From Candidatus Poriferisocius sp. (GTDB lineage: Bacteria > Actinomycetota > Acidimicrobiia > Acidimicrobiales > Bin134), in assembly GCA_965221865.1 (NCBI GenBank), contig OZ244918.1, positions 1,896,696-1,960,695 of the forward strand: 64,000 bases of DNA. The letters run 5' to 3'. A program made the translations under genes and the position numbers. The notes under the pieces were generated by a model. That model was not told the DNA's origin, did not search any database, and saw nothing but the letters and a program-made list of their open reading frames with translations. Positions 1 through 64,000 of the stretch are shown here, one piece after another (position 1 is the first letter of the stretch; each line of letters starts with the position of its first letter).

Positions 1-400
1 CTTGCGATGCGGCTTTAGCGATTTGTTTACCATGAGCCGCAGGAATCTCGCCAGCACCCAAAGCATCCAGAGTCGCAGGCACCGCAGCAAACTGTGACAC
101 TGTTTCCACCTCACGGCGAGCTTGTTGGCTAGACGCTTGCAACTCTTCTAGTACCACTCGGCGAGCCGAACCCTCCCCAGCACGGCGAGAATACTCAGCC
201 AATACAGATGTTTTCATCGCAGCCAACCGGGCTTCAGATCGTTTAATCAACCCCAACCGATCCCGCAACTCCACCAACGACAAACCAGCCACATCAACTA
301 CCATCTCAGGCCACATCGCATCAACCGCCTGAGTATTTACCGGCACATTATCAACCGGTTCAGCAGAACTTCGCACCTGCTCATCTACCATAAACTCCAT
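1..400 (-). CDS. DUF222-type protein (N-terminal region of actinobacterial 13E12/HNH-endonuclease family); 3' part lies beyond the left edge
   Basis: Minus-strand frame is open from ATG at 400 to position 1. Own translation: MEFMVDEQVRSSAEPVDN...VELRDRLGLIKRSEARLAAMKTSVLAEYSRRAGEGSARRVVLEELQAS...LDALGAGEIPAAHGKQIAKAAS. The pattern resembles DUF222. It is absent from the ORF track because it is edge-truncated. Confidence 0.4.
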   Translation of the reverse strand, partial: MEFMVDEQVRSSAEPVDNVPVNTQAVDAMWPEMVVDVAGLSLVELRDRLGLIKRSEARLAAMKTSVLAEYSRRAGEGSARRVVLEELQASSQQARREVETVSQFAAVPATLDALGAGEIPAAHGKQIAKAASQ

Positions 401-699
401 ACATACAAGCATACCCGCTATAGTGACAATAACAACTAAAAATAATAAAAAATAAGTAAAAAAATAAGAAATTATTGACATAAATTGAACATAAACAACA
501 TAAACAACATACAACTTAAGATTGCTCAACAGTCAAGCAAAACGATGCTTACATTTCAGCTTACATTTCATAAAAGAATCACAGAATACAAACCCAATAC
601 ATATAAAATACATCAGCAATTCCCCAGTGTTTAGCGGCTTCTGGTGCGAGACCAGCCAAGCCAGTTATGCCATGCGATTGGTTGCATTATTAGACGTCA

Positions 700-1635
700 G
701 CGGGTGAGCTTCATCGGTGGTCGCGGCGGATCGGCCGTAGTGGTCGGTTTGATGTATCTGCGGCCTACTGGTGGAGGGTTTTGTTATGGCATAGCGTTTG
801 GGTGTGTGCGAACGCGCACGGCTTGGGGTGTTGTTACAGCAGGGTTTTAGTGATGCTGCGATTGGGAAGCGTTTGGGTAGGAACCGGGTAACGGTGTGGC
901 GGGAAAAGAAACGTTGCGTTCAGGGTGTGTGTTGCGCGCAAACCGTTCAAAATGAAGTTGATATGTAAGCGTTGCGGTCGGGGTTGCGTGGGTTGGTTGT
1001 AGATGGTGTGCTTGGCTAGTAGGTGGCAGATCGGTTTGGTGAGCGTTTATTGTTTCACGTTATTTCAGCGGAGTTACGTTGTTTGGGTTATCGGATTTGT
1101 GTTGAAACGTTTTACCAGGCTTGTTACGACGTGTCTAATAGCAGTGGTTTGCCACCAAACAGTTGGGCTTTGCTACCTCATGTTCGGCGGCGGTGTAAAC
1201 CGCTTAGCTGCTGTTCGCAGGTTAAACGTTTGGTTTTAGGTGGTTGGCGTCGTGTATGTGACCGTCCGTTGTGAAGTTGATAACCGTCAAGAGCCTGACC
1301 ATTAGCAAGGCGATCTGGTTATCAGCAAAAACAATCAAACCGTGATGGTTACCTTAGTTGAACGGTTTAACCGCCACACCTTGTTAGCAGCTTTACCAGA
1401 CACGGTTACTATGCTGCTAACACCGCTAAAGCTGTCACCCAAGCACTAGCCCGAAAAACCATCACATATGATGTGCATCCTCACCTGAGACCACCGCAAA
1501 GAAATAACCCGGTAGAAAGACATAGAACAAACCGTAGATATCAAAGTTTACTTCTGCGAACCCCGCTCACCAAGACAACAACCCCACAACCTAAACACAA
1601 CCCAAACCACACACAACCCAACCATGTCACAACCA
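700..1635 (+). pseudogene. IS30-family transposase remnant (stops and frameshifts; 3' end cut by the IS481 remnant)
   Basis: Frame-hopping translation shows IS30 hallmarks: ERARLGVLLQQGFSDAAIGKRLGRNRVTVWREKKRC (HTH), RICVETFYQACYD, VDNRQEPDH*QGDLVISKNNQTVMVTLVERFNRHTLL (GhWEGDL..TLVER block with TGG->TAG), KTITYD, and IKVYFCEPRSPRQQ (YFCxPxSPWQRG). The track has only short ORFs here. Ends are approximate. Confidence 0.6.
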
Positions 1636-2272
1636 CCACTAGAACTTGCCGTTGTTGCGCGGATTCAAGTTGGGATGCTTCAAGTTTATGTGGTTGCGTA
1701 GATGGGTGTTTCGCGGGTTATGGTGGCTAAGTGGTGGCACCGTTTTTGTGAACACGGTGACGCTGGTTTGGTGGATCGGTTGTCAAAGCCTCACCGGTCA
1801 CCGAGGCGTATCAGTACTGCGACTGAGGTTAGGGTGTGTGAGTTGTGTTGTTGGAAGCGTTGGGGGCCTGTTCGTATAGCAGTCCGACTGAAAATGTGAG
1901 CGTCTACAGTTCACCGTGTTTTGGTGCGTAACGGTTTGAGATGCCTGTCAGGGTTAGACCGGTCTACTGGTAAGGTGATACGCCGCTATGAACGAGCTGA
2001 ACCTGGTGGTCTGATACATATTGGACATCAAAAAAGTAGGTAAAATCTTTCACCAAACCCTACCAACCCCAAACCAACCCCAAACACTGAACGGTTCAAC
2101 CGTACCCTCACCGACGAATTCCTACACAACTACAAACTCAAAACGACAACCCGACCACAAACATCGACTCCAAACATGGACACACCACCACAACCCCCAC
2201 CAACACCACACCGCCATCGGCGGCACACCCGCATCACGCGTAAACAACCCCTACGGACACTACAACTAAGCC
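1636..2272 (+). pseudogene. IS481-family transposase remnant: N-terminal HTH part plus C-terminal tail, DDE core deleted
   Basis: ORF 1702..1899 reads VAKWWHRFCEHGDAGLVDRLSKPHRSPRR...WGPVRIAVRL. It continues ASTVHRVLVRNGL..STGKVIRRYERAEPGGLIHIGHQK to about 2035. It then jumps to ERFNRTLTDEFL (from 2089) and, after a frameshift, WTHHHNPHQHHTAIGGTPASRV, ending at TAA 2267-2269. Confidence 0.65.
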
Positions 2273-2927
2273 CTGGAGCAAGGGCATTTGCGACTTCTCC
2301 CAGAAGCGCAGGTAATGTCTTACCAGCTCTGGATGTTGTTCAAGTAGTACTTCCAATGTGTCTCTTGCCATGCTGATCGCAAGCTCTATGCCCATATATC
2401 GAGAGGCTTTATCTTGTTCGTGGTCTTCAATAGCGCTTCTGGTAAGGCTGAGCCTGATCCGCTCCCGTTCGGAATCGCCATTTGAGGCAGCGATGCGGTG
2501 GGCGGTAAGCAGATGCCACCCTCGTAGTAATTGTTACGGTAAGTAGACAAGTGATGATCGTGGTTAGTGGTCACGATTCGGGGTTGTTTGGCTGCGGCCC
2601 ACTTTGCTATTATTTTGTGTAGGCAGTTGGGACTCGACTTCGAATTGCCGATGATGTTTTTGACCCGCTGGTGGATATCCACACCCTTACTTTCTAGTTT
2701 GCCAAGAACCTTGTCAAGCGCTGTTTGATCTTGAGGTAGGCGCTCTTGGCTTTTTTATAAAGCTGTTCGGTTAGCTCTTTGAATGTTGGTAATTCTGATG
2801 GGGAATCAACCGAAGCCCCAGCGCCTACGAATAGCACTAGTTGCCCTTCAGCATGAGAGGAGATGAGCGCGTCTGGTATTTCCACTTCTTGGCCATCATA
2901 TGTTGTAAACCACATAGCCGTAAGCAT
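2273..2927 (-). pseudogene. SIR2_2-like (defence-associated SIR2 family) gene remnant, split by a stop and frame changes, 3'-truncated at the IS481 remnant
   Basis: ORF 2694..2927 (..EGQLVLFVGAGASVDSPSELPTFKELTEQL) and ORF 2386..2682 (..SPNCLHKIIAKWAAAKQPRIVTTNHD) are consecutive pieces of a SIR2_2-type N-terminal region (l.lFlGAGvS ... H..la.l..iiTTNYD). They are separated by TAG 2694-2696. Reading continues in another frame to about 2273. Confidence 0.5.
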
Positions 2928-3134
2928 AAATGAGATCAGTGACAGTTTGAGTAGTCAGTAGTTTAGAGGTTTATGCGAGTTTAGAGTCAGTTTTCATAGT
3001 AATCATGTGCCATAGCAAAAAGTGAAGTCGGCAACGATTGCAACCTTGTTAGCAGGCAATGCTAGTTGTTCTCAGCGGTGGGCCGGTTCTCAGTGCTGCT
3101 TGCAGACTTGCGGGCCAGCATTGCTGCCAAAAAG

Positions 3135-3208
<74 letters not shown>

Positions 3209-3235
3209 GTGCGGGATTTAGTTTATCAGATCAAA

Positions 3236-3398
3236 CGTCACCCTCACCGACGAATTCCTGTACACCTACGAATTCAAATCGAAAACCCGACCACAGACGT
3301 CGATTCCTAACTTGGATGCTTCACTACAATCTTCTCAGATACCCATCGGCGGTAAACTCGCATCACGGGTAAACAACTTCTATGGGCATTACACCTAG
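3236..3398 (+). pseudogene. second IS481-family transposase 3'-terminal remnant
   Basis: Aligns by hand to 2105-2269. It encodes ..TLTDEFLYTYEFKS.. then (frameshifted) TWMLHYNLLRYPSA / IGGKLASRVNNFYGHYT*, ending at TAG 3396-3398. It lies 28 nt from the 5' end of tRNA-Ala. Confidence 0.55.
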
Positions 3399-3792
3399 AG
3401 AATGGCAAACGCTGGTTATCTCCTAAAACCCTCTCATGGCTTTTACACTATTTCAAGCCTGGTACCTATAACTGTGATTCTCCGTGAGGGAAAGCATTAC
3501 GAACTAAACGAATCGTCCAGCAATGCAAAGACTCTCCCGCATTCCAACAGATGCAGAAAATGGATGCCCCGCTCAGAGGCATACTGCATCTTGCGGAACG
3601 GCCATTCAGGGCGTTGCAGATCACAGTAACTACAGCCAACCTCTCCACGAAAAGCAGGGAAGCACAGCTGCAACAAGTCGACTGTTATGGTCGGTTTGAA
3701 GTATCAGCAAACTACCGATGGAGTACACCTACTTACACAAAACTAACAGACTCGCTTCTAGGTCTTATAGATTAGTCGGTAGATTAGCGATC

Positions 3793-6261
3793 ATGAATGG
3801 TTACAATCCAGCGATTATTGAGCCGAAGTGGCAGCAGCGCTGGCTGGATGACACTACCTACGAAATAGATAACGACGACCCGCGCCCGCCCTACTACGTG
3901 TTGTCTATGTACCCGTATCCCAGCGGCCCCGCACACATCGGCCATGTTCGCAACTACACGTTTGGCGATTTGTTGGTGCGCTATCGCACAATGTGCGGAG
4001 ACGGGGTGCTTTCGCCCATCGGGTTTGATAGCTTCGGCTTGCCAGCAGAAAACGCTGCCATCAAAACCGGCACACACCCTCGGGTACATACTGATACCAA
4101 CATAAAGTTGTTGTCATCTTCGCTGCGCCGTATTGGGGCGGTATACGACTGGCGCCGTACTATTAGCAGCCACGACCCTGATTACATCCGTTTTACTCAA
4201 TGGATTTTTTTGAAGTTCTATGAGGCTGGTTTGGTGTACCGAGATACCGCACCGGTGAATTGGTGTCCGGGATGTCAAACGGTTTTAGCTAACGAACAGG
4301 TGCTTGACGATGGCACTTGTGAGCGTTGCAACAGTCTAGCGCAGCAGCGGGAGTTAGAGCAGTGGTTTTACCGCATTACTGCTTACGCCGAGGAGCTTTT
4401 GAGTGGTCTTGAGGGATTGGACTGGCCAAGCCGTGTTAAAACTATGCAGCGTAACTGGATTGGCCGTTCGGAGGGGGTGGAGTTTTCCTTGCCCATCGCA
4501 GATGTCGACGGCAAACCTCGTAACGACATTGCCGGTATATCCGTGTTTACCACCCGTCCAGATACTAGCTTTGGGATGACCTTTGCGGTGATGTCACCCG
4601 AGCATCCGCGGGTGTTGGAGCTAACCACACCAGAGTGTGTACAGCAGGTGCAGTTGTTTGTGCAAGAGGTGCAACAGCGCAGCGAGATTGAGCGGCTGTC
4701 AACTGGTGGTCCGGCCAACAAGCGGGGGGTGAATACTGGCACTCGGGTGGTTAACCCGTTCAACGATAAACCAATACCGTTGTATTTAGCCGATTATGTG
4801 CTTACCACTTACGGTACTGGGGCTATTATGGCGGTGCCTGGTGAGGATCAGCGCGACTGGGATTTTGCCACTGCGTATAACTTGCCAATTATCCGTACAG
4901 TGCAGCCGCCAGAAGGTTTTGACGGGAAGGCTTATACAGGCAATGGCCCGGCCATAAATAGCGAGTGGCTAAACGGTATGGAGATGACCGAGGCCAAGTC
5001 CAAAGCTATCTCTTGGTTAGAAGACACTGGCATTGGCAAGCGTAAGGTTAACTACCGCTTGCGGGACTGGCTGTTATCTCGGCAGCGTTACTGGGGTTGT
5101 CCGATCCCGGTTATATATTGCCACGAGTGTGGTCCCGTGGCGGTGCCTGAAGCAGATTTGCCGGTGGTATTACCTGATGATGTGTCTTTTACCCCTACAG
5201 GACGTTCGCCTTTGTTAGATACAGACTTTTTGAACACGACTTGTCCTAAATGCGCTAGCCCGGCCCGGCGTGAAACAGACACGATGGACACTTTTGTAGA
5301 CTCTTCTTGGTATTTTTTGCGCTTTGTCGATCCTCACAACTCAGAACTTCCCTTCAGCCCTGAGGCGCTAAAGCGTTGGTTACCTGTAGATCAGTACATA
5401 GGCGGGGTAGAACACGCCATCTTGCACCTCATGTATGCGCGCTTTTTTACTAAGGCTTTAGCTGATTTAGGTGTGGCGCCAGCAGAGTTGCGGGAGCCCT
5501 TTCAACGGCTTTTCACGCAGGGTATGGTGCGCATGGGCGGCGGTAAGATGTCCAAGTCAAAGGGTAATCTGGTGGCACCCGAGGAGATTATCGACTCATA
5601 TGGGGCTGACGCGTTGCGACTGGCTATCTTGCAGGTGAAGCCCCCAGCCGAGGATGTGGACTGGGAAGATTTTGGCCTTGAGGGATGCGCGCGCTTTCTA
5701 GGCAGGCTTTGGAGGTTGGCAGCGGGTACAACAGAGCGAACCAACACGGCTCGCTCAGGCCCGCTAACCCAAGCTGACACGGCCCTAGACGCGGCAACTC
5801 ATCGCCACATAGATCGCATTACCGGTGAGCTGAATCGGTGGTCTTATAACACCGCTGTTGCTGGTTGCATGGAGTTCACCAACGATTTGTACCGCTATGT
5901 TCAAGCTGAGGGCGGTCCCCATCACGACACGCTTGCGTTCGCTGTTGACTCGTTGCTGTTGGTGATGGCGCCCATGGTGCCACATATTTGTGCTGAGCTA
6001 TGGGAAATACGGCGTGGCGATAACATCCACACCCAACGCTGGCCCACACCAGACCCGGCCAAACTCCAAGCAGAGACGGTAACAATGGTTATACAGATGA
6101 ACGGCAAGGTGCGGGATCGCATTGCAGTACCAGCCGATATTGCTGGGGAAACCGCCGAGGCTTTGGCCCTAGCATCTGAGCGGGTGCAAGCGCTTTTAGA
6201 CGGGGGCGAGCCGAAGCGGATAATCACCCGCCCACCTAAGCTTGTTAACATAGTTGTCTAA
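3793..6261 (+). CDS. leuS: leucine--tRNA ligase
   Basis: Class I aaRS motifs are present: [11 protein letters not shown] (HIGH) and KMSKSKGN (KMSKS), plus a leucine-specific CP1/Zn region. Start moved to ATG 3793 ([17 protein letters not shown]), a typical LeuRS N-terminus. Confidence 0.95.
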
Positions 6262-6265
6262 AGTT

Positions 6266-7489
6266 ATGAACCCCACTGAGGCTTTTGTGTGGGTGTGGCT
6301 TCCAAACTCCAAAGAACCGGTAGTAGCTGGGCAGCTTATAGATAGAGGGCCAGCTGTTACTTTTATGTATGGCAGAGGTTACCTAGATCGCCCCGATGCT
6401 GTGGCATTGTATTTGCCTGAGCTTCCGCTTCAGGCAGAAGAAATCACCCCGATTTCTGGTGAGATTGCTGGATGTATCGCAGACGCTGCCCCCGATGTAT
6501 GGGGGCGACGCGTTGTTGAACATAACCGCACTGCGGAACCTACAGATCTCACAATGTTGGGCTATCTCTTGGAATCTGGTTCCAATCGTTTTGGGGCAAT
6601 TGATTTTCAGCAATCTGCCACTACATACATTTCTCGTGACCATGAGCATGTGTCGCTAGCTGAGCTTGTTGAGGTTGCCGATCTGATAGAGAACGGCTTG
6701 CCTATATCTGCTGGACTTGAGCGGGTTTTATTTCATGGTAGCTCGATGGGTGGAGCACGTCCCAAAGCAGTAATTACCGACGGTAAGCAACAGATGATTG
6801 CCAAGTTCGCTTCGACTGCCGATACGTATCCTGTTGTCAAAGCAGAGTTTGTAGCAATGGAGTTGGCTCGCCGAGTTGGTCTAAATGTTGCTGATGTTAG
6901 GCTTGAAACCGTTTTAGGGCGCGACGTTTTGCTAGTTAACCGATTTGATCGTACTGCTGAAGGAAGTCGAAAAATGGTGGTATCAGCGCTCACCATTTTG
7001 GAGTTGCACGATGCTGCTGGCATGGCAGGTCGCTATGCCACTTATACGGATCTTGCTTTTCACATTCGGGCAAGGTTTATTAAACCAGATCGCACTCTTC
7101 GGGAGATGTTTGCCCGCATTGTTTTCAACATTTTGGTTAGCAACACCGATGATCATGCCCGTAATCACGCTGCGTTTTGGGATGGCACTCACCTCAACTT
7201 AACTCCTGCTTATGACATTTGTCCTCAATTGCGTGTGGGTGAAGAAGCAGCTCAGGCTATGGCTTTTGGTGCCGGTGGTGAACGGCAAAGCCAAGTAGCG
7301 CGGTGTGCTAGTAACTCCAGCGTTTTTCATCTGACAACTGTGCAAGCACGCGAAATTGTAGACAATCAGATAACTGTCATCAACGACGAGTGGGCGTCTG
7401 TTTGCGATCAAGCCGAACTCTCTACAGTTGACCGTAACCGGCTATGGAGACGCCAGTTCCTCAATCCCTTCGCCTTCTATGGCTACTAA
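6266..7489 (+). CDS. hipA: HipA-family serine/threonine kinase (type II toxin family)
   Basis: P-loop SSMGGARPKAVI, catalytic loop SNTDDHARNHAAF, and an N-terminal couple_hipA-like region. ATG 6266 lies 4 nt after the leuS stop (TAA 6259-6261). Confidence 0.8.
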   Translation: MNPTEAFVWVWLPNSKEPVVAGQLIDRGPAVTFMYGRGYLDRPDAVALYLPELPLQAEEITPISGEIAGCIADAAPDVWGRRVVEHNRTAEPTDLTMLGYLLESGSNRFGAIDFQQSATTYISRDHEHVSLAELVEVADLIENGLPISAGLERVLFHGSSMGGARPKAVITDGKQQMIAKFASTADTYPVVKAEFVAMELARRVGLNVADVRLETVLGRDVLLVNRFDRTAEGSRKMVVSALTILELHDAAGMAGRYATYTDLAFHIRARFIKPDRTLREMFARIVFNILVSNTDDHARNHAAFWDGTHLNLTPAYDICPQLRVGEEAAQAMAFGAGGERQSQVARCASNSSVFHLTTVQAREIVDNQITVINDEWASVCDQAELSTVDRNRLWRRQFLNPFAFYGY

Positions 7490-7536
7490 CAGCTAGGTTG
7501 TTAAAACGATTCTGCGGTTCTGATCGATCAGAAATT

Positions 7537-7796
7537 TCACACCGTAGGCTGCAGTAAAATTTCGCGGTCTGAGATCGTGTTTGCTGTAAAACGAAGTGCT
7601 GCTTCTACGTCTGCTAATTCAAGGGGGGTAATTCAGCAATGACCTCGTCGGGGGTCATACCTGCAGTAATCATGCTAACTACTGTGGCGACAGGGATTCG
7701 CAGTCCCCGAATGCAGGGCGCACCACCCATTTGTTTTGGGTTTACAGTTATACGGTTCATATCTTCAGCGTAGGCAAATTTTATCGGCAGTCGCAA
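7537..7796 (-). pseudogene. DUF433-domain protein (antitoxin-like), interrupted by a one-base frame shift in a homopolymer
   Basis: ORF 7614..7796 reads NRITVNPKQMGGAPCIRGLRIPVATVVSMITAGMTPDEVIAELPPL, the DUF433 core. The stop follows a C6 run (plus-strand G6 at 7623-7628). A one-base shift continues ..PLELADVEAALRFTANTISDREILLQPTV*, ending at 7537-7539. Confidence 0.5.
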
Positions 7797-7885
7797 CAGA
7801 TTGGTTGTTTTGGTCGATCTTGATTGTTAGCTGTAGTGAGGTAAGTTCTACTGATAGTTGCAACAGATTGGTTGAGTTCACCACG

Positions 7886-8953
7886 CTATAGAGCAGACCG
7901 GTTTGGGATAGACCGCAGGGCTTGGTGTATGCCGTTCCAAGAACTCTCATTGTTGTCAGAGTCAGAGTTGGCTTCAAGATTGATGGTTAGGCGGTCAACA
8001 AGTCCACCCACGCAAGCTTGTACTGCAGCTGCAAGATTTTCTGGTTCGGCCACCACTGCAAAGGTGTTAAGCATGGTGGTGTCTACCACCTTTGTCATCT
8101 CTGACCACTGACCTTGTTTAGATAGTCGATTGAGGTCGTCTTGAGCATCACCCCAGCCATGATGTTCTAGCACAGGCCGATACGCGGGGGTAGAACCGTA
8201 AAATGCGATTTGGCGTCTAATAGCCTGTTCATTAGCAGCCATCGTTTCCTCACAGGTGCCGGTAACAATAAACAGCGGCAGCGATACCTCGATAGAGTTA
8301 GGATCACGCCCAACCCGCTCAGCACCTCTAGCTAGCGCTGGTAATGACACATCTCGCAGATAAGACGGCGTGGTAAAGCCGTGGCTAATCCACCCATCTG
8401 CCACCTCGCCAGCAGTTTCTGTCATCAAGTTGCCCACCGCTGCTAAATGGATCGGCGGTTGCCCATAAGGGTTAGGGCCTGGGCTGAACATGGGAGGCAT
8501 AAGCGTGTGGGTATAAAAATCACCTCGAAACGACAATGCTTCGCCAGTTTCCCATGAATGCCAAATAGCCCGCAGCGCAGCCACCATCTCGGCCATGCGT
8601 GCTGCGGGCTTTGACCATGGCATCGAAAAGCGCTTGGTAATGTGCGGCTTGATTTGTGAGCCCAAGCCCAAGTTGAAACGGCCTTTAGACCAAGCTTGTA
8701 AGTCCCAGCTCGTGTTGGCCAACGTCATAGGATTGCGGGCAAAAGCCACAGCAATAGAAGTACCCAACTCGATGGTTTGAGTGTGCTCAGCGGCTAACAC
8801 CAAAGGTAAGAACGGATCGTGAGCTAACTCCACCGTCCAAGCTCCGCTGTAGCCAGCGGCTTCTAGCTTTACAGCACCGCTCACAGCTTGATCCATCCAT
8901 GCCGTGGGCGCAGCTTCGGCTGCTGCCGCACCAATTCTGCCGTCAAGCTTCAT
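7886..8953 (-). CDS. LLM-class F420-dependent oxidoreductase
   Basis: 355 aa with a luciferase-like monooxygenase fold pattern (..GTSIAVAFARNPMTLA..RFNLGLGSQ..). Resembles the actinobacterial F420-dependent TIGR03617-type family. Confidence 0.7.
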   Translation of the reverse strand: MKLDGRIGAAAAEAAPTAWMDQAVSGAVKLEAAGYSGAWTVELAHDPFLPLVLAAEHTQTIELGTSIAVAFARNPMTLANTSWDLQAWSKGRFNLGLGSQIKPHITKRFSMPWSKPAARMAEMVAALRAIWHSWETGEALSFRGDFYTHTLMPPMFSPGPNPYGQPPIHLAAVGNLMTETAGEVADGWISHGFTTPSYLRDVSLPALARGAERVGRDPNSIEVSLPLFIVTGTCEETMAANEQAIRRQIAFYGSTPAYRPVLEHHGWGDAQDDLNRLSKQGQWSEMTKVVDTTMLNTFAVVAEPENLAAAVQACVGGLVDRLTINLEANSDSDNNESSWNGIHQALRSIPNRSAL

Positions 8954-9170
8954 ATGAAGGCCATTCTATGTTCTTTAGCTAACTTCTTGAGAAGAAAAGC
9001 GTACTTTGCAGGCTGTTTTGCGTGATTTGAGATACAAGGCTGTTATCCTAGAGCACCTTCCCCCGCCACCAGCTATGTGCCCTGCCTATAGATGCACTGC
9101 GGCCGCCAATGCTTTGTGCTGCACATAGCTAAATAGCTAAGCCTCATATGGCTGATATGCGCATACGGCA

Positions 9171-9854
9171 ATGGAAGACAACCCCAAACCACCATCACGC
9201 CTCATTCTTGCTGAACGAGCACGCGAGCTGTGGGATGATTATCGTCATCTCCTAACTGTACCGCGCCTAGCCATGGTGGGTGCAGCGTTGCTGCTTGTGG
9301 TTGGTTTTACGGCATATCGAATGTGGGGGCCTTCTAATCCGCCTCCTGCAGAGGTGATTATTCCCCGTGCCACAGCGCTTGCCGATCAGCCTTTTAGCAC
9401 GCCAGAATCTAAGCCGCTGTTGGTGCATATTGCTGGGGCAGTACATGTGCCAGGGGTGTATCAGCTGCAAGGACAAGGGCGGGTGGTGGATTTGGTTCAA
9501 GCCGCAGGCGGGCTCACCAGCGATGCCGATTCTGACAGGGTGAACCTGGCCGACGTGTTGTTTGACGGCCAGTGGGTTTACATCCCTCGCATAGGTCAAA
9601 AGGTCATTCCAGCTCCTGTGGGAGGTACCCATAACAGCCACAATGCTGAACTAGGGCGTTCAGGTCCGCTCAACATCAACGCTGCAACCGCCGAACAGTT
9701 ACAAACACTGCCTGGGGTGGGGCCAGCTATCGCCAATGCCATTGTTAAACATCGTGAACGCATTGGCGGTTTCACCTCTGTAGATGGGCTGCTAGCAGTG
9801 TCGGGGATTGGGCCCGCAAAGCTAGCGCAAATCCGTGAATTGGTAACCATGTGA
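9171..9854 (+). CDS. comEA: ComEA-family DNA-binding protein
   Basis: N-terminal TM segment, SLBB-like middle (VHVPGVYQL), and C-terminal tandem helix-hairpin-helix (INAATAEQLQTLPGVGPAIANAIV..VSGIGPAKLAQI). Confidence 0.85.
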   Translation: MEDNPKPPSRLILAERARELWDDYRHLLTVPRLAMVGAALLLVVGFTAYRMWGPSNPPPAEVIIPRATALADQPFSTPESKPLLVHIAGAVHVPGVYQLQGQGRVVDLVQAAGGLTSDADSDRVNLADVLFDGQWVYIPRIGQKVIPAPVGGTHNSHNAELGRSGPLNINAATAEQLQTLPGVGPAIANAIVKHRERIGGFTSVDGLLAVSGIGPAKLAQIRELVTM

Positions 9855-9900
9855 GCTTAGATGCACGCTCGCATATGCTGGCATTGCCACACAAGATTTC

Positions 9901-11721
9901 ATGGCCTTGCACAATTTAATGCTCGCACAATCAGCCATGACCGACAAGCAAGTTATGGCCTTAGCGGTTGCTTGCGTAGCCGGTGCTTGGTGGTCGGCAG
10001 CACTTCCGCTTATCCCCGCTATTTTGTTGGCAGTACTAGCGGTGCTTATGCGCTGGCCATGGGTTTTAGTGCTAGCGGTTTTGCTGGCTAGCTCAGCATT
10101 AGGTTCTAGAGCGTGGGCTGGTTTGTATCCACTTGAGCCCGGCGCATTAGCCACTAACACAGCCAACACAACAAAACAAGCAACCCTAGTGTCCGATCCA
10201 GTGCCAATAGGTGCTGGCATGAGGGTGCTAGTGCGAATCGACGGGCGCCGTTATGAGGCTTGGGCTTACGGCGCGCCAGCCCGTCAACTTGCTAACAGGC
10301 TTACAGGTGATCGCATTTCCATCGGTGGCACTGTGCGCCCCATAGAGCCTTTGCCCACCTATCAGGCTGCTCGCCACATAGCTAACCGCCTCAACATACA
10401 GCACATTTCGCAGCACAGCAGCGGTTCTTTGCCTTATCGCTTGGCCAACTGGTTACGCCGCACAATCTCTACAGGCGCCCAGTCTTTAGACGCCGACCGT
10501 CACAGCCTTTTCACCGGCTTATCTTACGGTGATGACCGCTACCAATCACCGGTAGTGTCAGACGATTTCCAAGCTGCTGGCCTCACCCATTTGCTAGCAG
10601 TGTCCGGCCAAAACGTAGCTTTTGTGCTCATCTTGGCACGTCCGTTTATTCAGCGTTTTGGCTTCCGAGGACGCTGGGTGCTCACTTTAGGGGTTATTGC
10701 TTTTTTTGCTGTAGTAACCCGCTTTGAACCTTCGGTGCTGCGAGCTACCGTAATGGCAGCTATTGCAGCTACTGCCACCTTATTGGGGCGTGAAACATCT
10801 AGCCGCCGAGTGTTAGCCCTTGCTGTAGCCCTGTTGGTGCTAATCGACCCTTTGTTAGTTCATTCAGTGGCATTTCGCTTATCAGTAGCAGCTTCGGCTG
10901 GTATTATTTTGTGGTCAGCACCTTTAGCCGGACGGCTTTGGGGGCCCCGCCTATTGCGGGAGGCAATGGCTGTTACCATTGCTGCTCAACTAGCAGTGTC
11001 GCCTTTGCTTATTGCTACCTTTGGGGGCGTGCCGGTGGCATCTTTGCCTGCAAACTTGTTAGCCGCACCAGTAGCAGGACCGATCATGATGTGGAGCTTG
11101 TCGGCTGGGGTGGTTGCTGGCGTTGTAGGAGGCCCCTTAGCGCAACTCATTCACTGGCCGACTGGATTGGCTATTGGTTGGATCCACGGTGTGGCTAGTT
11201 GGGCGGCCACAGTGAGGTTGGGCGAGCTAAGCGCATCACACCTTGTAGTGGTTGCTGTTGGCGCAGTTATCTGGTGGCTGAGCAACCGCCAGGTTTTGCG
11301 AGCGGTAGCAGCTGTTGGGCTCATAACAGCGCTTTTGCTGCCTGCGGTGGTTGTGCGGGTTACCACACCGCCTTTTCACATGGTGCTTGCATCAGAAACT
11401 CACCTATGGCGACAGAACAACAGCACCATAGTGTTGTTAGGCCCCAACCGCTCGGCAGAAAGGCTGCTAGCAGATTTACGCAGTGCTGGCGTGCAGTCGG
11501 TGGATTTAGTAGTAGCCGATAGGGGTAATCGCGCGCAACGCAATCAGATATTAGCGCTGAAAGAGCGTATGTGGGTGGGAGCAGTGGTGGCTCCGCCCGG
11601 TCACAAAATAGGAGGTGCCAGCACAGTTCAAGCTAAACAGCGCATACAGGTTGGCTCACTAGTAGCAGACATCACATCGCATGATCCCCGCCTAGAACTC
11701 CAAATCCGTGCAACAAACTAA
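9901..11721 (+). CDS. comEC: ComEC/Rec2-family competence channel protein
   Basis: 606 aa, polytopic. Competence-domain motif ..FQAAGLTHLLAVSGQNVAF.. Lies directly after comEA. Confidence 0.8.
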   Translation: MALHNLMLAQSAMTDKQVMALAVACVAGAWWSAALPLIPAILLAVLAVLMRWPWVLVLAVLLASSALGSRAWAGLYPLEPGALATNTANTTKQATLVSDPVPIGAGMRVLVRIDGRRYEAWAYGAPARQLANRLTGDRISIGGTVRPIEPLPTYQAARHIANRLNIQHISQHSSGSLPYRLANWLRRTISTGAQSLDADRHSLFTGLSYGDDRYQSPVVSDDFQAAGLTHLLAVSGQNVAFVLILARPFIQRFGFRGRWVLTLGVIAFFAVVTRFEPSVLRATVMAAIAATATLLGRETSSRRVLALAVALLVLIDPLLVHSVAFRLSVAASAGIILWSAPLAGRLWGPRLLREAMAVTIAAQLAVSPLLIATFGGVPVASLPANLLAAPVAGPIMMWSLSAGVVAGVVGGPLAQLIHWPTGLAIGWIHGVASWAATVRLGELSASHLVVVAVGAVIWWLSNRQVLRAVAAVGLITALLLPAVVVRVTTPPFHMVLASETHLWRQNNSTIVLLGPNRSAERLLADLRSAGVQSVDLVVADRGNRAQRNQILALKERMWVGAVVAPPGHKIGGASTVQAKQRIQVGSLVADITSHDPRLELQIRATN

Positions 11722-11911
11722 TCGCTGGTCTACTAATCTGATTAAGATTTAAAGCCAAAGTCTTAATCAGTGAAGTTGCTATTAAGAAAAGTTTAATCAT
11801 GCTAAGAGGCCAAACCGGCACTTATGCCGTTAGCAGATACAGAGACGAACAAGTGCGAGCTTTTTACCGTATCCGCTTCCACCTGATCCCCCACTGCAAC
11901 TACAAGGTAGT

Positions 11912-12964
11912 TTGCTACAAGCTCTTGAGGCCGCAACCTTTGCTGTAGGTCGCCTTAACGGTATCTCTACATTGCTCCCAGACAAGACCTTGTTTTTGTA
12001 TCACTATGTCCGCAAAGAAGCGGTTTTGTCCTCACAGATTGAAGGTATCCAATCTTCTTTAGCCGATCTTCTCCAGCACGAAAATGCAGGGGTACCCGGC
12101 GTACCTGAAGATGATGTTGCAGAGGTGTCTTGCTATGTAGCTGCTATGGAACATGGCTTGGCAAGGTTGCGTCATGATGATTTTCCCTTGTCCAATCGTT
12201 TGATTCGCGAAGTCCACGCAGTGCTGCTTTCATCTGGTAGGGGCAGCAACCTAGCTCCAGGAGAGTTTCGGCAAACCCAAAATTGGATTGGGGGAACTAG
12301 GCCAGGCACCGCCAACTTTGTGCCTCCTCCGCCTAGTGAAGTGCAAAACTGTATGGGAGCACTAGAGCGTTATCTGCATCAAACATCCGATAGGTTGCCA
12401 GCACTCATCAGGGTTGGTTTAGCTCATGTGCAGTTAGAAACAATTCACCCTTTTCTAGATGGAAACGGTCGTTTGGGGAGGTTGTTAATCATGTTCTTGC
12501 TTTGTGAGGCTGGTTTACTCCAAGACCCTTTGTTGTACTTGAGTTTGTATCTCAAGCAACATTGTTCCACTTACTATGAGTTGTTAAACAAAGTGCGCTA
12601 TCAAGGTCAGTGGGAGGAGTGGTTGAGCTTCTTTTTGGAGGGCGTGCGGGTTGTGTCAGATGGTGCTTTTACCACTGCCACAAACCTCACAGACATGTTT
12701 GTCCACCACCGCCAAAGCATTGCAACTTTAGGTCGTAGCGCTAAGGGTGCTTTGCGTATTCATGAGAGCTTCATGCGGCTTCCCATTCGCACGATTCCTG
12801 ATGTGGCTAAAGACACAGGGCTCACATACCCGGGGGCTGCAGCTGGTGTGCAGCGTCTCGTGGATGTGGGCATCATAAACGAGGCCACAGGCACATGGAA
12901 AACAAAAACTTTTACCTACAGCAGCTATTTGGATGTGCTAGCAGAGGGCACCGAACCGCTTTAG
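11912..12964 (+). CDS. Fic-family protein (AMPylase family)
   Basis: Fic motif HPFLDGNGRLGRLL, a Fic_N-type N-terminus (LPDKTLFLYHYVRKEAVLSSQIEG) and a C-terminal wHTH-like tail. About 35 additional N-terminal codons are encoded upstream but out of frame (see findings). Confidence 0.8.
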   Translation: MLQALEAATFAVGRLNGISTLLPDKTLFLYHYVRKEAVLSSQIEGIQSSLADLLQHENAGVPGVPEDDVAEVSCYVAAMEHGLARLRHDDFPLSNRLIREVHAVLLSSGRGSNLAPGEFRQTQNWIGGTRPGTANFVPPPPSEVQNCMGALERYLHQTSDRLPALIRVGLAHVQLETIHPFLDGNGRLGRLLIMFLLCEAGLLQDPLLYLSLYLKQHCSTYYELLNKVRYQGQWEEWLSFFLEGVRVVSDGAFTTATNLTDMFVHHRQSIATLGRSAKGALRIHESFMRLPIRTIPDVAKDTGLTYPGAAAGVQRLVDVGIINEATGTWKTKTFTYSSYLDVLAEGTEPL

Positions 12965-12978
12965 AGTGTAGCGTTGCA

Positions 12979-13827
12979 GTGGTGATTTTAGAGCTGGGTC
13001 CACATCGCTACGACGTAACCACTCGGGCGTTAGTAATGGGCATTTTAAATCGCACGCCAGACTCTTTCTATGACGCTGGTCAGTATTGGAACTTTGAACA
13101 GTTTTTAGCTAAAGCCGATCAACTTGTGTTGGAAGGGGCAGATATTTTGGATGTCGGCGGGGTTAAAGCTGGGCCAGGCCCTGAGGTAACCGAAGCCGAG
13201 GAGATGGAACGGGTGGTGCCCGCCATCGAAGCGTTGCGGCAACGCTTCGACATACCTTTATCCGTGGATACTTGGCGAGCTTCGGTGGCACGTGAGTGTT
13301 ACGCCGCTGGAGCAGTAGTAGGCAATGATATTAGCGGTTTTGCAGATCCCAACTATCTCGCAGAAGCAGCGCAAGCGGGTGCTTCGGTTGTGGCCTGCCA
13401 TGTGCGCTTAGCCCCGAGAGTGGCCGACCCTGAGCCTGTCTACAAAGACTTAGTTGCGGACATAAGCAGTTTTTTAAGCCTGCGCGCGCAGCGTGCTGTT
13501 CAAGCTGGCATTGCCCCGCAGCGGGTGATGTTGGATGTTGGGCACGACCTCGGTAAAACCCCGCAGATGTCGGCAGAGTTGTTACGTCGCAGCGACGAGT
13601 TGGTGGCTCTTGGCTATCCTATGTTCTTATCGGTTTCCAACAAGGGTTTCTTGGGCACGCTGAGCGGCACCACAGTAGATGATCGCCGTGAGATAACCGT
13701 GGCAGCACATGGGCTAGGAATAACCCGTGGATATCGTATTTTGCGTGCTCATGATGTGGCGGGCACGCGTCGTGTAGCCGACTTTATGAGTGAGATACTG
13801 CAATATCAGCAGTTTGTTACCCCATGA
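12979..13827 (+). CDS. folP: dihydropteroate synthase
   Basis: MGILNRTPDSFYDAG.., ..DILDVGG.., ..SVDT.. pterin-binding motifs. Start moved from 12895 to GTG 12979 to remove the overlap with fic. Confidence 0.85.
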   Translation: MVILELGPHRYDVTTRALVMGILNRTPDSFYDAGQYWNFEQFLAKADQLVLEGADILDVGGVKAGPGPEVTEAEEMERVVPAIEALRQRFDIPLSVDTWRASVARECYAAGAVVGNDISGFADPNYLAEAAQAGASVVACHVRLAPRVADPEPVYKDLVADISSFLSLRAQRAVQAGIAPQRVMLDVGHDLGKTPQMSAELLRRSDELVALGYPMFLSVSNKGFLGTLSGTTVDDRREITVAAHGLGITRGYRILRAHDVAGTRRVADFMSEILQYQQFVTP

Positions 13828-14837
13828 GCGCTACCGTTGTGTTGCTACATGGGGGCGATGAGGTGCTGTTGTCCCAAGCGGTGCGCGAGCGGGTAGCGCA
13901 GCTAGTAGGCGATGGCGACCGCGGCCTCATGGTGGCCGAACTGCAAGAAGCGGCATATCTAAAAGATGAAGAGTATGAGATATATCCATTGGTAGATGCT
14001 GCGCAAACCCCTCCGTTTCTGAGTGCTCGGCGAGTGGTGGTAGCCCGGGAACTAGGGCGTTTTTCTAAAAAGGAAGCACTTAACCCGCTGCTCACCTATC
14101 TTGTAGACCCCCTAGATAGCACTGATTTGGTTTTAGTTTGGGAAAAAGGCCCGGCTTTGCAAAGGATGAACCCACTGCCCAAACAGCTTGTAGATGCTGT
14201 CGTTAGCGCAGGGGGTGAGGTGCTCAGTGCGGGTGTTCCTAAAGGCCGTGACGGTAGCTCTAAATGGTTAGATGAACAGGTTAAAGCTGCTGGGTTACGT
14301 TTGCGCCCTGGAGCCAAGCGTCTTTTACTTGGTCATTTAGGAGAAGATCTCAGCCGCTTACCCTCGCTGCTAGCAATATTTTCGGCAGCTTTAGGCAGCG
14401 AGCACGTGTTAGAGGCAGATGATATAGCTCCTTTTATAGGTCAAAGTGGAGCGGTGCCTCCCTGGGAGTTAACCGATGCTATTGAATCGGGGCAGATTGG
14501 CGATGCCATCGCCAAATTAGGGCGTATGCTCAACGCCGGGGATCGTACCGAAATGCAAGTTTTAGCCGGGCTTTATAATCATTTCAGTAGGCTGTTGCAT
14601 TTAGATGGCGCACAGGTAACTAACGAAACCCAAGCCGCTGAGATGCTTGGCCTGAAAGGCTCCACTTTTCCTGCAAAAAAAGCCTTACAACAGTCCCGCA
14701 AGCTAGGGTCACAAAAAGTCGCCCGATCTATAGAGCTGTTAGCTCAAGCGGATTTAGATTTGCGAGGGGCTACGGCTATGCCGCCCGTAGCAGTATTAGA
14801 AGTGTTGGTAGCTCGGCTAACGCAGATGAACCGTTAA
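13824..14837 (+). CDS. holA: DNA polymerase III subunit delta
   Basis: 337 aa in the conserved comEC/holA/rpsT/lepA neighbourhood. N-terminal clamp-loader-like region. ATGA overlap with folP. Confidence 0.7.
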   Translation: MSATVVLLHGGDEVLLSQAVRERVAQLVGDGDRGLMVAELQEAAYLKDEEYEIYPLVDAAQTPPFLSARRVVVARELGRFSKKEALNPLLTYLVDPLDSTDLVLVWEKGPALQRMNPLPKQLVDAVVSAGGEVLSAGVPKGRDGSSKWLDEQVKAAGLRLRPGAKRLLLGHLGEDLSRLPSLLAIFSAALGSEHVLEADDIAPFIGQSGAVPPWELTDAIESGQIGDAIAKLGRMLNAGDRTEMQVLAGLYNHFSRLLHLDGAQVTNETQAAEMLGLKGSTFPAKKALQQSRKLGSQKVARSIELLAQADLDLRGATAMPPVAVLEVLVARLTQMNR

Positions 14838-14876
14838 CGCTGCTCATTGAGGTTAGCTACAGTAGCTAGCTTATAA

Positions 14877-15149
14877 CTACTGGGCTTTTGCTAGCTGTTT
14901 CAGCAAGCGCGACTTTTTGCGGGCTGCTGTGTTGCGATGCAAAACGCCTTTAGCAGCAGCTTTGTCGATGCGTTTGATGGCTAGCCGAGTTGCTTCAGCT
15001 GTTTCGTCAGAGTCACCCCTCTGTGCTGTTTCTATAGCGTTGCGGGTGCGGGTATTAATTTCTGAGCGTATTGCGCGGTTACGAAGTCTGCGTTTTTCGT
15101 TTTGGCGATTACGCTTTATTTGGCTCTTAATGTTTGCCACAGAACTCAA
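14877..15149 (-). CDS. rpsT: 30S ribosomal protein S20
   Basis: 90 aa and basic. MSSVANIKSQIKRNRQNEKRRLRNRA.. is a typical S20 N-terminus. Confidence 0.9.
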   Translation of the reverse strand: MSSVANIKSQIKRNRQNEKRRLRNRAIRSEINTRTRNAIETAQRGDSDETAEATRLAIKRIDKAAAKGVLHRNTAARKKSRLLKQLAKAQ

Positions 15150-15171
15150 ATTGTAGCGTGTTTAGAGGCTC

Positions 15172-16956
15172 ATGCAACTTTCTCACATCCGTAACACTTC
15201 AATTATTGCCCACATTGACCACGGCAAGTCCACATTGGCCGATCGCATGCTGGAGATTTGTGGGGCGGTAGATCCCCGTGAGATGCGCGCGCAGTTTTTA
15301 GATTCCATGGATCTTGAACGAGAGCGAGGTATCACCATCAAGCTTCAAAGCGTTCGTTTAGAACACAGGGGATATGTGATTAATCTGATTGACACACCAG
15401 GTCATGTGGACTTTGGTTACGAGGTGAGCCGTTCGTTAGCTGCGTGTGAGTCGGTGATACTGCTAGTAGATGCCGCTCAAGGGATTGAGGCACAAACTTT
15501 AGCTAACTGCTACCTTGCGTTGGAGAATGACTTAGAGGTGCTAGTTGCGCTTAACAAAATTGACCTGCCTGCAGCTGAACCTGAGCGCCGTACACAAGAA
15601 ATCGAGCAAGTGCTAGGCGTGGCCACCGCAGATGTGTTGCATATCAGCGCTAAAACTGGCAGCGGGGTGCCAGAGTTGTTAAATGCTGTGTTAGAACGCA
15701 CTCCCGCACCGCAAGGTGACCCTAACGCGCCGCTGCAAGCATTGATCTTTGATTCTCATTTTGATCAGTATCGAGGCGTGGTTAGTTCGGTGCGGGTGAT
15801 GAACGGCAGGTTGTCTGCAGGTGAGAAAATCCGCTTTATGCAGGCCCGTAGCGAGCGGGAAGCCGATGAGGTTGGGGTGTGGCTTCCCGACCCTACCCAA
15901 ATCGCTGAGCTTGGCCCAGGTGAGGTGGGTTACCTCATTGCGGGGATGAAGAACGTGGCGCAAGCCCGCTCTGGTGAAACAGTTACCACCGTTCGCAACG
16001 GTGCAGCCGAAGCATTAGCTGGCTATCAAGAGCCTAAGTCCATGGTGTTCTGTGGGCTGTATCCCGTAGATGGAGATGAGTTCGCTGCGCTACGCGATTC
16101 TTTAGAGCGCTTGCGGGTAAACGACTCTAGTTTCAATTATCAGCCTGAGTCCTCTGGGGCTTTAGGTTTTGGTTTCCGCTGTGGTTTTTTGGGTTTGTTG
16201 CATATGGAGATCGTGCGTGAGCGTCTTGAGAGAGAGTTTGGCTTGAGTCTTATATCTACTGCGCCTTCGGTGGCTTATTTAGTAGAACTTTCTAACGGTC
16301 AAGAGATAGAGGTGGATAATCCCTCTGCGATGCCTCCCGCATCTGAGGTGCAGGCAATTCGCGAACCAATGCTGTTGGCTACCATTATTGCTCCTGCAAC
16401 TTATACCGGCACTTTGATGGAGTTATGTCAAGCCCGGCGTGGGGAGATGCGCAAGATGGAGTACCTCTCGCCTGAGAGGGTGGAGTTGGGTTACCGCCTC
16501 CCGTTAGCAGAGGTAGTGGTGGACTTTTTTGATCAACTCAAAAGTCGCACTCAGGGCTATGCCAGTTTGGATTATGAACCCGATGGCTATGTCACTTCCG
16601 ATCTCACTAAAGTAGATATTTTATTGCAACACGCTCCTGTGGATGCGTTTAGTTCAATTGTGCATCGTAGTGATGCTTATAGCTATGGCCGCCGTATGAC
16701 CAGCAAACTTCGCGAGTTAATTCCGCGCCAGCAGTTTGATGTGCCAATACAGGCGGCTATTGGCGGCAAAATTATTGCCCGCGAAACGGTCAAGGCATTC
16801 CGCAAGGATGTCACTGCCAAACTTTATGGAGGGGACATCACCCGCAAACGTAAATTGTTGGAGAACCAAAAAGCTGGCAAGAAAAAGATGAAAGCTATAG
16901 GGCGGGTGGATGTGCCCCAAGAAGCTTTTATTGCCGCCTTGCGTTTGGATGATTAG
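15172..16956 (+). CDS. lepA: translation elongation factor 4
   Basis: GTPase motifs [21 protein letters not shown], and the LepA-specific C-terminal domain (..[18 protein letters not shown]..). Confidence 0.95.
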
Positions 16957-16968
16957 TAAAATGATGCA

Positions 16969-17997
16969 ATGACCGTCCAAACCGAGACGCTGTCTGCCCG
17001 CAAAGCGGCGGTGCTGCGAGCTGTAGTGGAAGGCTACATTTCTACCACGCAGCCTGTTGGATCTAGCCATGTTTCGGAGATAGCCGACCTTCAGGTATCT
17101 TCAGCTACTGTCCGCAATGAAATGCTGGCTTTAGAACAGGCTGGCTATTTGCATCAACCTCACACTAGTGCGGGTCGCATACCTACTGAGAAAGGTTATC
17201 GCCACTTTGTGAACTCTCTCACTGATGGCTCGGCAAAGGATGCTTCAGTGAAATTGGGGCGCAATAAACACCAGCAGGTGAAAGAGTTCTTCCACACTTC
17301 TTGCAATGAGTTAGAGCAAATGTTGGCCGATACTAGTGCTCTTTTAGCTGATCTAACCGCCTATGCCGCCCTCGTGGTTGCACCAGAGCATGGCAGCGCC
17401 AAGATTCGCTCGGTTAGTTTGGTAGACCTCTCGGAGCATCTTGTTTTGGTTTTGGTGGTGTATGACAACGGCTCGGTAGATAAGCGCACTATAGAGATGG
17501 AAACGCCACCCGATTGTGTTGAGTTAGCGCGGGCTGCGCAAGTGCTTACCGATGTGTTGAGTGGAAGGTCGGCTGTGGAGTTGAGCGGTGGTATAACAGA
17601 TTCTTGTCTCACACCTTTTGCTGCCAAAGTGCTAGATGTTTTAGCCAATTTAGACGGTGCTCAAGATCAACTTTATGTAGGCGGTACAGCCAGCGTAGCT
17701 AGCTTGTTTGATGCCGCTGATACTGTACGGTCGGTTTTGGGAATACTAGAAAAGCAGTTGGTGGTTGTGACCTTAGTGAAAGATATTTTGGATCGAGGTT
17801 TGAATGTGGCTATAGGCACAGAAACGGGTGTGGCTCCTTTGGCGGAGTGTTCTTTGATTGTGGCACCTTATGAGGTGGACGGCCAGGCGGTAGGCTCTAT
17901 AGGGGTGTTAGGCCCGACCCGTATGAATTATCCTCAAGCCTTAGCTGCGGTAGCAGTGGTAAGCCGTAATCTTGGAAATCGTTTGTCCTCTTTTTAA
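16969..17997 (+). CDS. hrcA: heat-inducible transcription repressor HrcA
   Basis: LSARKAAVLRAVVEGYISTTQPVGS..ATVRNEMLALEQAGYLHQPHTSAGRIPT is the HrcA wHTH signature. Lies upstream of dnaJ. Confidence 0.9.
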   Translation: MTVQTETLSARKAAVLRAVVEGYISTTQPVGSSHVSEIADLQVSSATVRNEMLALEQAGYLHQPHTSAGRIPTEKGYRHFVNSLTDGSAKDASVKLGRNKHQQVKEFFHTSCNELEQMLADTSALLADLTAYAALVVAPEHGSAKIRSVSLVDLSEHLVLVLVVYDNGSVDKRTIEMETPPDCVELARAAQVLTDVLSGRSAVELSGGITDSCLTPFAAKVLDVLANLDGAQDQLYVGGTASVASLFDAADTVRSVLGILEKQLVVVTLVKDILDRGLNVAIGTETGVAPLAECSLIVAPYEVDGQAVGSIGVLGPTRMNYPQALAAVAVVSRNLGNRLSSF

Positions 17998-18017
17998 CTG
18001 ATGTTTGAACTCAACTA

Positions 18018-19166
18018 ATGGCTGCAGATTTTTATGACTTGCTGGGTGTGAGCCCAGATGCCACCGACGATGATTTAAAGAAGGCTTTTCGCAAGCTAGC
18101 TCGCCAGTATCATCCTGATGCTAATCCCAATAACGCTGAGGCCGAAGCTCGTTTCAAAGAGATAGCGCTTGCTTACGAAACGCTAAGCGACCCTCAAAAA
18201 AGGGCACATTACGACCGTTTTGGCAGCGCTCCTGGTACTACAGGAGGGGGCGATCCTTTTGAAGGTATGAACCTGGGTGACGTTTTTGATGCTTTTTTTG
18301 GTGGCAACAGCCCGTTTGGCACAAGCCCTTTTGGCGGGCAAGGACGCACTAGGTCGGGGCCGCAGCGAGGCGCTGATGTGGAAGCAGTGCTTACTTTAGA
18401 CTTCACCGAGGCGGTTTTGGGTGCAGATACTGAGGTGAACGTGCGTACGGCGGTTTCGTGTGAGTCGTGTGATGCCAGTGGCTCAGCGGATGGTGCTGCT
18501 CCAGTTACGTGTACTGCTTGTGGAGGTTCAGGTCAGCTGCAGCGGGTACGTCAATCCATCTTAGGGCAGATGGTTACCCGCACTGTTTGTGAGACTTGTT
18601 CAGGTTCGGGGCAAGTAATCGCTAATCCGTGTCGTGTGTGTGGCGGTGATGGTCGCATCGTCACTAATCGCGATTACACTGTTACAGTGCCTGCTGGTGT
18701 TAGCCATGGATCAACTTTGCGTGTTGCTGGTCGGGGTGCAGCAGGCCCTCGGGGAGGCCCTTATGGTGATTTGTATGCACATATTGAGGTGCGGCCTCAT
18801 TCTCGGTTTGAGCGTGAAGGTGATCATTTGTTGGGCGAGTTGCAACTCACCATGACCCAAGCAGCCCTCGGTTTTACGGTGAAATATGAGACTTTAGACA
18901 GTACCGAGGAGATAAATGTGCCCGCTGGTACACAAAGCGGACACATTTTTCAGCTTAAGAGCCACGGTGTGCCACGTTTGCAGGGCCGGGGCCGTGGCGA
19001 CATGTTGGTTCAAGCTGTGGTGGACACCCCAACAGGTCTAAATGATGAACAGATCGAGCTGCTTCGTGAGCTTGCAGAGTTACGAGGCGAAGAAGTAGCA
19101 GCCGCCTCAAACAAGCGCCGCAGGGAGGCTCGCCGGAAGCGACAACGTGAAACCAAACGGAAGTGA
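18018..19166 (+). CDS. dnaJ: molecular chaperone DnaJ
   Basis: J-domain with HPD (YHPDANP), a G/F-rich linker, and four CxxCxGxG zinc-finger repeats. Confidence 0.95.
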
Positions 19167-19839
19167 CGGCCCTCACGTCTTTGTAGACGATTTGGAACGT
19201 TTAGAGTTGAGCGCAGATGATTGGCATCATCTAACTAGTGCGCTGCGGTTGCGCCCCGGTGATTCGTTTACTGCAGCAGATGGGCAGGGTTGCTGGCGGC
19301 TGTGTCGTGTGAGTACTGGTGCTACCGGTGTTGTGGAGCCTGCTGGTGAGGTGGTGTTTGTAGAAGCTGCGATGCCTCAGCTTACTATTGGGTTTGCGCT
19401 TATCAAGGGTGGGCGGCCTGAGATGGTTACACAAAAACTAACCGAGTTAGGTGTAGACAAAATTGTGCCTTTTCATACCAGCCGGAGCGTGGTGCGGTGG
19501 TCGCCAGACCGGGCAGCTCGTAACATTGCACGTTTACGGCGCGTAGCACGCGAGGCTGCCATGCAAAGTCGCCAAGTACGCATACCCGAAGTATCTCAAG
19601 TAACCGATTTTGCAGATGTAGCTGCTGGGTCTGAAAGTGCTTTATGCGACATCGGTGGTCAAGCAGCATCGTTAAGTAAAACAACCTTGTTGATTGGCCC
19701 TGAAGGAGGCTGGTCTGATGCTGAGCGTGCAAAGCTGCCATCTGTTCGTTTAAGCGATTCGGTTTTGCGTTCTGAAACGGCGGCAATAACTGCTGCAGTT
19801 TTGCTAACCGATCTTCGCTATCAGATAGCAGCACAGTGA
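19147..19839 (+). CDS. rsmE: 16S rRNA (uracil1498-N3)-methyltransferase
   Basis: RsmE pattern: ..[26 protein letters not shown].. and ..[21 protein letters not shown].. Conserved position after dnaJ. Confidence 0.8.
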
Positions 19840-20025
19840 ACGCGGGGACTTTAGTAGAAGAGGCTTGTTGTACCACAGCTATCTACAAAAAGAACCCCAC
19901 TATAAACCATAAAGAAGCAGAAACAAACCAAAATCCTGACCTAAGCACAACAATTCAACTACAGTACAAAAAGTTTAATAAACACAAAGTAAGCATTGCT
20001 ATGAGCTTTGCTGCGGAGGAAATTG

Positions 20026-21297
20026 ATGCCTGAGCTTTCCAGTCAGTTTATTTTTAACACCTTTGCGTTTTTGATTTGGGGTGCATTGGTGATGTGGATG
20101 TGCGCTGGTTTCACTATGTTGGAATCAGGTGCTGTTCGCACCAAGAATGCTTCCATGATCTGCTTGAAGAACATCGGCATCTACTCCATTGCAGGTTTGG
20201 CGTTTTACGTTATTGGGTACAACCTGATGTATGTAGATGTAGGCGACATTATTGGTTCTTTTAAATTTTTCTATGCAACCTCAGGCTTGGAAGAAGCATT
20301 GCTAGATGGCGATGATTCCGTGCTAGGCAGTGTTTTAGACCTCGGCTATGCCACTATGTCGGATTGGTTCTTCCAAATGGTGTTTGTGGCAACTGCAGCT
20401 TCCATCGTGTCAGGTGCCATAGCTGAGCGCATCAAAATGGGAGCTTTCTTTGCCTTTACTTTGGTGTTGACTGCGTTCATTTACCCAATTGTGGGTGCTT
20501 GGACATGGGGTGGCGGTTGGTTGGCTCAAGAGGGTTTTAGCGATTTTGCTGGGTCCACCATTGTGCATGGCACGGGCGGTTGGGCTGCTTTAGCTGGAGT
20601 GCTGGTGGTTGGTCCACGTTTGGGGAAGTTTAAGCCAGATGGCAGCGTTCGAAGCACTCCACCGTCTAATGTGTTAGTGGTAACGCTGGGTGTGTTTATT
20701 TTGTGGTTTGGCTGGTTCGGGTTTAACGGAGGATCACAACTAGCGCTAGGTACTCCTAAAGACGCTATAGCTATGACCAATGTGTTGGTGAACACAAACT
20801 TGGCGGCTGCTGCAGGCGTAGTAGCAGCACTGGCCATTTCCCGGCAGATATTAGGGCGTATCGATCTTTTTGCTGGACTTAATGGAGCTATAGCTGGTCT
20901 TGTAGCTATTACTGCTGGACCTACAATGGTAGATCATCAGTGGGCCATATTGATTGGTGCAGTTGGTGGTGTGGTCTGCACTATGGGGCTCAAGTTGATG
21001 GAGGTTATGAAAATTGATGATGTGGTGGGAGCTATTCCAGCTCACCTTTTGAGTGGAATCTGGGGCACTCTAGCAGTGACCATTGCCGCAGGCGGGCGTT
21101 TCCATATTCAACTTCTTGGCGTTGTTTCTGTGGGTGCTTTTGTGTTTGTGGTTTCGTATCTGGCATGGAAGTTGATTGATATTACAATGGGTTTGCGGGT
21201 ATCAGAAGATGTAGAGCGCATGGGTCAAGACGCAGGGGAGCTAGGTATAGAGGCTTACCCTGAGTTTGTGCTAATGCCCGAGCCTTATGATGACTAA
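20026..21297 (+). CDS. amt: ammonium transporter
   Basis: Amt/MEP signatures (..FTMLESGAVRTKN.., ..DFAGSTIVHGTGGWAAL.., ..GFNGGS..). Start set to ATG 20026, preceded by GGAGGA at 20015-20020. Confidence 0.9.
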   Translation: MPELSSQFIFNTFAFLIWGALVMWMCAGFTMLESGAVRTKNASMICLKNIGIYSIAGLAFYVIGYNLMYVDVGDIIGSFKFFYATSGLEEALLDGDDSVLGSVLDLGYATMSDWFFQMVFVATAASIVSGAIAERIKMGAFFAFTLVLTAFIYPIVGAWTWGGGWLAQEGFSDFAGSTIVHGTGGWAALAGVLVVGPRLGKFKPDGSVRSTPPSNVLVVTLGVFILWFGWFGFNGGSQLALGTPKDAIAMTNVLVNTNLAAAAGVVAALAISRQILGRIDLFAGLNGAIAGLVAITAGPTMVDHQWAILIGAVGGVVCTMGLKLMEVMKIDDVVGAIPAHLLSGIWGTLAVTIAAGGRFHIQLLGVVSVGAFVFVVSYLAWKLIDITMGLRVSEDVERMGQDAGELGIEAYPEFVLMPEPYDD

Positions 21298-21336
21298 CAG
21301 GTTAGGGGCGGATGGTCGTTATCATCGCCTAATGCT

Positions 21337-21363
21337 CTAAGAACTAGCATAACTAGTTCTTAG
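21337..21363. terminator. perfect 11-bp inverted repeat between convergent amt and the lipoprotein gene (candidate bidirectional terminator)
   Basis: CTAAGAACTAG-cataa-CTAGTTCTTAG read directly. It overlaps the stop of 21360..22109. No clear U-tract. Confidence 0.4.
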
Positions 21364-22109
21364 CCGCATGGGTTGGTGGGCTGCACAGCTGGTAGTCTGC
21401 CTGCACGCAGTGAGGTGACCGTTGAACCATTGGTTTCAAAGGTAACCCGGTAGTCACGGTCGGATTCATCAACTGGCACAAACTCGATAGTGTTGCCGCT
21501 GCCATCGGTGTAGGGGGTTGTTTGCAGTTTATCGCCAAACAGTTCCACAAGTTGAGTTTCGGTGCTACCCACCGCAGCGCCAGAGCGTGTGGAAATTGTT
21601 GGGTTGGTGATGTCCACGCGTTCAATGCGACCGTTATATACGGTAACCACCACACCGTTGGGCCCATTTGCGGGGGCTAGCAAAAAGCAGCTTTCAGTGT
21701 CGGCTTCGGGGGTGCCAGTCCATACTGTTTCAATAGCTTCGGCAGCATCCTCAGGGGTCATGCCAAACTTCATTGCTCCGAGACCGAGAGTGGTTAGCTT
21801 GTCGCTACTATCAAAGGCAGGTTGGCTCAGGTCTGCTGGCTCAGGTACATCTAAGAGTATCGTGTCTTCAGTTGATTGTGTGTCAGAGTCGGAGGGTAAT
21901 GCAGCAGCAGAGGTGGGCGTGGCCAATACCGCTGCCGGGGGTTGTTGTGCGGGTGTGGGCACAGGTGTGGCAACTAGGGTAGGTGTAGTTACTACTGCGG
22001 TGGCAGTAGGTGTGTCGGTAGCTTCTGTGGAGTCGTTATCGTTACCGCAGGCTGCAATAACTGTGATACCTAGAAGCGAGGCGATTAAGTAAGCAATCCA
22101 TCGGCGCAT
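21360..22109 (-). CDS. putative lipoprotein, unknown function
   Basis: Signal peptide with lipobox (LLGITVIAAC|GND), a Thr/Pro/Ala-rich linker, then a globular C-terminal domain. Confidence 0.55.
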   Translation of the reverse strand: MRRWIAYLIASLLGITVIAACGNDNDSTEATDTPTATAVVTTPTLVATPVPTPAQQPPAAVLATPTSAAALPSDSDTQSTEDTILLDVPEPADLSQPAFDSSDKLTTLGLGAMKFGMTPEDAAEAIETVWTGTPEADTESCFLLAPANGPNGVVVTVYNGRIERVDITNPTISTRSGAAVGSTETQLVELFGDKLQTTPYTDGSGNTIEFVPVDESDRDYRVTFETNGSTVTSLRAGRLPAVQPTNPCG

Positions 22110-22204
22110 AGCTGACAGCCTAGTACTAGAACCGTTGCTTAACGAAAACTCACAAGTTAGCTAAATTGTAATCCCGATGATATAGATGCTCAGTGCTAGA
22201 GGTT

Positions 22205-23344
22205 TTAGTAGATGCCAGGGACAATACGGTAGGGGACTCGTTTTTGATATTCACCCCATTTTTCTCCATATTTTTTAGCACAGTTTTTATCGTCGTCTAT
22301 CTGACGGTAGATGAAAAACGGAACCAAATAAACCAGGTACATCCAAGCCCATAAGTTTCCAAAATGACCCCACACCAAAGACAAGGAAAGGCCATAGCCC
22401 CATTCGGCTAAGTAATTGGGATGCCGTGCTAGCCCCCAGAAGCCGTTGCAAAGGATTTTACGTTCACCAGCTTGGATAGTTTCTGGTTTGATGCCAAAAA
22501 ATAAACGTTCAGGCGACCGCTTAAACGTGTATTTTTGCAGGTTGGAACCACGTCCGAATACCCAGCTAGCGATGAACAACACTGAGGTGCCTATCAACAA
22601 CAGAGACTGCCAGCTGCTGACATGGCCTGGATCTGGGTGTGCGGCCATGCCCCACATCGGGACTATAAACAACCAGCCGTAGAAAATGAAGAACCCCCAG
22701 AATACCTTAAATCCGATACGCTCATAGATGATGTCAAACGTGTATAGCTGCACTTGCTCAAACGCGAAATAGTCAAGCACGTAAGCAGTGAAAAATGCCG
22801 CAAAGAAAAACGCTCCTATGTTCACAGTGTTTACAGCATCAAAAGTTTCGTAATGCCAGACCGCTCCCGAGAAGGCATTTAGCGAGAGCATCGACCCGCC
22901 GACGATGTAGGAGTACATTTTGAGATCAACTTTGTTGTTGAAGAACTGCATTTCTTGGACACGTCCAAACCAGAAAGCCAGAAACTTGTTTTTCTCATCA
23001 CCGGGAGGTTGACTGAACACCGCAATAAGAGTTGCGATGATCGCCAGTACTGTACCTCCTGCCACAGCGTAAAGGGATGAGCGGTAAAACCAGTCACGCC
23101 CCATTCCAGTAATCTCAGACCACCACAGCACTTGGGCCACCGCAAACACCAACAAACCGTTGAGCCGGTAAGTGCGGGGTTGGCCTGATTCTGCGTCGAT
23201 GACATAGCCAGTAACACGCCTTGCAGGCAGGATTAAATGCAATATCAAAAAAGCAATGCAGACGAACAAAGGCGTAAGGAAACCTAAAACAGCTTCACCT
23301 GCAGTTAGCTCAACTAAATGCTCTATGCCGAGCGCATCAAACAT
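22205..23344 (-). CDS. ERG4/ERG24 (sterol C14/C24(28)/7-DHC reductase) family membrane protein, paralog 1
   Basis: Polytopic. ..FWFGRVQEMQFFNNKVDLK.. resembles sterol-reductase signature 1. ..ILCNGFWGLARHPNYLAEW.. matches signature 2 (W-G-x-x-R-H-x-N-Y). C-terminus reads ..DDDKNCAKKYGEKWGEYQKRVPYRIVPGIY. Confidence 0.7.
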   Translation of the reverse strand: MFDALGIEHLVELTAGEAVLGFLTPLFVCIAFLILHLILPARRVTGYVIDAESGQPRTYRLNGLLVFAVAQVLWWSEITGMGRDWFYRSSLYAVAGGTVLAIIATLIAVFSQPPGDEKNKFLAFWFGRVQEMQFFNNKVDLKMYSYIVGGSMLSLNAFSGAVWHYETFDAVNTVNIGAFFFAAFFTAYVLDYFAFEQVQLYTFDIIYERIGFKVFWGFFIFYGWLFIVPMWGMAAHPDPGHVSSWQSLLLIGTSVLFIASWVFGRGSNLQKYTFKRSPERLFFGIKPETIQAGERKILCNGFWGLARHPNYLAEWGYGLSLSLVWGHFGNLWAWMYLVYLVPFFIYRQIDDDKNCAKKYGEKWGEYQKRVPYRIVPGIY

Positions 23345-23386
23345 ACAAAATCTCCTAAGCAGTACTTATTTTGCAAGGTAGGAGCT

Positions 23387-24523
23387 TTAGTAAACTCCAG
23401 GAACAATTCGATACGGGACTCTCTTTTTATACTCGGCCCATTTTTCTTCGCCATACTTTTCAGTGCAGCGCTTTTCGTCATCAAACTGGCGCGGGATGAA
23501 GAACGCTGAGATGAATATAACGTATGTCCAAGACCAGAAGTTGCCCAAGTACCCAAATATGAAGGCCATTGAAAGCCCGTAAAGAAATTCGCCGAAGTAG
23601 TTGAAGTGCCTTGCTTGTCCCCATAATCCGCTAACTAATATTTTACGTTCGCCAGCTTGGATGATTTCTGGTTCTATGATGCCGAGGAATTTCCGTTCAG
23701 GCCAGCGCTTAAACGTGTATTTTTGAAGGTTGGCACCGCGTGTGATTACCCAGCCTATGAAAAATAGTGCAGCAGAACCGATTAGCCACAAGTAGAGCAA
23801 GCCGCCCGAAATACCCGGATCTTCATGTGGGGCTAATCCCCAAAGTGGTGGCAAGAAAATCCAGCCCCACCCGAACGATGTACCCCAGAACATCTTGAAG
23901 CCGACGCTTTCGTGGATGAGGTCATAGGTGTAAAGCTGTACTCTTTCAAACACGAAGTAGTCAAAGACATAGAACGAGTTAAGCACTACGTAGAGAACCA
24001 AACCAGGGTTAACGTCATCAACGTTGTCTACGTGCCATGCTAAACCAGACCAAGCGTTGAGCGATAGCATCGTGCCGCCAACAATGTAGCCAGCCATCTT
24101 AATGTCGAAGCGGTTGTTGAAAAACTGTAATTCTTTTGCGCGTCCTTTGTAAAACTCTGCAATCGAGTTTTGATACTCACCTTTTGGTTGGGTAAACACC
24201 AGCAGTGCAGTGCCAATAATGCCAAAGACCAGCCCGCCAGCTATTGCGTACATGGTGGACTCAAAGAACCATTCACGCGGCAAACCAAAGAGTTCAAATA
24301 CCCACACAATGTGTGCTAGCACAAAAACTATTATGCCGTTTAACCTGTAAGTTAGAGGTTTGTTTGTGTCTTGGTTGATGACATAACCAGGAACACGCCG
24401 GGCAGGCAAGACTACGTGTGTAGCGACAAGGATGAGATAAATGAAAAGTGGTGTGAAAAAGCCTAAAACTGCTTTTCCACCGCTCAGGTCAAACAGATGG
24501 TCAAGGCCAAGCCAATCGATCAT
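23387..24523 (-). CDS. ERG4/ERG24 family membrane protein, paralog 2
   Basis: Same architecture as paralog 1: ..FYKGRAKELQFFNNRFDIK.., ..ILVSGLWGQARHFNYFGEF.., ..DDEKRCTEKYGEEKWAEYKKRVPYRIVPGVY. Confidence 0.7.
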   Translation of the reverse strand: MIDWLGLDHLFDLSGGKAVLGFFTPLFIYLILVATHVVLPARRVPGYVINQDTNKPLTYRLNGIIVFVLAHIVWVFELFGLPREWFFESTMYAIAGGLVFGIIGTALLVFTQPKGEYQNSIAEFYKGRAKELQFFNNRFDIKMAGYIVGGTMLSLNAWSGLAWHVDNVDDVNPGLVLYVVLNSFYVFDYFVFERVQLYTYDLIHESVGFKMFWGTSFGWGWIFLPPLWGLAPHEDPGISGGLLYLWLIGSAALFFIGWVITRGANLQKYTFKRWPERKFLGIIEPEIIQAGERKILVSGLWGQARHFNYFGEFLYGLSMAFIFGYLGNFWSWTYVIFISAFFIPRQFDDEKRCTEKYGEEKWAEYKKRVPYRIVPGVY

Positions 24524-24547
24524 ATGTTAATGCCTTTCTTTATTTCT

Positions 24548-25933
24548 TTAGCGTGCTTTTTTGAAGCGCCAGCCGTACATTAAACTGCCGTAAAAGTTGA
24601 AAGAACGTCTTGCTCGTGGGTCGTCAAATGGGTAGTCTGCACCGAGTTGACGTGCTGCAGCGAGTCCAGTAATGAAGCAGGTCTCTTGGGAGTTCACAAG
24701 AGTGTGTGCGCCGCAGTGCCAAGTTCGCCGCTTTCCTTGAATGAAGCGGAACAAATTGACTAGCCAAGTAATATGGCGCACATCGTGGACGATGTGTTGA
24801 AACCACCACTTCTTTACGATCTTGGTTTCGTCGATTGGGCTAATGGCGTTATAGGTTACCAAACAGGGTTTGTCTGAGTCGTAAGCCCAAGGCTGTTGGT
24901 TGTGCATGATGTAGGTGATCTCATAATTGTCTGGTCTAGGGCCGTATTGCTCTATGTAGTTAGAGCGTGTGGTAAGCGGTTTCATTTCGTTGTCGGGCAG
25001 CAGTGAGGAGTCGCTGTGAACCACAGTGTGATTGTGAAGCTCGCTTTCGTAACGAACAGACGAGAGCAGGTAGCGTTCCATAGCGGTGGGTTTGTCTAGC
25101 AGCATCAAAGTTTGGTTGGCGTTGCATGCAAAGATGACCTCGTCAAAGCTCTCCCTAGCACCATCGGAGTCTATTACTACAACACCGGCATGTGAGCGGG
25201 TTACTTTGCGAACCGGTCGTTTCAGATAGATTTTGTCTTGAAAGTTAGCTGATAGGTGTTTGTATATGTTCTGTGTTCCTTGATCCCAGGTTTGCATGGG
25301 TGTGGCCGATTCAATGTCGAAGAACTCTAAGTAGCGGGCAAACAAAGATGCAGGCATGTCGAACACATTTGTGGCCATGAGGAAGTTCACGAACATGGGT
25401 TTGAGAATTTTGTATCTGAAGTCTGCGGAGAAACCACCTCTGTTGAGCAGCGTGCCCATGCTTACGAAGTTGTAAGGATTCAGCAAGTTCAGAGCTTTAG
25501 AGTTGGAGCGAGCTAGCCACCCGAAGCGGTGAATGCGCCGCACAAGTTGCTGAAACTTATCAATTTCAGGTTGTAGCTGTTGGCGTATTGCAGAGTCGAA
25601 GTCGTGGGCGTATAGTTGTCCGTGATATTTTACGCTGTAGTTGAACTTTGTGTCGTAACGCTCAATGCCGAACTGTTGCATTAGCAAGAGTACGTGGTCA
25701 TAGACAGAAGGGATTAGTGCGGTTACTGATATGTCAAACGGGATTGTGCTGCCGTCTTCTTGCGGCATATGAGCTGTTATCGCATTGCCCCCAAGTTCTT
25801 CTTGAGCTTCGTATAGTCGGAAGTCGAAGCGGTCTGGGTGGTGGTTTAGTCCCCACGCGGCCCCAATCCCAGACATGCCGCCACCGATTATGGCGATTTT
25901 GCGTGGGGTGTTTAGGTCATGAACTTCTGCCAC
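24548..25933 (-). CDS. NAD(P)/FAD-dependent oxidoreductase (amine-oxidase-like fold)
   Basis: N-terminal dinucleotide-binding motif IAIIGGGMSGIGAAW..YEAQEELGGN. 461 aa. Same strand as, and upstream of, the two ERG4/ERG24-like genes. Confidence 0.7.
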   Translation of the reverse strand: MAEVHDLNTPRKIAIIGGGMSGIGAAWGLNHHPDRFDFRLYEAQEELGGNAITAHMPQEDGSTIPFDISVTALIPSVYDHVLLLMQQFGIERYDTKFNYSVKYHGQLYAHDFDSAIRQQLQPEIDKFQQLVRRIHRFGWLARSNSKALNLLNPYNFVSMGTLLNRGGFSADFRYKILKPMFVNFLMATNVFDMPASLFARYLEFFDIESATPMQTWDQGTQNIYKHLSANFQDKIYLKRPVRKVTRSHAGVVVIDSDGARESFDEVIFACNANQTLMLLDKPTAMERYLLSSVRYESELHNHTVVHSDSSLLPDNEMKPLTTRSNYIEQYGPRPDNYEITYIMHNQQPWAYDSDKPCLVTYNAISPIDETKIVKKWWFQHIVHDVRHITWLVNLFRFIQGKRRTWHCGAHTLVNSQETCFITGLAAARQLGADYPFDDPRARRSFNFYGSLMYGWRFKKAR

Positions 25934-26033
25934 AGGCTTTTCCTTCTCTGGTGTTGTAATCCAAAGGTTATATGACGAACGGTTGTTCTTCGTTGATTGT
26001 GGCCTTTAGAGCAGCGTAAAATTGTTTGCTGTG

Positions 26034-26106
26034 TAGGCCGCCTGGGACTCGAACCCAGCACCTTGAGATTAAAAGTCTCCTGCTCTACCTGATGAGCTAG
26101 CGGCCC
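26034..26106 (-). tRNA. tRNA-Lys (anticodon TTT)
   Basis: Reverse complement is GGGCCGCTAGCTCATCAGGTAGAGCAGGAGACTTTTAATCTCAAGGTGCTGGGTTCGAGTCCCAGGCGGCCTA. Cloverleaf fold with anticodon loop CTTTTAA. Confidence 0.9.
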
Positions 26107-26148
26107 ACTGTTACCTTAGCGCTTTAACGCAGCAAACATCTTGCTAAT

Positions 26149-26526
26149 ATGAGCAATGTGTTAGATACAGAATTGCTGGCTAAAGATTCAGCGCTACCAG
26201 AATCGTCATTTCAAGAATCGCCACATCAAGACTTGCCGTCCCAAGATTTATCGCCAACTCAGAATTCGTTGTTTGATCGGAGAAACGGATTTGAAACGAG
26301 TGGGATACCGTCCCAAGATTTATCGCCAACTCAGAATTCGTTGTTGGCAGATCCAAGATTGGCGCAGATGGAAAGCGACTTAGCTGATGTAGAAGCCGTG
26401 CTATCTGATTTAGATGATCTCGATGCTCTGCGCCAGCGTGTTGGGGCTGCCTATGATGATGGCAGCATTGCTCATCGTTATGTGTTAGCAGAGTGTGCCG
26501 AAAAATTGGGCGATAAGTTTGAGTAA
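26149..26526 (+). CDS. hypothetical acidic protein with an internal repeat
   Basis: 125-aa ORF. PSQDLSPTQNSL occurs twice. No recognisable family. Confidence 0.35.
   Translation: MSNVLDTELLAKDSALPESSFQESPHQDLPSQDLSPTQNSLFDRRNGFETSGIPSQDLSPTQNSLLADPRLAQMESDLADVEAVLSDLDDLDALRQRVGAAYDDGSIAHRYVLAECAEKLGDKFE
26236..26345 (+). repeat. two identical 38-bp copies (26236-26273 and 26308-26345), spaced 72 nt start to start, inside ORF 26149..26526
   Basis: CCGTCCCAAGATTTATCGCCAACTCAGAATTCGTTGTT read twice. Confidence 0.85.
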
Positions 26527-26565
26527 GCAGTAGCGCCTGTAGATATTGCTAATACAATCTGCTTT

Positions 26566-26802
26566 GTGGCTGTTTTGCGTTTGTTTGCACAAGTCCGAGA
26601 AGTTGTTGGTCTCGCACAAGACGAGGTGCCTGGTGCTACGGTGGATCAAGTGTTAGCTGAAGCTAAAGACCGTTATGGGCCAAACTTTACAGAGCAACTC
26701 AAGGTTTGCAATGTGTGGCTAAACGGTCAGCCAGTTGTAGGTGATGAGGCTGTGAGCGAGTTCGATGAGGTGGCGGTACTTCCGCCGGTGTCGGGGGGAT
26801 GA
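26566..26802 (+). CDS. MoaD/ThiS-family sulfur-carrier protein
   Basis: 78 aa with a beta-grasp-like pattern and C-terminal ..VLPPVSGG (Gly-Gly). Confidence 0.6.
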   Translation: MAVLRLFAQVREVVGLAQDEVPGATVDQVLAEAKDRYGPNFTEQLKVCNVWLNGQPVVGDEAVSEFDEVAVLPPVSGG

Positions 26803-26820
26803 ACATTTGGTGACGGAGCG

Positions 26821-28095
26821 GTGGTAGCCGGATACGATAGGGCTGAGACGCGGTATTGGGCTTCGTCGGATAACGCAGATAATGTTCGCCAAGTTGCCAT
26901 ATTGTCTTTGCACACTTCGCCGCTAGCTCAGCCTGGTGTGGGTGACAGCGGTGGGATGAATGTTTATGTGCGAGAGATAGCCGCAGCTCTTGCTCATAGC
27001 GGGGCAGAGTGCCGCGTATATGTGCGCCGCTGGCGAGACGACTTACCTAAACAAGTAATCGTGGAGCCAGGCGTTACGGTGGTTCATATAGATGCTGGTG
27101 TGTCGGATTTGTCAAAGGAGTATTTATTTGAGGTGGTAGACGAGTTCACTGAAGGTGTTTTAGCCGATTTTCAGCGATATGGGTGTCCTGATGTTATCCA
27201 CTCTAACTACTGGTTGTCGGGTGTGGTTGGGCATCGGGCCAAACATGAGGTGGGGGTTCCGCTGGTTGTTACTTTTCACACGCTGGCTAAGGTGAAGGCG
27301 GCTAGCGGAGACCCTGAGTCGCGAAGGCGCGCAGAGGCCGAGGCTGAGGTGGTGGGATGTGCAGACATGGTGGTTGCATCTTGTGTACCTGAGGCTGCGC
27401 AGCTGCAGATGCACTATGGAGCGTCTCTGAAGAGGATTCAGGTAGCACCTTTGGGGGTGGAGCATGCGCTGTTTTCTCCTGGAGATAAAGCTGCAGCACG
27501 AGCCGCTTTAGGGCTTGGCGGGGGGCCGGTGTTGTTGTTTGTAGGGCGAATTCAACCGCTCAAACGACCGTTGGTGGCTGTAGAGACTTTAGCTAAATTG
27601 CAGCGTTTGGACGCGCGGCTGCTCTTAGTTGGTGGGCCTAGTGGGATTGCTGGACATGATGAGCTAAAGCGGGTGTTGCAGCGCGTGGAAACGCTGGGAT
27701 TGACGCAGCAGGTGATAATGGTGGATCCTGCACCTCATTATCGTTTGTCTACTTACTATCGGGCAGCCGATGTAGTGCTGGTGCCTAGCCGTAGCGAATC
27801 TTTTGGGTTAGTGGCTTTAGAGTCGGCAGCTTGCGGAACCCCAGTAGTGGCAGCTTCTGTGGGCGGTTTACGTTCGGTTGTGGAGCATGGGCGTACCGGG
27901 TTTTTGGTGGGTGATGGCACTGCTGATGCTTTTGCCGAAAAGGTGCGTGAGTTGATTGTAAATCCATTGCTGTGTGCTGAGATGGCGATGAATGCTTCTG
28001 AGCGCGCTAAGAAATATTCGTGGGCTGCTGCGGCTGAATTGTTGCAACAGGCTTATAACAGGGCGCAGTCGCGCGTGCTTGTTGATTGCACATGA
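26821..28095 (+). CDS. mshA: D-inositol-3-phosphate glycosyltransferase (mycothiol biosynthesis)
   Basis: GT4 fold. ..HTSPLAQPGVGDSGGMNVYV.. is the MshA-typical N-terminal motif. C-terminal E-x7-E region (ESFGLVALESAACGTPVVA). Confidence 0.8.
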   Translation: MVAGYDRAETRYWASSDNADNVRQVAILSLHTSPLAQPGVGDSGGMNVYVREIAAALAHSGAECRVYVRRWRDDLPKQVIVEPGVTVVHIDAGVSDLSKEYLFEVVDEFTEGVLADFQRYGCPDVIHSNYWLSGVVGHRAKHEVGVPLVVTFHTLAKVKAASGDPESRRRAEAEAEVVGCADMVVASCVPEAAQLQMHYGASLKRIQVAPLGVEHALFSPGDKAAARAALGLGGGPVLLFVGRIQPLKRPLVAVETLAKLQRLDARLLLVGGPSGIAGHDELKRVLQRVETLGLTQQVIMVDPAPHYRLSTYYRAADVVLVPSRSESFGLVALESAACGTPVVAASVGGLRSVVEHGRTGFLVGDGTADAFAEKVRELIVNPLLCAEMAMNASERAKKYSWAAAAELLQQAYNRAQSRVLVDCT

Positions 28096-28553
28096 CCGGT
28101 TTGTTTAGCCCAGATGAGTTGGTTGACCTTGAGTCTAATATAGACGCGTGGCTGCAAGATCAACTTCATACAAATCCAACAGTGCTAACAGTTGATCGTG
28201 CCCAAGACACACAGCAACGCTGGTATGTGCGGATGGTAGGAGAGGAGAAAGCCACTACCACAGTTTGGTTTACTCTAAGCCAGCGCTTGTTGCACTGTGA
28301 ATGTTATTTCATGCCAGCACCCGAGGAGAACGAAGGGCGTTTGTATGAGTATCTGTTGCGCCGCAATCGCGATCTGACAGGGCTACGTTTTGCGATTGGA
28401 ATCGAAGAAGCCATCTTTTTAGTAGCAGAGTTGCCAGTGCATTCGGTGACAGAAGCTGAGATCGACCGTTTGTTGGGGTCTTATTACGCTTACTCAGAGC
28501 GCTGGTTCCGACCTTGTATGCGTATTGGATACGAATCTAAGTTTCGGGGTTGA
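28086..28553 (+). CDS. YbjN-domain-like protein
   Basis: 155 aa, immediately after mshA as is often seen in Actinobacteria. Weak pattern recognition only. Confidence 0.45.
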   Translation: MHMTGLFSPDELVDLESNIDAWLQDQLHTNPTVLTVDRAQDTQQRWYVRMVGEEKATTTVWFTLSQRLLHCECYFMPAPEENEGRLYEYLLRRNRDLTGLRFAIGIEEAIFLVAELPVHSVTEAEIDRLLGSYYAYSERWFRPCMRIGYESKFRG

Positions 28554-28775
28554 GTGCGTAAGTGCGTATAGGTGTTATATAAGGAGTTAATGTGCATTAT
28601 TGTAGTGTTAGTGTATGAGTATTAGACAACATTTTTTATTTTTTAGTATTTTATATTGTTTTAGTGTGTTTTCTATGGTAGATAAGCTTACATGGGCTTT
28701 TGGTCGGTGGGGGTGCTTGGGGAAGCGCTTTCATCGACCAGGGTCTTCTAGTTGGCTGCAACTGCGGGGGTGACG

Positions 28776-29564
28776 ATGCGTTTGCAGATAATTGGTGGGG
28801 GACGTATGGGTGAGGCGCTGCTTAGCGGGTTGCTTAATGGCCCTTGGGCACCTGCAGCCGAGTTGGCAGTAGTTGAGCAGTCTGTTGATAGATGCGTTGA
28901 ACTGCAACAACGTTTTGATGCGGTGACGGTTATCGCTAGCCCTTTGAGTGAGGTGGATGCTGTTTTGGCTGTTAAACCTAATGATGTTTTGGCTGTTGCC
29001 ACAGATCTTCAAAAAGCTGGTGTAGTGCGGCTGTTGAGCATTGCTGCAGGCATAACAACAGCTTCATTAGAAGCCAAGTTAGGTAGTGGGGCAAGGGTCA
29101 TTCGAGCTATGCCTAACACGCCCGCTTTGGTGGGTGCAGGCGCTTCGGCTATTGCTGCTGGTCGACATTGCGATGCTGATGATCTGGTTTGGGCTAGGCA
29201 GGTGTTAGAGGCGGTGGGCACTGTTGTGGTGTGCGAAGAGCCTATGTTGGATGCGGTGACCGGTTTGTCGGGTTCGGGGCCTGCTTATGTGTTTTGGCTG
29301 GCTGAAACCCTGGTAGATGCTGGCATCAAAGTTGGTTTAGCGCCAGAAATGGCTGATGCTTTAACCCGGCAAACCTTGCTAGGCGCAGCTCGGTTGTTAG
29401 TTGAGTCGGGGCATTCACCTACAGAACTGCGAGCCGCAGTGACCTCACCTGGCGGCACAACAGCTAAAGGAATAGAGGCTCTAGAACAACACAATGCAGC
29501 TAGCGCAGTACATGCCGCAGTGCGCGCAGCCACCGAACGCAGCCGCGAACTAGCTGCAGGCTAA
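28776..29564 (+). CDS. proC: pyrroline-5-carboxylate reductase
   Basis: MRLQIIGGGRMGEAL (Rossmann fold) and ..VTSPGGTTAKGIEALE.. (P5CR signature). Start set to ATG 28776. Confidence 0.9.
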   Translation: MRLQIIGGGRMGEALLSGLLNGPWAPAAELAVVEQSVDRCVELQQRFDAVTVIASPLSEVDAVLAVKPNDVLAVATDLQKAGVVRLLSIAAGITTASLEAKLGSGARVIRAMPNTPALVGAGASAIAAGRHCDADDLVWARQVLEAVGTVVVCEEPMLDAVTGLSGSGPAYVFWLAETLVDAGIKVGLAPEMADALTRQTLLGAARLLVESGHSPTELRAAVTSPGGTTAKGIEALEQHNAASAVHAAVRAATERSRELAAG

Positions 29565-29694
29565 ACAAAATAACTGTCACTGCAAGGTTCTAATATAACT
29601 ATTGTTTACAGAGCCAAGAAACAAGAGCCGTGTTTCACACGGGGGCTTGTAACTGTTCGTTACTTTTTGGGTTTATGGTTGTTATTATATTGTT

Positions 29695-30324
29695 ATGGGG
29701 AAGCGATTGGTGAAGATCGGTGAAGCGGCTAGGTTGATGGGCACTAGTCCGGAGATCATGCGTAAGTGGGATGCGTCGGGTGAGTTGCCTGCGACTAGGC
29801 GAACGCGTGGGGGGACGAGGTATTATTCGGTTGCGGATTTGTTGGGGTCGAGCACGATTGAGACGGCTCCGACTGTGTGTTATGCGCGTGTGTCGTCTCG
29901 GGATCAGGGGGCCGATTTGGATCGGCAGCAGGCGGTGTTGGAGGCGTTTTGTGCGGTTAAGGGTTGGGAGACGGAAACGATTCGTGATTTGGGTAGTGGA
30001 TTGAATTATGGTAAGAAGGGGTTGCAGCGGTTGTTGGAGATGATTTTGAAGCGTCAGGTGCGGCGGGTGGTGGTGACTCATAAGGATCGGTTGTTGCGGT
30101 TCGGGTCGGAGCTGGTGTTTTCTTTGTGTGAGTTGCAGGGGATTGAGGTGGTGGTGATTCATCAGGGGGATCCGCCATCGTTTGAGGAGGAGCTAGCTCA
30201 GGACGTGCTGGAGATTATGACTGTTTTTTCTGCGCGCTTGTATGGGGCTCGTTCTCATAAGTCGAAACGTTTGTTGAGTGTGTTGACCGAGGAAACGCCA
30301 GGCAAGGGTGAGGGTGGTTTGTGA
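29695..30324 (+). CDS. tnpA: IS607-family serine recombinase (MerR-type HTH + resolvase catalytic domain)
   Basis: N-terminal HTH (VKIGEAARLMGTSPEIMRKW), catalytic motif CYARVSSRDQGADLDRQ, and ..VVTHKDRLLRFG.. Confidence 0.85.
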   Translation: MGKRLVKIGEAARLMGTSPEIMRKWDASGELPATRRTRGGTRYYSVADLLGSSTIETAPTVCYARVSSRDQGADLDRQQAVLEAFCAVKGWETETIRDLGSGLNYGKKGLQRLLEMILKRQVRRVVVTHKDRLLRFGSELVFSLCELQGIEVVVIHQGDPPSFEEELAQDVLEIMTVFSARLYGARSHKSKRLLSVLTEETPGKGEGGL

Positions 30325-31532
30325 TGTTGAGGACTCATCGGATTGCTTTAGTGCCGAATCGTGAGCAGGAGCGGTTGTTGAGGGAGCATGTGGGTTACGC
30401 GCGTTTTGCTTGGAATTGGGGTTTAGCGCGGTTTGAGGCACGTGATAAGGATGCGGGGGAATGGTTGAACGGGTTCGTGTTGCGTCCTGAGTTCAACCAA
30501 ACGAAAGGTGAGATAGCGGCCTGGGGAACCGTTTTGAGTCAGAACGCTTCCAAGAACGCGTTATTGGATTTGCATAAAGCTATTGAGTTGTGGGGTTCGT
30601 ATCGGAAAGCTTTGAAAGCAGGCAAGAAACCGAGGTTTGTGGGTCATCCCCAGTTCAGATCGAAACACGATGTTACGCAGTCTTATCAAGCCGATAACGG
30701 TCCGGGGACTGTCAAGATCGAGGGTCGGCGGATCATGTTGCCGAAGGTTGGGGCTATCAAAATGCGTGAAGCTTTACGTTTTGAGGGCTCTGTGAGGAAA
30801 GTGGTAGTCAAACACGACGGCCACCGCTGGTTCGCGTGCGTGATCGTGGAAACAGCAGCTCCTGAACCGGTACCCCCACAAGTGGATGCTGCGGGGGTGG
30901 ATGTAGGGATCACCCATTTAGCGGTGGTGGCTTACTCAGACAACCAGACTGAGTGGATCGAGAACCCGAAACATTTGCAGCATGCTTTGCGAGAACTCAG
31001 AAAAACAGATAAAGCCATCGCGCGTTCTAAGAAAGTGCATGGCAAAAACAAGTCATCCAACAGACGTAACCGGCTTTACGAGAAACGCCGTCGTCTGCAT
31101 CGGCAGATTGCTAACAAACGTGGCGACCATCAACACAAAACCACTACGTCGATAGCCAAGCGTGCTGGTTCTGTGGGAGTGGAAACATTAAACGTTGAAG
31201 GCATGAAACGAAACAGACGACTAGCAAGAGCGATCTCAGACGCTGGCATGTCAGGTTGGTTGACCACGCTTGAACATAAAGCCCAATGGCATCAAAGAGA
31301 GTTCAAGCGCGCAGACTGTTGGCTGCCGTCATCAAAAACGTGCAGCGCCTGCGGACACAAAAAAGCGGTATTACAACTGTCGGAACGCACCTACAGATGC
31401 CACAGTTGTGGTCACACCATAGATCGTGACCTGAACGCTGCAAGAAATCTACTGGCTGAGGTGCAGCCAAAACGTGGAGACGATATAAGTCCTGTCCGTG
31501 GCAACGGTCAGGCAACCGTCAACGAAGCGTGA
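30321..31532 (+). CDS. tnpB: TnpB (RuvC-like RNA-guided nuclease family, OrfB_Zn_ribbon)
   Basis: RuvC I GVDVGITHLAV, RuvC II VGVETLNVEGM, zinc ribbon CSACGH..CHSCGH, RuvC III DRDLNAARNL. Confidence 0.85.
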   Translation: MMLRTHRIALVPNREQERLLREHVGYARFAWNWGLARFEARDKDAGEWLNGFVLRPEFNQTKGEIAAWGTVLSQNASKNALLDLHKAIELWGSYRKALKAGKKPRFVGHPQFRSKHDVTQSYQADNGPGTVKIEGRRIMLPKVGAIKMREALRFEGSVRKVVVKHDGHRWFACVIVETAAPEPVPPQVDAAGVDVGITHLAVVAYSDNQTEWIENPKHLQHALRELRKTDKAIARSKKVHGKNKSSNRRNRLYEKRRRLHRQIANKRGDHQHKTTTSIAKRAGSVGVETLNVEGMKRNRRLARAISDAGMSGWLTTLEHKAQWHQREFKRADCWLPSSKTCSACGHKKAVLQLSERTYRCHSCGHTIDRDLNAARNLLAEVQPKRGDDISPVRGNGQATVNEA

Positions 31533-31612
31533 ACTAGAATCATGCAAAGACAGATCAACACAGATCACAACACCTTAGCACAGATTCTAGACACCGGAAC
31601 GGAGATGACAGC

Positions 31613-32812
31613 ATGGCTGATATGGGAGTGCAGAGCAACGGTACAACAGTGTACGCGTCTCGTAGGTACACCGTTGCTAGCGTGGCAGAAGCCAAGCGAA
31701 TAGCTAGTGGTTATTTGCTTGATTGTGAGTTAGGGTTTGCTTTCAGCTTCGGGCTACCAGAAGTTGATGATAGATACCATATCTGGCGTGTTCCAGTGAC
31801 TACAGAGGCTGGAGAGTTTGCTATCGGTGAGATTGCTATAGATGCGCGGACAAGTCTTGTGCAAGAAAACCGATCTACGGAGCCTGAGGTCATGCGCTCA
31901 CGCTATTTAGTGGGTGCTGGAAAACCGATAGCACGAAAGAAGCGCTGCAATTCGACAATTGTACGTTCTGAGCTTCGCAATACAATCATACAGGGTGACT
32001 CTGAGTTTACGTTGGCAGAATTACCAGCAGGGTCGGTTGATCTTGTGTTTACCAGTCCGCCATACTTCAACGCCCGTCCCGACTATTCTGAATATGATGA
32101 GTATGAGGATTATCTGACGAAAATGGGGCGAGTTATATCTCAGTGCGCGCGCTTACTTGCTGAAGGACGGTTTTTTGTTATCAATATTTCGCCTGTATTG
32201 TTGCGAAGAGCTAGTCGTAGTCAAGCATCGCGCAGGATAGCCGTTCCTTTTGACTTGCACGCGGTCATCGTCAAAGAGGGTTTTGACTTTATAGACGACA
32301 TTATTTGGGAAAAACCAGAGGGTGCGGGTTGGGCTACTGGACGGGGGAGACGGTTCGCAGCGGATCGTAACCCGCTTCAATATAAGACTGTACCGGTGTC
32401 GGAGTATGTACTTGTTTACCGGAAGCAGACAGACAAGTTGATCGATTGGAACATACGTAAGCATCACGATCAGGATGCAGTGCGAGAATCTCGTATATTT
32501 GGAGACTATGAGCGGACCAATATATGGCGGATACCACCTGCAGCCACAAAAGATCATCCTGCGGTTTTTCCTGTAGAATTGGCTGAGCGGGTAGTCCGTT
32601 ATTACTCGTTTGTGGGCGATGTTGTCTTAGATCCATTTGCTGGTATCGGTACAGTGGCTAAGGCGTGTATAAGCAATAATCGCAGATTCGTGATGGCTGA
32701 GGTGTCAGAGGAATACGTAGCCACTATGAAGCGGAGACTGGGGAAGTGGGGAGTTGATGCAGACATTCACTGTATGAATACTGATCCTCTAGAAAACAGC
32801 AAGCTCTTTTAA
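31613..32812 (+). CDS. DNA methyltransferase (N6-A/N4-C, beta class) with about 120-aa N-terminal extension
   Basis: Motif IV DLVFTSPPYF precedes motif I VLDPFAGIGTV. The N-terminal about 120 aa have no recognisable family. Confidence 0.8.
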   Translation: MADMGVQSNGTTVYASRRYTVASVAEAKRIASGYLLDCELGFAFSFGLPEVDDRYHIWRVPVTTEAGEFAIGEIAIDARTSLVQENRSTEPEVMRSRYLVGAGKPIARKKRCNSTIVRSELRNTIIQGDSEFTLAELPAGSVDLVFTSPPYFNARPDYSEYDEYEDYLTKMGRVISQCARLLAEGRFFVINISPVLLRRASRSQASRRIAVPFDLHAVIVKEGFDFIDDIIWEKPEGAGWATGRGRRFAADRNPLQYKTVPVSEYVLVYRKQTDKLIDWNIRKHHDQDAVRESRIFGDYERTNIWRIPPAATKDHPAVFPVELAERVVRYYSFVGDVVLDPFAGIGTVAKACISNNRRFVMAEVSEEYVATMKRRLGKWGVDADIHCMNTDPLENSKLF

Positions 32813-32821
32813 TATTTTAGT

Positions 32822-33886
32822 ATGGAAGTAGAGGACCATTTTCCTGAATCAGCTAAACATCTTCTGTCTGTTAACGGGAAGGCATTGACCAGAAAGTTAG
32901 GTATATCAGCTATTGAGAATGTGGTCAGTGATGTATTGTTGGGTGTAAATATCAGAAATGCAACAGAGAGCCTGACAAAGCGTAGAGTGGGCTTGTTGAA
33001 TGGCGCGTTACTAGAAATGTACGTAAGTCTTCACAAAAGCGGTATTGATCCACTAGAAATTCCTGATTTAGTGCGCGACAGACTTCTGAGTGTCCAAGAT
33101 CAAGACACACGAAGGGTCTTGCAGTGGATAGTGGGTATGACACAGAAGCAATTTCAAAACGTCTTACGATCCGACGAATTGGAGTGGCCGTCTTATATCA
33201 GTTCGCTTCAAGATAATATAGCGGATACTGCTACAGAAGCTGAGCAGATGTATGGGCAAATGCCACTGCAAGTGAATTGCGGTCAGCCTTCCTGGAAGTG
33301 GGCGCTTTCTATGATGATGGCGGCGGGATCGCAGACTTTAGCTGTACGGGGGTCTGAGAAGTCCCTTTATGGAAAGTTGTTTGAGAAGATGGTACTGACT
33401 GCTGTTTTGTCAATACTCGGTTTTTCATATACAGAGCGAGGAGACATTCGAGAGAGCTCGTTCTGGTTGGCGGACAGAGAGGAGAAGCGTGAGAGTGATG
33501 CTACAGCTATTTGGAAATTAGGGCAGGGAGTCCGTTTTGATATTGGTTTCATTGGTACGGGCAACTCGGAGATCACGCTTGACAAGGTGTCAAGATTTGA
33601 GCGTACTATGGAGATGAGTGGGGTTAGTCATTATTTGCGAACGTTCATAATTGTTGATCGCATTGGTAAGGGTAGTCGAGTCCCTGATCTAGCTGCAAGG
33701 ATTGACGGTACCATCATTCAGATGAGTGCTAATGACTGGGCGTTGACATTGGGCAATGAGTTGGAATCATCGCTAGATGGCTACTTGTCGCCGCTGCGGG
33801 GCATGTCTCATGCTAAATATGAAGATGCTGTGCGTGCTGGTGTTCGCAAAGCGCCGTTGGAAAAAGTGTTACGACACCGCTTCTAG
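32822..33886 (+). CDS. hypothetical protein; candidate restriction endonuclease partner of the methyltransferase
   Basis: 354 aa, 9 nt after the methyltransferase stop, in lower-GC sequence. No family motif recognised, so the call rests on context only. Confidence 0.3.
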   Translation: MEVEDHFPESAKHLLSVNGKALTRKLGISAIENVVSDVLLGVNIRNATESLTKRRVGLLNGALLEMYVSLHKSGIDPLEIPDLVRDRLLSVQDQDTRRVLQWIVGMTQKQFQNVLRSDELEWPSYISSLQDNIADTATEAEQMYGQMPLQVNCGQPSWKWALSMMMAAGSQTLAVRGSEKSLYGKLFEKMVLTAVLSILGFSYTERGDIRESSFWLADREEKRESDATAIWKLGQGVRFDIGFIGTGNSEITLDKVSRFERTMEMSGVSHYLRTFIIVDRIGKGSRVPDLAARIDGTIIQMSANDWALTLGNELESSLDGYLSPLRGMSHAKYEDAVRAGVRKAPLEKVLRHRF

Positions 33887-34040
33887 ACAACGCAGAGAAT
33901 GATGCTGGTGGCGGGAGCGTAGAATGGCCGAAGTGGGAGAGTGTCATTATTACCTGTTTGATATTTGGTTGCGGGGTGGAACTTACCGTGCTGCGCGGCC
34001 TAGTGTGATAGCTTCATAGCGGAGTTAGGGGTATCTATTA

Positions 34041-34235
34041 ATGCCAAAGCCAGAACCAAGGGAGCGACTCATGACGGTGGCGGAGGTTGCCACTGTGATG
34101 CGGGTTTCTACAATGACTGTTTATCGGTTGATCAAAGCGCAAGAGTTGCCTGCAGTCAGGATTGGTAAGTCTTACCGCATCCGCGAAGGCGATGTAGACG
34201 GTTATCTGGCTAGCAGATACACACAAGCAGGCTGA
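34041..34235 (+). CDS. small excisionase/MerR-type HTH DNA-binding protein
   Basis: MTVAEVATVMRVSTMTVYRLIKAQELPAVRIGKSYRIREGDVDGYL is an HTH_17-type motif. The start may be the internal ATG at 34071. Confidence 0.7.
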   Translation: MPKPEPRERLMTVAEVATVMRVSTMTVYRLIKAQELPAVRIGKSYRIREGDVDGYLASRYTQAG

Positions 34236-34236
34236 T

Positions 34237-35127
34237 CTGCGTTACGACACCATCTCGTTTTTATCCGACTACGGGATAGCTGATGAGTTTGTAGGGGTTG
34301 TTAAGTCGGTAATTCGTTCGATAGCGCCTCAGGTGCAAGTAATCGATATTACCCATGAGATATCTCCTCAAGATGTACGAGCTGGGGGTTTAGCTTTGGC
34401 ACGTAGCGCTCAATACTTAGCCCCAGGTGTTGTGCTAGGGGTTGTCGACCCAACGGTAGGCGGCACAAGGCGTGCGATTGCAGTAGAAGTAGGAAGCGGT
34501 AGTTCTGTTTTGGTCGGCCCTGATAATGGCTTGTTAGCACCAGCGGTGGCCATGGTTGGGGGAGCAGACCGGGCTGTAGAGTTAACTGCTGAGCGTTACC
34601 ATCTAGAGGCACCGGGCCCTACCTTTGCGGGCAGAGATGTTTTTGCCCCAGTGGCCGCAAATCTTTGTTTAGGAGTAGACCTAACCGAGGTAGGCACACT
34701 TATTGATGTGGCCAGCTTGACTCCAGCAATGGTGCCGGTGAGTCGTATAGAAGGTACAAAAATTCAAGCTGAGGTTTTATGGATTGATAGATACGGCAAC
34801 GTGCAACTTAATCTAGGCCCAGACGACATAACATCACTAGGTGACACCATTCGCTTGACTATAGGTGGCATCGGCCACAACGCTCGCAAAACTTTTACCT
34901 ACAGCGATATGCAGGGCGAAGAAATCGGTGTTTTGCTAGACTCATACGGGTTAGTAGCATTAAGCGTAAATCGTGGTTCAGCGGCTTTAGCGTTGAGTTG
35001 CTTGGAGGGAGACGCGGTGACATTAGAGACAGTGGCATTAGAAACCGGAGCTACACGTGATAGCAGCGCCAAATTAAGTGCAACGCAGGTACCGGTGCAG
35101 CTGCAATCCACAAGAATGGGCTCATAA
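34237..35127 (+). CDS. SAM hydrolase / SAM-dependent chlorinase-fluorinase family (DUF62) protein
   Basis: ..SFLSDYGIADEFVGVVKSVI..VIDITHEISPQDV..VVDPTVGGTRRAIAV..GPDNGLL.. Homology clearly extends upstream of the track start (GTG 34333). No ATG/GTG/TTG is available there, so the start is uncertain (CTG 34237?). Confidence 0.7.
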   Translation: MRYDTISFLSDYGIADEFVGVVKSVIRSIAPQVQVIDITHEISPQDVRAGGLALARSAQYLAPGVVLGVVDPTVGGTRRAIAVEVGSGSSVLVGPDNGLLAPAVAMVGGADRAVELTAERYHLEAPGPTFAGRDVFAPVAANLCLGVDLTEVGTLIDVASLTPAMVPVSRIEGTKIQAEVLWIDRYGNVQLNLGPDDITSLGDTIRLTIGGIGHNARKTFTYSDMQGEEIGVLLDSYGLVALSVNRGSAALALSCLEGDAVTLETVALETGATRDSSAKLSATQVPVQLQSTRMGS

Positions 35128-35355
35128 TAATGCGACCGGGTACCACTATTGCTGTTGCAGTGTTGCTTTTGGCTATTTTGTTGGCCGCCGCATTACAACT
35201 CTTCGTGTTAGCGCGCTAGCAGGCGTAAGCCGCTGGTGTGTTTGGTATGTTTTTGAGAATATGGTTTGGCAACAAGCTATAAATTCGGAGAAGCTAGAGA
35301 TGGTCCATTGGGGTGCAAACCCACAAGGTCAGCAGATTCATCAACAAGTGAGTTG

Positions 35356-36639
35356 ATGAGCGTTATTGCAAGAAACTTAGGTAAAGCTGTGGCTGTACTC
35401 GCGATAGGTCTCAATCACCGAACTGCACCGCTAGATCTTTTAGGGGAAATGAAGGTTGGTGACGAAGATCTGCCTAAAGCCTTGTTCAACCTGATCAACC
35501 GTGAACACTTATCTGAAGCAGTGGTTTTGTCTACCTGCCACCGAATTGAAGTGTACGCTTTTGCTGAGACCTTTCATGGTGCGTATCAAAACGTTCGGGA
35601 TTTTTTATCGGAGACAGCCCAACGTGCTCCTGAGCATTTTAGCGATTCTCTTTACACCCATTATGAGGCAGATGCTGTTGCACATCTGTTTGCGGTGGCA
35701 TGTGGTTTGGATTCAGCAGTTCTAGGCGAGCACGAAGTGCAGGGCCAAGTACGAAATGCTTGGGAAACGGCTCGCATTGAGGGAACCTGTGGTACTACCT
35801 TGAACAGCCTGTTTCGTCACGCCATTCAGGTAGGCAAAAGAGCCCGGTCTGAAACAGCTATATCCTGTCATATAACCTCCATTTCACAGGCTGCAGTAGC
35901 CTTAGCCGATAAACGTTTAGCTGGATTAGATGGTCGTCGTTTGATGGTGCTGGGAACTGGCGATATGGGGGAAGGCATGGTTCACAGCCTGGCAAAGAGC
36001 AGTGCGGCTGATGTGGTGGTGGCAAACCGCAGTGTGGGGCCGGCACGAGATTTAGCTGAGCGTGTAGGTGGGCGCTGGGTAAGTCTAGCGGAGATGGCGA
36101 GTGAGTTGGCTTGCGTAGATGTGCTTTTAACTTCTACAGGTGCTTCATCTTTGATTTTGGAGCACTGTGATGTAGCTAAGGTGATGGCTGCTCGAGCTAA
36201 TCGGCCTTTGCTGATTGTGGACGTGGCGGTACCTCGAGATGTGCATCCGTCTGCAGCGCAGCTAGAGGGGGTGACGCTTTTAGATATGGACGATTTGCGA
36301 GCATTTGTTGATGGAGGGGTGCGGGAGCGTCAAGCTGAGGTAGCGCGGGTGCGAGAAATCATTAGCGAGGAAACCGATCGCTATGTGGGTTACAGCACCG
36401 CGCGGCAAGCAGCGCCGCTCATTGCTGCACTCAGGGCTCGTGCGGAGATTATGCAACGCGAAGAGCTAGCACGTCACTCTACAGGGCTCTCAGAAGCCGA
36501 AAGACAAGCAGCAGAGGCAACAACTCGAGGGGTAATAGCTAAGTTGTTGCATGAGCCAACAGTGCGACTGAAGCAAGCGGCAGGCTCGCCGCGGGGCGAC
36601 CGTTTGGCCGAAGCGCTTCGGGACTTGTTCGACCTTTAG
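35356..36639 (+). CDS. hemA: glutamyl-tRNA reductase
   Basis: ..GLNHRTAPLDLL..VLSTCHRIEVY.. (catalytic Cys), and ..VLGTGDMGE.. NADPH site. Start set to ATG 35356. Confidence 0.9.
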   Translation: MSVIARNLGKAVAVLAIGLNHRTAPLDLLGEMKVGDEDLPKALFNLINREHLSEAVVLSTCHRIEVYAFAETFHGAYQNVRDFLSETAQRAPEHFSDSLYTHYEADAVAHLFAVACGLDSAVLGEHEVQGQVRNAWETARIEGTCGTTLNSLFRHAIQVGKRARSETAISCHITSISQAAVALADKRLAGLDGRRLMVLGTGDMGEGMVHSLAKSSAADVVVANRSVGPARDLAERVGGRWVSLAEMASELACVDVLLTSTGASSLILEHCDVAKVMAARANRPLLIVDVAVPRDVHPSAAQLEGVTLLDMDDLRAFVDGGVRERQAEVARVREIISEETDRYVGYSTARQAAPLIAALRARAEIMQREELARHSTGLSEAERQAAEATTRGVIAKLLHEPTVRLKQAAGSPRGDRLAEALRDLFDL

Positions 36640-36649
36640 GGGCGATGGC

Positions 36650-37594
36650 GTGTTGCGCGCCGCCACTAGGGGCAGTGCTTTAGCTTTGTGGCAGACCAAC
36701 CATGTAGCTGAGTTGTTAGCTGCCGCTGTTGCAAATACTACCGATGCTGAGGCTGTGCATCTAGAGCCTGTAGTGGTTTCCACAGTAGGAGATAGACAAA
36801 GCGAGGTGCCGATCTCAACTATTGGCGGCAAGGGTGTCTTTGTTAAAGAAGTACAGGCCGCAGTGCTAGATGGTCGTGCTGATATAGCTGTTCATTCGGC
36901 TAAGGATCTGCCAGCGGCAACCCCTGAGGGGCTGGTAATCGCAGCGGTGCCTAAACGAGCTGACCCTAGAGATGTTTTAGTAGGCTGTGAGCTGTCTAAC
37001 TTGGCGAAAGGCGCGGTGGTTGCAACAGGTTCTGCCCGGCGTAGGGTGCAACTTCAGGCATTACGCGGCGATCTTAACTTTGTAGAACTGCGTGGCAATA
37101 TCGGCACTCGTCTAGCTAAGGCAACTGATTATGGTGCTGTTGTCATGGCGAAAGCAGCTTTAGATCGTTTAGGAGAGATACCAGCGGTAGCTGAAGTGCT
37201 AAGCCCAGAGGTTATGGTTCCTCAAGTAGGCCAAGGTGCTTTGGCGGTGGAATGTCGGGCAGACGATGAGCAAACTAAAGAGTTGTTAGCTGCTATCCAA
37301 GACCCGGTGTCTCGGATCCAAGTAGATGCTGAGCGAGCTTTTTTAGCCACCTTAGGAGGTGATTGCACCTTTCCTGCGGGTGCCTATGCTCAATTACAGG
37401 GTTTAGATGTTGAATCTTCAGATGATCCTCTAGATCTAAATCAGCTTCAAGCAAGCAGCATCAGGTGGGAAATGCGCGCAGTACTAGCCGATGGAGTACA
37501 GGGTCAGTGCCATCTGCTGGCAGAACAATGTGTAGGTGATGTAACCGCACTCGGTCAACGTTTGGCAGGGCGGTTGTTGCAGGCGGTGGCTTGA
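36650..37594 (+). CDS. hemC: hydroxymethylbilane synthase (porphobilinogen deaminase)
   Basis: ..RAATRGSALALWQTNHV.., ..HSAKDLP.., ..LRGNIGTRL.., ..GGDCTFPAGAYA.. (cofactor Cys). Confidence 0.9.
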   Translation: MLRAATRGSALALWQTNHVAELLAAAVANTTDAEAVHLEPVVVSTVGDRQSEVPISTIGGKGVFVKEVQAAVLDGRADIAVHSAKDLPAATPEGLVIAAVPKRADPRDVLVGCELSNLAKGAVVATGSARRRVQLQALRGDLNFVELRGNIGTRLAKATDYGAVVMAKAALDRLGEIPAVAEVLSPEVMVPQVGQGALAVECRADDEQTKELLAAIQDPVSRIQVDAERAFLATLGGDCTFPAGAYAQLQGLDVESSDDPLDLNQLQASSIRWEMRAVLADGVQGQCHLLAEQCVGDVTALGQRLAGRLLQAVA

Positions 37595-38358
37595 TGATTG
37601 CCAACGTTGCGCGCTACCCGTTATTAGGCCGCCGCATAGTGGTGACTAGAGCTCAGCCTGAAGCCCGTGTTATGGCAGTCGCATTACAGGCTCGGGGTGC
37701 TGAGGCGGTGGAGTTGCCATGCATTGCTTTTGCGCCTCCATTAGACCCAGAATCGTTAGCAGCAGCAGTCGCAGAGGTGAGTCGCTATAGCTGGGTGGTA
37801 TTTACCTCGCCTCGGGGGGTTGAATGGTTTTTTGATTGCCTCCAAGATGTTCGCCGTTTGGATGAAGTCAAGGTGGCTGCCATTGGGCCTATGACAGCAA
37901 AAGCTTTAGCTAAGCGACAAGTAGTGATCGATTTAGTACCAGAAGAGTTTGTGGCTGAGTCGCTTTTAGAAGCTCTAACCGCAACAGTTAGCGTTGGTCA
38001 ACTACCTGGGCGGGTGCTGATACCACGGGCTGCGAAAGCTAGAGATGTGTTGCCAGATGGATTAGTGGCTGCTGGTTGGGAAGTAGATGTGGTGAGCGCA
38101 TATCGCACAGTGTTACCAGCGCGATGTGCAGATGCGGTAGCGCTGTTGGCAGACGCTGCAGCAGTTACATTCACCTCTTCTTCTACTGTGAACAATTTTT
38201 TAGAACTTTATGGAACTGAAGCCATGCCAGAGGTAGTGGCTGCTATTGGCCCTGTAACCGCAGCTGTTTTGCAAGATCGTGGTATCAGCGTAAACGTGGA
38301 AGCCACTACCCACACTGTAGAAGGTTTAATTGCAGCTATTGAGGATTTCTTCGCCTGA
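37591..38358 (+). CDS. hemD: uroporphyrinogen-III synthase
   Basis: 255 aa, HemD-like repeats (..IVVTRAQPEA.., ..VVFTSPRGV.., ..VTFTSSSTV..). Overlaps the hemC stop (ATGA). Confidence 0.75.
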   Translation: MMIANVARYPLLGRRIVVTRAQPEARVMAVALQARGAEAVELPCIAFAPPLDPESLAAAVAEVSRYSWVVFTSPRGVEWFFDCLQDVRRLDEVKVAAIGPMTAKALAKRQVVIDLVPEEFVAESLLEALTATVSVGQLPGRVLIPRAAKARDVLPDGLVAAGWEVDVVSAYRTVLPARCADAVALLADAAAVTFTSSSTVNNFLELYGTEAMPEVVAAIGPVTAAVLQDRGISVNVEATTHTVEGLIAAIEDFFA

Positions 38359-38367
38359 CTCAAACAC

Positions 38368-38501
38368 TATTCATGCTCTATTCGTGTTTTATTAAAGGGG
38401 GGGTCAAATAGATACGAGCAGCGCTGTGAACTGGGCTTTTGCATTAACTGTTGCGCTTAGCTGCTCTATTCATGTTCTATTCGTGTTTCATTAGGGGGGG
38501 T
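38368..38501 (+). repeat. left copy of a 134-bp direct repeat flanking the AlbA_2/HATPase_c_4 gene
   Basis: TATTCATGCTCTATTCGTGTTTTATTAAAGGGGGGGTCAAATAGATACGAGCAGCGCTGTGAACTGGGCTTTTGCATTAACTGTTGCGCTTAGCTGCTCTATTCATGTTCTATTCGTGTTTCATTAGGGGGGGT. It contains two about 33-bp subrepeats (TCATGyTCTATTCGTGTTTyATTArrGGGGGG). Confidence 0.9.
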
Positions 38502-39977
38502 GTTAAGAGTCCAGTAGGCACCTCGACCATAACCCTCTACTAACACAAGACCCATATCTCGTAGTCGTATGAGCAAGCTGCGAGTCGTGGTTTCGCTAAT
38601 TCCTGTTTGGGCTGTGATTTCTCCTCGGGCGATTGGACCTTTTGCTAGCAGGGTGAGTACGTCTGCTTCTAATTGTCCCATTGCAAGAGATGATCCGTCT
38701 GGTATCAACCACTTACCTTGACGCGGAATGCTACAGGCAACAGATGCACCGTTGGTGGTGAACACAGGTCTGCCTAATCCCACATCTGCACACATTCTTG
38801 CCATTCGCAGAGTGCCCGACCCAAGCTGTTCTACTATGCCCCGCCTGTATAGGCAACCAATTATGTTTGGATTCCATGGATGTGAGCCGTGGTCTTTATA
38901 CAGATCGGCAGTTGTCAGTCCAAAATGAAGTCCACCAGGCGAAAGGATTTCAAGCCGGTCAGAGAACACCCTCACTTGCACTAGGCCAGCCTTAGCGTAA
39001 TCGCGATGGCCGAAGGCGTTGGCTAGAGCTTCTCTAATAACCGCAGATGGAATCTCTAAACCAGCTTCTGCTTGGAGCCCACCGTTAATTCGTACCGGGT
39101 GGTGTAAGTGCTCTTCACAGAATGTCATTGCTTTGCGTAGCGAAGCGAAGATGTTATTTTGGATGAGCAGATCATCGCGTAATGTTTCGCCTAGGTGAGT
39201 GCCATTTACTGCTACGAGTCGGCATCCTAGGGTGGGATAATGACTTTCAAATTTTTGAGGTTTACCAAATAGGGCGATAGAACCTCGATTCGGATCGCCG
39301 TTGCTGTCAAGCATGTTCATTGCTTGAAAAATTTCGGTAATAGTAGCATCAGCGTTGAACTTGCCTCGTCCTGTTGAGATTGCGTCATCGCGCAGAGCTT
39401 GCACTTCATTCTCGTCAATGGCGTCGAATTGGCGGTAAGAATTTGCGGTTTCCCAACGATCCCAGCCGTGCGCTCTTTCGGGGACTAGCGAAAGGTGGGT
39501 TTCTTCAGACATTTGGACTGTGGAGGCCCCTGAGCGTATGTAGTGAAGACCTTTATAGGAGTATGGCTTGTTGGCACCAGCACCCACTGTCGCAATAATT
39601 ATCTCATGATCTGTCTTATGAGGTAACGGGATGCGTTCTATGTTCGGAGGGTGCCAAGGACGAATTTCCCGACAAGCTTGGGTGATATTTTCAAGGGTCT
39701 TGTCGGAAACGTTTTGCCCGACTATCTGGCCACTGGGATATATCCCAAAGAGCACCCTTCCACCTTGTCCGTTCAACATCGCAGATAAGGTCTTAGCTGC
39801 TTCTTTTTTTTCGCCTGTTGTTTTCTTGAACTCAACGGTGGTGGACTCGCCTTGAGCAGCGAGCTTGGTTATTTCGCTGGCTATGGTCACGGTTTTAGTA
39901 TATTCATGCTCTATTCGTGTTTTATTAAAGGGGGGGTCAAATAGATACGAGCAGCGCTGTGAACTGGGCTTTTGCAT
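38466..39977 (-). CDS. AlbA_2 (Schlafen-type) DNA-binding + HATPase_c_4 + wHTH protein (often annotated as ATP-binding putative transcriptional regulator or RecG-like)
   Basis: ESTTVEFKK..AMLNGQGGRVLFGI (AlbA_2), REALANAFGHRDY (HATPase_c_4-like), and a C-terminal wHTH LAKGPIARGEITAQTGISETTTRSLLIRLRDMGLV. Both ORF ends lie inside the flanking repeats, so the true start may be an internal GTG near 39890. Confidence 0.7.
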   Translation of the reverse strand: MQKPSSQRCSYLFDPPFNKTRIEHEYTKTVTIASEITKLAAQGESTTVEFKKTTGEKKEAAKTLSAMLNGQGGRVLFGIYPSGQIVGQNVSDKTLENITQACREIRPWHPPNIERIPLPHKTDHEIIIATVGAGANKPYSYKGLHYIRSGASTVQMSEETHLSLVPERAHGWDRWETANSYRQFDAIDENEVQALRDDAISTGRGKFNADATITEIFQAMNMLDSNGDPNRGSIALFGKPQKFESHYPTLGCRLVAVNGTHLGETLRDDLLIQNNIFASLRKAMTFCEEHLHHPVRINGGLQAEAGLEIPSAVIREALANAFGHRDYAKAGLVQVRVFSDRLEILSPGGLHFGLTTADLYKDHGSHPWNPNIIGCLYRRGIVEQLGSGTLRMARMCADVGLGRPVFTTNGASVACSIPRQGKWLIPDGSSLAMGQLEADVLTLLAKGPIARGEITAQTGISETTTRSLLIRLRDMGLVLVEGYGRGAYWTLNTPPNETRIEHE

Positions 39978-40034
39978 TAACTGTTGCGCTTAGCTGCTCT
40001 ATTTATGCTTCATTCCTGTTTCATTAGGGGGGGT
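39901..40034 (+). repeat. right copy of the 134-bp direct repeat
   Basis: Identical to 38368-38501 over the first about 100 nt, with a few mismatches in the last subrepeat (..CTCTATTTATGCTTCATTCCTGTTTCATTAGGGGGGGT). Confidence 0.9.
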
Positions 40035-40050
40035 AGGTAGGATTGTTGCA

Positions 40051-41313
40051 ATGGTTACAAACCATGAGTTGTTTACAAGAGCGCAGCGGGTTATTCCTGG
40101 GGGTGTCAACTCGCCGGTTCGCTCATTTCGGTCGGTGGGGGGTACGCCTTACTTTGTGGAACGAGCCCAAGGGCCATATGTGTGGGATGTAGAAGGTAAA
40201 CGCTACATCGATTATGTGCAGAGTTATGGGCCTGGGATTTTGGGCCATGCTCATCCTTTGGTGACTGCTGCAGTGGCTGAAGCAGCCGCGAATGGCACAA
40301 GTTATGGAGCTCCAACTGAGCGGGAGGTGATGTTAGCTGAGTTGTTATGCAGTCGCGTGCCGCAGATGGAATGGTCTCGGCTTACCTCTAGCGGCACCGA
40401 GGCGGCTATGGCCGCATTACGTTTAGCACGAGGAGCCACAGGGCGCCGCAAGGTGATCAAGTTTGCTGGCTGTTATCACGGCCATAGCGATGCTTTATTG
40501 GCAGCTGGGGGAAGCGGCGTGGCTAATCAAGGTTTAGCTGATTCAGCTGGTGTGACCCCAGGAGCAGTGGCCGACACCGTTGTGGTGCCTTACAACCAGA
40601 TACCCGAGGTAGACGAAACAGTTGCGGTGGTCGCTGTAGAGCCTGTAGCTGCCAACATGGGTGTAGTTGCTCCAGTACCCGGTTTTTTAGAGGGGTTGCG
40701 GGCGGCTTGTGATGCAGCTGGTGCTTTGTTGTTGTTTGATGAGGTGATTACCGGTTTCCGTTTAGCGCCTGGCGGGGCTACTGAATGGTTTGGGGTTGTG
40801 CCCGATGTGTGGTGCTTTGGCAAGGTAGTAGGTGGTGGCTTGCCTATAGGCGTGTTCGGTGGCAGGGCCGAATATATGCAATATTTAGCGCCGCTAGGAG
40901 ATGTGTATCAAGCTGGCACATTGTCGGGTAATCCCTTAGCTACAGCGGCGGGCTTAGCCACGCTAGAACAACTAGATGCTGTGGCCTACCATAAGCTCAC
41001 TTGTATAGCTACCCGTTTAGCAGAGGGTATGACGCAGGTCAGCGCTGATTTGGGGGTGGAATGTGTGGTGCCACGGGTAGGTTCGCTGGTGGGGGTGTTC
41101 TTTTGTGATCAGGCGCCTCGCAACTTTGTGGAAGCTAAGCTAGCAGCTGAAAACGGGGTTTATCCTCGGGTGTTTCACCGCTTGTTAGAGGCTGGCGTGG
41201 CTTTTGCGCCTGGCCCTTACGAAGCATTATTTCCGAGCTTGGCACACACAGACGACATCATCGATACCAGCATCGCAGCCTTCGCTCAAGCTGTGCAGGT
41301 GTCTAAAAGCTGA
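40051..41313 (+). CDS. hemL: glutamate-1-semialdehyde 2,1-aminomutase
   Basis: ..VIPGGVNSPVRSF.., ..LLFDEVITGFR.., ..FGKVVGGGLPIG.. (PLP Lys). Confidence 0.95.
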   Translation: MVTNHELFTRAQRVIPGGVNSPVRSFRSVGGTPYFVERAQGPYVWDVEGKRYIDYVQSYGPGILGHAHPLVTAAVAEAAANGTSYGAPTEREVMLAELLCSRVPQMEWSRLTSSGTEAAMAALRLARGATGRRKVIKFAGCYHGHSDALLAAGGSGVANQGLADSAGVTPGAVADTVVVPYNQIPEVDETVAVVAVEPVAANMGVVAPVPGFLEGLRAACDAAGALLLFDEVITGFRLAPGGATEWFGVVPDVWCFGKVVGGGLPIGVFGGRAEYMQYLAPLGDVYQAGTLSGNPLATAAGLATLEQLDAVAYHKLTCIATRLAEGMTQVSADLGVECVVPRVGSLVGVFFCDQAPRNFVEAKLAAENGVYPRVFHRLLEAGVAFAPGPYEALFPSLAHTDDIIDTSIAAFAQAVQVSKS

Positions 41314-41348
41314 AAAACCGGTGACAAATGCTATTGCTATCAGCAGGG

Positions 41349-42626
41349 TTACGGTTTGTTGGTTCGTAGGAGTGCTGAGGTAACACGCGAGCCTGCTGTG
41401 GTGAGAGTAGTGGCGATTTTGTAGACGTATTCGGCAACCCCTGGGTTGTCTTTGTCCATAAGATTAGCCATTATGCGCAGGGCTAGTTCCATTACTGGAC
41501 GAGCCCGCATACCTACACGCGTAAGCTCACGTAACAATGCTGGTTTACCGATAAGGTGGGCAAAAACCCGAGCCACACGAAAGTAGGCACCGTAGTGTTC
41601 TTCTAGCAGCGTGGGGTAGCGCCCGATGCCCTCTTTGGTGTTGGTGGCTATGGCTTCTGCGATTAGTTCAGCAGCGATCTTGCCAGTTTCGTAGGCGTAG
41701 TCGATGCCCTCACCGTTGAAAGGGTTCACCGACCCTGCTGCGTCACCTACTACAAGGTGGTTGGGACCAATTTTGGGGTTTATCGACCCGGCCATGGGGA
41801 GTCGCCCACCTACGGGAGCGATTAGAGGTTTGTTGGGGTTAATCTCCCAGTAGCTAGGCAAAGTAGCCGCAAACTCTTGCATCAAATGGGAGGTGTTGAC
41901 CGAGTTGTAATCGCGGTAAGTGGACAGCAGTCCTGCACCTACGTTCACCGTGCCGTCGCCTACAGGGAAAATCCAACCGTAGCCGGGTAAACAGTTGCCG
42001 TTACGGTCGCGTATGTCTAAAGCACTTTCAATCCAAGGGGTATCGTGCAACGGGCTTTCAAAATAGGTGCGGATTGCCATACCCTGTGGATAGGAACGGT
42101 TTCTAGAGGTACCTAGTGCTCTACCAAATCGGGAGTTGGCGCCATCTGCTACTGCAACATAGCGGGCTAGCACTGTTTCGTTTGCGCCCGTGGCCTTGTT
42201 TAGGACTTGGGCTCCGTCTACAAGCCCTTTAGCTAAGATTGGCTGAGTAGCTTCGTTACCAAACCGCAACTCAGCGCCTGCAGCTATGGCCTGGTTAACC
42301 ACCATTTGATCCAACTCGCAGCGTCTTACAACGTAGCCGTAATTGGGGAAAACCGAATGTTGCGGCCACTGCAATTCTAAGCTGCGTTTGTGGGCTACTG
42401 CGCGTAGCCCACAGTAGCGGTGGTAGCGGGACAACTCTTGGCTAAGTCCCATGTCGTCTAGGGCTTTGACTGCCCGTGGTGTGAGTCCATCCCCACAGGT
42501 TTTGTCGCGCGGGAACTCTTTGCGTTCCACCACTACAACATCTAAGCCAGCTTTAGCAGCCCAGTATGCGGTTGCTGCTCCTGCTGGTCCTGCGCCGATT
42601 ACCAGCAGATCCCTACGGAAGCTCAG
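41349..42626 (-). CDS. geranylgeranyl reductase-family FAD-dependent oxidoreductase
   Basis: ..KTCGDGLTPRAV.., ..VGDAAGSVNPFNGEGIDYA.. The Rossmann segment DLLVIGAGPAGAATAYWAAKAGLDVVVVE lies upstream of the track start (GTG 42533) with no ATG/GTG/TTG in frame. Proposed start is CTG 42626-42624, overlapping the stop of the upstream gene. Confidence 0.75.
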   Translation of the reverse strand: MSFRRDLLVIGAGPAGAATAYWAAKAGLDVVVVERKEFPRDKTCGDGLTPRAVKALDDMGLSQELSRYHRYCGLRAVAHKRSLELQWPQHSVFPNYGYVVRRCELDQMVVNQAIAAGAELRFGNEATQPILAKGLVDGAQVLNKATGANETVLARYVAVADGANSRFGRALGTSRNRSYPQGMAIRTYFESPLHDTPWIESALDIRDRNGNCLPGYGWIFPVGDGTVNVGAGLLSTYRDYNSVNTSHLMQEFAATLPSYWEINPNKPLIAPVGGRLPMAGSINPKIGPNHLVVGDAAGSVNPFNGEGIDYAYETGKIAAELIAEAIATNTKEGIGRYPTLLEEHYGAYFRVARVFAHLIGKPALLRELTRVGMRARPVMELALRIMANLMDKDNPGVAEYVYKIATTLTTAGSRVTSALLRTNKP

Positions 42627-43450
42627 CGTGCTGCCATCCCTGCCTCGGTCATTAGGCCGCTGAGTGTGCTTGGGAAGGTTAAGCCAATTTCAAAGTTGTC
42701 TGGCAAAGCTTCTTCGGCTTCGAAGAGTTCTTCTAGATCAGCTAGGTCGGCTTCGTCAGCGCCACCAAGGTTTACACGCTCATAGTAGGTAACAGCTAAA
42801 ATTTCACGAGCGTTTAGGTCTTCACCAAAGGCGGGCATACCGTTAGCAGCACCTAAAGAAACTGAACCTCGGTCTCCGTAGATGGTACCAGGTTCGGCTG
42901 GTGAGCCGTTGACGATCCATATCAGCTGATCCCGCCAGTCGTTAAAGGTAGCCATAACCTCACCATCGCTGAGGGCAGGGCCTACGCCACCACCCCCTTC
43001 AGCACCATGGCAGCCAGCGCAACCACCGCTGCCTTCATATACTTCCCGGCCTAAAGCAATGATCTCGCTATCGCTTTCTACAGGCTCCAAAGTGCCAGCA
43101 AAAATTATTGCCCAAAACGGTAGAAACAAAAGCACTGGCACAGCCCAGTAAGGGATCTTCTTGCGGGTGGTTGCTGCAGTTACCCAGGGTTTGACTGGTT
43201 CTGGGATTGGTTCTGGTTCGGGTTCTAGCTCTGGTAACTCGGGTAAGGATGGGGCTTTTGTGGTTGCAGGCACTTGAGATTGAACCACTGCAGGAGCGGC
43301 GCTAGTTTCTGATGGTGGCACCTGCGTAGCGGGCGCATCCTCAGTGGCTGCGCCAAGAGCTACGCGACGATCTTTAGATCTTTTTAGCAGATGCTCGGGT
43401 ACTTCTACCAACGCTCCTCCGGTGTGTTTATTGGTTGAAATCGCATTCAA
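42623..43450 (-). CDS. membrane-anchored c-type cytochrome (single CxxCH)
   Basis: Heme motif GGCAGCHGAEGG, one TM segment (IPYWAVPVLLFLPFWAIIFAG), and a Pro/Glu-rich linker. Confidence 0.7.
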   Translation of the reverse strand: MNAISTNKHTGGALVEVPEHLLKRSKDRRVALGAATEDAPATQVPPSETSAAPAVVQSQVPATTKAPSLPELPELEPEPEPIPEPVKPWVTAATTRKKIPYWAVPVLLFLPFWAIIFAGTLEPVESDSEIIALGREVYEGSGGCAGCHGAEGGGGVGPALSDGEVMATFNDWRDQLIWIVNGSPAEPGTIYGDRGSVSLGAANGMPAFGEDLNAREILAVTYYERVNLGGADEADLADLEELFEAEEALPDNFEIGLTFPSTLSGLMTEAGMAAR

Positions 43451-43740
43451 CCAACCATCACATTACGCCCACTATATGCTACACGGCTACCCGAAGGCAT
43501 AGATGGCATTAGGCAAGCATTAGATAATAGGGGAAACCTCAGCATGGATTTTTGGGGTTTTTAGATAATTTTTTTGTGGGGATGGAACTTTTTTGGGGGT
43601 GTAGTAGTCGTAGGGGGTGAAAAATTAATGGTTCCCCCTCCAGTAGCGGCCGCTGGTTGGATGGCTCCCACGTCCAACCAGCGTTGCCGTGTTTAGCGGG
43701 ATGTAGTTTGGTAACAGCTATAGCGGCTAGTGTCTAACAG

Positions 43741-44178
43741 GTGTTAGAAGTTCCGATAGTTCGTAGCAGTTCTAACCTAGCGTTGCCAGCGTATGCTAAA
43801 GCAGGTGATGCTGGGGCTGATTTGGTGGCGAGTGAAGAAGTAGAGTTAGCAGCCGGTGGGGGGCGTGGATTGGTTTCCACCGGTATTTTTGTTGCTATTC
43901 CCGATGGTTATGCTGGGTTTGTGCAGCCTCGTAGTGGTTTGGCTTTGCGTCATGGTGTTACCTGCTTGAACACACCTGGGTTGATTGATGCTGGGTATAG
44001 AGGAGAGTTGAAGGTGTTGCTGGTGAACACCGATCCTGTAGAGCCTTTTATTGTGCGGCGCGGGGATCGCATAGCTCAGTTAGTACTGCAAAAAGTTGAG
44101 CAAGCTAATTTTGTGGAGGTTCAGGAACTGCCTGATTCTTCCCGTGGAACAGGCGGTTTCGGCTCAACCGGTACCTGA
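43741..44178 (+). CDS. dut: dUTP diphosphatase
   Basis: ..AGDAGADL.., ..[11 protein letters not shown].., ..[10 protein letters not shown].., and C-terminal ..[10 protein letters not shown]. Confidence 0.9.
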
Positions 44179-44180
44179 GC

Positions 44181-44633
44181 TTAAGGTTTGAGTTTGGTGC
44201 GTGACTTTGTGTGGGGTTTGGGTGGTGGACTGAGTTCGTAGCAGTGTTTGTCGCGTGCGATGAGTGTTGCTTTTCCGCCAAGTTCTTTTGGTCGAATATG
44301 ATCTGCGTGCAGTTCAACCCCTTCGTATTTTCCTTGCCCACATATAACACATTTATAGTTATCTCTCTGAAAAATTGCTTGTTTTTGAGCTGACGTAAAA
44401 TCTTCTTGCTTTTTTGATTGAACGTAATCAGGATCATATTTATAAACACCTTTACGAACTTTGATCAAAAAACCTTTTTGATAGAGTTTACGTATTCCTC
44501 TATCTGGGTCACGGAATACTTTTCCTGTTGCGCGTTGCCATTCTGCGGTTGCCCAATCAACGATTTCTTTGTGTTCAATTTCTCGATTTGGATGTTTCTT
44601 AAAATATTCAAGTAATAATTGTTGTTGGGTCAT
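44181..44633 (-). CDS. HNH endonuclease (candidate restriction enzyme); C-terminal end possibly degraded
   Basis: CVICGQGKYEGVELHADHIRPKELGG is the HNH core. The last about 28 codons (..LIARDKHCYELSPPPKPHTKSRTKLKP) are encoded by an A+C-rich tail unlike the AT-rich gene body, and they lack the expected N...C..C/H..K finish. Confidence 0.6.
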   Translation of the reverse strand: MTQQQLLLEYFKKHPNREIEHKEIVDWATAEWQRATGKVFRDPDRGIRKLYQKGFLIKVRKGVYKYDPDYVQSKKQEDFTSAQKQAIFQRDNYKCVICGQGKYEGVELHADHIRPKELGGKATLIARDKHCYELSPPPKPHTKSRTKLKP

Positions 44634-44636
44634 GTC

Positions 44637-45434
44637 CTATGTAAAAGCCAATTCTTGTTGCGCAATAAAGTTTTTGTAACGTTGAACTGCAATGTCACAG
44701 TAGTTGGAATCAATGTCAACTCCAATTGCTGCTCGTTGCGACTCTTGTGCTGCCAGAAGAGTTGACCCGCTTCCTAGAAATGGATCTAGTATCACATCTC
44801 CAACATAACTAAAGAGCTTGATGCACCGTTTTGGAAGTTCAATCGGGAAAGCAGCCGGATGACCACCTGCTCCTTTTTTGTTTTGGCCATTGAATGTCCA
44901 GATGCCATTTGTCCAAGCCATAAACTCATCTTTACTAATATCGCTAACACCTTTGTGTAATTTCTTCCACTGTGTCTTATACAGCACAACAATAACTTCT
45001 ACAGGTGCAATAACATACAACGCAGAAGCTGAGAGCCAAGAACCCCAAGCAGTTCTTCGTGAGATATTACCTTCATTCCAAATAATTGTGGAATGGTATT
45101 GCCAGCCAATGTTCTTTGCAATTGTTGTTAAATCGGCACAAACAGATTGCTGGCCGCCTTTATTTTTGTCGAGTGGAATGTTTAAGCACAATCGCCCTGA
45201 ATCTTTTGCAAGATCAAAGGTTTTCTTAAGCCACTGTTCTGAAAATTTTAGATAATCTGAATATGTTTTATTGTCGTCAATCGATCCATAATCTATGTCA
45301 ACATTATAAGGTGGAGATGTGACTGTAAGATCAATAAATTGCGGGTTAATGCAAGTGCATTTCAAAAAGTCAGCATTGTATATTGTTGCATTATGTTCCT
45401 GGTAGTACACTAAATCTTGTAGATTGTCATTCAT
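44637..45434 (-). CDS. DNA methyltransferase (N6-A/N4-C, beta class)
   Basis: Motif IV DLTVTSPPYNVDIDY precedes motif I ILDPFLGSGSTLLAA. Start set to ATG 45434 (MNDNLQDL..). Confidence 0.85.
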   Translation of the reverse strand: MNDNLQDLVYYQEHNATIYNADFLKCTCINPQFIDLTVTSPPYNVDIDYGSIDDNKTYSDYLKFSEQWLKKTFDLAKDSGRLCLNIPLDKNKGGQQSVCADLTTIAKNIGWQYHSTIIWNEGNISRRTAWGSWLSASALYVIAPVEVIVVLYKTQWKKLHKGVSDISKDEFMAWTNGIWTFNGQNKKGAGGHPAAFPIELPKRCIKLFSYVGDVILDPFLGSGSTLLAAQESQRAAIGVDIDSNYCDIAVQRYKNFIAQQELAFT

Positions 45435-45703
45435 ACTGCACCTTAGTCTGCAAACCAGTGTAAGCAATTAGTTGTTCGTAGGGAGTTTTTTGTCACATGT
45501 CTCAGCACTTTGGTGCAGCTTAGTTTGGGAGCGTAGCTCTACAATTGCTCCCGCCGTAGCATCCTGTAGCTTCTCATATCTCAGTGCAAGCATGCGCTAA
45601 TCTCCTTTTGGGCTATCTGCTTGTACTGAGAATACCCTCTCACACCCTTGTGACAATTAGTTAAAAACAGGGTGAAGCGTAAGCTAGGCTTTACACTTGG
45701 GGT

Positions 45704-46213
45704 GTGCAACCGCCTCAAAAAGCAAAGGTGTGGACTGGCCTTAGCGCTGAACCCTTGCCGGTAGAACAAGCATTAGCTTGGGTGGGTGCGCCAGATTGTG
45801 GTGGTGTGGTGTTGTTTAGTGGCACTGCTCGTAATCATTCTGAGGGTCGGCCTGAGGTAAGCGTGCTGGCATATGAGGCTTATGAAGAACAAGTAGTACC
45901 GCGCTTAGAGGCTTTAGCCGACCAAGCCCGTGAGCGCTGGCCAGAGGTTAGCCGCTTAGTTTTGCTGCATCGCATTGGTCGGGTGGAGATTGGGGAGTCG
46001 GCGGTAGTAGTAGCAGCTTCGGCACCACACCGCGAGGAGGCATTTGCTGCGGCCCGCTTTTGCATAGATGGGTTGAAAGCCACAGTACCTATATGGAAAA
46101 AGGAAACTTGGCAAGGTGGGCAGAGTTGGGGGTTGGAGGCGCAGCACATCTCTGAAGTTGCCAACCTAACTCAAGGCAACTCTAAGCTGGGTTTCAGCGA
46201 TTTAGCAGACTGA
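45704..46213 (+). CDS. moaE: molybdopterin synthase catalytic subunit
   Basis: MoaE pattern ..GGVVLFSGTARNHSEGR..LAYEAYEE..HRIGRVEIGESAVVVAASAPHR..AF.A..F.ID.LK...PIWKKE. Confidence 0.8.
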   Translation: MQPPQKAKVWTGLSAEPLPVEQALAWVGAPDCGGVVLFSGTARNHSEGRPEVSVLAYEAYEEQVVPRLEALADQARERWPEVSRLVLLHRIGRVEIGESAVVVAASAPHREEAFAAARFCIDGLKATVPIWKKETWQGGQSWGLEAQHISEVANLTQGNSKLGFSDLAD

Positions 46214-46228
46214 TTTGTTACTGAAACA

Positions 46229-47224
46229 ATGGCGCGTGATTTAGCAATCGACCTAGGAACTGCCAATACGCTGGTTTATGCCCGCGGGCAAGGCATCATT
46301 ATGAATGAGCCTTCGGTGATTGCCTTAAACCGAACTACCAATGAGATTTTGGCCATTGGACAAGAGGCAAGACAGATGATTGGGCGCACTCCTGCACACA
46401 TTGTGGCTAAGCGCCCATTACGTCAGGGAGCTATCACCGATTTTGGCGTGACCGAACGGATGATCAGGTTGTTGCTATCTAACGCTGGGGTGAATCGTTT
46501 TAGTCGCCCCAAAGTAGTTATTTGTGTTCCCTCAGCTATTACAGCCGTGGAGCAAAGGGCCGTGCAGGATGCTGCGCGTAGAGCTGGTGCTGCTGAGGTG
46601 CGTTTAATCGAGCAGCCTTTAGCAGCTGCGATTGGTGCCGAGCTACCCATTAACGAACCTGTAGCCAACATGGTTGTAGATGTGGGGGGTGGTACTAGCG
46701 AAACAGCTCTGATTTCTATGGGCGGTGTAATAGCCCTTAAAGCTATTCGGACTGGTTCTTTTGATATTGATGCTGCAATTCAGACATATGTGCGCCGTAA
46801 GTTTGGTATTGCTGTTGGGGAGCGTACGGCTGAAGAGGTGAAGATAGCTGTTGGTTCGGCTATGTATGTGCCTGGCGAGTGTTCGGTAGAAGTGCGGGGT
46901 CGTAATCTTTTAAGCGGTTTGCCAGAGACAATCGTTTTGAATCCCCAAGAGGTACGAACTGCGATTTCGGAAGTGGTATCAGCCATAGTGGAATCGGTGG
47001 TGGCTTGTTTGGTTGAAGCACCGCCAGAATTATCTCAAGATGTGATCACCCGGGGTGTCAAGTTAGTAGGCGGTGGGTCGCTGCTGAACGGTTTTGGGAA
47101 GCACCTGTCGCAGGCTATTGATGTTCCGGTAATGTTGGTGGATGCTCCATTAGAAGCAGTGGTGTTAGGCGCTGGACATTGCTTAGAATCGTTTTCAGGT
47201 GTTCAGGGCATGTTTATGGAGTGA
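46229..47224 (+). CDS. mreB: rod shape-determining protein MreB
   Basis: ..LAIDLGTANTLVY.., ..NEPSVIA.., ..VVDVGGGTSE.. actin-fold motifs. Confidence 0.9.
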   Translation: MARDLAIDLGTANTLVYARGQGIIMNEPSVIALNRTTNEILAIGQEARQMIGRTPAHIVAKRPLRQGAITDFGVTERMIRLLLSNAGVNRFSRPKVVICVPSAITAVEQRAVQDAARRAGAAEVRLIEQPLAAAIGAELPINEPVANMVVDVGGGTSETALISMGGVIALKAIRTGSFDIDAAIQTYVRRKFGIAVGERTAEEVKIAVGSAMYVPGECSVEVRGRNLLSGLPETIVLNPQEVRTAISEVVSAIVESVVACLVEAPPELSQDVITRGVKLVGGGSLLNGFGKHLSQAIDVPVMLVDAPLEAVVLGAGHCLESFSGVQGMFME

Positions 47225-47229
47225 TTGAG

Positions 47230-47835
47230 CTAGGCGGGGTCAACTTGGGTAAGGAGTTCTGCGGCATCTCTGGTTTGCCAGTCCCGATCATTTAGGGCAC
47301 GACTAAGAGCGTTGTCCACATCGTTGCCTTCAAAAGGAGCGAGGGCTAACACAGCACGGCGTCGCACAGCTACGCGGTCAGCGGTAGCAGCTAAAATTGC
47401 TTCTAACCCATCGGGGTGGCCGATAGCACCCAAAGCAGCTACCGCAGCTTCACGTACTAGGGGGTTTGGGTGTTCTACGCAGAGTTCACAAAGTTTCGGA
47501 ACTGCTGCGTATTCAGCTTTGCTGCGTTCCCCACATGCCCATGCTGCAGTTTCAATAACGGTATCTTCGGTGTCGGCTAGCAAGGGGCTTGGGGACACGT
47601 TTGGGTAGTGGATGCTTAAAGCCACGGCTCGACAGCGCACCGTAGCAGAATTGTCGGCTAAGGCTTCTTGTAAAGCCGCTACACTAAGCGTGCCTAATCT
47701 GTGCAGAGCCCCTAAAGTTGCAGCTCTAACGTGAGGATCACGGTGATGCATGTTGTGGTGTGCTGTTGCGGCATCGCCTGTATGACCTGCTAAAATAACA
47801 GCCCGGCGTTTTAGCTGGTTGGGGTCTAGCGGCAC
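47230..47835 (-). CDS. HEAT-repeat protein
   Basis: Repeated ..D....VR..A..ALG.. units (e.g. DPHVRAATLGAL, NPLVREAAVAALGAIG, DWQTRDAA). Confidence 0.55.
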   Translation of the reverse strand: MPLDPNQLKRRAVILAGHTGDAATAHHNMHHRDPHVRAATLGALHRLGTLSVAALQEALADNSATVRCRAVALSIHYPNVSPSPLLADTEDTVIETAAWACGERSKAEYAAVPKLCELCVEHPNPLVREAAVAALGAIGHPDGLEAILAATADRVAVRRRAVLALAPFEGNDVDNALSRALNDRDWQTRDAAELLTQVDPA

Positions 47836-47899
47836 AGCTGCTTGGGGTTTAGGGGCTTTTGCTGAGGGTTGTTTTGCAGTGAGCCACTGTTGGGTTTTG

Positions 47900-48232
47900 T
47901 CATACTAGAGTTTCTAACAGGATTGTCATACCAACAAAAAACACGCCCACAAACAAGGTGAGTCCAATTCCTAAAAGCGAAACTATTGCCAGCAGTGCAA
48001 TTCCAGCCCTTAGCCTTTCCCACCAGTGCAAACGTGTATCGGATCCGTAAATAGCCCGGTAGGAATTAAAAACATCTCTTTCGTTCCTAGCATTACGCCA
48101 CGAACGCCAGCGGTTTTTTATCCATTGGCTAATGCCACTATTGCTGAGGTCTGTATTAGTATCGCCTGTGTTAGCGCTGCCTGCGCTAGTATCATTGCGG
48201 CTAGTAAAACGAATGCGTAACCAGTTCAACAC
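47900..48232 (-). CDS. hypothetical small membrane protein
   Basis: 110-aa ORF with a C-terminal hydrophobic segment (IALLAIVSLLGIGLTLFVGVFFVGMTILL). No family recognised. Confidence 0.3.
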   Translation of the reverse strand: MLNWLRIRFTSRNDTSAGSANTGDTNTDLSNSGISQWIKNRWRSWRNARNERDVFNSYRAIYGSDTRLHWWERLRAGIALLAIVSLLGIGLTLFVGVFFVGMTILLETLV

Positions 48233-48290
48233 AGAGGCTTCTAGGGTAGCCCCTCCGCCTGCAGAAGGCTTGCCTACGTCTGTAAATCAG

Positions 48291-49349
48291 ATGTCGTGGT
48301 GGGGTAGAAACCGCACATGGTTGGTTCGTGTTGTTGTGGTGTTGCTGATTTTTGGAGTGGTAGCGGTAGTTTTTACCGTTTGGCGTACAGATGATGTGGC
48401 AGTGCGACCTGGCACAGTGCTAGAAGTGCCTTCGTTGATAGCGGTTAATGGAGCTGAGGTGTATCCGCCTCAAAACGAGGTTTCTTTGGTGACAGTATTG
48501 GTGAGTGAGCGTTTGAACATCTGGCAGCGGATTGGGCTTCAGTTTCAGTCGGGCACAGATATTGAGCCAGAGCGCACTTTTACAGGGGATGGAACTCGCA
48601 GCGAGTTGCGACAACGAAACCAGCAGAGGATGCGGACATCACATCAGGCCGCAGCGGTGGCTGCACTGCAATATTTAGGGTATGAAATCCCTGTGCGAAC
48701 TTCTGGAGTTGTTGTGTTAGATATTGCGTCGGGCACGCCTGCAGCTGAAGTGTTGCAGCTAGAAGATGTGATTGTTGCTGTAGCAGGCACCGCGGTAGAT
48801 AGTTTGGAGGATTTAACAGCTGTTTTGGCTAACTACAGCCCTCAACAACAGGTAACACTCACCGTTGAGCGGCTAGTGGAGCTAACAGCGGGGGCACAAG
48901 AAGGTTTAGCTATGGGCACTGAGGTTCTTTCGTTGCTGGTGGAGTTGATTGCATCTGACACTGAGCCGCAGCGGGCTTTGATAGGGGTGGGAGCAACCGA
49001 GCGGGTAGATGAGGTGATTTTACCTGTAGACATCACCGTGGATAGTGGCGGAATCGGTGGTCCGTCGGCAGGTCTTGCGTTGGCTTTAGGCATCATCGAC
49101 TTGTTGAGCCCACAGGAGTTGATGGGCGGGTTGCGGGTAGCGGCTACAGGTACGATTTCGCCTGATGGCGTAGTGGGCGCTATTGGTGAGGTAGATCAAA
49201 AGACCATTGCAGCACAAAGAGCAGGGATGGATGTTTTCTTAGTGCCTACTGAGAACTTAGCTGAGGCTACAGAGCATGCCAACGACAGCTTGCAAGTGAT
49301 AGGTGTAGAATCGTTGGAAGATGCGCTTAGGGCTTTGGCACAGGTTTGA
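48291..49349 (+). CDS. PDZ-domain protein with Lon-like (S16) proteolytic domain (YlbL/Rv3194c-like)
   Basis: N-terminal TM, a PDZ-like middle, and Lon Ser motif GGIGGPSAGLALALG with ..DQKTIAAQRAGMDVFLVP.. Start set to ATG 48291 (alternatives are 48213 and 48132). Confidence 0.7.
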   Translation: MSWWGRNRTWLVRVVVVLLIFGVVAVVFTVWRTDDVAVRPGTVLEVPSLIAVNGAEVYPPQNEVSLVTVLVSERLNIWQRIGLQFQSGTDIEPERTFTGDGTRSELRQRNQQRMRTSHQAAAVAALQYLGYEIPVRTSGVVVLDIASGTPAAEVLQLEDVIVAVAGTAVDSLEDLTAVLANYSPQQQVTLTVERLVELTAGAQEGLAMGTEVLSLLVELIASDTEPQRALIGVGATERVDEVILPVDITVDSGGIGGPSAGLALALGIIDLLSPQELMGGLRVAATGTISPDGVVGAIGEVDQKTIAAQRAGMDVFLVPTENLAEATEHANDSLQVIGVESLEDALRALAQV

Positions 49350-49378
49350 GGGGCGCTAGGGGCTAACCTCAAGGTAGT

Positions 49379-52351
49379 ATGCGCAACCCTCGTGATGTGT
49401 TTAGGTCTCGGCAATCGTCTCGTCCGCGGTTCTCCCGACGATTTAAGATTATTGCAGCTCTTATTGTTGCTGTCGTGTTGGTGGGCGCTCTCTCGGTAAG
49501 AGGCTTAGCTCGCCTATGGACTGATTACCTGTGGTTTGATTCTTTAGACCAAGGTAGGGTGTGGACTGAGATATTTGCTTACCGCAGTTTGCTGGTTGCT
49601 CTGTTTGTAACCGTCTTTTTCTTGTTGATGTTTTTCAACTTGGTTTTGGCCGAGCGGATTGCCCCGAAGATACGACCCCCCGGTCCCGAAGAAGACTTGC
49701 TTCGCACCTATCACGACATTTTGGGGCATCGTCACCGTTTGGTGAGCCTAGTGTTGGCTTTTTTGATTGCACTGATCGTTGGTGGGAGTGCTGGCGGGGA
49801 ATGGCAAAAAGCCATGCTGTTCTTCAACCACGTGGAGTTTGGTAGGCAAGATCCGCAGTTTGGTTACGACATAGGCTTCTATGTTTTTCAGCTTCCGTTT
49901 ATTCAGTTCTTGTTGAGTTGGGTGTTCAGAGCTTTAATTATCGTGACGATTTTTACAGCTATCGCGCACTATGTGCTCGGTGGTATCCGCTTTCAAACGT
50001 CACCTCAGCGAGTAACGCCACAAGTGAAGGTGCATCTCTCGGTTTTGTTAGCGATGATTGCTTTAGTTAGGGCAGTAGGGTATTGGTTTGATCGCTTCAG
50101 CCTTAATTTTTCTTCACGAGGCCCGGTAGATGGAGCCACATATACCGATGTAAACGCGCAGCTTCCAGCTTTGAACCTTTTGATTTTGATATCAGTGCTC
50201 TCCGCAGTGCTGTTGATTATCAACATTTGGCAGCGGGGTTGGGTATTGCCGGTTACCGCCGTTGGTTTGTGGATGATCGTGGCTCTTGTTATGGGGGTTA
50301 TCTACCCAGCGATTATTCAGCGTTTTCGTGCAGAGCCGCAGGAGTCCCAAAACGAGGCGGTGTATATCGAACGAAATATTGCAGAAACTAGGTTTGCTTT
50401 GGGACTTGACAACGTAATCACACGAGAGTTCAACCCTGATACTCAGATCACTGCAGCAGAGCTAACTGCCAGCGATAGCGTGCGTAATATTCGGCTTTTA
50501 GACCCAGATATTGTGCCTAACGCATTTCAGGTGGAGCAGTCAGAACGCACTTTTTATACTTTCAACGATGAGGTGGATGTAGATCGTTACGAGATCAATG
50601 GTGAGACCACCGAGGTGGTTATAGGTGCGCGTCAGCTAAATGTGGCGGACATCCCCCAGCAATCTTGGGAAGGGCGCCATGTGCAATACACTCACGGCTA
50701 TGGGGTGGCTGTAGCACCAGTTAATGAGGTAACAGTTCAGGGTTCACCTAACTTTGTGGTGGGGGATGTGCCAGTGGCTGCGGATGAGGGTTTTGAGCTA
50801 ACCCAGCCGCAGCTTTATATCGGTGAGAACCTAAGCGGCTACGCCATAGTTGGGGCAACTATCCCCGAAGTGGATTACACCGAAGCTAATGAGACGGTGC
50901 CATTTACATATGACGGTGAAGATGGTGTGGGTATAGGGGGTTTCTGGCGGCAAGCAGCTTTTGCCTTGCGTTTTGGAGATATCAATCCTCTCATATCTAA
51001 TTTGGTAGATAGTGACTCGCGGATCGTCTTTAATCGCGATCTTCGCACCCGGGTAGAAACTTTGGCACCATTCCTAGAGTTTGATGCCGATCCATACCCA
51101 GTAGTTTCTGATGGGCGGGTGTTCTATATTGCTGATGCCTACACCACCTCTAACCGGTATCCCTACGGGCAGGTGCCAGATGTGCGGGATTTAAGCGATG
51201 AAAGCGGTCTTAAGAAGAATTTCAACTATGTTCGTAATTCGGTTAAAGCTGTGGTAGATGCTTTTGATGGAACCACAACTTTTTATGTGATTGATGCGCA
51301 AGATCCCATCATTCAGGCTTGGCGTAAGGTGTTTCCAAACTTGTTTGTGGACTTTTCGGAAATGCCAGCCAACCTTCAAAATCATTTACGATATCCCGAG
51401 GATTTATTCCGAGTGCAGACCACAATGTGGGCGCGCTATTTTATTGATGATCCAGAAACCTTTTATGCCAACTCGGTTACGTGGGCTGTAGCGCAAGACC
51501 CGGGGACTCGTATTACTGCTCGCAATTTGATAGACGAGTTTGCTGATGCGCTAGCTGCTGACAGCGTTGCCCCTGCTGCTGCTACCCGGCAGCTGGAGTT
51601 GAGGATTAGGCCGTTCTATCAGCTTTTGCAGTTGCCTGAAGAGGATGATTTAGATTTTGTGATTTTTAGGACGTTTGTGCCTGTGTCGGGTGCCGGCGAT
51701 GATGAGGATGAGCGTAAGGAGTTGACGGCGTTTATCGTTGCTAAGAGCGATATTGATGAGTATGGCGAGTTGGTTGTTTATACAGTGCCTGACACCAATA
51801 TTCCAGGGCCTAGCATTGTGGACGCTAAGATTCAGGCTGATACAGAGATTGCGGATGCTTTTACGCAGCTAAATCAGCAGGGTTCTACCGTGTTGCAAGG
51901 GAACTTGCTGATGATTCCGGTAGGTGACTCTTTGTTGTTTGTGCGCCCTGTTTATGTGCAGGCCACTGGCGACACCGAATTGCCGCAGGTTAAGCAGGTG
52001 ATTGTGGGGCTTGGTAATGAGGATGATTTCTTGTTGCGGATTCGTCCAACTTTGGATGAGGCTTTGGCAGCGCTTTCGGATGCCACCGGTTCGTTTTTGG
52101 GAGTTCCTGTTGAGCCGGTTGATCCTCCTGCAACTGCTGACGGTGGGTCTAGCTCAGAGCCTACGCCAACGCCATCGGTGTCTGATGGGGGGCTTGTAGA
52201 TGCGGTGCCTATGGACAGTGATACCCGTATGGCTTTATCTGAGTTGATTGCTGAGTTGCGCGATACTCAGGAGTCCATAGATGAAGACCGTCGCAAGCTA
52301 GACGGTTTGATCGGGCAATTGGAATCTTTGCTAGATAACTCTGAGGGTTAA
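49379..52351 (+). CDS. UPF0182-family large membrane protein
   Basis: 990 aa with an N-terminal multi-TM region and a large extracytoplasmic domain. Follows the PDZ/Lon-like gene, as I recall for actinobacterial UPF0182 genes. Confidence 0.75.
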   Translation: MRNPRDVFRSRQSSRPRFSRRFKIIAALIVAVVLVGALSVRGLARLWTDYLWFDSLDQGRVWTEIFAYRSLLVALFVTVFFLLMFFNLVLAERIAPKIRPPGPEEDLLRTYHDILGHRHRLVSLVLAFLIALIVGGSAGGEWQKAMLFFNHVEFGRQDPQFGYDIGFYVFQLPFIQFLLSWVFRALIIVTIFTAIAHYVLGGIRFQTSPQRVTPQVKVHLSVLLAMIALVRAVGYWFDRFSLNFSSRGPVDGATYTDVNAQLPALNLLILISVLSAVLLIINIWQRGWVLPVTAVGLWMIVALVMGVIYPAIIQRFRAEPQESQNEAVYIERNIAETRFALGLDNVITREFNPDTQITAAELTASDSVRNIRLLDPDIVPNAFQVEQSERTFYTFNDEVDVDRYEINGETTEVVIGARQLNVADIPQQSWEGRHVQYTHGYGVAVAPVNEVTVQGSPNFVVGDVPVAADEGFELTQPQLYIGENLSGYAIVGATIPEVDYTEANETVPFTYDGEDGVGIGGFWRQAAFALRFGDINPLISNLVDSDSRIVFNRDLRTRVETLAPFLEFDADPYPVVSDGRVFYIADAYTTSNRYPYGQVPDVRDLSDESGLKKNFNYVRNSVKAVVDAFDGTTTFYVIDAQDPIIQAWRKVFPNLFVDFSEMPANLQNHLRYPEDLFRVQTTMWARYFIDDPETFYANSVTWAVAQDPGTRITARNLIDEFADALAADSVAPAAATRQLELRIRPFYQLLQLPEEDDLDFVIFRTFVPVSGAGDDEDERKELTAFIVAKSDIDEYGELVVYTVPDTNIPGPSIVDAKIQADTEIADAFTQLNQQGSTVLQGNLLMIPVGDSLLFVRPVYVQATGDTELPQVKQVIVGLGNEDDFLLRIRPTLDEALAALSDATGSFLGVPVEPVDPPATADGGSSSEPTPTPSVSDGGLVDAVPMDSDTRMALSELIAELRDTQESIDEDRRKLDGLIGQLESLLDNSEG

Positions 52352-52374
52352 TTTTCATAGTTTTTCTAAGAGCG

Positions 52375-52400
52375 GAAACCTTTTGGCTGCCTAAGGTTTC
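52375..52400 (+). repeat. leader hairpin motif, copy 0 (GAAACCTT-ttggctgcct-AAGGTTTC)
   Basis: Perfect 8-bp stem, 24 nt after the UPF0182 stop. The same motif precedes each protease gene. Confidence 0.8.
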
Positions 52401-52434
52401 GTTATGGGTTGGCAACTGTTGAGTTTGGGGTAGA

Positions 52435-53043
52435 ATGATGTGTATGAAGGTTGTTGGTAAGCGTATGTGTTTGACTGATTGGGGTCGTCAGTTTGGGTTG
52501 TCTACGCGTGCTTCTTGGCAGATGTATCGGGATGGTCGTTTGCCTGAGGGGTTGGTGGTTGAGAAGGTGGGGAAGTTGTTGTATGTGAGGGTGCCTGATG
52601 ATGAGTTGCCTGCTGATCGGGTGGTGTTGTATGCGTGTGTGTCTTTTTCGGGTCAGGCTTTTGATTTGGTGTGTCAGTCGGAGCGTTTGCAGGTTTTCGC
52701 GCGTAAGCAGGGGTGGTCTGATTTTGAGGTGGTGATGGAGACGGGTTCTGGTTTGAACGGTAAACGCTCGAAGTTGTTGAGGGTGTTGCGTTTGCCGGGG
52801 AGGACTCGGATTGTGGTTGAGCATCGGGAGCGTTTGACGCGTTTTGGGTTTGAGTTGTTGGAGGCTTCGTTGGTGGGTCGTGGTGGTGAGGTTGTGGTGA
52901 TGGATGATGAGGAACTTGAGGATGATCTTGTGAGGGATGTGACTGAGGTGTTGACTTTGTTGTGTGCGCGTTTGTATGGTCGTCGGTCTGCTGCTCGTAG
53001 AGCGCAGAGAGCGTTAGCGGCTGCTGGTGAGGGTGCGTCGTGA
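52435..53043 (+). CDS. IS607-type serine recombinase (possibly inactivated: catalytic-motif Arg replaced by Cys)
   Basis: HTH (MCLTDWGRQFGLSTRASWQMYRDGRL) and a resolvase core, but the motif reads LYACVSFSGQ instead of YARVSSxxQ. ..VVEHRERLTRFG.. is retained. Confidence 0.75.
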   Translation: MMCMKVVGKRMCLTDWGRQFGLSTRASWQMYRDGRLPEGLVVEKVGKLLYVRVPDDELPADRVVLYACVSFSGQAFDLVCQSERLQVFARKQGWSDFEVVMETGSGLNGKRSKLLRVLRLPGRTRIVVEHRERLTRFGFELLEASLVGRGGEVVVMDDEELEDDLVRDVTEVLTLLCARLYGRRSAARRAQRALAAAGEGAS

Positions 53044-54677
53044 CTCGCTGGCGGTCGGAGGATCCGTTTGTGGTGCCTGCCCCGTCGGGTGCGACTGTTC
53101 GTACAAAGGTTCATGCTTTTGGTGATGATGCCAGCGTGTTGAGGCAGGTCAGCGAGTTTTTGGGTTCGTATTTCCGGCAGGATTTGGCTGCCCGCTGCAA
53201 GCTGGGTTTGGGTTTGAAACATGCAGATCGGAATGAACGCAAAAAAGAGTTGACACCGGCGGTGTCGTCGCGTTGGGCGAATCCGATCACTCTTCGTGTG
53301 GGTGATCAGTTCGCTTTAGCGGTTCGTAATATGCAAGCTTCGATTGATCGTTATCGGACAGAGATCAAAAGGATCGAGAAACGTCTTCGAGTGCCGGTCG
53401 GGCAGAAACAGGGTCGTGTGCGAGGGTTCGCGTCTGTGGGTGAACGTTGGCAGAAGCAACGCCGGTTGCAGAGCCTGAAAGCGCGTGAAGCTCAAACATC
53501 TGCTGATCTGCAAGCTGGTCGGGTGTCGGTGTGTAAGGGCGGTAAAGAGCTGGCTAACAACCGTCATCATCTACAAGAATGTGGTCTAACGCTTCAGCAA
53601 TGGCGTGAACAGTGGGATGCTGCTAGAGGGTATTTGACTTGTGACGGGCGCACCGGTGAACCGTACGGCAACGAAATGATTCAGGTGATCCCTACCGCAG
53701 CAGGCTACAAGAACTGTGTGGTGCAGATCCGGTTACCGAAAGGTTTAGCGCATTTATCGAACACCCCAGACAGGAAAGCACCTTTTTACCGGTTAGAAGG
53801 GACCGTTACCTGGAATCATCGAGCGACCGAATGGTTACACCGATGTTTAACTAGTTCAAAGATCTCATACACCTTCTCTTATGATCCTGATAAACAAGCC
53901 TGGTATCTGTCGGCTAGCTGGACGTTCCCTAAACCTTCTGAACCTGCTGAGATACCCACCACCGCGAAAACGGTGGGCATCGATTTGAACTCCGATCATC
54001 TAGCAGCGTTCATCGTGGATGAGCACGGCAACCCAACCGGTCGCCCTCAAACGTTTGAGCTGTTAGAAGAAGGCACCAGCGAGCAACGGCGAGGCAGGCT
54101 ACGAGAATCAGTAGACGCGGCACTGAAATGGGCGGTCTCCCAAGGCGCACAAGTGGTCGCTACCGAGAAACTCGATTTCAGTCGCAGTAAAGCTTTGGGC
54201 AAACAGATATACCGACGCGGGCAAGCAGGAAAAACCACTCGCCGTAAAGTCGCTGGACTACCCACAGCACAAGTTTTTGAGGCTGTAGCAGCTAACGCCA
54301 AAAAACATGGGATCACTCACGTAGCAGTCGATCCTGCGTACACCAGCAAATGGGGAACCAGATACTGGAAACCCGCACTCAACAAATCACGCCGACAACA
54401 AAGTAGTGGTCATCACGCTGCTGCTGTCGTAATCGGCAGAAGAAGTCAGGGCCACGCGGCCAAGCGAAAGAACCCAGAACCAGCAACGACCAGAGGATCG
54501 TCAAGGACAATCTCGGTTCCAGCCCAACCACGAACAACTGACATGCCCCCTACAAACAGAAAAGGACAACAGCGAGCCGCCCCCGGCAACGACCTGTTAG
54601 CCAAACCTGGGACTAGACGGGACAGACGCTCAAGGTCGTTCGGAGCGTCGACAATAGAACAACCTTCTATTGTTTAA
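53040..54677 (+). CDS. TnpB-like RuvC-fold protein lacking the zinc ribbon and the canonical third RuvC motif
   Basis: TVGIDLNSDHLAAF (RuvC I-like), QVVATEKLDF (RuvC II-like), VDPAYTSKWG, then SGHHAAAVVIGRR where D.NAA.NI is expected. There are no CxxC pairs. The basic low-complexity C-terminal about 100 aa are encoded by A+C-rich DNA. Confidence 0.6.
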   Translation: MTRWRSEDPFVVPAPSGATVRTKVHAFGDDASVLRQVSEFLGSYFRQDLAARCKLGLGLKHADRNERKKELTPAVSSRWANPITLRVGDQFALAVRNMQASIDRYRTEIKRIEKRLRVPVGQKQGRVRGFASVGERWQKQRRLQSLKAREAQTSADLQAGRVSVCKGGKELANNRHHLQECGLTLQQWREQWDAARGYLTCDGRTGEPYGNEMIQVIPTAAGYKNCVVQIRLPKGLAHLSNTPDRKAPFYRLEGTVTWNHRATEWLHRCLTSSKISYTFSYDPDKQAWYLSASWTFPKPSEPAEIPTTAKTVGIDLNSDHLAAFIVDEHGNPTGRPQTFELLEEGTSEQRRGRLRESVDAALKWAVSQGAQVVATEKLDFSRSKALGKQIYRRGQAGKTTRRKVAGLPTAQVFEAVAANAKKHGITHVAVDPAYTSKWGTRYWKPALNKSRRQQSSGHHAAAVVIGRRSQGHAAKRKNPEPATTRGSSRTISVPAQPRTTDMPPTNRKGQQRAAPGNDLLAKPGTRRDRRSRSFGASTIEQPSIV

Positions 54678-54688
54678 GGAACGGTTGG

Positions 54689-56026
54689 ATGATTGTTCAA
54701 TATTTCAATATAGGGTTTGCAGGGACATTGCGCGCTGCGCTGCTTTTTGGTGCTGCTCGCTGCCGTGCATGGGTTGTGTTGGTTTGTTTGGCTTTGATGG
54801 TGGTGGGGTGTTCGTCTGCTGAGCGAGTAGCAGTGGAAGAATCTGGTGAGGATTTATTGAAGCCTCCAGAGCAAGTTGAGGATTGGCCGCGTCCACCGTT
54901 TGCGGGTATGTGGGTTAACCATCCCAACAACGTGTACCAAGCTGATGAGAAATGGATTTATGGGACTGTGTCTGTAGAGCCGCCTTGTGTGTATTTGACT
55001 AATGTTACGAATATTATGGCAGATACTTCGGGAGTGTCGTGGGAGGGGCGGCGTTTGGCTTTGTCGCTAATATATCCTGATGTTCGTTTTGATGAGAGCA
55101 CTTACACGTTGTGGAACCCGTTGTGGAGATATGATATTCCGATTTCTCATGGTGATCGGGTTATTGTGGGTTCACACCCGTATGGTGAAACGGTTGGGGG
55201 TAAGGAGCCTGGTGATTTGCATCTTTTTTGGGATGCGTGTGCTGCTCATGCGTATGCTAGACCTGTTGGTCTTTGGACGTCTTTGGAGTGGCTTTGTGTT
55301 AACAGGCCGTCAGGCTGGGTTTGGCATTTAGATAATGAGCTGGTGCGTATGTGTAATGAGGATACGCCTTGGAATCAGCGGGAATTGTTAAAAGAACAGG
55401 GTATCATGGTTGATGTTGAGTCGTCTGATTTAGACCGTGAACCTAGTGAGCCGCCGCCTGAGGTAGAGTTAGCTTGGCCTCCTTTTGTTGATACGTATTT
55501 GTATCATCCTGATTTAGAGTTGGAGTTGTACAAGCTGGTGGGGGTGTTATCGGTTGAGCCAGCACCGCAGAACTACAGTCCAGAGTCGAGGTGTGCATAC
55601 TTATATCCCACAGCTGCTTCGGATCCGCAGGCAGTGTTGTGGGGGGATTCGTGGAAACACACTGGCTCTGATGGTCAGCCGCTTGCTATCAGCTTAGAGC
55701 TACCTTATCCGCAGGTGCGTTTTGATGAGGAAAATCAGGCGCTGTGGAACGGTGACATCGGGCCTATGGTGAATGGAGATCGGGTGATTGTTGATCCTGT
55801 AGCGCTACCTGATTTCAACGACAACGGTTTTGGCAGATATAAACACCACCTTGACACGCTTGGCGGGCTTTGCCGCAAAGCTAACGCCAGTGCCACTGTG
55901 TTAGATATTCAACCTGTTGCACATTACTGCACTAACAACCCGCCGATCAGGCACAGCAGCCAATGCGATTATGCTTTGAACCCCGACACTCAAACCAAGG
56001 ACCGTTTAGTTCTCCCTGAAGGCTAA
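54689..56026 (+). CDS. cassette lipoprotein L1 (two tandem Cys-containing domains, unknown function)
   Basis: Lipobox LALMVVGC|SS. Internal duplication (..VSVEPPCVYL..RRLALSLIYPDVRFDESTYTLWN..GDRVIV.. versus ..LSVEPAP..RCAYL..QPLAISLELPYPQVRFDEENQALWN..GDRVIV..). Paralogs at 57661 and 60726. Confidence 0.6.
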   Translation: MIVQYFNIGFAGTLRAALLFGAARCRAWVVLVCLALMVVGCSSAERVAVEESGEDLLKPPEQVEDWPRPPFAGMWVNHPNNVYQADEKWIYGTVSVEPPCVYLTNVTNIMADTSGVSWEGRRLALSLIYPDVRFDESTYTLWNPLWRYDIPISHGDRVIVGSHPYGETVGGKEPGDLHLFWDACAAHAYARPVGLWTSLEWLCVNRPSGWVWHLDNELVRMCNEDTPWNQRELLKEQGIMVDVESSDLDREPSEPPPEVELAWPPFVDTYLYHPDLELELYKLVGVLSVEPAPQNYSPESRCAYLYPTAASDPQAVLWGDSWKHTGSDGQPLAISLELPYPQVRFDEENQALWNGDIGPMVNGDRVIVDPVALPDFNDNGFGRYKHHLDTLGGLCRKANASATVLDIQPVAHYCTNNPPIRHSSQCDYALNPDTQTKDRLVLPEG

Positions 56027-56100
56027 CCATTTGCTAGTCACCTGCTTGAGGTATTGGTGGCAACAAACTTGTTTGTTTAGTTAATTTTTTTAGGAGTTTG

Positions 56101-56126
56101 GGAACTTTTTGGCTGTGTAAGGTTTC
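56101..56126 (+). repeat. leader hairpin motif, copy 1 (imperfect)
   Basis: GGAACTTT-ttggctgtgt-AAGGTTTC within the conserved about 130-nt leader upstream of P1. Confidence 0.7.
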
Positions 56127-56215
56127 GTTAAAGGGTAGATGTTAGTTGAAGTGCGTGTTTAGTGCTGTGCCCAGCATCCCACCTATACGATATGACCGAT
56201 AAGGAGGAGTGGGTT

Positions 56216-57664
56216 ATGTGCAAGAAGGTTGTGAAGTTTTTAGCAGGTTTTGGGAGAGTTGTTTGTGTGGGTGTTGTGTTGGTTGTTTTTGTGGGGGTGA
56301 CTTCGGCGAGTACGGTGTCTGTAGTTGCTGGTGAAGAGTCGGAGCCGGTTCCTGTGGAGGTTGAGTTTTATGCGTTGGAGTATGCGGTGTCACACGCTGA
56401 GGCTAGTCGTCGGTTGCAGCGTATTGGGGTGATAAAGCAGGTTTTAGCAGAGATCCGCGAAGTTGAGAAGGAAAGATTAGCTGGTTGGGGTATTGATCAC
56501 CGTGACAAGTTTACAGGTTGGGTACTGTTGACCGGTGATAAGTCTGTTAGTGCTGAAGCAACAGTTTTGGCTAACGCTCACAGTGATGTTGAGATCCGCA
56601 GCGGAGCGCAGCATAGTTACGCTGAACTACAAGCCGCGCAGCGTGCATTGTCCGCACAGCTTTTCACAGCTCGTAATTCTAGTACCGGTGCGGTTGGTAA
56701 CACCGGGCAAGAGGATCAGCCGTCTACTAGCACACAGGGTGGGTTTGATGACAACAACATTGGTGTGGCTGAGGTGGTCACGTTCTTGGAGACTGATATG
56801 GCGGGTAATGCCGTTAGTGTTGGTATAGACCCTGGGTTGGCTTCTGAAGTTGGACCATTAGGCACCGTGTCCGAGCTACCTTTTGAGCAAAGCGCAGCCG
56901 TAATAAAAGAAATGCTGCAAAACCACATAGAGGTAGCATACATAATCGCCGATGGTCGCGGGATCGCGCCCGCAACCACTTTCCAAGGTGGCGATGCGAT
57001 GAGTAATTGTACCGCAGGATTTACTGCAAGGCAGGCCAGCACTGGTAATTATGGTATTATCACCGCTGGCCACTGTGGAAATGAATTTCCAGCAGACACT
57101 AAACCGGTGATTATGAGCGGTGTAAGCTTGCCATTTGTTTACGGCTGGTTGAGCCCCACCGCTGATGCTCAGTTTCATAAAATCCCAGTGCCTAGCAGCG
57201 GCACCCATCATGTTTCAGACGATTATGTGTGCCGCAATCTCGAACCTGCTATAGCTCTTCTTGATCTTACATGTGATTTAGTTGGAACCGAGGCACGCGC
57301 TAACATGCTTGGTGATTTCGTTTGCCATGCGGGTAGACGCAGTGGGGTATCTTGCGGCACGGTAATGACCATTAACCACCAACTCAAGTGGAGTGGAAAG
57401 CCATGTCGCAACTCAAGTGGTCAAGATGTTGGATGTGAACATGTATTCGTAAGAGTACATGGCACAAATCTGAGAGGTTGCGAAGGTGACAGCGGCGGAC
57501 CTTTCTACAGTAACAGAATAGCTTATGGGATCTTGGCGGGAGGTATCCATGTCAAAGATTGTAAATCTGGAAACAAATGGATTACGTTCTCTGCGATTCG
57601 TGAGGTTGAAGCTTTTTTGGGGGTGCAAGTGTTAACCGAGCCTGTTACTTTGAGAGCCTCTTGA
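56216..57664 (+). CDS. secreted S1 (chymotrypsin-fold, streptogrisin/alpha-lytic type) serine protease precursor P1, the only intact copy
   Basis: ATG 56216 lies 8 nt after AAGGAGG. Signal peptide MCKKVVKFLAGFGRVVCVGVVLVVFVGVTSAS, an about 230-aa pro-region, and catalytic His ITAGHCG and Ser GCEGDSGGPF. Confidence 0.85.
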   Translation: MCKKVVKFLAGFGRVVCVGVVLVVFVGVTSASTVSVVAGEESEPVPVEVEFYALEYAVSHAEASRRLQRIGVIKQVLAEIREVEKERLAGWGIDHRDKFTGWVLLTGDKSVSAEATVLANAHSDVEIRSGAQHSYAELQAAQRALSAQLFTARNSSTGAVGNTGQEDQPSTSTQGGFDDNNIGVAEVVTFLETDMAGNAVSVGIDPGLASEVGPLGTVSELPFEQSAAVIKEMLQNHIEVAYIIADGRGIAPATTFQGGDAMSNCTAGFTARQASTGNYGIITAGHCGNEFPADTKPVIMSGVSLPFVYGWLSPTADAQFHKIPVPSSGTHHVSDDYVCRNLEPAIALLDLTCDLVGTEARANMLGDFVCHAGRRSGVSCGTVMTINHQLKWSGKPCRNSSGQDVGCEHVFVRVHGTNLRGCEGDSGGPFYSNRIAYGILAGGIHVKDCKSGNKWITFSAIREVEAFLGVQVLTEPVTLRAS

Positions 57665-59052
57665 GGGTTGTGGGAGATTCTAAATGGCTAGGCTGTATGG
57701 CTATCGCAACAAGGTTAGCGGCATTGAGTACTTTGCTTTTGTCTGGTGATGCTCGATGCCGTGTAGGTGGTGTGCGGTGTGTGGTTGTGTTGGTTTGTTT
57801 GGCTTTGATGGTGGTGGGGTGTTCGTCGGCTGAGCGAGTAGCAGTGGAAGAATCTGGTGAGGATTTATTGAAGCCTTCAGAGCAAGTTGAGGATTGGCCG
57901 CGTCCACCTTTTGCGGGTATGTGGGTTGACTATCCTGAACGTTCAAGTCCGCTGGAAGAAACTTGGATTTATGCGACTGTGTCTGTAGAGCCGCCTTGTG
58001 TGTATTTGACTAATGTTGCAGAAGGTGGCAGAGCATCGTCTACAGATAGGTCGCCGGTGTCGTGGCAGGGGCGGCGTTTGGCGTTGTCGCTTATATATCC
58101 TGATGTGCGTTTTGATGAGGACACTTACACGTTGTGGAACCCTTGGGGAGAGGATGACATTCCGATTTCGCATGGTGATCGGGTTATTGTTTCCTCAGAT
58201 CCGCTTGATGAAATGATTGGGGGTAAGGAGCCCGGTGATTTGTATCTTTTTTGGGATGCGTGTGCTGCTCATGCGTATGCTAGACCTGGGGGTCTTTGGT
58301 CATCTTTGGAGTGGCTTTGTGTTAACAGGCCGTCAAACTGGGTTTGGCATTTAGGTAATGAGCTGGTGCGTATGTGTAATGAGGACACGCCTTGGAATCA
58401 GCGGGAATTGTTAAAAGAACAGGGTATCGTGGTCGATGTTGAGTCGTCTGATTTAGACCGTGAACACGGTGAGCCGCCGCTTGTTGCTGATTTGGTTCCG
58501 CCAACGTTTTTTGGTGATATGCATTTGTATCATCCTGATTTAGAGTTGGAGTTGTACAAGCTGGTGGGGGTGTTATCGGTTGAGCCAGCACCGCCGAGCT
58601 ACAGTCCAGAGTGGAGGTGTGCATACTTATATCCCACAGCTGCTTCGGATCCGCAGGCAGTGTTGTGGGGGGATTCGTGGAAACATGTTGACTCTGATGG
58701 TCAGCCGCTTGCTATCAGCTTAGAGCTACCTTATCCGCAGGTGCGTTTTGATGAGGAAAATCAGGCGCTGTGGAACGGTGACATCGGGTCTATGGTGAAT
58801 GGTGATCGGGTGATTGTTGATCCTGTAGCGCTACCTGATTTCAACGACAACGGTTTTGGCAGATATAAACACCACCTTGACACGCTTGGCGGGCTTTGCA
58901 GCAAAGCTAACGCCAGTGCCACTGTGTTAGATATTCAACCTGTTGCACATTATTGCACTAACAACCCGCCGATCAGGCACAGCAGCCAATGCGAGTATGC
59001 CATGAACTCTGACACTCAAACCAAGGACCGTTTAGTTCTCCCTGAAGGCTAA
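57661..59052 (+). CDS. cassette lipoprotein L2
   Basis: TTG 57661 overlaps the P1 stop (TGA 57662-57664). The alternative start is ATG 57697. Lipobox LALMVVGC|SS. Same two-domain architecture as L1. Confidence 0.6.
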   Translation: MRVVGDSKWLGCMAIATRLAALSTLLLSGDARCRVGGVRCVVVLVCLALMVVGCSSAERVAVEESGEDLLKPSEQVEDWPRPPFAGMWVDYPERSSPLEETWIYATVSVEPPCVYLTNVAEGGRASSTDRSPVSWQGRRLALSLIYPDVRFDEDTYTLWNPWGEDDIPISHGDRVIVSSDPLDEMIGGKEPGDLYLFWDACAAHAYARPGGLWSSLEWLCVNRPSNWVWHLGNELVRMCNEDTPWNQRELLKEQGIVVDVESSDLDREHGEPPLVADLVPPTFFGDMHLYHPDLELELYKLVGVLSVEPAPPSYSPEWRCAYLYPTAASDPQAVLWGDSWKHVDSDGQPLAISLELPYPQVRFDEENQALWNGDIGSMVNGDRVIVDPVALPDFNDNGFGRYKHHLDTLGGLCSKANASATVLDIQPVAHYCTNNPPIRHSSQCEYAMNSDTQTKDRLVLPEG

Positions 59053-59126
59053 TCATTTGCTAGTCACCTGTTTGAGGTATTGGTGTCGATAAATTTGTTT
59101 GTTTAGTTAATTTTTTTAGGAGTTTG

Positions 59127-59152
59127 GGAACCTTTTAGCCACCTAAGGTTTC
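59127..59152 (+). repeat. leader hairpin motif, copy 2
   Basis: GGAACCTT-ttagccacct-AAGGTTTC (one G.T pair). Confidence 0.75.
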
Positions 59153-59241
59153 GTTAAAGGGTAGATGTTAGTTGAAGTGCGTGTTTAGTGCTGTGCCCAG
59201 CATCCCACCTATACGATATGACCGATAAGGAGGAGTGGGTT

Positions 59242-60705
59242 ATGTGCAAGAAGGTTGTGAAGTTTTTAGCAGGTTTTGGGAGAGTTGTTTGTGTGGGTGT
59301 TGTGTTGGTTGTTTTTGTGGGGGTGACTTCGGCGAGTACGGTGTCTGTAGTTGCTGGTGAAGAGTCGGAGCCGGTTCCTGTGGAGGTTGAGTTTTATGCG
59401 TTGGAGTATGCGGTGTCACACGCTGAGGCTAGTCGTCGGTTGCAGCGTATTGGGGTGATAAAGCAGGTTTTAGCAGAGATCCGCGGAGTTGAGAAGGAAA
59501 GATTAGCGGGTTGGGGTATTGATCACCGTGACAAGTTTACTGGTTGGGTGCTGTTGACCGGTGATAAGTCTGTTAGTGCTGAAGCGACAGTTTTGGCTAA
59601 TGCTCACAGTGATGTTGAGATCCGCAGCGGGGCGCAGCATAGTTACGCTGAACTGCAGGCCGCGCAGCGTGCTTTTTCTGCACAGCTTTTCGCAGCTAGT
59701 AACCCTGGTGTTGGAGCGTTGGGTAATACAGGGCAAGAGGATCAGCCTGCTACCGGAACACAGGGTGATGGTAACAATATAGGTGTGGGTGTGGCTGAGG
59801 TGGTCACGTTCTTGGCAACTGATATGGCGGGTAATGCTGTTAGTGTTGGTATAGACCCTGGGTTGGCTTCTGAAGTTGGACCATTAGGCACAGTGTCGGA
59901 GCTAACTTTTGATTAGAGCGCAGCCGTAATAAAAGAAATGCTGCAAACCCATATTGACGTGGCATACACAATCGCCGACGGGCGTAATATCACTTTAGAT
60001 GCAACTTTTCGAGGTGGCGATCCGATGAGTACTTGCACCGCTGGATTTACTGCACGGCAGGTCACTGTCGGTTCGTATGGTCAAATCACGATTGGTGATT
60101 ACGGGGTAATTACCGCTGGTCACTGTGGAAGTGAACTTCCTACAGACACTAAACCGGTGATTATGAGCGGTGTAAACTTGCCTTTTGTTTACGGCTGGTT
60201 GAGCCCCACCGCTGATGCTCAGTTTCATAAAATCCCAGTGCCTAGCAGCGGCACCCATCATGTTTCAGACGATTATTACTGTGGACAGACTTATTCCAGG
60301 TTCAATCCATACTGCGATGTATTTAGAACAGAGGCTCGTGCTAACATGCAAGGCGATTACGTTTGCCACACCGGTAAAAACAGCGGTATATCCTGTGGTG
60401 AGGTAACAAGGATCGATTATCGGCCAAAGTACGCCTCTTGCTTTACTTCGAGAGGAGTAGGGGTTGACTGCGAGAATGTGTTCGTGACAGTACATGGCAT
60501 AAATCTGAGAGGTTGCGGGGGAGATAGCGGTGGGCCTTATTACAGGGGAGGTATAGCTTATGGAATACATTCGGGGCGTGTTGCTGCTAGTGACGATGAT
60601 TGTGGCATAACAGGTAGAATTACCATATTCTCTGCGATTCGTGAGGTTGAAGCTTTTTTGGGTGTGCAAGTGTTAACCGAGCCTGTCACTTTGAGAGCCT
60701 CTTGA
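59242..60705 (+). pseudogene. S1 protease cassette P2, interrupted by an in-frame TAG at the pro-region/catalytic-domain junction
   Basis: ORFs 59188..59916 and 59938..60705 are in the same frame. TAG 59914-59916 replaces the CAA found in P1 (P1 GAG CAA AGC versus P2 GAT TAG AGC). The catalytic domain is otherwise intact (TAGHCG, GCGGDSGGPY) but divergent from P1. Confidence 0.75.
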
Positions 60706-60725
60706 GGGTTGTGGGGAGGCTCTAA

Positions 60726-62120
60726 GTGATTGGTTTAGATCGATATTTCAATAAGAAGTTTGCAGTGATATCACGCTTATTGTCGCTGGTTTATGGTGCA
60801 TGGCGTGGTGTATGTGGTGTGCGGTGTGTGGTTGTGTTGGTTTGTTTGGCTTTAATGGCGGTGGGGTGTTCGTCGGCTGAGCGAGTAAACATTGACTCTG
60901 AACCAAGTAAAAATCCAGTGCCAACATTAGAGGGTGGAGCGAGTGGTGGTAGTGGTCAGATGGGTGTGGGGGATTGGCCGCGTCCACCGTTTGCGGGTAT
61001 GCGGTTTATTCATCCCGAAGACATGTTCACAGATGATGAGAAATGGATTTATGCGACTGTGTCTATAGAGCCGCCTTGTGTGTATTTAACTAATGTCACG
61101 GATATTATGCCAGATATTTCGAGGGTGTCGTGGGAGGGGCGGCGTTTGGCGTTGTCGTTGTTGTATCCTGATATTCGTTTTGATGAGAGCACTCACACGT
61201 TGCGGAATCCGCGGTGGGGGAAATACGATATTCCGATTTCTCATGGTGACCGGGTTATTGTTGGGTCACGTTCGTACGATGAAACGGTTGGTGGCAAAGA
61301 GCCCGGTGATTTGCATCTTTTTTGGGATGCGTGTGCTGCTCATGCGTTTGCTCAACCTGTTGGTCTTTGGACGTCTTTGGAGTGGCTTTGTGTGAACAGG
61401 CCGTCAGGCTGGGTTTGGCATTTAGGTAATGAGCTGGTGCGTATGTGTAATGAGGATACGCCTTGGAATCAGCGGGAGTTGTTAGAGGAGCAGGGGATTG
61501 TTGTTGATGTTGAGTCGTTTGATTTAGACCGTGAACCCGGTGAGCTGCCGCCTGAGGTAGAGTTAGCTTGGCCTCCTTTTTATGATATGTATTTGTATCA
61601 TCCTGATTTAGAGTTGGAGTTGTACAAGCTGGTGGGGGTGTTATCGGTTGAGCCAGCACCGCAGAACTACAGTTCAGAGTCGAGGTGTGCATATTTATAT
61701 CCCACAGTTGCTTCGTCACCAAAGTCAGTGTTGTGGGGGGATTCTTGGAAACATGTTGGCTCTGATGGGCAGCCGCTTGCTATCAGCTTAGAGCTACCTT
61801 ATCCTCAAGTGCGTTTTGATGAGGAAAATCAGGCGCTGTGGAACGGTGACATCGGGCCTATGGTGAATGGAGATCGGGTGATTGTTGATCCTGTAGCGCT
61901 ACCTGATTTCAACGACAACGGTTTTGGCAGATATAAACACCACCTTGACACGCTTGGCGGGTTTTGCAGCAAAGCTAACGCCAGTGCCACTGTGTTAGAT
62001 ATTAAACCTGTTGCACATTACTGCACGAACAACCCGCCGATCAGGCATCGTCCCCAATGTGATTATGCTTTGAACCCTGACACTCAAACGCAAAATCAGC
62101 TAACTCTCCCAGAAAGCTAA
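60726..62120 (+). CDS. cassette lipoprotein L3
   Basis: GTG start, lipobox LALMAVGC|SS. Same architecture as L1 and L2, with a divergent region right after the lipobox. Confidence 0.6.
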   Translation: MIGLDRYFNKKFAVISRLLSLVYGAWRGVCGVRCVVVLVCLALMAVGCSSAERVNIDSEPSKNPVPTLEGGASGGSGQMGVGDWPRPPFAGMRFIHPEDMFTDDEKWIYATVSIEPPCVYLTNVTDIMPDISRVSWEGRRLALSLLYPDIRFDESTHTLRNPRWGKYDIPISHGDRVIVGSRSYDETVGGKEPGDLHLFWDACAAHAFAQPVGLWTSLEWLCVNRPSGWVWHLGNELVRMCNEDTPWNQRELLEEQGIVVDVESFDLDREPGELPPEVELAWPPFYDMYLYHPDLELELYKLVGVLSVEPAPQNYSSESRCAYLYPTVASSPKSVLWGDSWKHVGSDGQPLAISLELPYPQVRFDEENQALWNGDIGPMVNGDRVIVDPVALPDFNDNGFGRYKHHLDTLGGFCSKANASATVLDIKPVAHYCTNNPPIRHRPQCDYALNPDTQTQNQLTLPES

Positions 62121-62214
62121 CCTCACCGCTAGCCATTTTTGAGGTAGGTGTGTGTGCGAATCTGTTTATGCGAGGCACGGTCTTCTAAATATTTAGTTTT
62201 TTCGTAGGAGTTTG

Positions 62215-62240
62215 GGAACCTTTTAGCCACCTAAGGTTTC
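62215..62240 (+). repeat. leader hairpin motif, copy 3
   Basis: GGAACCTT-ttagccacct-AAGGTTTC, identical to copy 2. Confidence 0.75.
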
Positions 62241-62329
62241 GTTAAAGGGTAGATGTTAGTTGAAGTGCGTGTTTAGTGCTGTGCCCAGCATCCCACCTAT
62301 ACGATATGACCGATAAGGAGGAGTGGGTT

Positions 62330-63514
62330 ATGTGTAAGAAGGTTGTGAAGTTTTTAGCAGGTTTTGGGAGAGTTGTTTGTGTGGGTGTTGTGTTGGTTGT
62401 TTTTGTGGGGGTGACTTCGGCGAGTACGGTGTCTGTAGTTGCTGGTGAAGAGTCGGAGCCGGTTCCTGTGGAGGTTGAGTTTTATGCGTTGGAGTATGCG
62501 GTGTCACACGCTGAGGCTAGTCGTCGGTTGCAGCGTATTGGGGTGATAAAGCAGGTTTTAGCAGAGATCCGCGGAGTTGAGAAGGAAAGATTAGCTGGTT
62601 GGGGTATTGATCACCGTGACAAGTTTACTGGTTGGGTACTGTTGACCGGTGATAAGTCTGTTAGTGCTGAAGCGACAGTTTTGGCTAATGCTCACAGTGA
62701 TGTTGAGATCCGCAGCGGAGCGCAGCATAGTTACGCTGAGCTACAGGCTGCGCAGCGTGCTTTTTCTGCACAGCTTTTCGCAGCTCGTAATTCTAGTACC
62801 GGTGCGGTTGGTAACACCGGGCAAGAGGATCAGCCGTCTACTAGCACACAGGGTGGGTTTGATGACAACAACATTGGTGTGGCTGAGGTGGTCACGTTTT
62901 TGGGGATTGATATGGCGGGTAATGCTGTTAGTGTTGGTATAGACCCTGGGTTGGCTTCTGAAGTTGGACCATTAGGCACAGTGTCGGAGCTAACTTTTGA
63001 TTAGAGCGCAGCCGTAATAAAAGAAATGCTGCAAACCCATATTGACGTGGCATACACAATCGCCGACGGGCGTAATATCACTTTAGATGCAACTTTTCGA
63101 GGTGGCGATCCGATGAGTACTTGCACCGCTGGATTTACTGCACGGCAGGTCACTGTCGGTTCGTATGGTTAAATCACGATTGGTGATTACGGGGTAATTA
63201 CCGCTGGTCACTGTGGAAGTGAACTTCCTACAGACACTAAACCGGTGATTATGAGCGGTGTAAACTTGCCTTTTGTTTACGGCTGGTTGAGCCCCACCGC
63301 TGATGCTCAGTTTCATAAAATCCCAGTGCCTAGCAGCGGCACTCACCATGTGTCAGACAATTATGTGTACCGCAATCTCGAACCTGCTATAGCTCTTCTT
63401 GATCTTACATGTGATTTAGTTGGAACCGAGGCACGCGCTAACATGCTTGGTGATTTCGTTTGCCATGCGGGTAGACGCAGTGGGGTATCTTGCGGCACGG
63501 TAAAATGGTGTTAG
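62330..63514 (+). pseudogene. S1 protease cassette P3: same in-frame TAG, an extra TAA, and a 3' deletion removing the catalytic Ser; mosaic of P1- and P2-type sequence
   Basis: TAG 63002-63004 (as in P2). TAA 63170-63172 (CAA in P2). After ..GRRSGVSCGTV the sequence jumps to the gene end (about 300 nt missing relative to P1). Confidence 0.8.
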
Positions 63515-63521
63515 GAGTCTC

Positions 63522-63767
63522 TTGATGGCTGGTTTGATTCGGCATGTCTACACGGATTTTAAAAGGACACCATTGTGCTCCTTGCTGTTGTCGAGGGATG
63601 AGTGGCGTGGTTTAGGTTTTGTGCGGTGCGTGGTTGTGTTGGTTTGTTTGGCTTTAATGGCGGTGGGGTGTTCGTCGGCTGAGCGAGCAGCAGTGGAAGA
63701 ATCTGGTGAGGATTGGCAGAGTTTTCCGCTGGCAGGTATGTGGATTAAGCCGTTCCTTAAACAATAG
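63522..63767 (+). pseudogene. cassette lipoprotein L4, truncated after about 75 codons by IS copy 2
   Basis: ..VVLVCLALMAVGCSSAERAAVEESGEDW..AGMW matches L1-L3 until about 63748, then runs into the inverted IS end. Confidence 0.65.
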
Positions 63768-64000
63768 AAGGTTGTTCTATTGTCGACGCTCCGAACGATC
63801 TTGAGCGTCTGTCCCGTCTAGTCCCAGGTTTGGCTAACAGGTTGTTGCCGGGGGCGGCTCGCTGTTGTCCTTTTCTGTTTGTAGGGGGCATGTCAGTTGT
63901 TCGTGGTTGGGCTGGAACCGAGATTGTCCTTGACGATCCTCTGGTCGTTGCTGGTTCTGGGTTCTTTCGCTTGGCCGCGTGGCCCTGACTTCTTCTGCCG
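63750..64000 (-). mobile_element. IS607-like element, copy 2 (inverted; only the tnpB-side terminal about 250 nt lie in the window)
   Basis: Hand alignment: the reverse complement of 54434-54684 equals 63750-64000 with 2 mismatches (63799 and 63850). Confidence 0.85.

What the first reader, a model, noticed from the sequence alone, without database searches (positions are those of the whole stretch)
54689..63767. Tandem protease-lipoprotein (P-L) cassette array: candidate polymorphic secreted-protease / cognate-lipoprotein system with one expressed and several silent copies
Seen in sequence: an about 3.0-kb unit is repeated about 3.3 times. Each unit starts with a conserved about 130-nt leader containing a hairpin and a strong RBS. 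Next comes P, which has a signal peptide, an alpha-lytic/streptogrisin-like pro-region and an S1 catalytic domain (TAGHCG...GDSGGP). Then comes L, whose start overlaps or abuts the P stop (TTG 57661 / TGA 57662-57664) and which has the lipobox VVGC|SS. The leader, the pro-region, the last about 25 aa of P and the second L domain are nearly identical between units. The P catalytic core diverges in patches (..DDYVCRNLEPAIALLDLTCDLVG.. versus ..DDYYCGQTYSRFNPYCDVFR..). So does the first L domain (WVNHPNNVYQADEK / WVDYPERSSPLEET / RFIHPEDMFTDDEK; NVTNIMADTSGVSWEG / NVAEGGRASSTDRSPVSWQG). Variation is therefore co-localised in the two partners. Only P1-L2 is an intact operon. Inference: L may be a cognate inhibitor, immunity or maturation partner of the secreted protease. 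The array may serve as a reservoir for recombinational diversification, with an expressed locus plus silent cassettes. I do not know of a described system with this layout.
Basis: partly seen in the sequence, partly recalled or inferred. Interest (0 to 1): 0.75.

Follow-up and report, generated by a model that had tools for sequence, protein, structure and literature searches.

The report
Tandem secreted-protease / lipoprotein-partner gene array
A sponge-symbiont actinobacterium carries a tandem array of a secreted alpha-lytic-type serine protease gene and an uncharacterised lipoprotein gene; the two are always linked, and the lipoprotein most likely acts as the protease's membrane-anchored inhibitor, a role not yet tested.

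Summary
The repeat array is real. A unit of about 3.03-3.09 kb (leader, protease P, lipoprotein L) occurs three times, with an extra L at the front.

One sits in front of L1. The other truncates L4, so the IS copies, not the array itself, set the finding's coordinates.

P is an S1E (alpha-lytic/streptogrisin) protease with a signal peptide, a pro-region of about 230 aa and an intact His-Asp-Ser triad. L is a lipobox protein with two beta-barrel modules. It belongs to a rare family with no Pfam or PDB match, seen almost only in sponge-associated Acidimicrobiia.

In about 40 related loci, every close P is followed by an L. L often occurs without P or beside a decayed P (11/29 P disrupted against 2/42 L). 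In a sister clade the partner lipoprotein also carries a copy of the protease's pro-region.

The conserved/variable pattern comes from recent gene conversion over old paralogous divergence, not hypervariation. Orthologous copies in a sister strain are 97-99% identical.

Best reading: a protease plus cognate inhibitor or self-protection lipoprotein, analogous to the potempin/KLIKK pairs. The "expressed locus plus silent cassettes" idea is not supported.

The parts
52361..52404 (+). 44-nt leader-like hairpin motif (GAAACCTT..AAGGTTTC) directly after the UPF0182 gene; the same motif follows each L stop
   Evidence: Repeat family D10. A motif search finds it only at 52375, 56101, 59127 and 62215.
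52413..54684 (+). IS607-family insertion sequence, copy 1 (tnpA 52435-53043, tnpB-like 53040-54677), inserted in the first codons of the L1 reading frame as annotated in the relative
   Evidence: Absent from the syntenic locus L024, whose flanks are 98.85% identical. NCBIfam IS607 transposase scores 138 bits against a cutoff of 110, with a weaker TnpB match. Junctions read.
54689..56026 (+). L1, intact lipoprotein gene with no P upstream (the relative also has none)
56027..56215 (+). Leader 1: hairpin at 56101-56126 and RBS AAGGAGGAG at 56201-56209
56216..57664 (+). P1, the only intact protease gene (482 aa from the RBS-supported ATG): signal peptide, pro-region of about 230 aa, S1E catalytic domain with H286 (57071), D317 (57164) and S426 (57491); the divergent type-A C-terminal barrel lies at about 57218-57586
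   Evidence: Pfam Trypsin. PDB sequence match to 2pfe. Invariant triad in alignment A2. AF2 pLDDT 84, with Foldseek top hits TFPA, L5/L1, NAPase, SGPB and alpha-lytic protease.
57661..59052 (+). L2, intact lipoprotein (longest ORF; true start uncertain; lipobox Cys at 57829-57831); divergent first module up to about 58225, homogenised second module
59053..59241 (+). Leader 2
59242..60705 (+). P2, type-B protease gene inactivated by one in-frame TAG at 59914-59916 (GAT TAG where the orthologue has GAG CAG); otherwise full length
60726..62120 (+). L3, intact lipoprotein
62121..62329 (+). Leader 3
62330..63514 (+). P3 pseudogene: TAG at 63002, TAA at 63170, and a deletion of about 300 nt (junction near 63508) that removes the catalytic Ser region
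63522..63749 (+). L4', only the 5' 76 codons of a fourth L copy (signal peptide and lipobox), cut by the IS
63750..64000 (-). IS607-family element, copy 2, inverted; only its tnpB-side end lies inside the window
   Evidence: 99.2% reverse-complement identity to 54434-54684.

Best explanation
The locus is a tandemly duplicated two-gene module. P is a Sec-secreted serine protease of the alpha-lytic/streptogrisin (S1E) type that folds with its own pro-region. L is a lipoprotein anchored on the outer face of the membrane, built from two beta-barrel modules.

I infer that L binds the protease encoded just upstream of it and inhibits it at the cell surface. That would protect the producer's envelope from its own protease and from proteases of close relatives, as potempins, AprI/Inh and staphostatins do for their linked proteases.

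Shown:
- the anatomy of the array;
- the S1E identity of P;
- the lipobox and the new family status of L;
- strict P-to-L linkage across genomes;
- preferential decay of P while L stays intact;
- partner lipoproteins in a sister clade that carry a copy of the protease's pro-region;
- gene conversion that homogenises the block from the 3' half of L through the leader to the 5' half of P, while the block from the 3' half of P to the 5' half of L keeps old, purified divergence (at least two protease types, A and B, each with its own downstream L type).

Inferred: physical binding, inhibition, and cognate specificity. The array looks like an ordinary birth-death and gene-conversion family, now bracketed by two IS607 copies. 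It does not look like a programmed cassette-switching device.
For: - P-L adjacency holds in 16 of 23 L-centred genome loci. In an HMM survey, every close P (at least 40% identity, about 25 genes including the three pairs in L025, plus L026, L030 and L031) is followed by an L-like gene. More distant S1E proteases (L032-L039) have no L.
- L occurs alone or beside P remnants (L003, L004, L005, L018-L021, L027, L028). Counting by hand, 11 of 29 P copies are disrupted against 2 of 42 L copies (Fisher p = 0.001).
- The window and the relative L024 each keep exactly one intact P, but a different copy (P1 versus P2). The L copies stay intact.
- In L026 and L030, which are only about 30% identical to each other, and in P0202, the partner is a lipoprotein with two L modules followed by an alpha-lytic-type pro-region and no catalytic domain (P profile about 45-245, E 1e-48 to 1e-54). 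From my own knowledge, such pro-regions are tight-binding inhibitors and foldases of their protease.
- The L model shows beta-barrel modules. Its most variable, indel-rich loop (residues 111-120) is disordered. The only fold resemblance is a weak one to OB-fold barrels. Potempins are OB-fold or 8-stranded beta-barrel lipoprotein inhibitors encoded next to their proteases (PMC9890683).
- The closest structures to P include the Lysobacter L1 and L5 enzymes.
Against: - No binding or inhibition was tested or modelled.
- L has no detectable homology to any known inhibitor.
- The linkage asymmetry (P never without L, L often without P) fits equally well if L is the protease's dedicated substrate.
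- L is large (about 400 aa mature, two modules) compared with typical inhibitors of 100-130 aa.
- The gene order is the reverse of the potempin pairs.
- The co-variation of P and L types is confounded by physical linkage and rests on orthologous pairs from only two strains.
- Some P 'pseudogenes' come from metagenome assemblies and could reflect population heterogeneity.
Confidence: 0.5

Rival explanations
1. L is the functional surface protein, for example a host- or matrix-binding lipoprotein of the sponge symbiont. P is its dedicated processing or shedding protease, and one working P serves several L paralogues in trans.
For: L copies are kept intact while P copies decay, and L-only loci and L-L-L arrays exist. 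The first L module evolves faster (dN/dS 0.4-0.6, locally about 1), as an exposed surface domain would. P never occurs without L.
Against: Fusing a protease pro-region to L modules fits a binder, inhibitor or foldase better than a substrate. S1E proteases are normally broad extracellular enzymes rather than dedicated maturases (own knowledge). No conserved cleavage motif was identified.
Confidence: 0.2
2. L is a membrane-anchored docking factor or trans-acting folding helper. It retains or activates P at the cell surface rather than inhibiting it.
For: The partner lipoproteins in L026, L030 and P0202 carry a complete pro-region, and from my own knowledge the pro-region is the folding catalyst of alpha-lytic-type proteases. 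Linkage is tight and the P-L spacer is short, about 100 nt.
Against: P already has its own full pro-region. The L copies in this window have no pro-region-like part. If L only served P, L would be expected to decay together with P, but it does not.
Confidence: 0.15
3. This is the first reader's cassette model: one expressed P-L locus plus silent donor cassettes that diversify the expressed pair by programmed segmental gene conversion, as in antigenic variation.
For: Gene conversion clearly occurs. Identity is mosaic: the 5' part of P3 resembles P2 while its core resembles P1. The identical GAT TAG lesion is shared by P2 and P3. The second module of wL1 is 90% identical to its neighbours in the window but only 67% identical to its orthologue rL1. 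A different P copy is intact in the two strains.
Against: All units have full leaders, RBS and signal peptides, so there are no promoterless partial cassettes. L1 and L3 are intact genes. Orthologues in the two strains are 97-99% identical, including the variable blocks. The variable blocks have saturated dS and dN/dS of about 0.2-0.6, which means old divergence rather than ongoing diversification. The leader is not conserved outside the closest relative.
Confidence: 0.07

Closest known systems
Potempin / KLIKK-peptidase pairs of Tannerella forsythia (PMC9890683)
   Same: Several paralogous secreted peptidase genes each sit beside a gene for a membrane-anchored lipoprotein made of a small beta-barrel (OB-like or 8-stranded). 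In Tannerella these lipoproteins specifically inhibit the linked peptidase and protect the cell surface. Here the linkage, the lipobox and the beta-barrel modules are present.
   Different: There is no sequence or significant fold homology. The gene order is reversed, with L downstream of P. L has two modules and about 400 aa against 98-132 aa for potempins. The host is a monoderm actinobacterium and the protease is S1E. Inhibition is untested.
Alpha-lytic protease / streptogrisin family (MEROPS S1E: alpha-lytic protease, SGPB, TFPA, NAPase, Lysobacter L1/L5)
   Same: The catalytic domain of P has the same fold (TM 0.75-0.86 normalised to the target), the same triad and the GDSGGP motif. It also has a signal peptide and a long N-terminal pro-region.
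   Different: The pro-region is longer, about 230 aa, and the Pfam pro-domain model does not detect it. As far as I know, no characterised S1E member has an obligatory downstream lipoprotein partner.
Operon-encoded inhibitors of secreted bacterial proteases: AprI/Inh (serralysins), staphostatins (staphopains), Spi (SpeB propeptide homologue). This entry rests on my own knowledge, not on a test here.
   Same: A small beta-barrel or propeptide-like inhibitor is encoded next to the protease and protects the producer. The Spi case parallels the L plus pro-region fusions seen in L026, L030 and P0202.
   Different: The protease classes differ, the inhibitors are soluble periplasmic or cytoplasmic proteins, and there are no tandem arrays.
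Polymorphic toxin / immunity loci with orphan immunity genes
   Same: The conserved 5' part and divergent 3' (C-terminal) part of the upstream gene are followed by a variable downstream partner. Partner genes persist without the upstream gene. The genes are arranged in tandem and recombination exchanges segments.
   Different: There is no dedicated secretion or delivery domain (plain Sec signal). The divergent part is half of a single catalytic fold, not a swapped toxin domain. Toxicity and immunity are untested.

Membership tests
S1E alpha-lytic/streptogrisin serine peptidases | Chymotrypsin fold with a His-Asp-Ser triad and the GDSGG motif | tested here: met
   H286, D317 and S426 are invariant in 34 homologues. 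Pfam Trypsin scores above its cutoff. AF2 pLDDT is 84.
S1E alpha-lytic/streptogrisin serine peptidases | Closest structural relatives lie within the bacterial S1E subfamily | tested here: met
   The top 23 Foldseek hits are TFPA, L5, NAPase, L1, SGPB, alpha-lytic protease, SGPA and similar enzymes, with E 1e-10 to 1e-14. phmmer hits 2pfe.
S1E alpha-lytic/streptogrisin serine peptidases | N-terminal signal peptide plus an alpha-lytic-type pro-region | tested here: inconclusive
   A hydrophobic signal and a well-folded alpha/beta region of about 230 aa with two similar halves precede the catalytic domain. No Pfam pro-domain hit was found, and no pro-region chain appeared among the listed Foldseek hits.
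Bacterial lipoproteins | Signal peptide ending in a lipobox [LVI][ASTVI][GAS]C | tested here: met
   L1-L4 carry LALM(V/A)VGC|SS. Most homologues conserve an equivalent Cys. 37 of 73 distant representatives have a lipobox-like motif.
Potempin-type lipoprotein peptidase inhibitors | Sequence or fold homology to potempins | tested here: not met
   No PDB sequence match was found, even with the family profile. Foldseek gave only weak OB-fold-like hits with E at least 0.07 and no potempin entry among the 50 listed hits.
Potempin-type lipoprotein peptidase inhibitors | Lipoprotein gene adjacent to and co-oriented with the gene of its target peptidase | tested here: met
   The order is P then L, the reverse of the potempin pairs.
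Potempin-type lipoprotein peptidase inhibitors | Specific, tight inhibition of the linked peptidase | not testable with these tools
   This needs biochemistry or complex prediction. The structure tool returns no interface information.
Polymorphic toxin-immunity systems | Variable C-terminal effector part with a matching variable downstream partner, and orphan partners | tested here: inconclusive
   The pattern is present descriptively. It is confounded by linkage and gene-conversion tract geometry. There is no toxicity data and no delivery domain.
Antigenic-variation cassette systems (pilE/pilS, vlsE type) | A single expression site plus promoterless, partial silent cassettes | tested here: not met
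   Every unit has a complete leader, RBS, start codon and signal peptide. The dead P copies are full-length genes with point lesions.
Antigenic-variation cassette systems (pilE/pilS, vlsE type) | Rapid sequence turnover of the variable segments between close strains | tested here: not met
   wP2/rP2, wL2/rL2 and wL3/rL3 are 97-99% identical, including the variable blocks. Only two strains were compared.
IS607 family insertion sequences | Serine-recombinase transposase followed by a TnpB-like gene | tested here: met
   NF033518 scores 138 bits against a cutoff of 110. The TnpB subfamily match is below its cutoff (43 bits). Pfam finds Resolvase. The element is absent from the orthologous site in L024.

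The most novel reading that the evidence does not exclude
The P-L modules are a contact-independent weapon-and-shield system among sponge-symbiont Acidimicrobiia. P would be a secreted lytic protease aimed at the envelopes of competing relatives, and its specificity-determining C-terminal barrel would come in several types. Each L would be the matching surface immunity inhibitor. Strains would hoard L variants as orphan immunities while repeatedly losing or swapping the costly protease. Gene conversion would move the block from the 3' half of P to the 5' half of L as a single specificity cassette. This would be a new immunity-protein family and a Sec-dependent form of polymorphic toxin-immunity logic in an uncultivated symbiont lineage.
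Probability: 0.2. Interest if true: 0.75.

Novelty: new variant of a known kind. Interest (0 to 1): 0.5.

Why it matters
If L inhibits its linked protease, it defines a new family of protein inhibitors for S1E serine proteases. It would also be the first potempin-like protease/lipoprotein-inhibitor pairing in Actinomycetota, found in uncultivated sponge symbionts whose surface biology is almost unknown.

The module gives concrete protein pairs that can be tested: type-A and type-B proteases against L1, L2 and L3. The array is also a clean natural example of gene conversion, pseudogenisation and IS insertion acting on a two-gene module.

If L is not an inhibitor, the strict linkage still marks an uncharacterised functional partnership.

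Tried and rejected
- L has no hit in Pfam, NCBIfam or PADLOC.
- L finds nothing in the PDB by sequence, either as a single sequence or as a family profile. A marginal beta-galactosidase hit (E 1e-4) for the single sequence disappeared when the profile was used.
- Foldseek on the L model gave no significant match.
- hhalign of the L family against the P family shows that L is not a diverged pro-region.
- An Rfam scan of 52-64 kb found nothing credible.
- Promoter and terminator scans were at or below the shuffled expectation.
- The leader and hairpin are conserved only in the closest relative, so a covariation test was not possible.
- Tandem Repeats Finder reported nothing because the period exceeds its limit.
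- I considered recoding (readthrough, selenocysteine or pyrrolysine) for the in-frame stops in P. I rejected it because the stops sit at different positions and are mostly TAA.
- A conserved third gene next to P-L looked possible from ORF clustering. It proved to be antisense ORFs and ordinary syntenic neighbours, a luciferase-like oxidoreductase and ribosomal protein S1.
- A mirror-tree or co-variation test was not run, because linkage would produce the same signal.

Full report
**1. Observation**

The repeat is real. Direct-repeat families place homologous points at 56085, 59111 and 62199, with spacing of 3026 and 3088 nt. The leader plus the 5' part of P is 97-99% identical between units. 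The 3' half of L is 94-96% identical. The P catalytic region drops to 65%, and the first L module to 61%, between some units.

- P1 is intact.
- P2 is interrupted by one in-frame TAG at 59914.
- P3 carries the same TAG (63002), a TAA (63170) and a deletion of about 300 nt that removes the catalytic serine region.
- L1, L2 and L3 are full length.
- L4 stops after 76 codons.

A strong RBS (AAGGAGGAG, 6 nt spacer) precedes an ATG 54 nt inside the longest P ORF. The real P1 is therefore 56216-57664, 482 aa. The TTG start of L2 that overlaps the P stop is only the longest ORF. Conservation among homologues starts near the signal peptide, about 100 nt after the P stop.

**2.

A 2272-nt IS607-family element lies at 52413-54684. 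Its transposase matches NF033518 at 138 bits against a cutoff of 110, and a TnpB-like gene follows it. It sits between the UPF0182 gene and L1.

Bases 63750-64000 are a 99.2% identical inverted copy of its right end, and this copy truncates L4. The IS copies therefore fix both ends of the finding's coordinates.

A sister strain (locus L024, 2.75-Mb contig) has flanks 98.85% identical to window 44344-52412. It carries the same array, UPF0182-L-P-L-P-L-P-L, with no IS and with a complete fourth L. The array starts with an L that has no P upstream in both strains.

**3. Identity of P**

- Pfam Trypsin scores above its cutoff.
- The only PDB sequence hit is Thermobifida fusca protease A.
- The His-Asp-Ser triad (H286, D317, S426) and the cysteines are invariant across 34 homologues.
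- The AF2 model is confident (pLDDT 84). Its catalytic domain is closest to TFPA, Lysobacter L5 and L1, NAPase, SGPB and alpha-lytic protease, with TM 0.75-0.86 on the target.
- A hydrophobic signal peptide and a well-folded alpha/beta region of about 230 aa, made of two similar halves, precede the catalytic domain.

P is an S1E (alpha-lytic/streptogrisin-type) secreted protease. The Pfam pro-domain model does not detect the pro-region, so I treat its homology to the alpha-lytic pro-region as likely but not shown.

**4. Identity of L**

L has a lipobox (LALMVVGC|SS). It has two copies of a module with the signature IEPPCVY...R.LALSL.YP.VRFDE.T.TLWN...GDRV, each followed by a Cys-rich helical tail.

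- It has no Pfam, NCBIfam, PADLOC or PDB match, even with the family profile.
- It has no significant Foldseek match. The best hits are weak OB-fold barrels with E at least 0.07.
- The family is rare. There are 53 clusters at 90% identity, and where a source is named it is sponge-associated Acidimicrobiia such as Candidatus Poriferisocius. Among 1.84 billion representative proteins, only 73 clusters contain the module.
- L is not related to the P pro-region.

**5. Linkage**

In 23 genome loci found through L, 16 have P immediately upstream with a spacer of about 100 nt. One locus is P-L-P-L.

A profile survey of about 40 loci gave these results.
- Every close P (at least 40% identity) is followed by an L-like lipoprotein gene. 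This includes a more distant clade with three tandem P-L pairs interrupted by a transposase (L025).
- More remote S1E proteases (L032-L039) have no L.
- L also occurs alone (L004, L005, L018-L020, L027, L029) or next to P remnants (L003, L021, L028).

Counting copies by hand, 11 of 29 P genes are disrupted against 2 of 42 L genes (Fisher p = 0.001). Four P genes in other genomes carry single in-frame TAA codons at different positions. These are ordinary nonsense lesions, not recoding.

The window keeps P1 intact. The sister strain keeps P2 intact, and its P1 and P3 are broken by a 74-nt insertion and by two 1-nt deletions.

**6. The most informative new observation**

In L026 and L030, the gene downstream of P encodes a lipoprotein with two L modules followed by a full copy of the protease's pro-region and no catalytic domain (P profile about 45-243, E 1e-48 to 1e-53). 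These two partner proteins are only about 30% identical to each other, so this is a conserved architecture and not a recent deletion. P0202 is a third example.

From my own knowledge, pro-regions of this protease family are tight-binding inhibitors and folding catalysts of the mature enzyme. The streptococcal inhibitor Spi is a propeptide homologue encoded next to speB. This architecture ties the partner lipoprotein physically to the protease.

**7. Conserved versus variable pattern**

- Sliding-window dN and dS show that the 'conserved' stretches have dS of about 0-0.05, which indicates recent gene conversion.
- The variable stretches have high dS as well. The first L module has dS 0.4-0.8 and dN/dS of about 0.4-0.6, locally near 1. 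The C-terminal barrel of P has saturated dS and dN of 0.27-0.43.
- The homogenised tract runs from the 3' half of L, through the leader, into the 5' half of P. The unconverted tract runs from the 3' half of P, across the P-L junction, into the 5' half of L. The 'co-localised variation in both partners' is therefore one contiguous block.
- There are two old protease types: A (P1, P3, rP1) and B (P2, rP2, rP3-like). Each has its own downstream L type.
- Orthologous copies in the two strains are 97-99% identical, including the variable parts.
- Recombination is nevertheless active. P3 is P2-like in its 5' part and P1-like in its core. P2 and P3 share the same two-base lesion. The second module of wL1 is 90% identical to its neighbours but only 67% identical to rL1.

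**8. Mechanism**

The best-supported reading (confidence about 0.5) is a secreted protease with a cognate membrane-anchored inhibitor or self-protection lipoprotein.

Support:
- strict P-to-L linkage;
- L surviving without P;
- the pro-region fusions;
- a beta-barrel lipoprotein architecture whose most variable, indel-rich loop is disordered.

The closest described system is the potempin/KLIKK-peptidase network of Tannerella forsythia. There, lipoprotein beta-barrel inhibitors (OB-fold or 8-stranded) are encoded beside each secreted peptidase and protect the outer membrane (PMC9890683). L is not a homologue of potempins, so this is an analogy of function, not family membership.

Rivals:
- L is the real surface effector and P its processing protease (0.2).
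- L is a docking or folding helper (0.15).
It fails on cassette anatomy and on stability between strains.

**9. Novelty and score**

The kind of system, a protease with a genetically linked lipoprotein inhibitor, is known. The protein family, the S1E context, the actinobacterial sponge-symbiont host and the two-module and pro-region-fusion architectures are new, and nothing has been tested experimentally. I rate it a new variant of a known kind, with interest 0.5.

The most novel reading still open is a Sec-dependent polymorphic lytic-protease/immunity system with orphan immunities that mediates competition among symbiont strains (probability about 0.2, interest 0.75 if true).

Noticed in passing
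window 52413-54684 (+) and 63750-64000 (-): Two near-identical IS607-family copies (serine recombinase plus TnpB-like gene) bracket the array in inverted orientation. The sister strain has neither. Both junctions end in GG, and GGTTGG is repeated at the two ends of copy 1. The pair could invert or mobilise the 9-kb array.
   Followed up: partly
window 52375, 56101, 59127, 62215: A 26-nt hairpin motif (G[AG]AAC[CT]TTTT..TAAGGTTTC) follows the UPF0182 stop and every L stop, and occurs nowhere else in the window. It lacks a T-tract and is conserved only in the closest relative. Its function (processing site, attenuator or recombination junction) is unknown.
   Followed up: partly
L026 9457-11211; L030 5229-7001; protein P0202: These lipoproteins combine two L modules with a full alpha-lytic-type pro-region and no catalytic domain. 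Each of the two with known context (L026, L030) lies directly downstream of a complete or nonsense-interrupted P gene.
   Followed up: partly
L002 8659, L003 9333, L007 8590, L030 4790; window 59914, 63002, 63170: P genes in several genomes are interrupted by single in-frame stop codons (mostly TAA) at different positions and otherwise stay in frame. This is an unusually high share of nonsense lesions relative to frameshifts.
   Followed up: partly
L024 18691-18921: The sister strain's array ends with another leader followed by a 131-nt fragment that resembles the 5' end of L1. The 'leader then L 5' end' junction therefore appears at both ends of the array, which hints at how the array was built.
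   Followed up: no
L024 8062-9411 compared with window 54689-56026: The two L1 orthologues are 90% identical in module 1 but only 67% in module 2, while the flanking chromosome is 98.85% identical. One lineage has replaced the 3' half of L1 by gene conversion.
   Followed up: yes
window 44000-46000: G+C dips to 0.43 over two minus-strand ORFs (44181-44633 and 44637-45467). In the 98.8%-identical relative, the minus-strand genes at the start of locus L024, which aligns from window 44344 onward, hit HNH nuclease and N6/N4 DNA methyltransferase families. This is possibly a small restriction-modification or mobile island.
   Followed up: no
window 52000-64000, minus strand: Many long antisense ORFs (60-180 aa) run through the array. 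They go with the strongly G+T-rich coding strand (GC skew about +0.25, AT skew about -0.15) and are most likely not genes. The same artefact produced a false 'conserved neighbour' in the ORF clustering.
   Followed up: yes
protein P0218; locus L027 55-3171: The L module also occurs fused to a glutaminyl cyclase domain (PF05096, E 8e-85). It also occurs as three tandem L-like genes with no protease gene on a 3.5-kb contig.
   Followed up: no
L025 4946-14497: A different Acidimicrobiia genome from the same sample has its own three-unit P-L array (P about 44% identical to P1), with an rve-type transposase between units 2 and 3. Tandem amplification and IS insertion recur in this module.
   Followed up: partly
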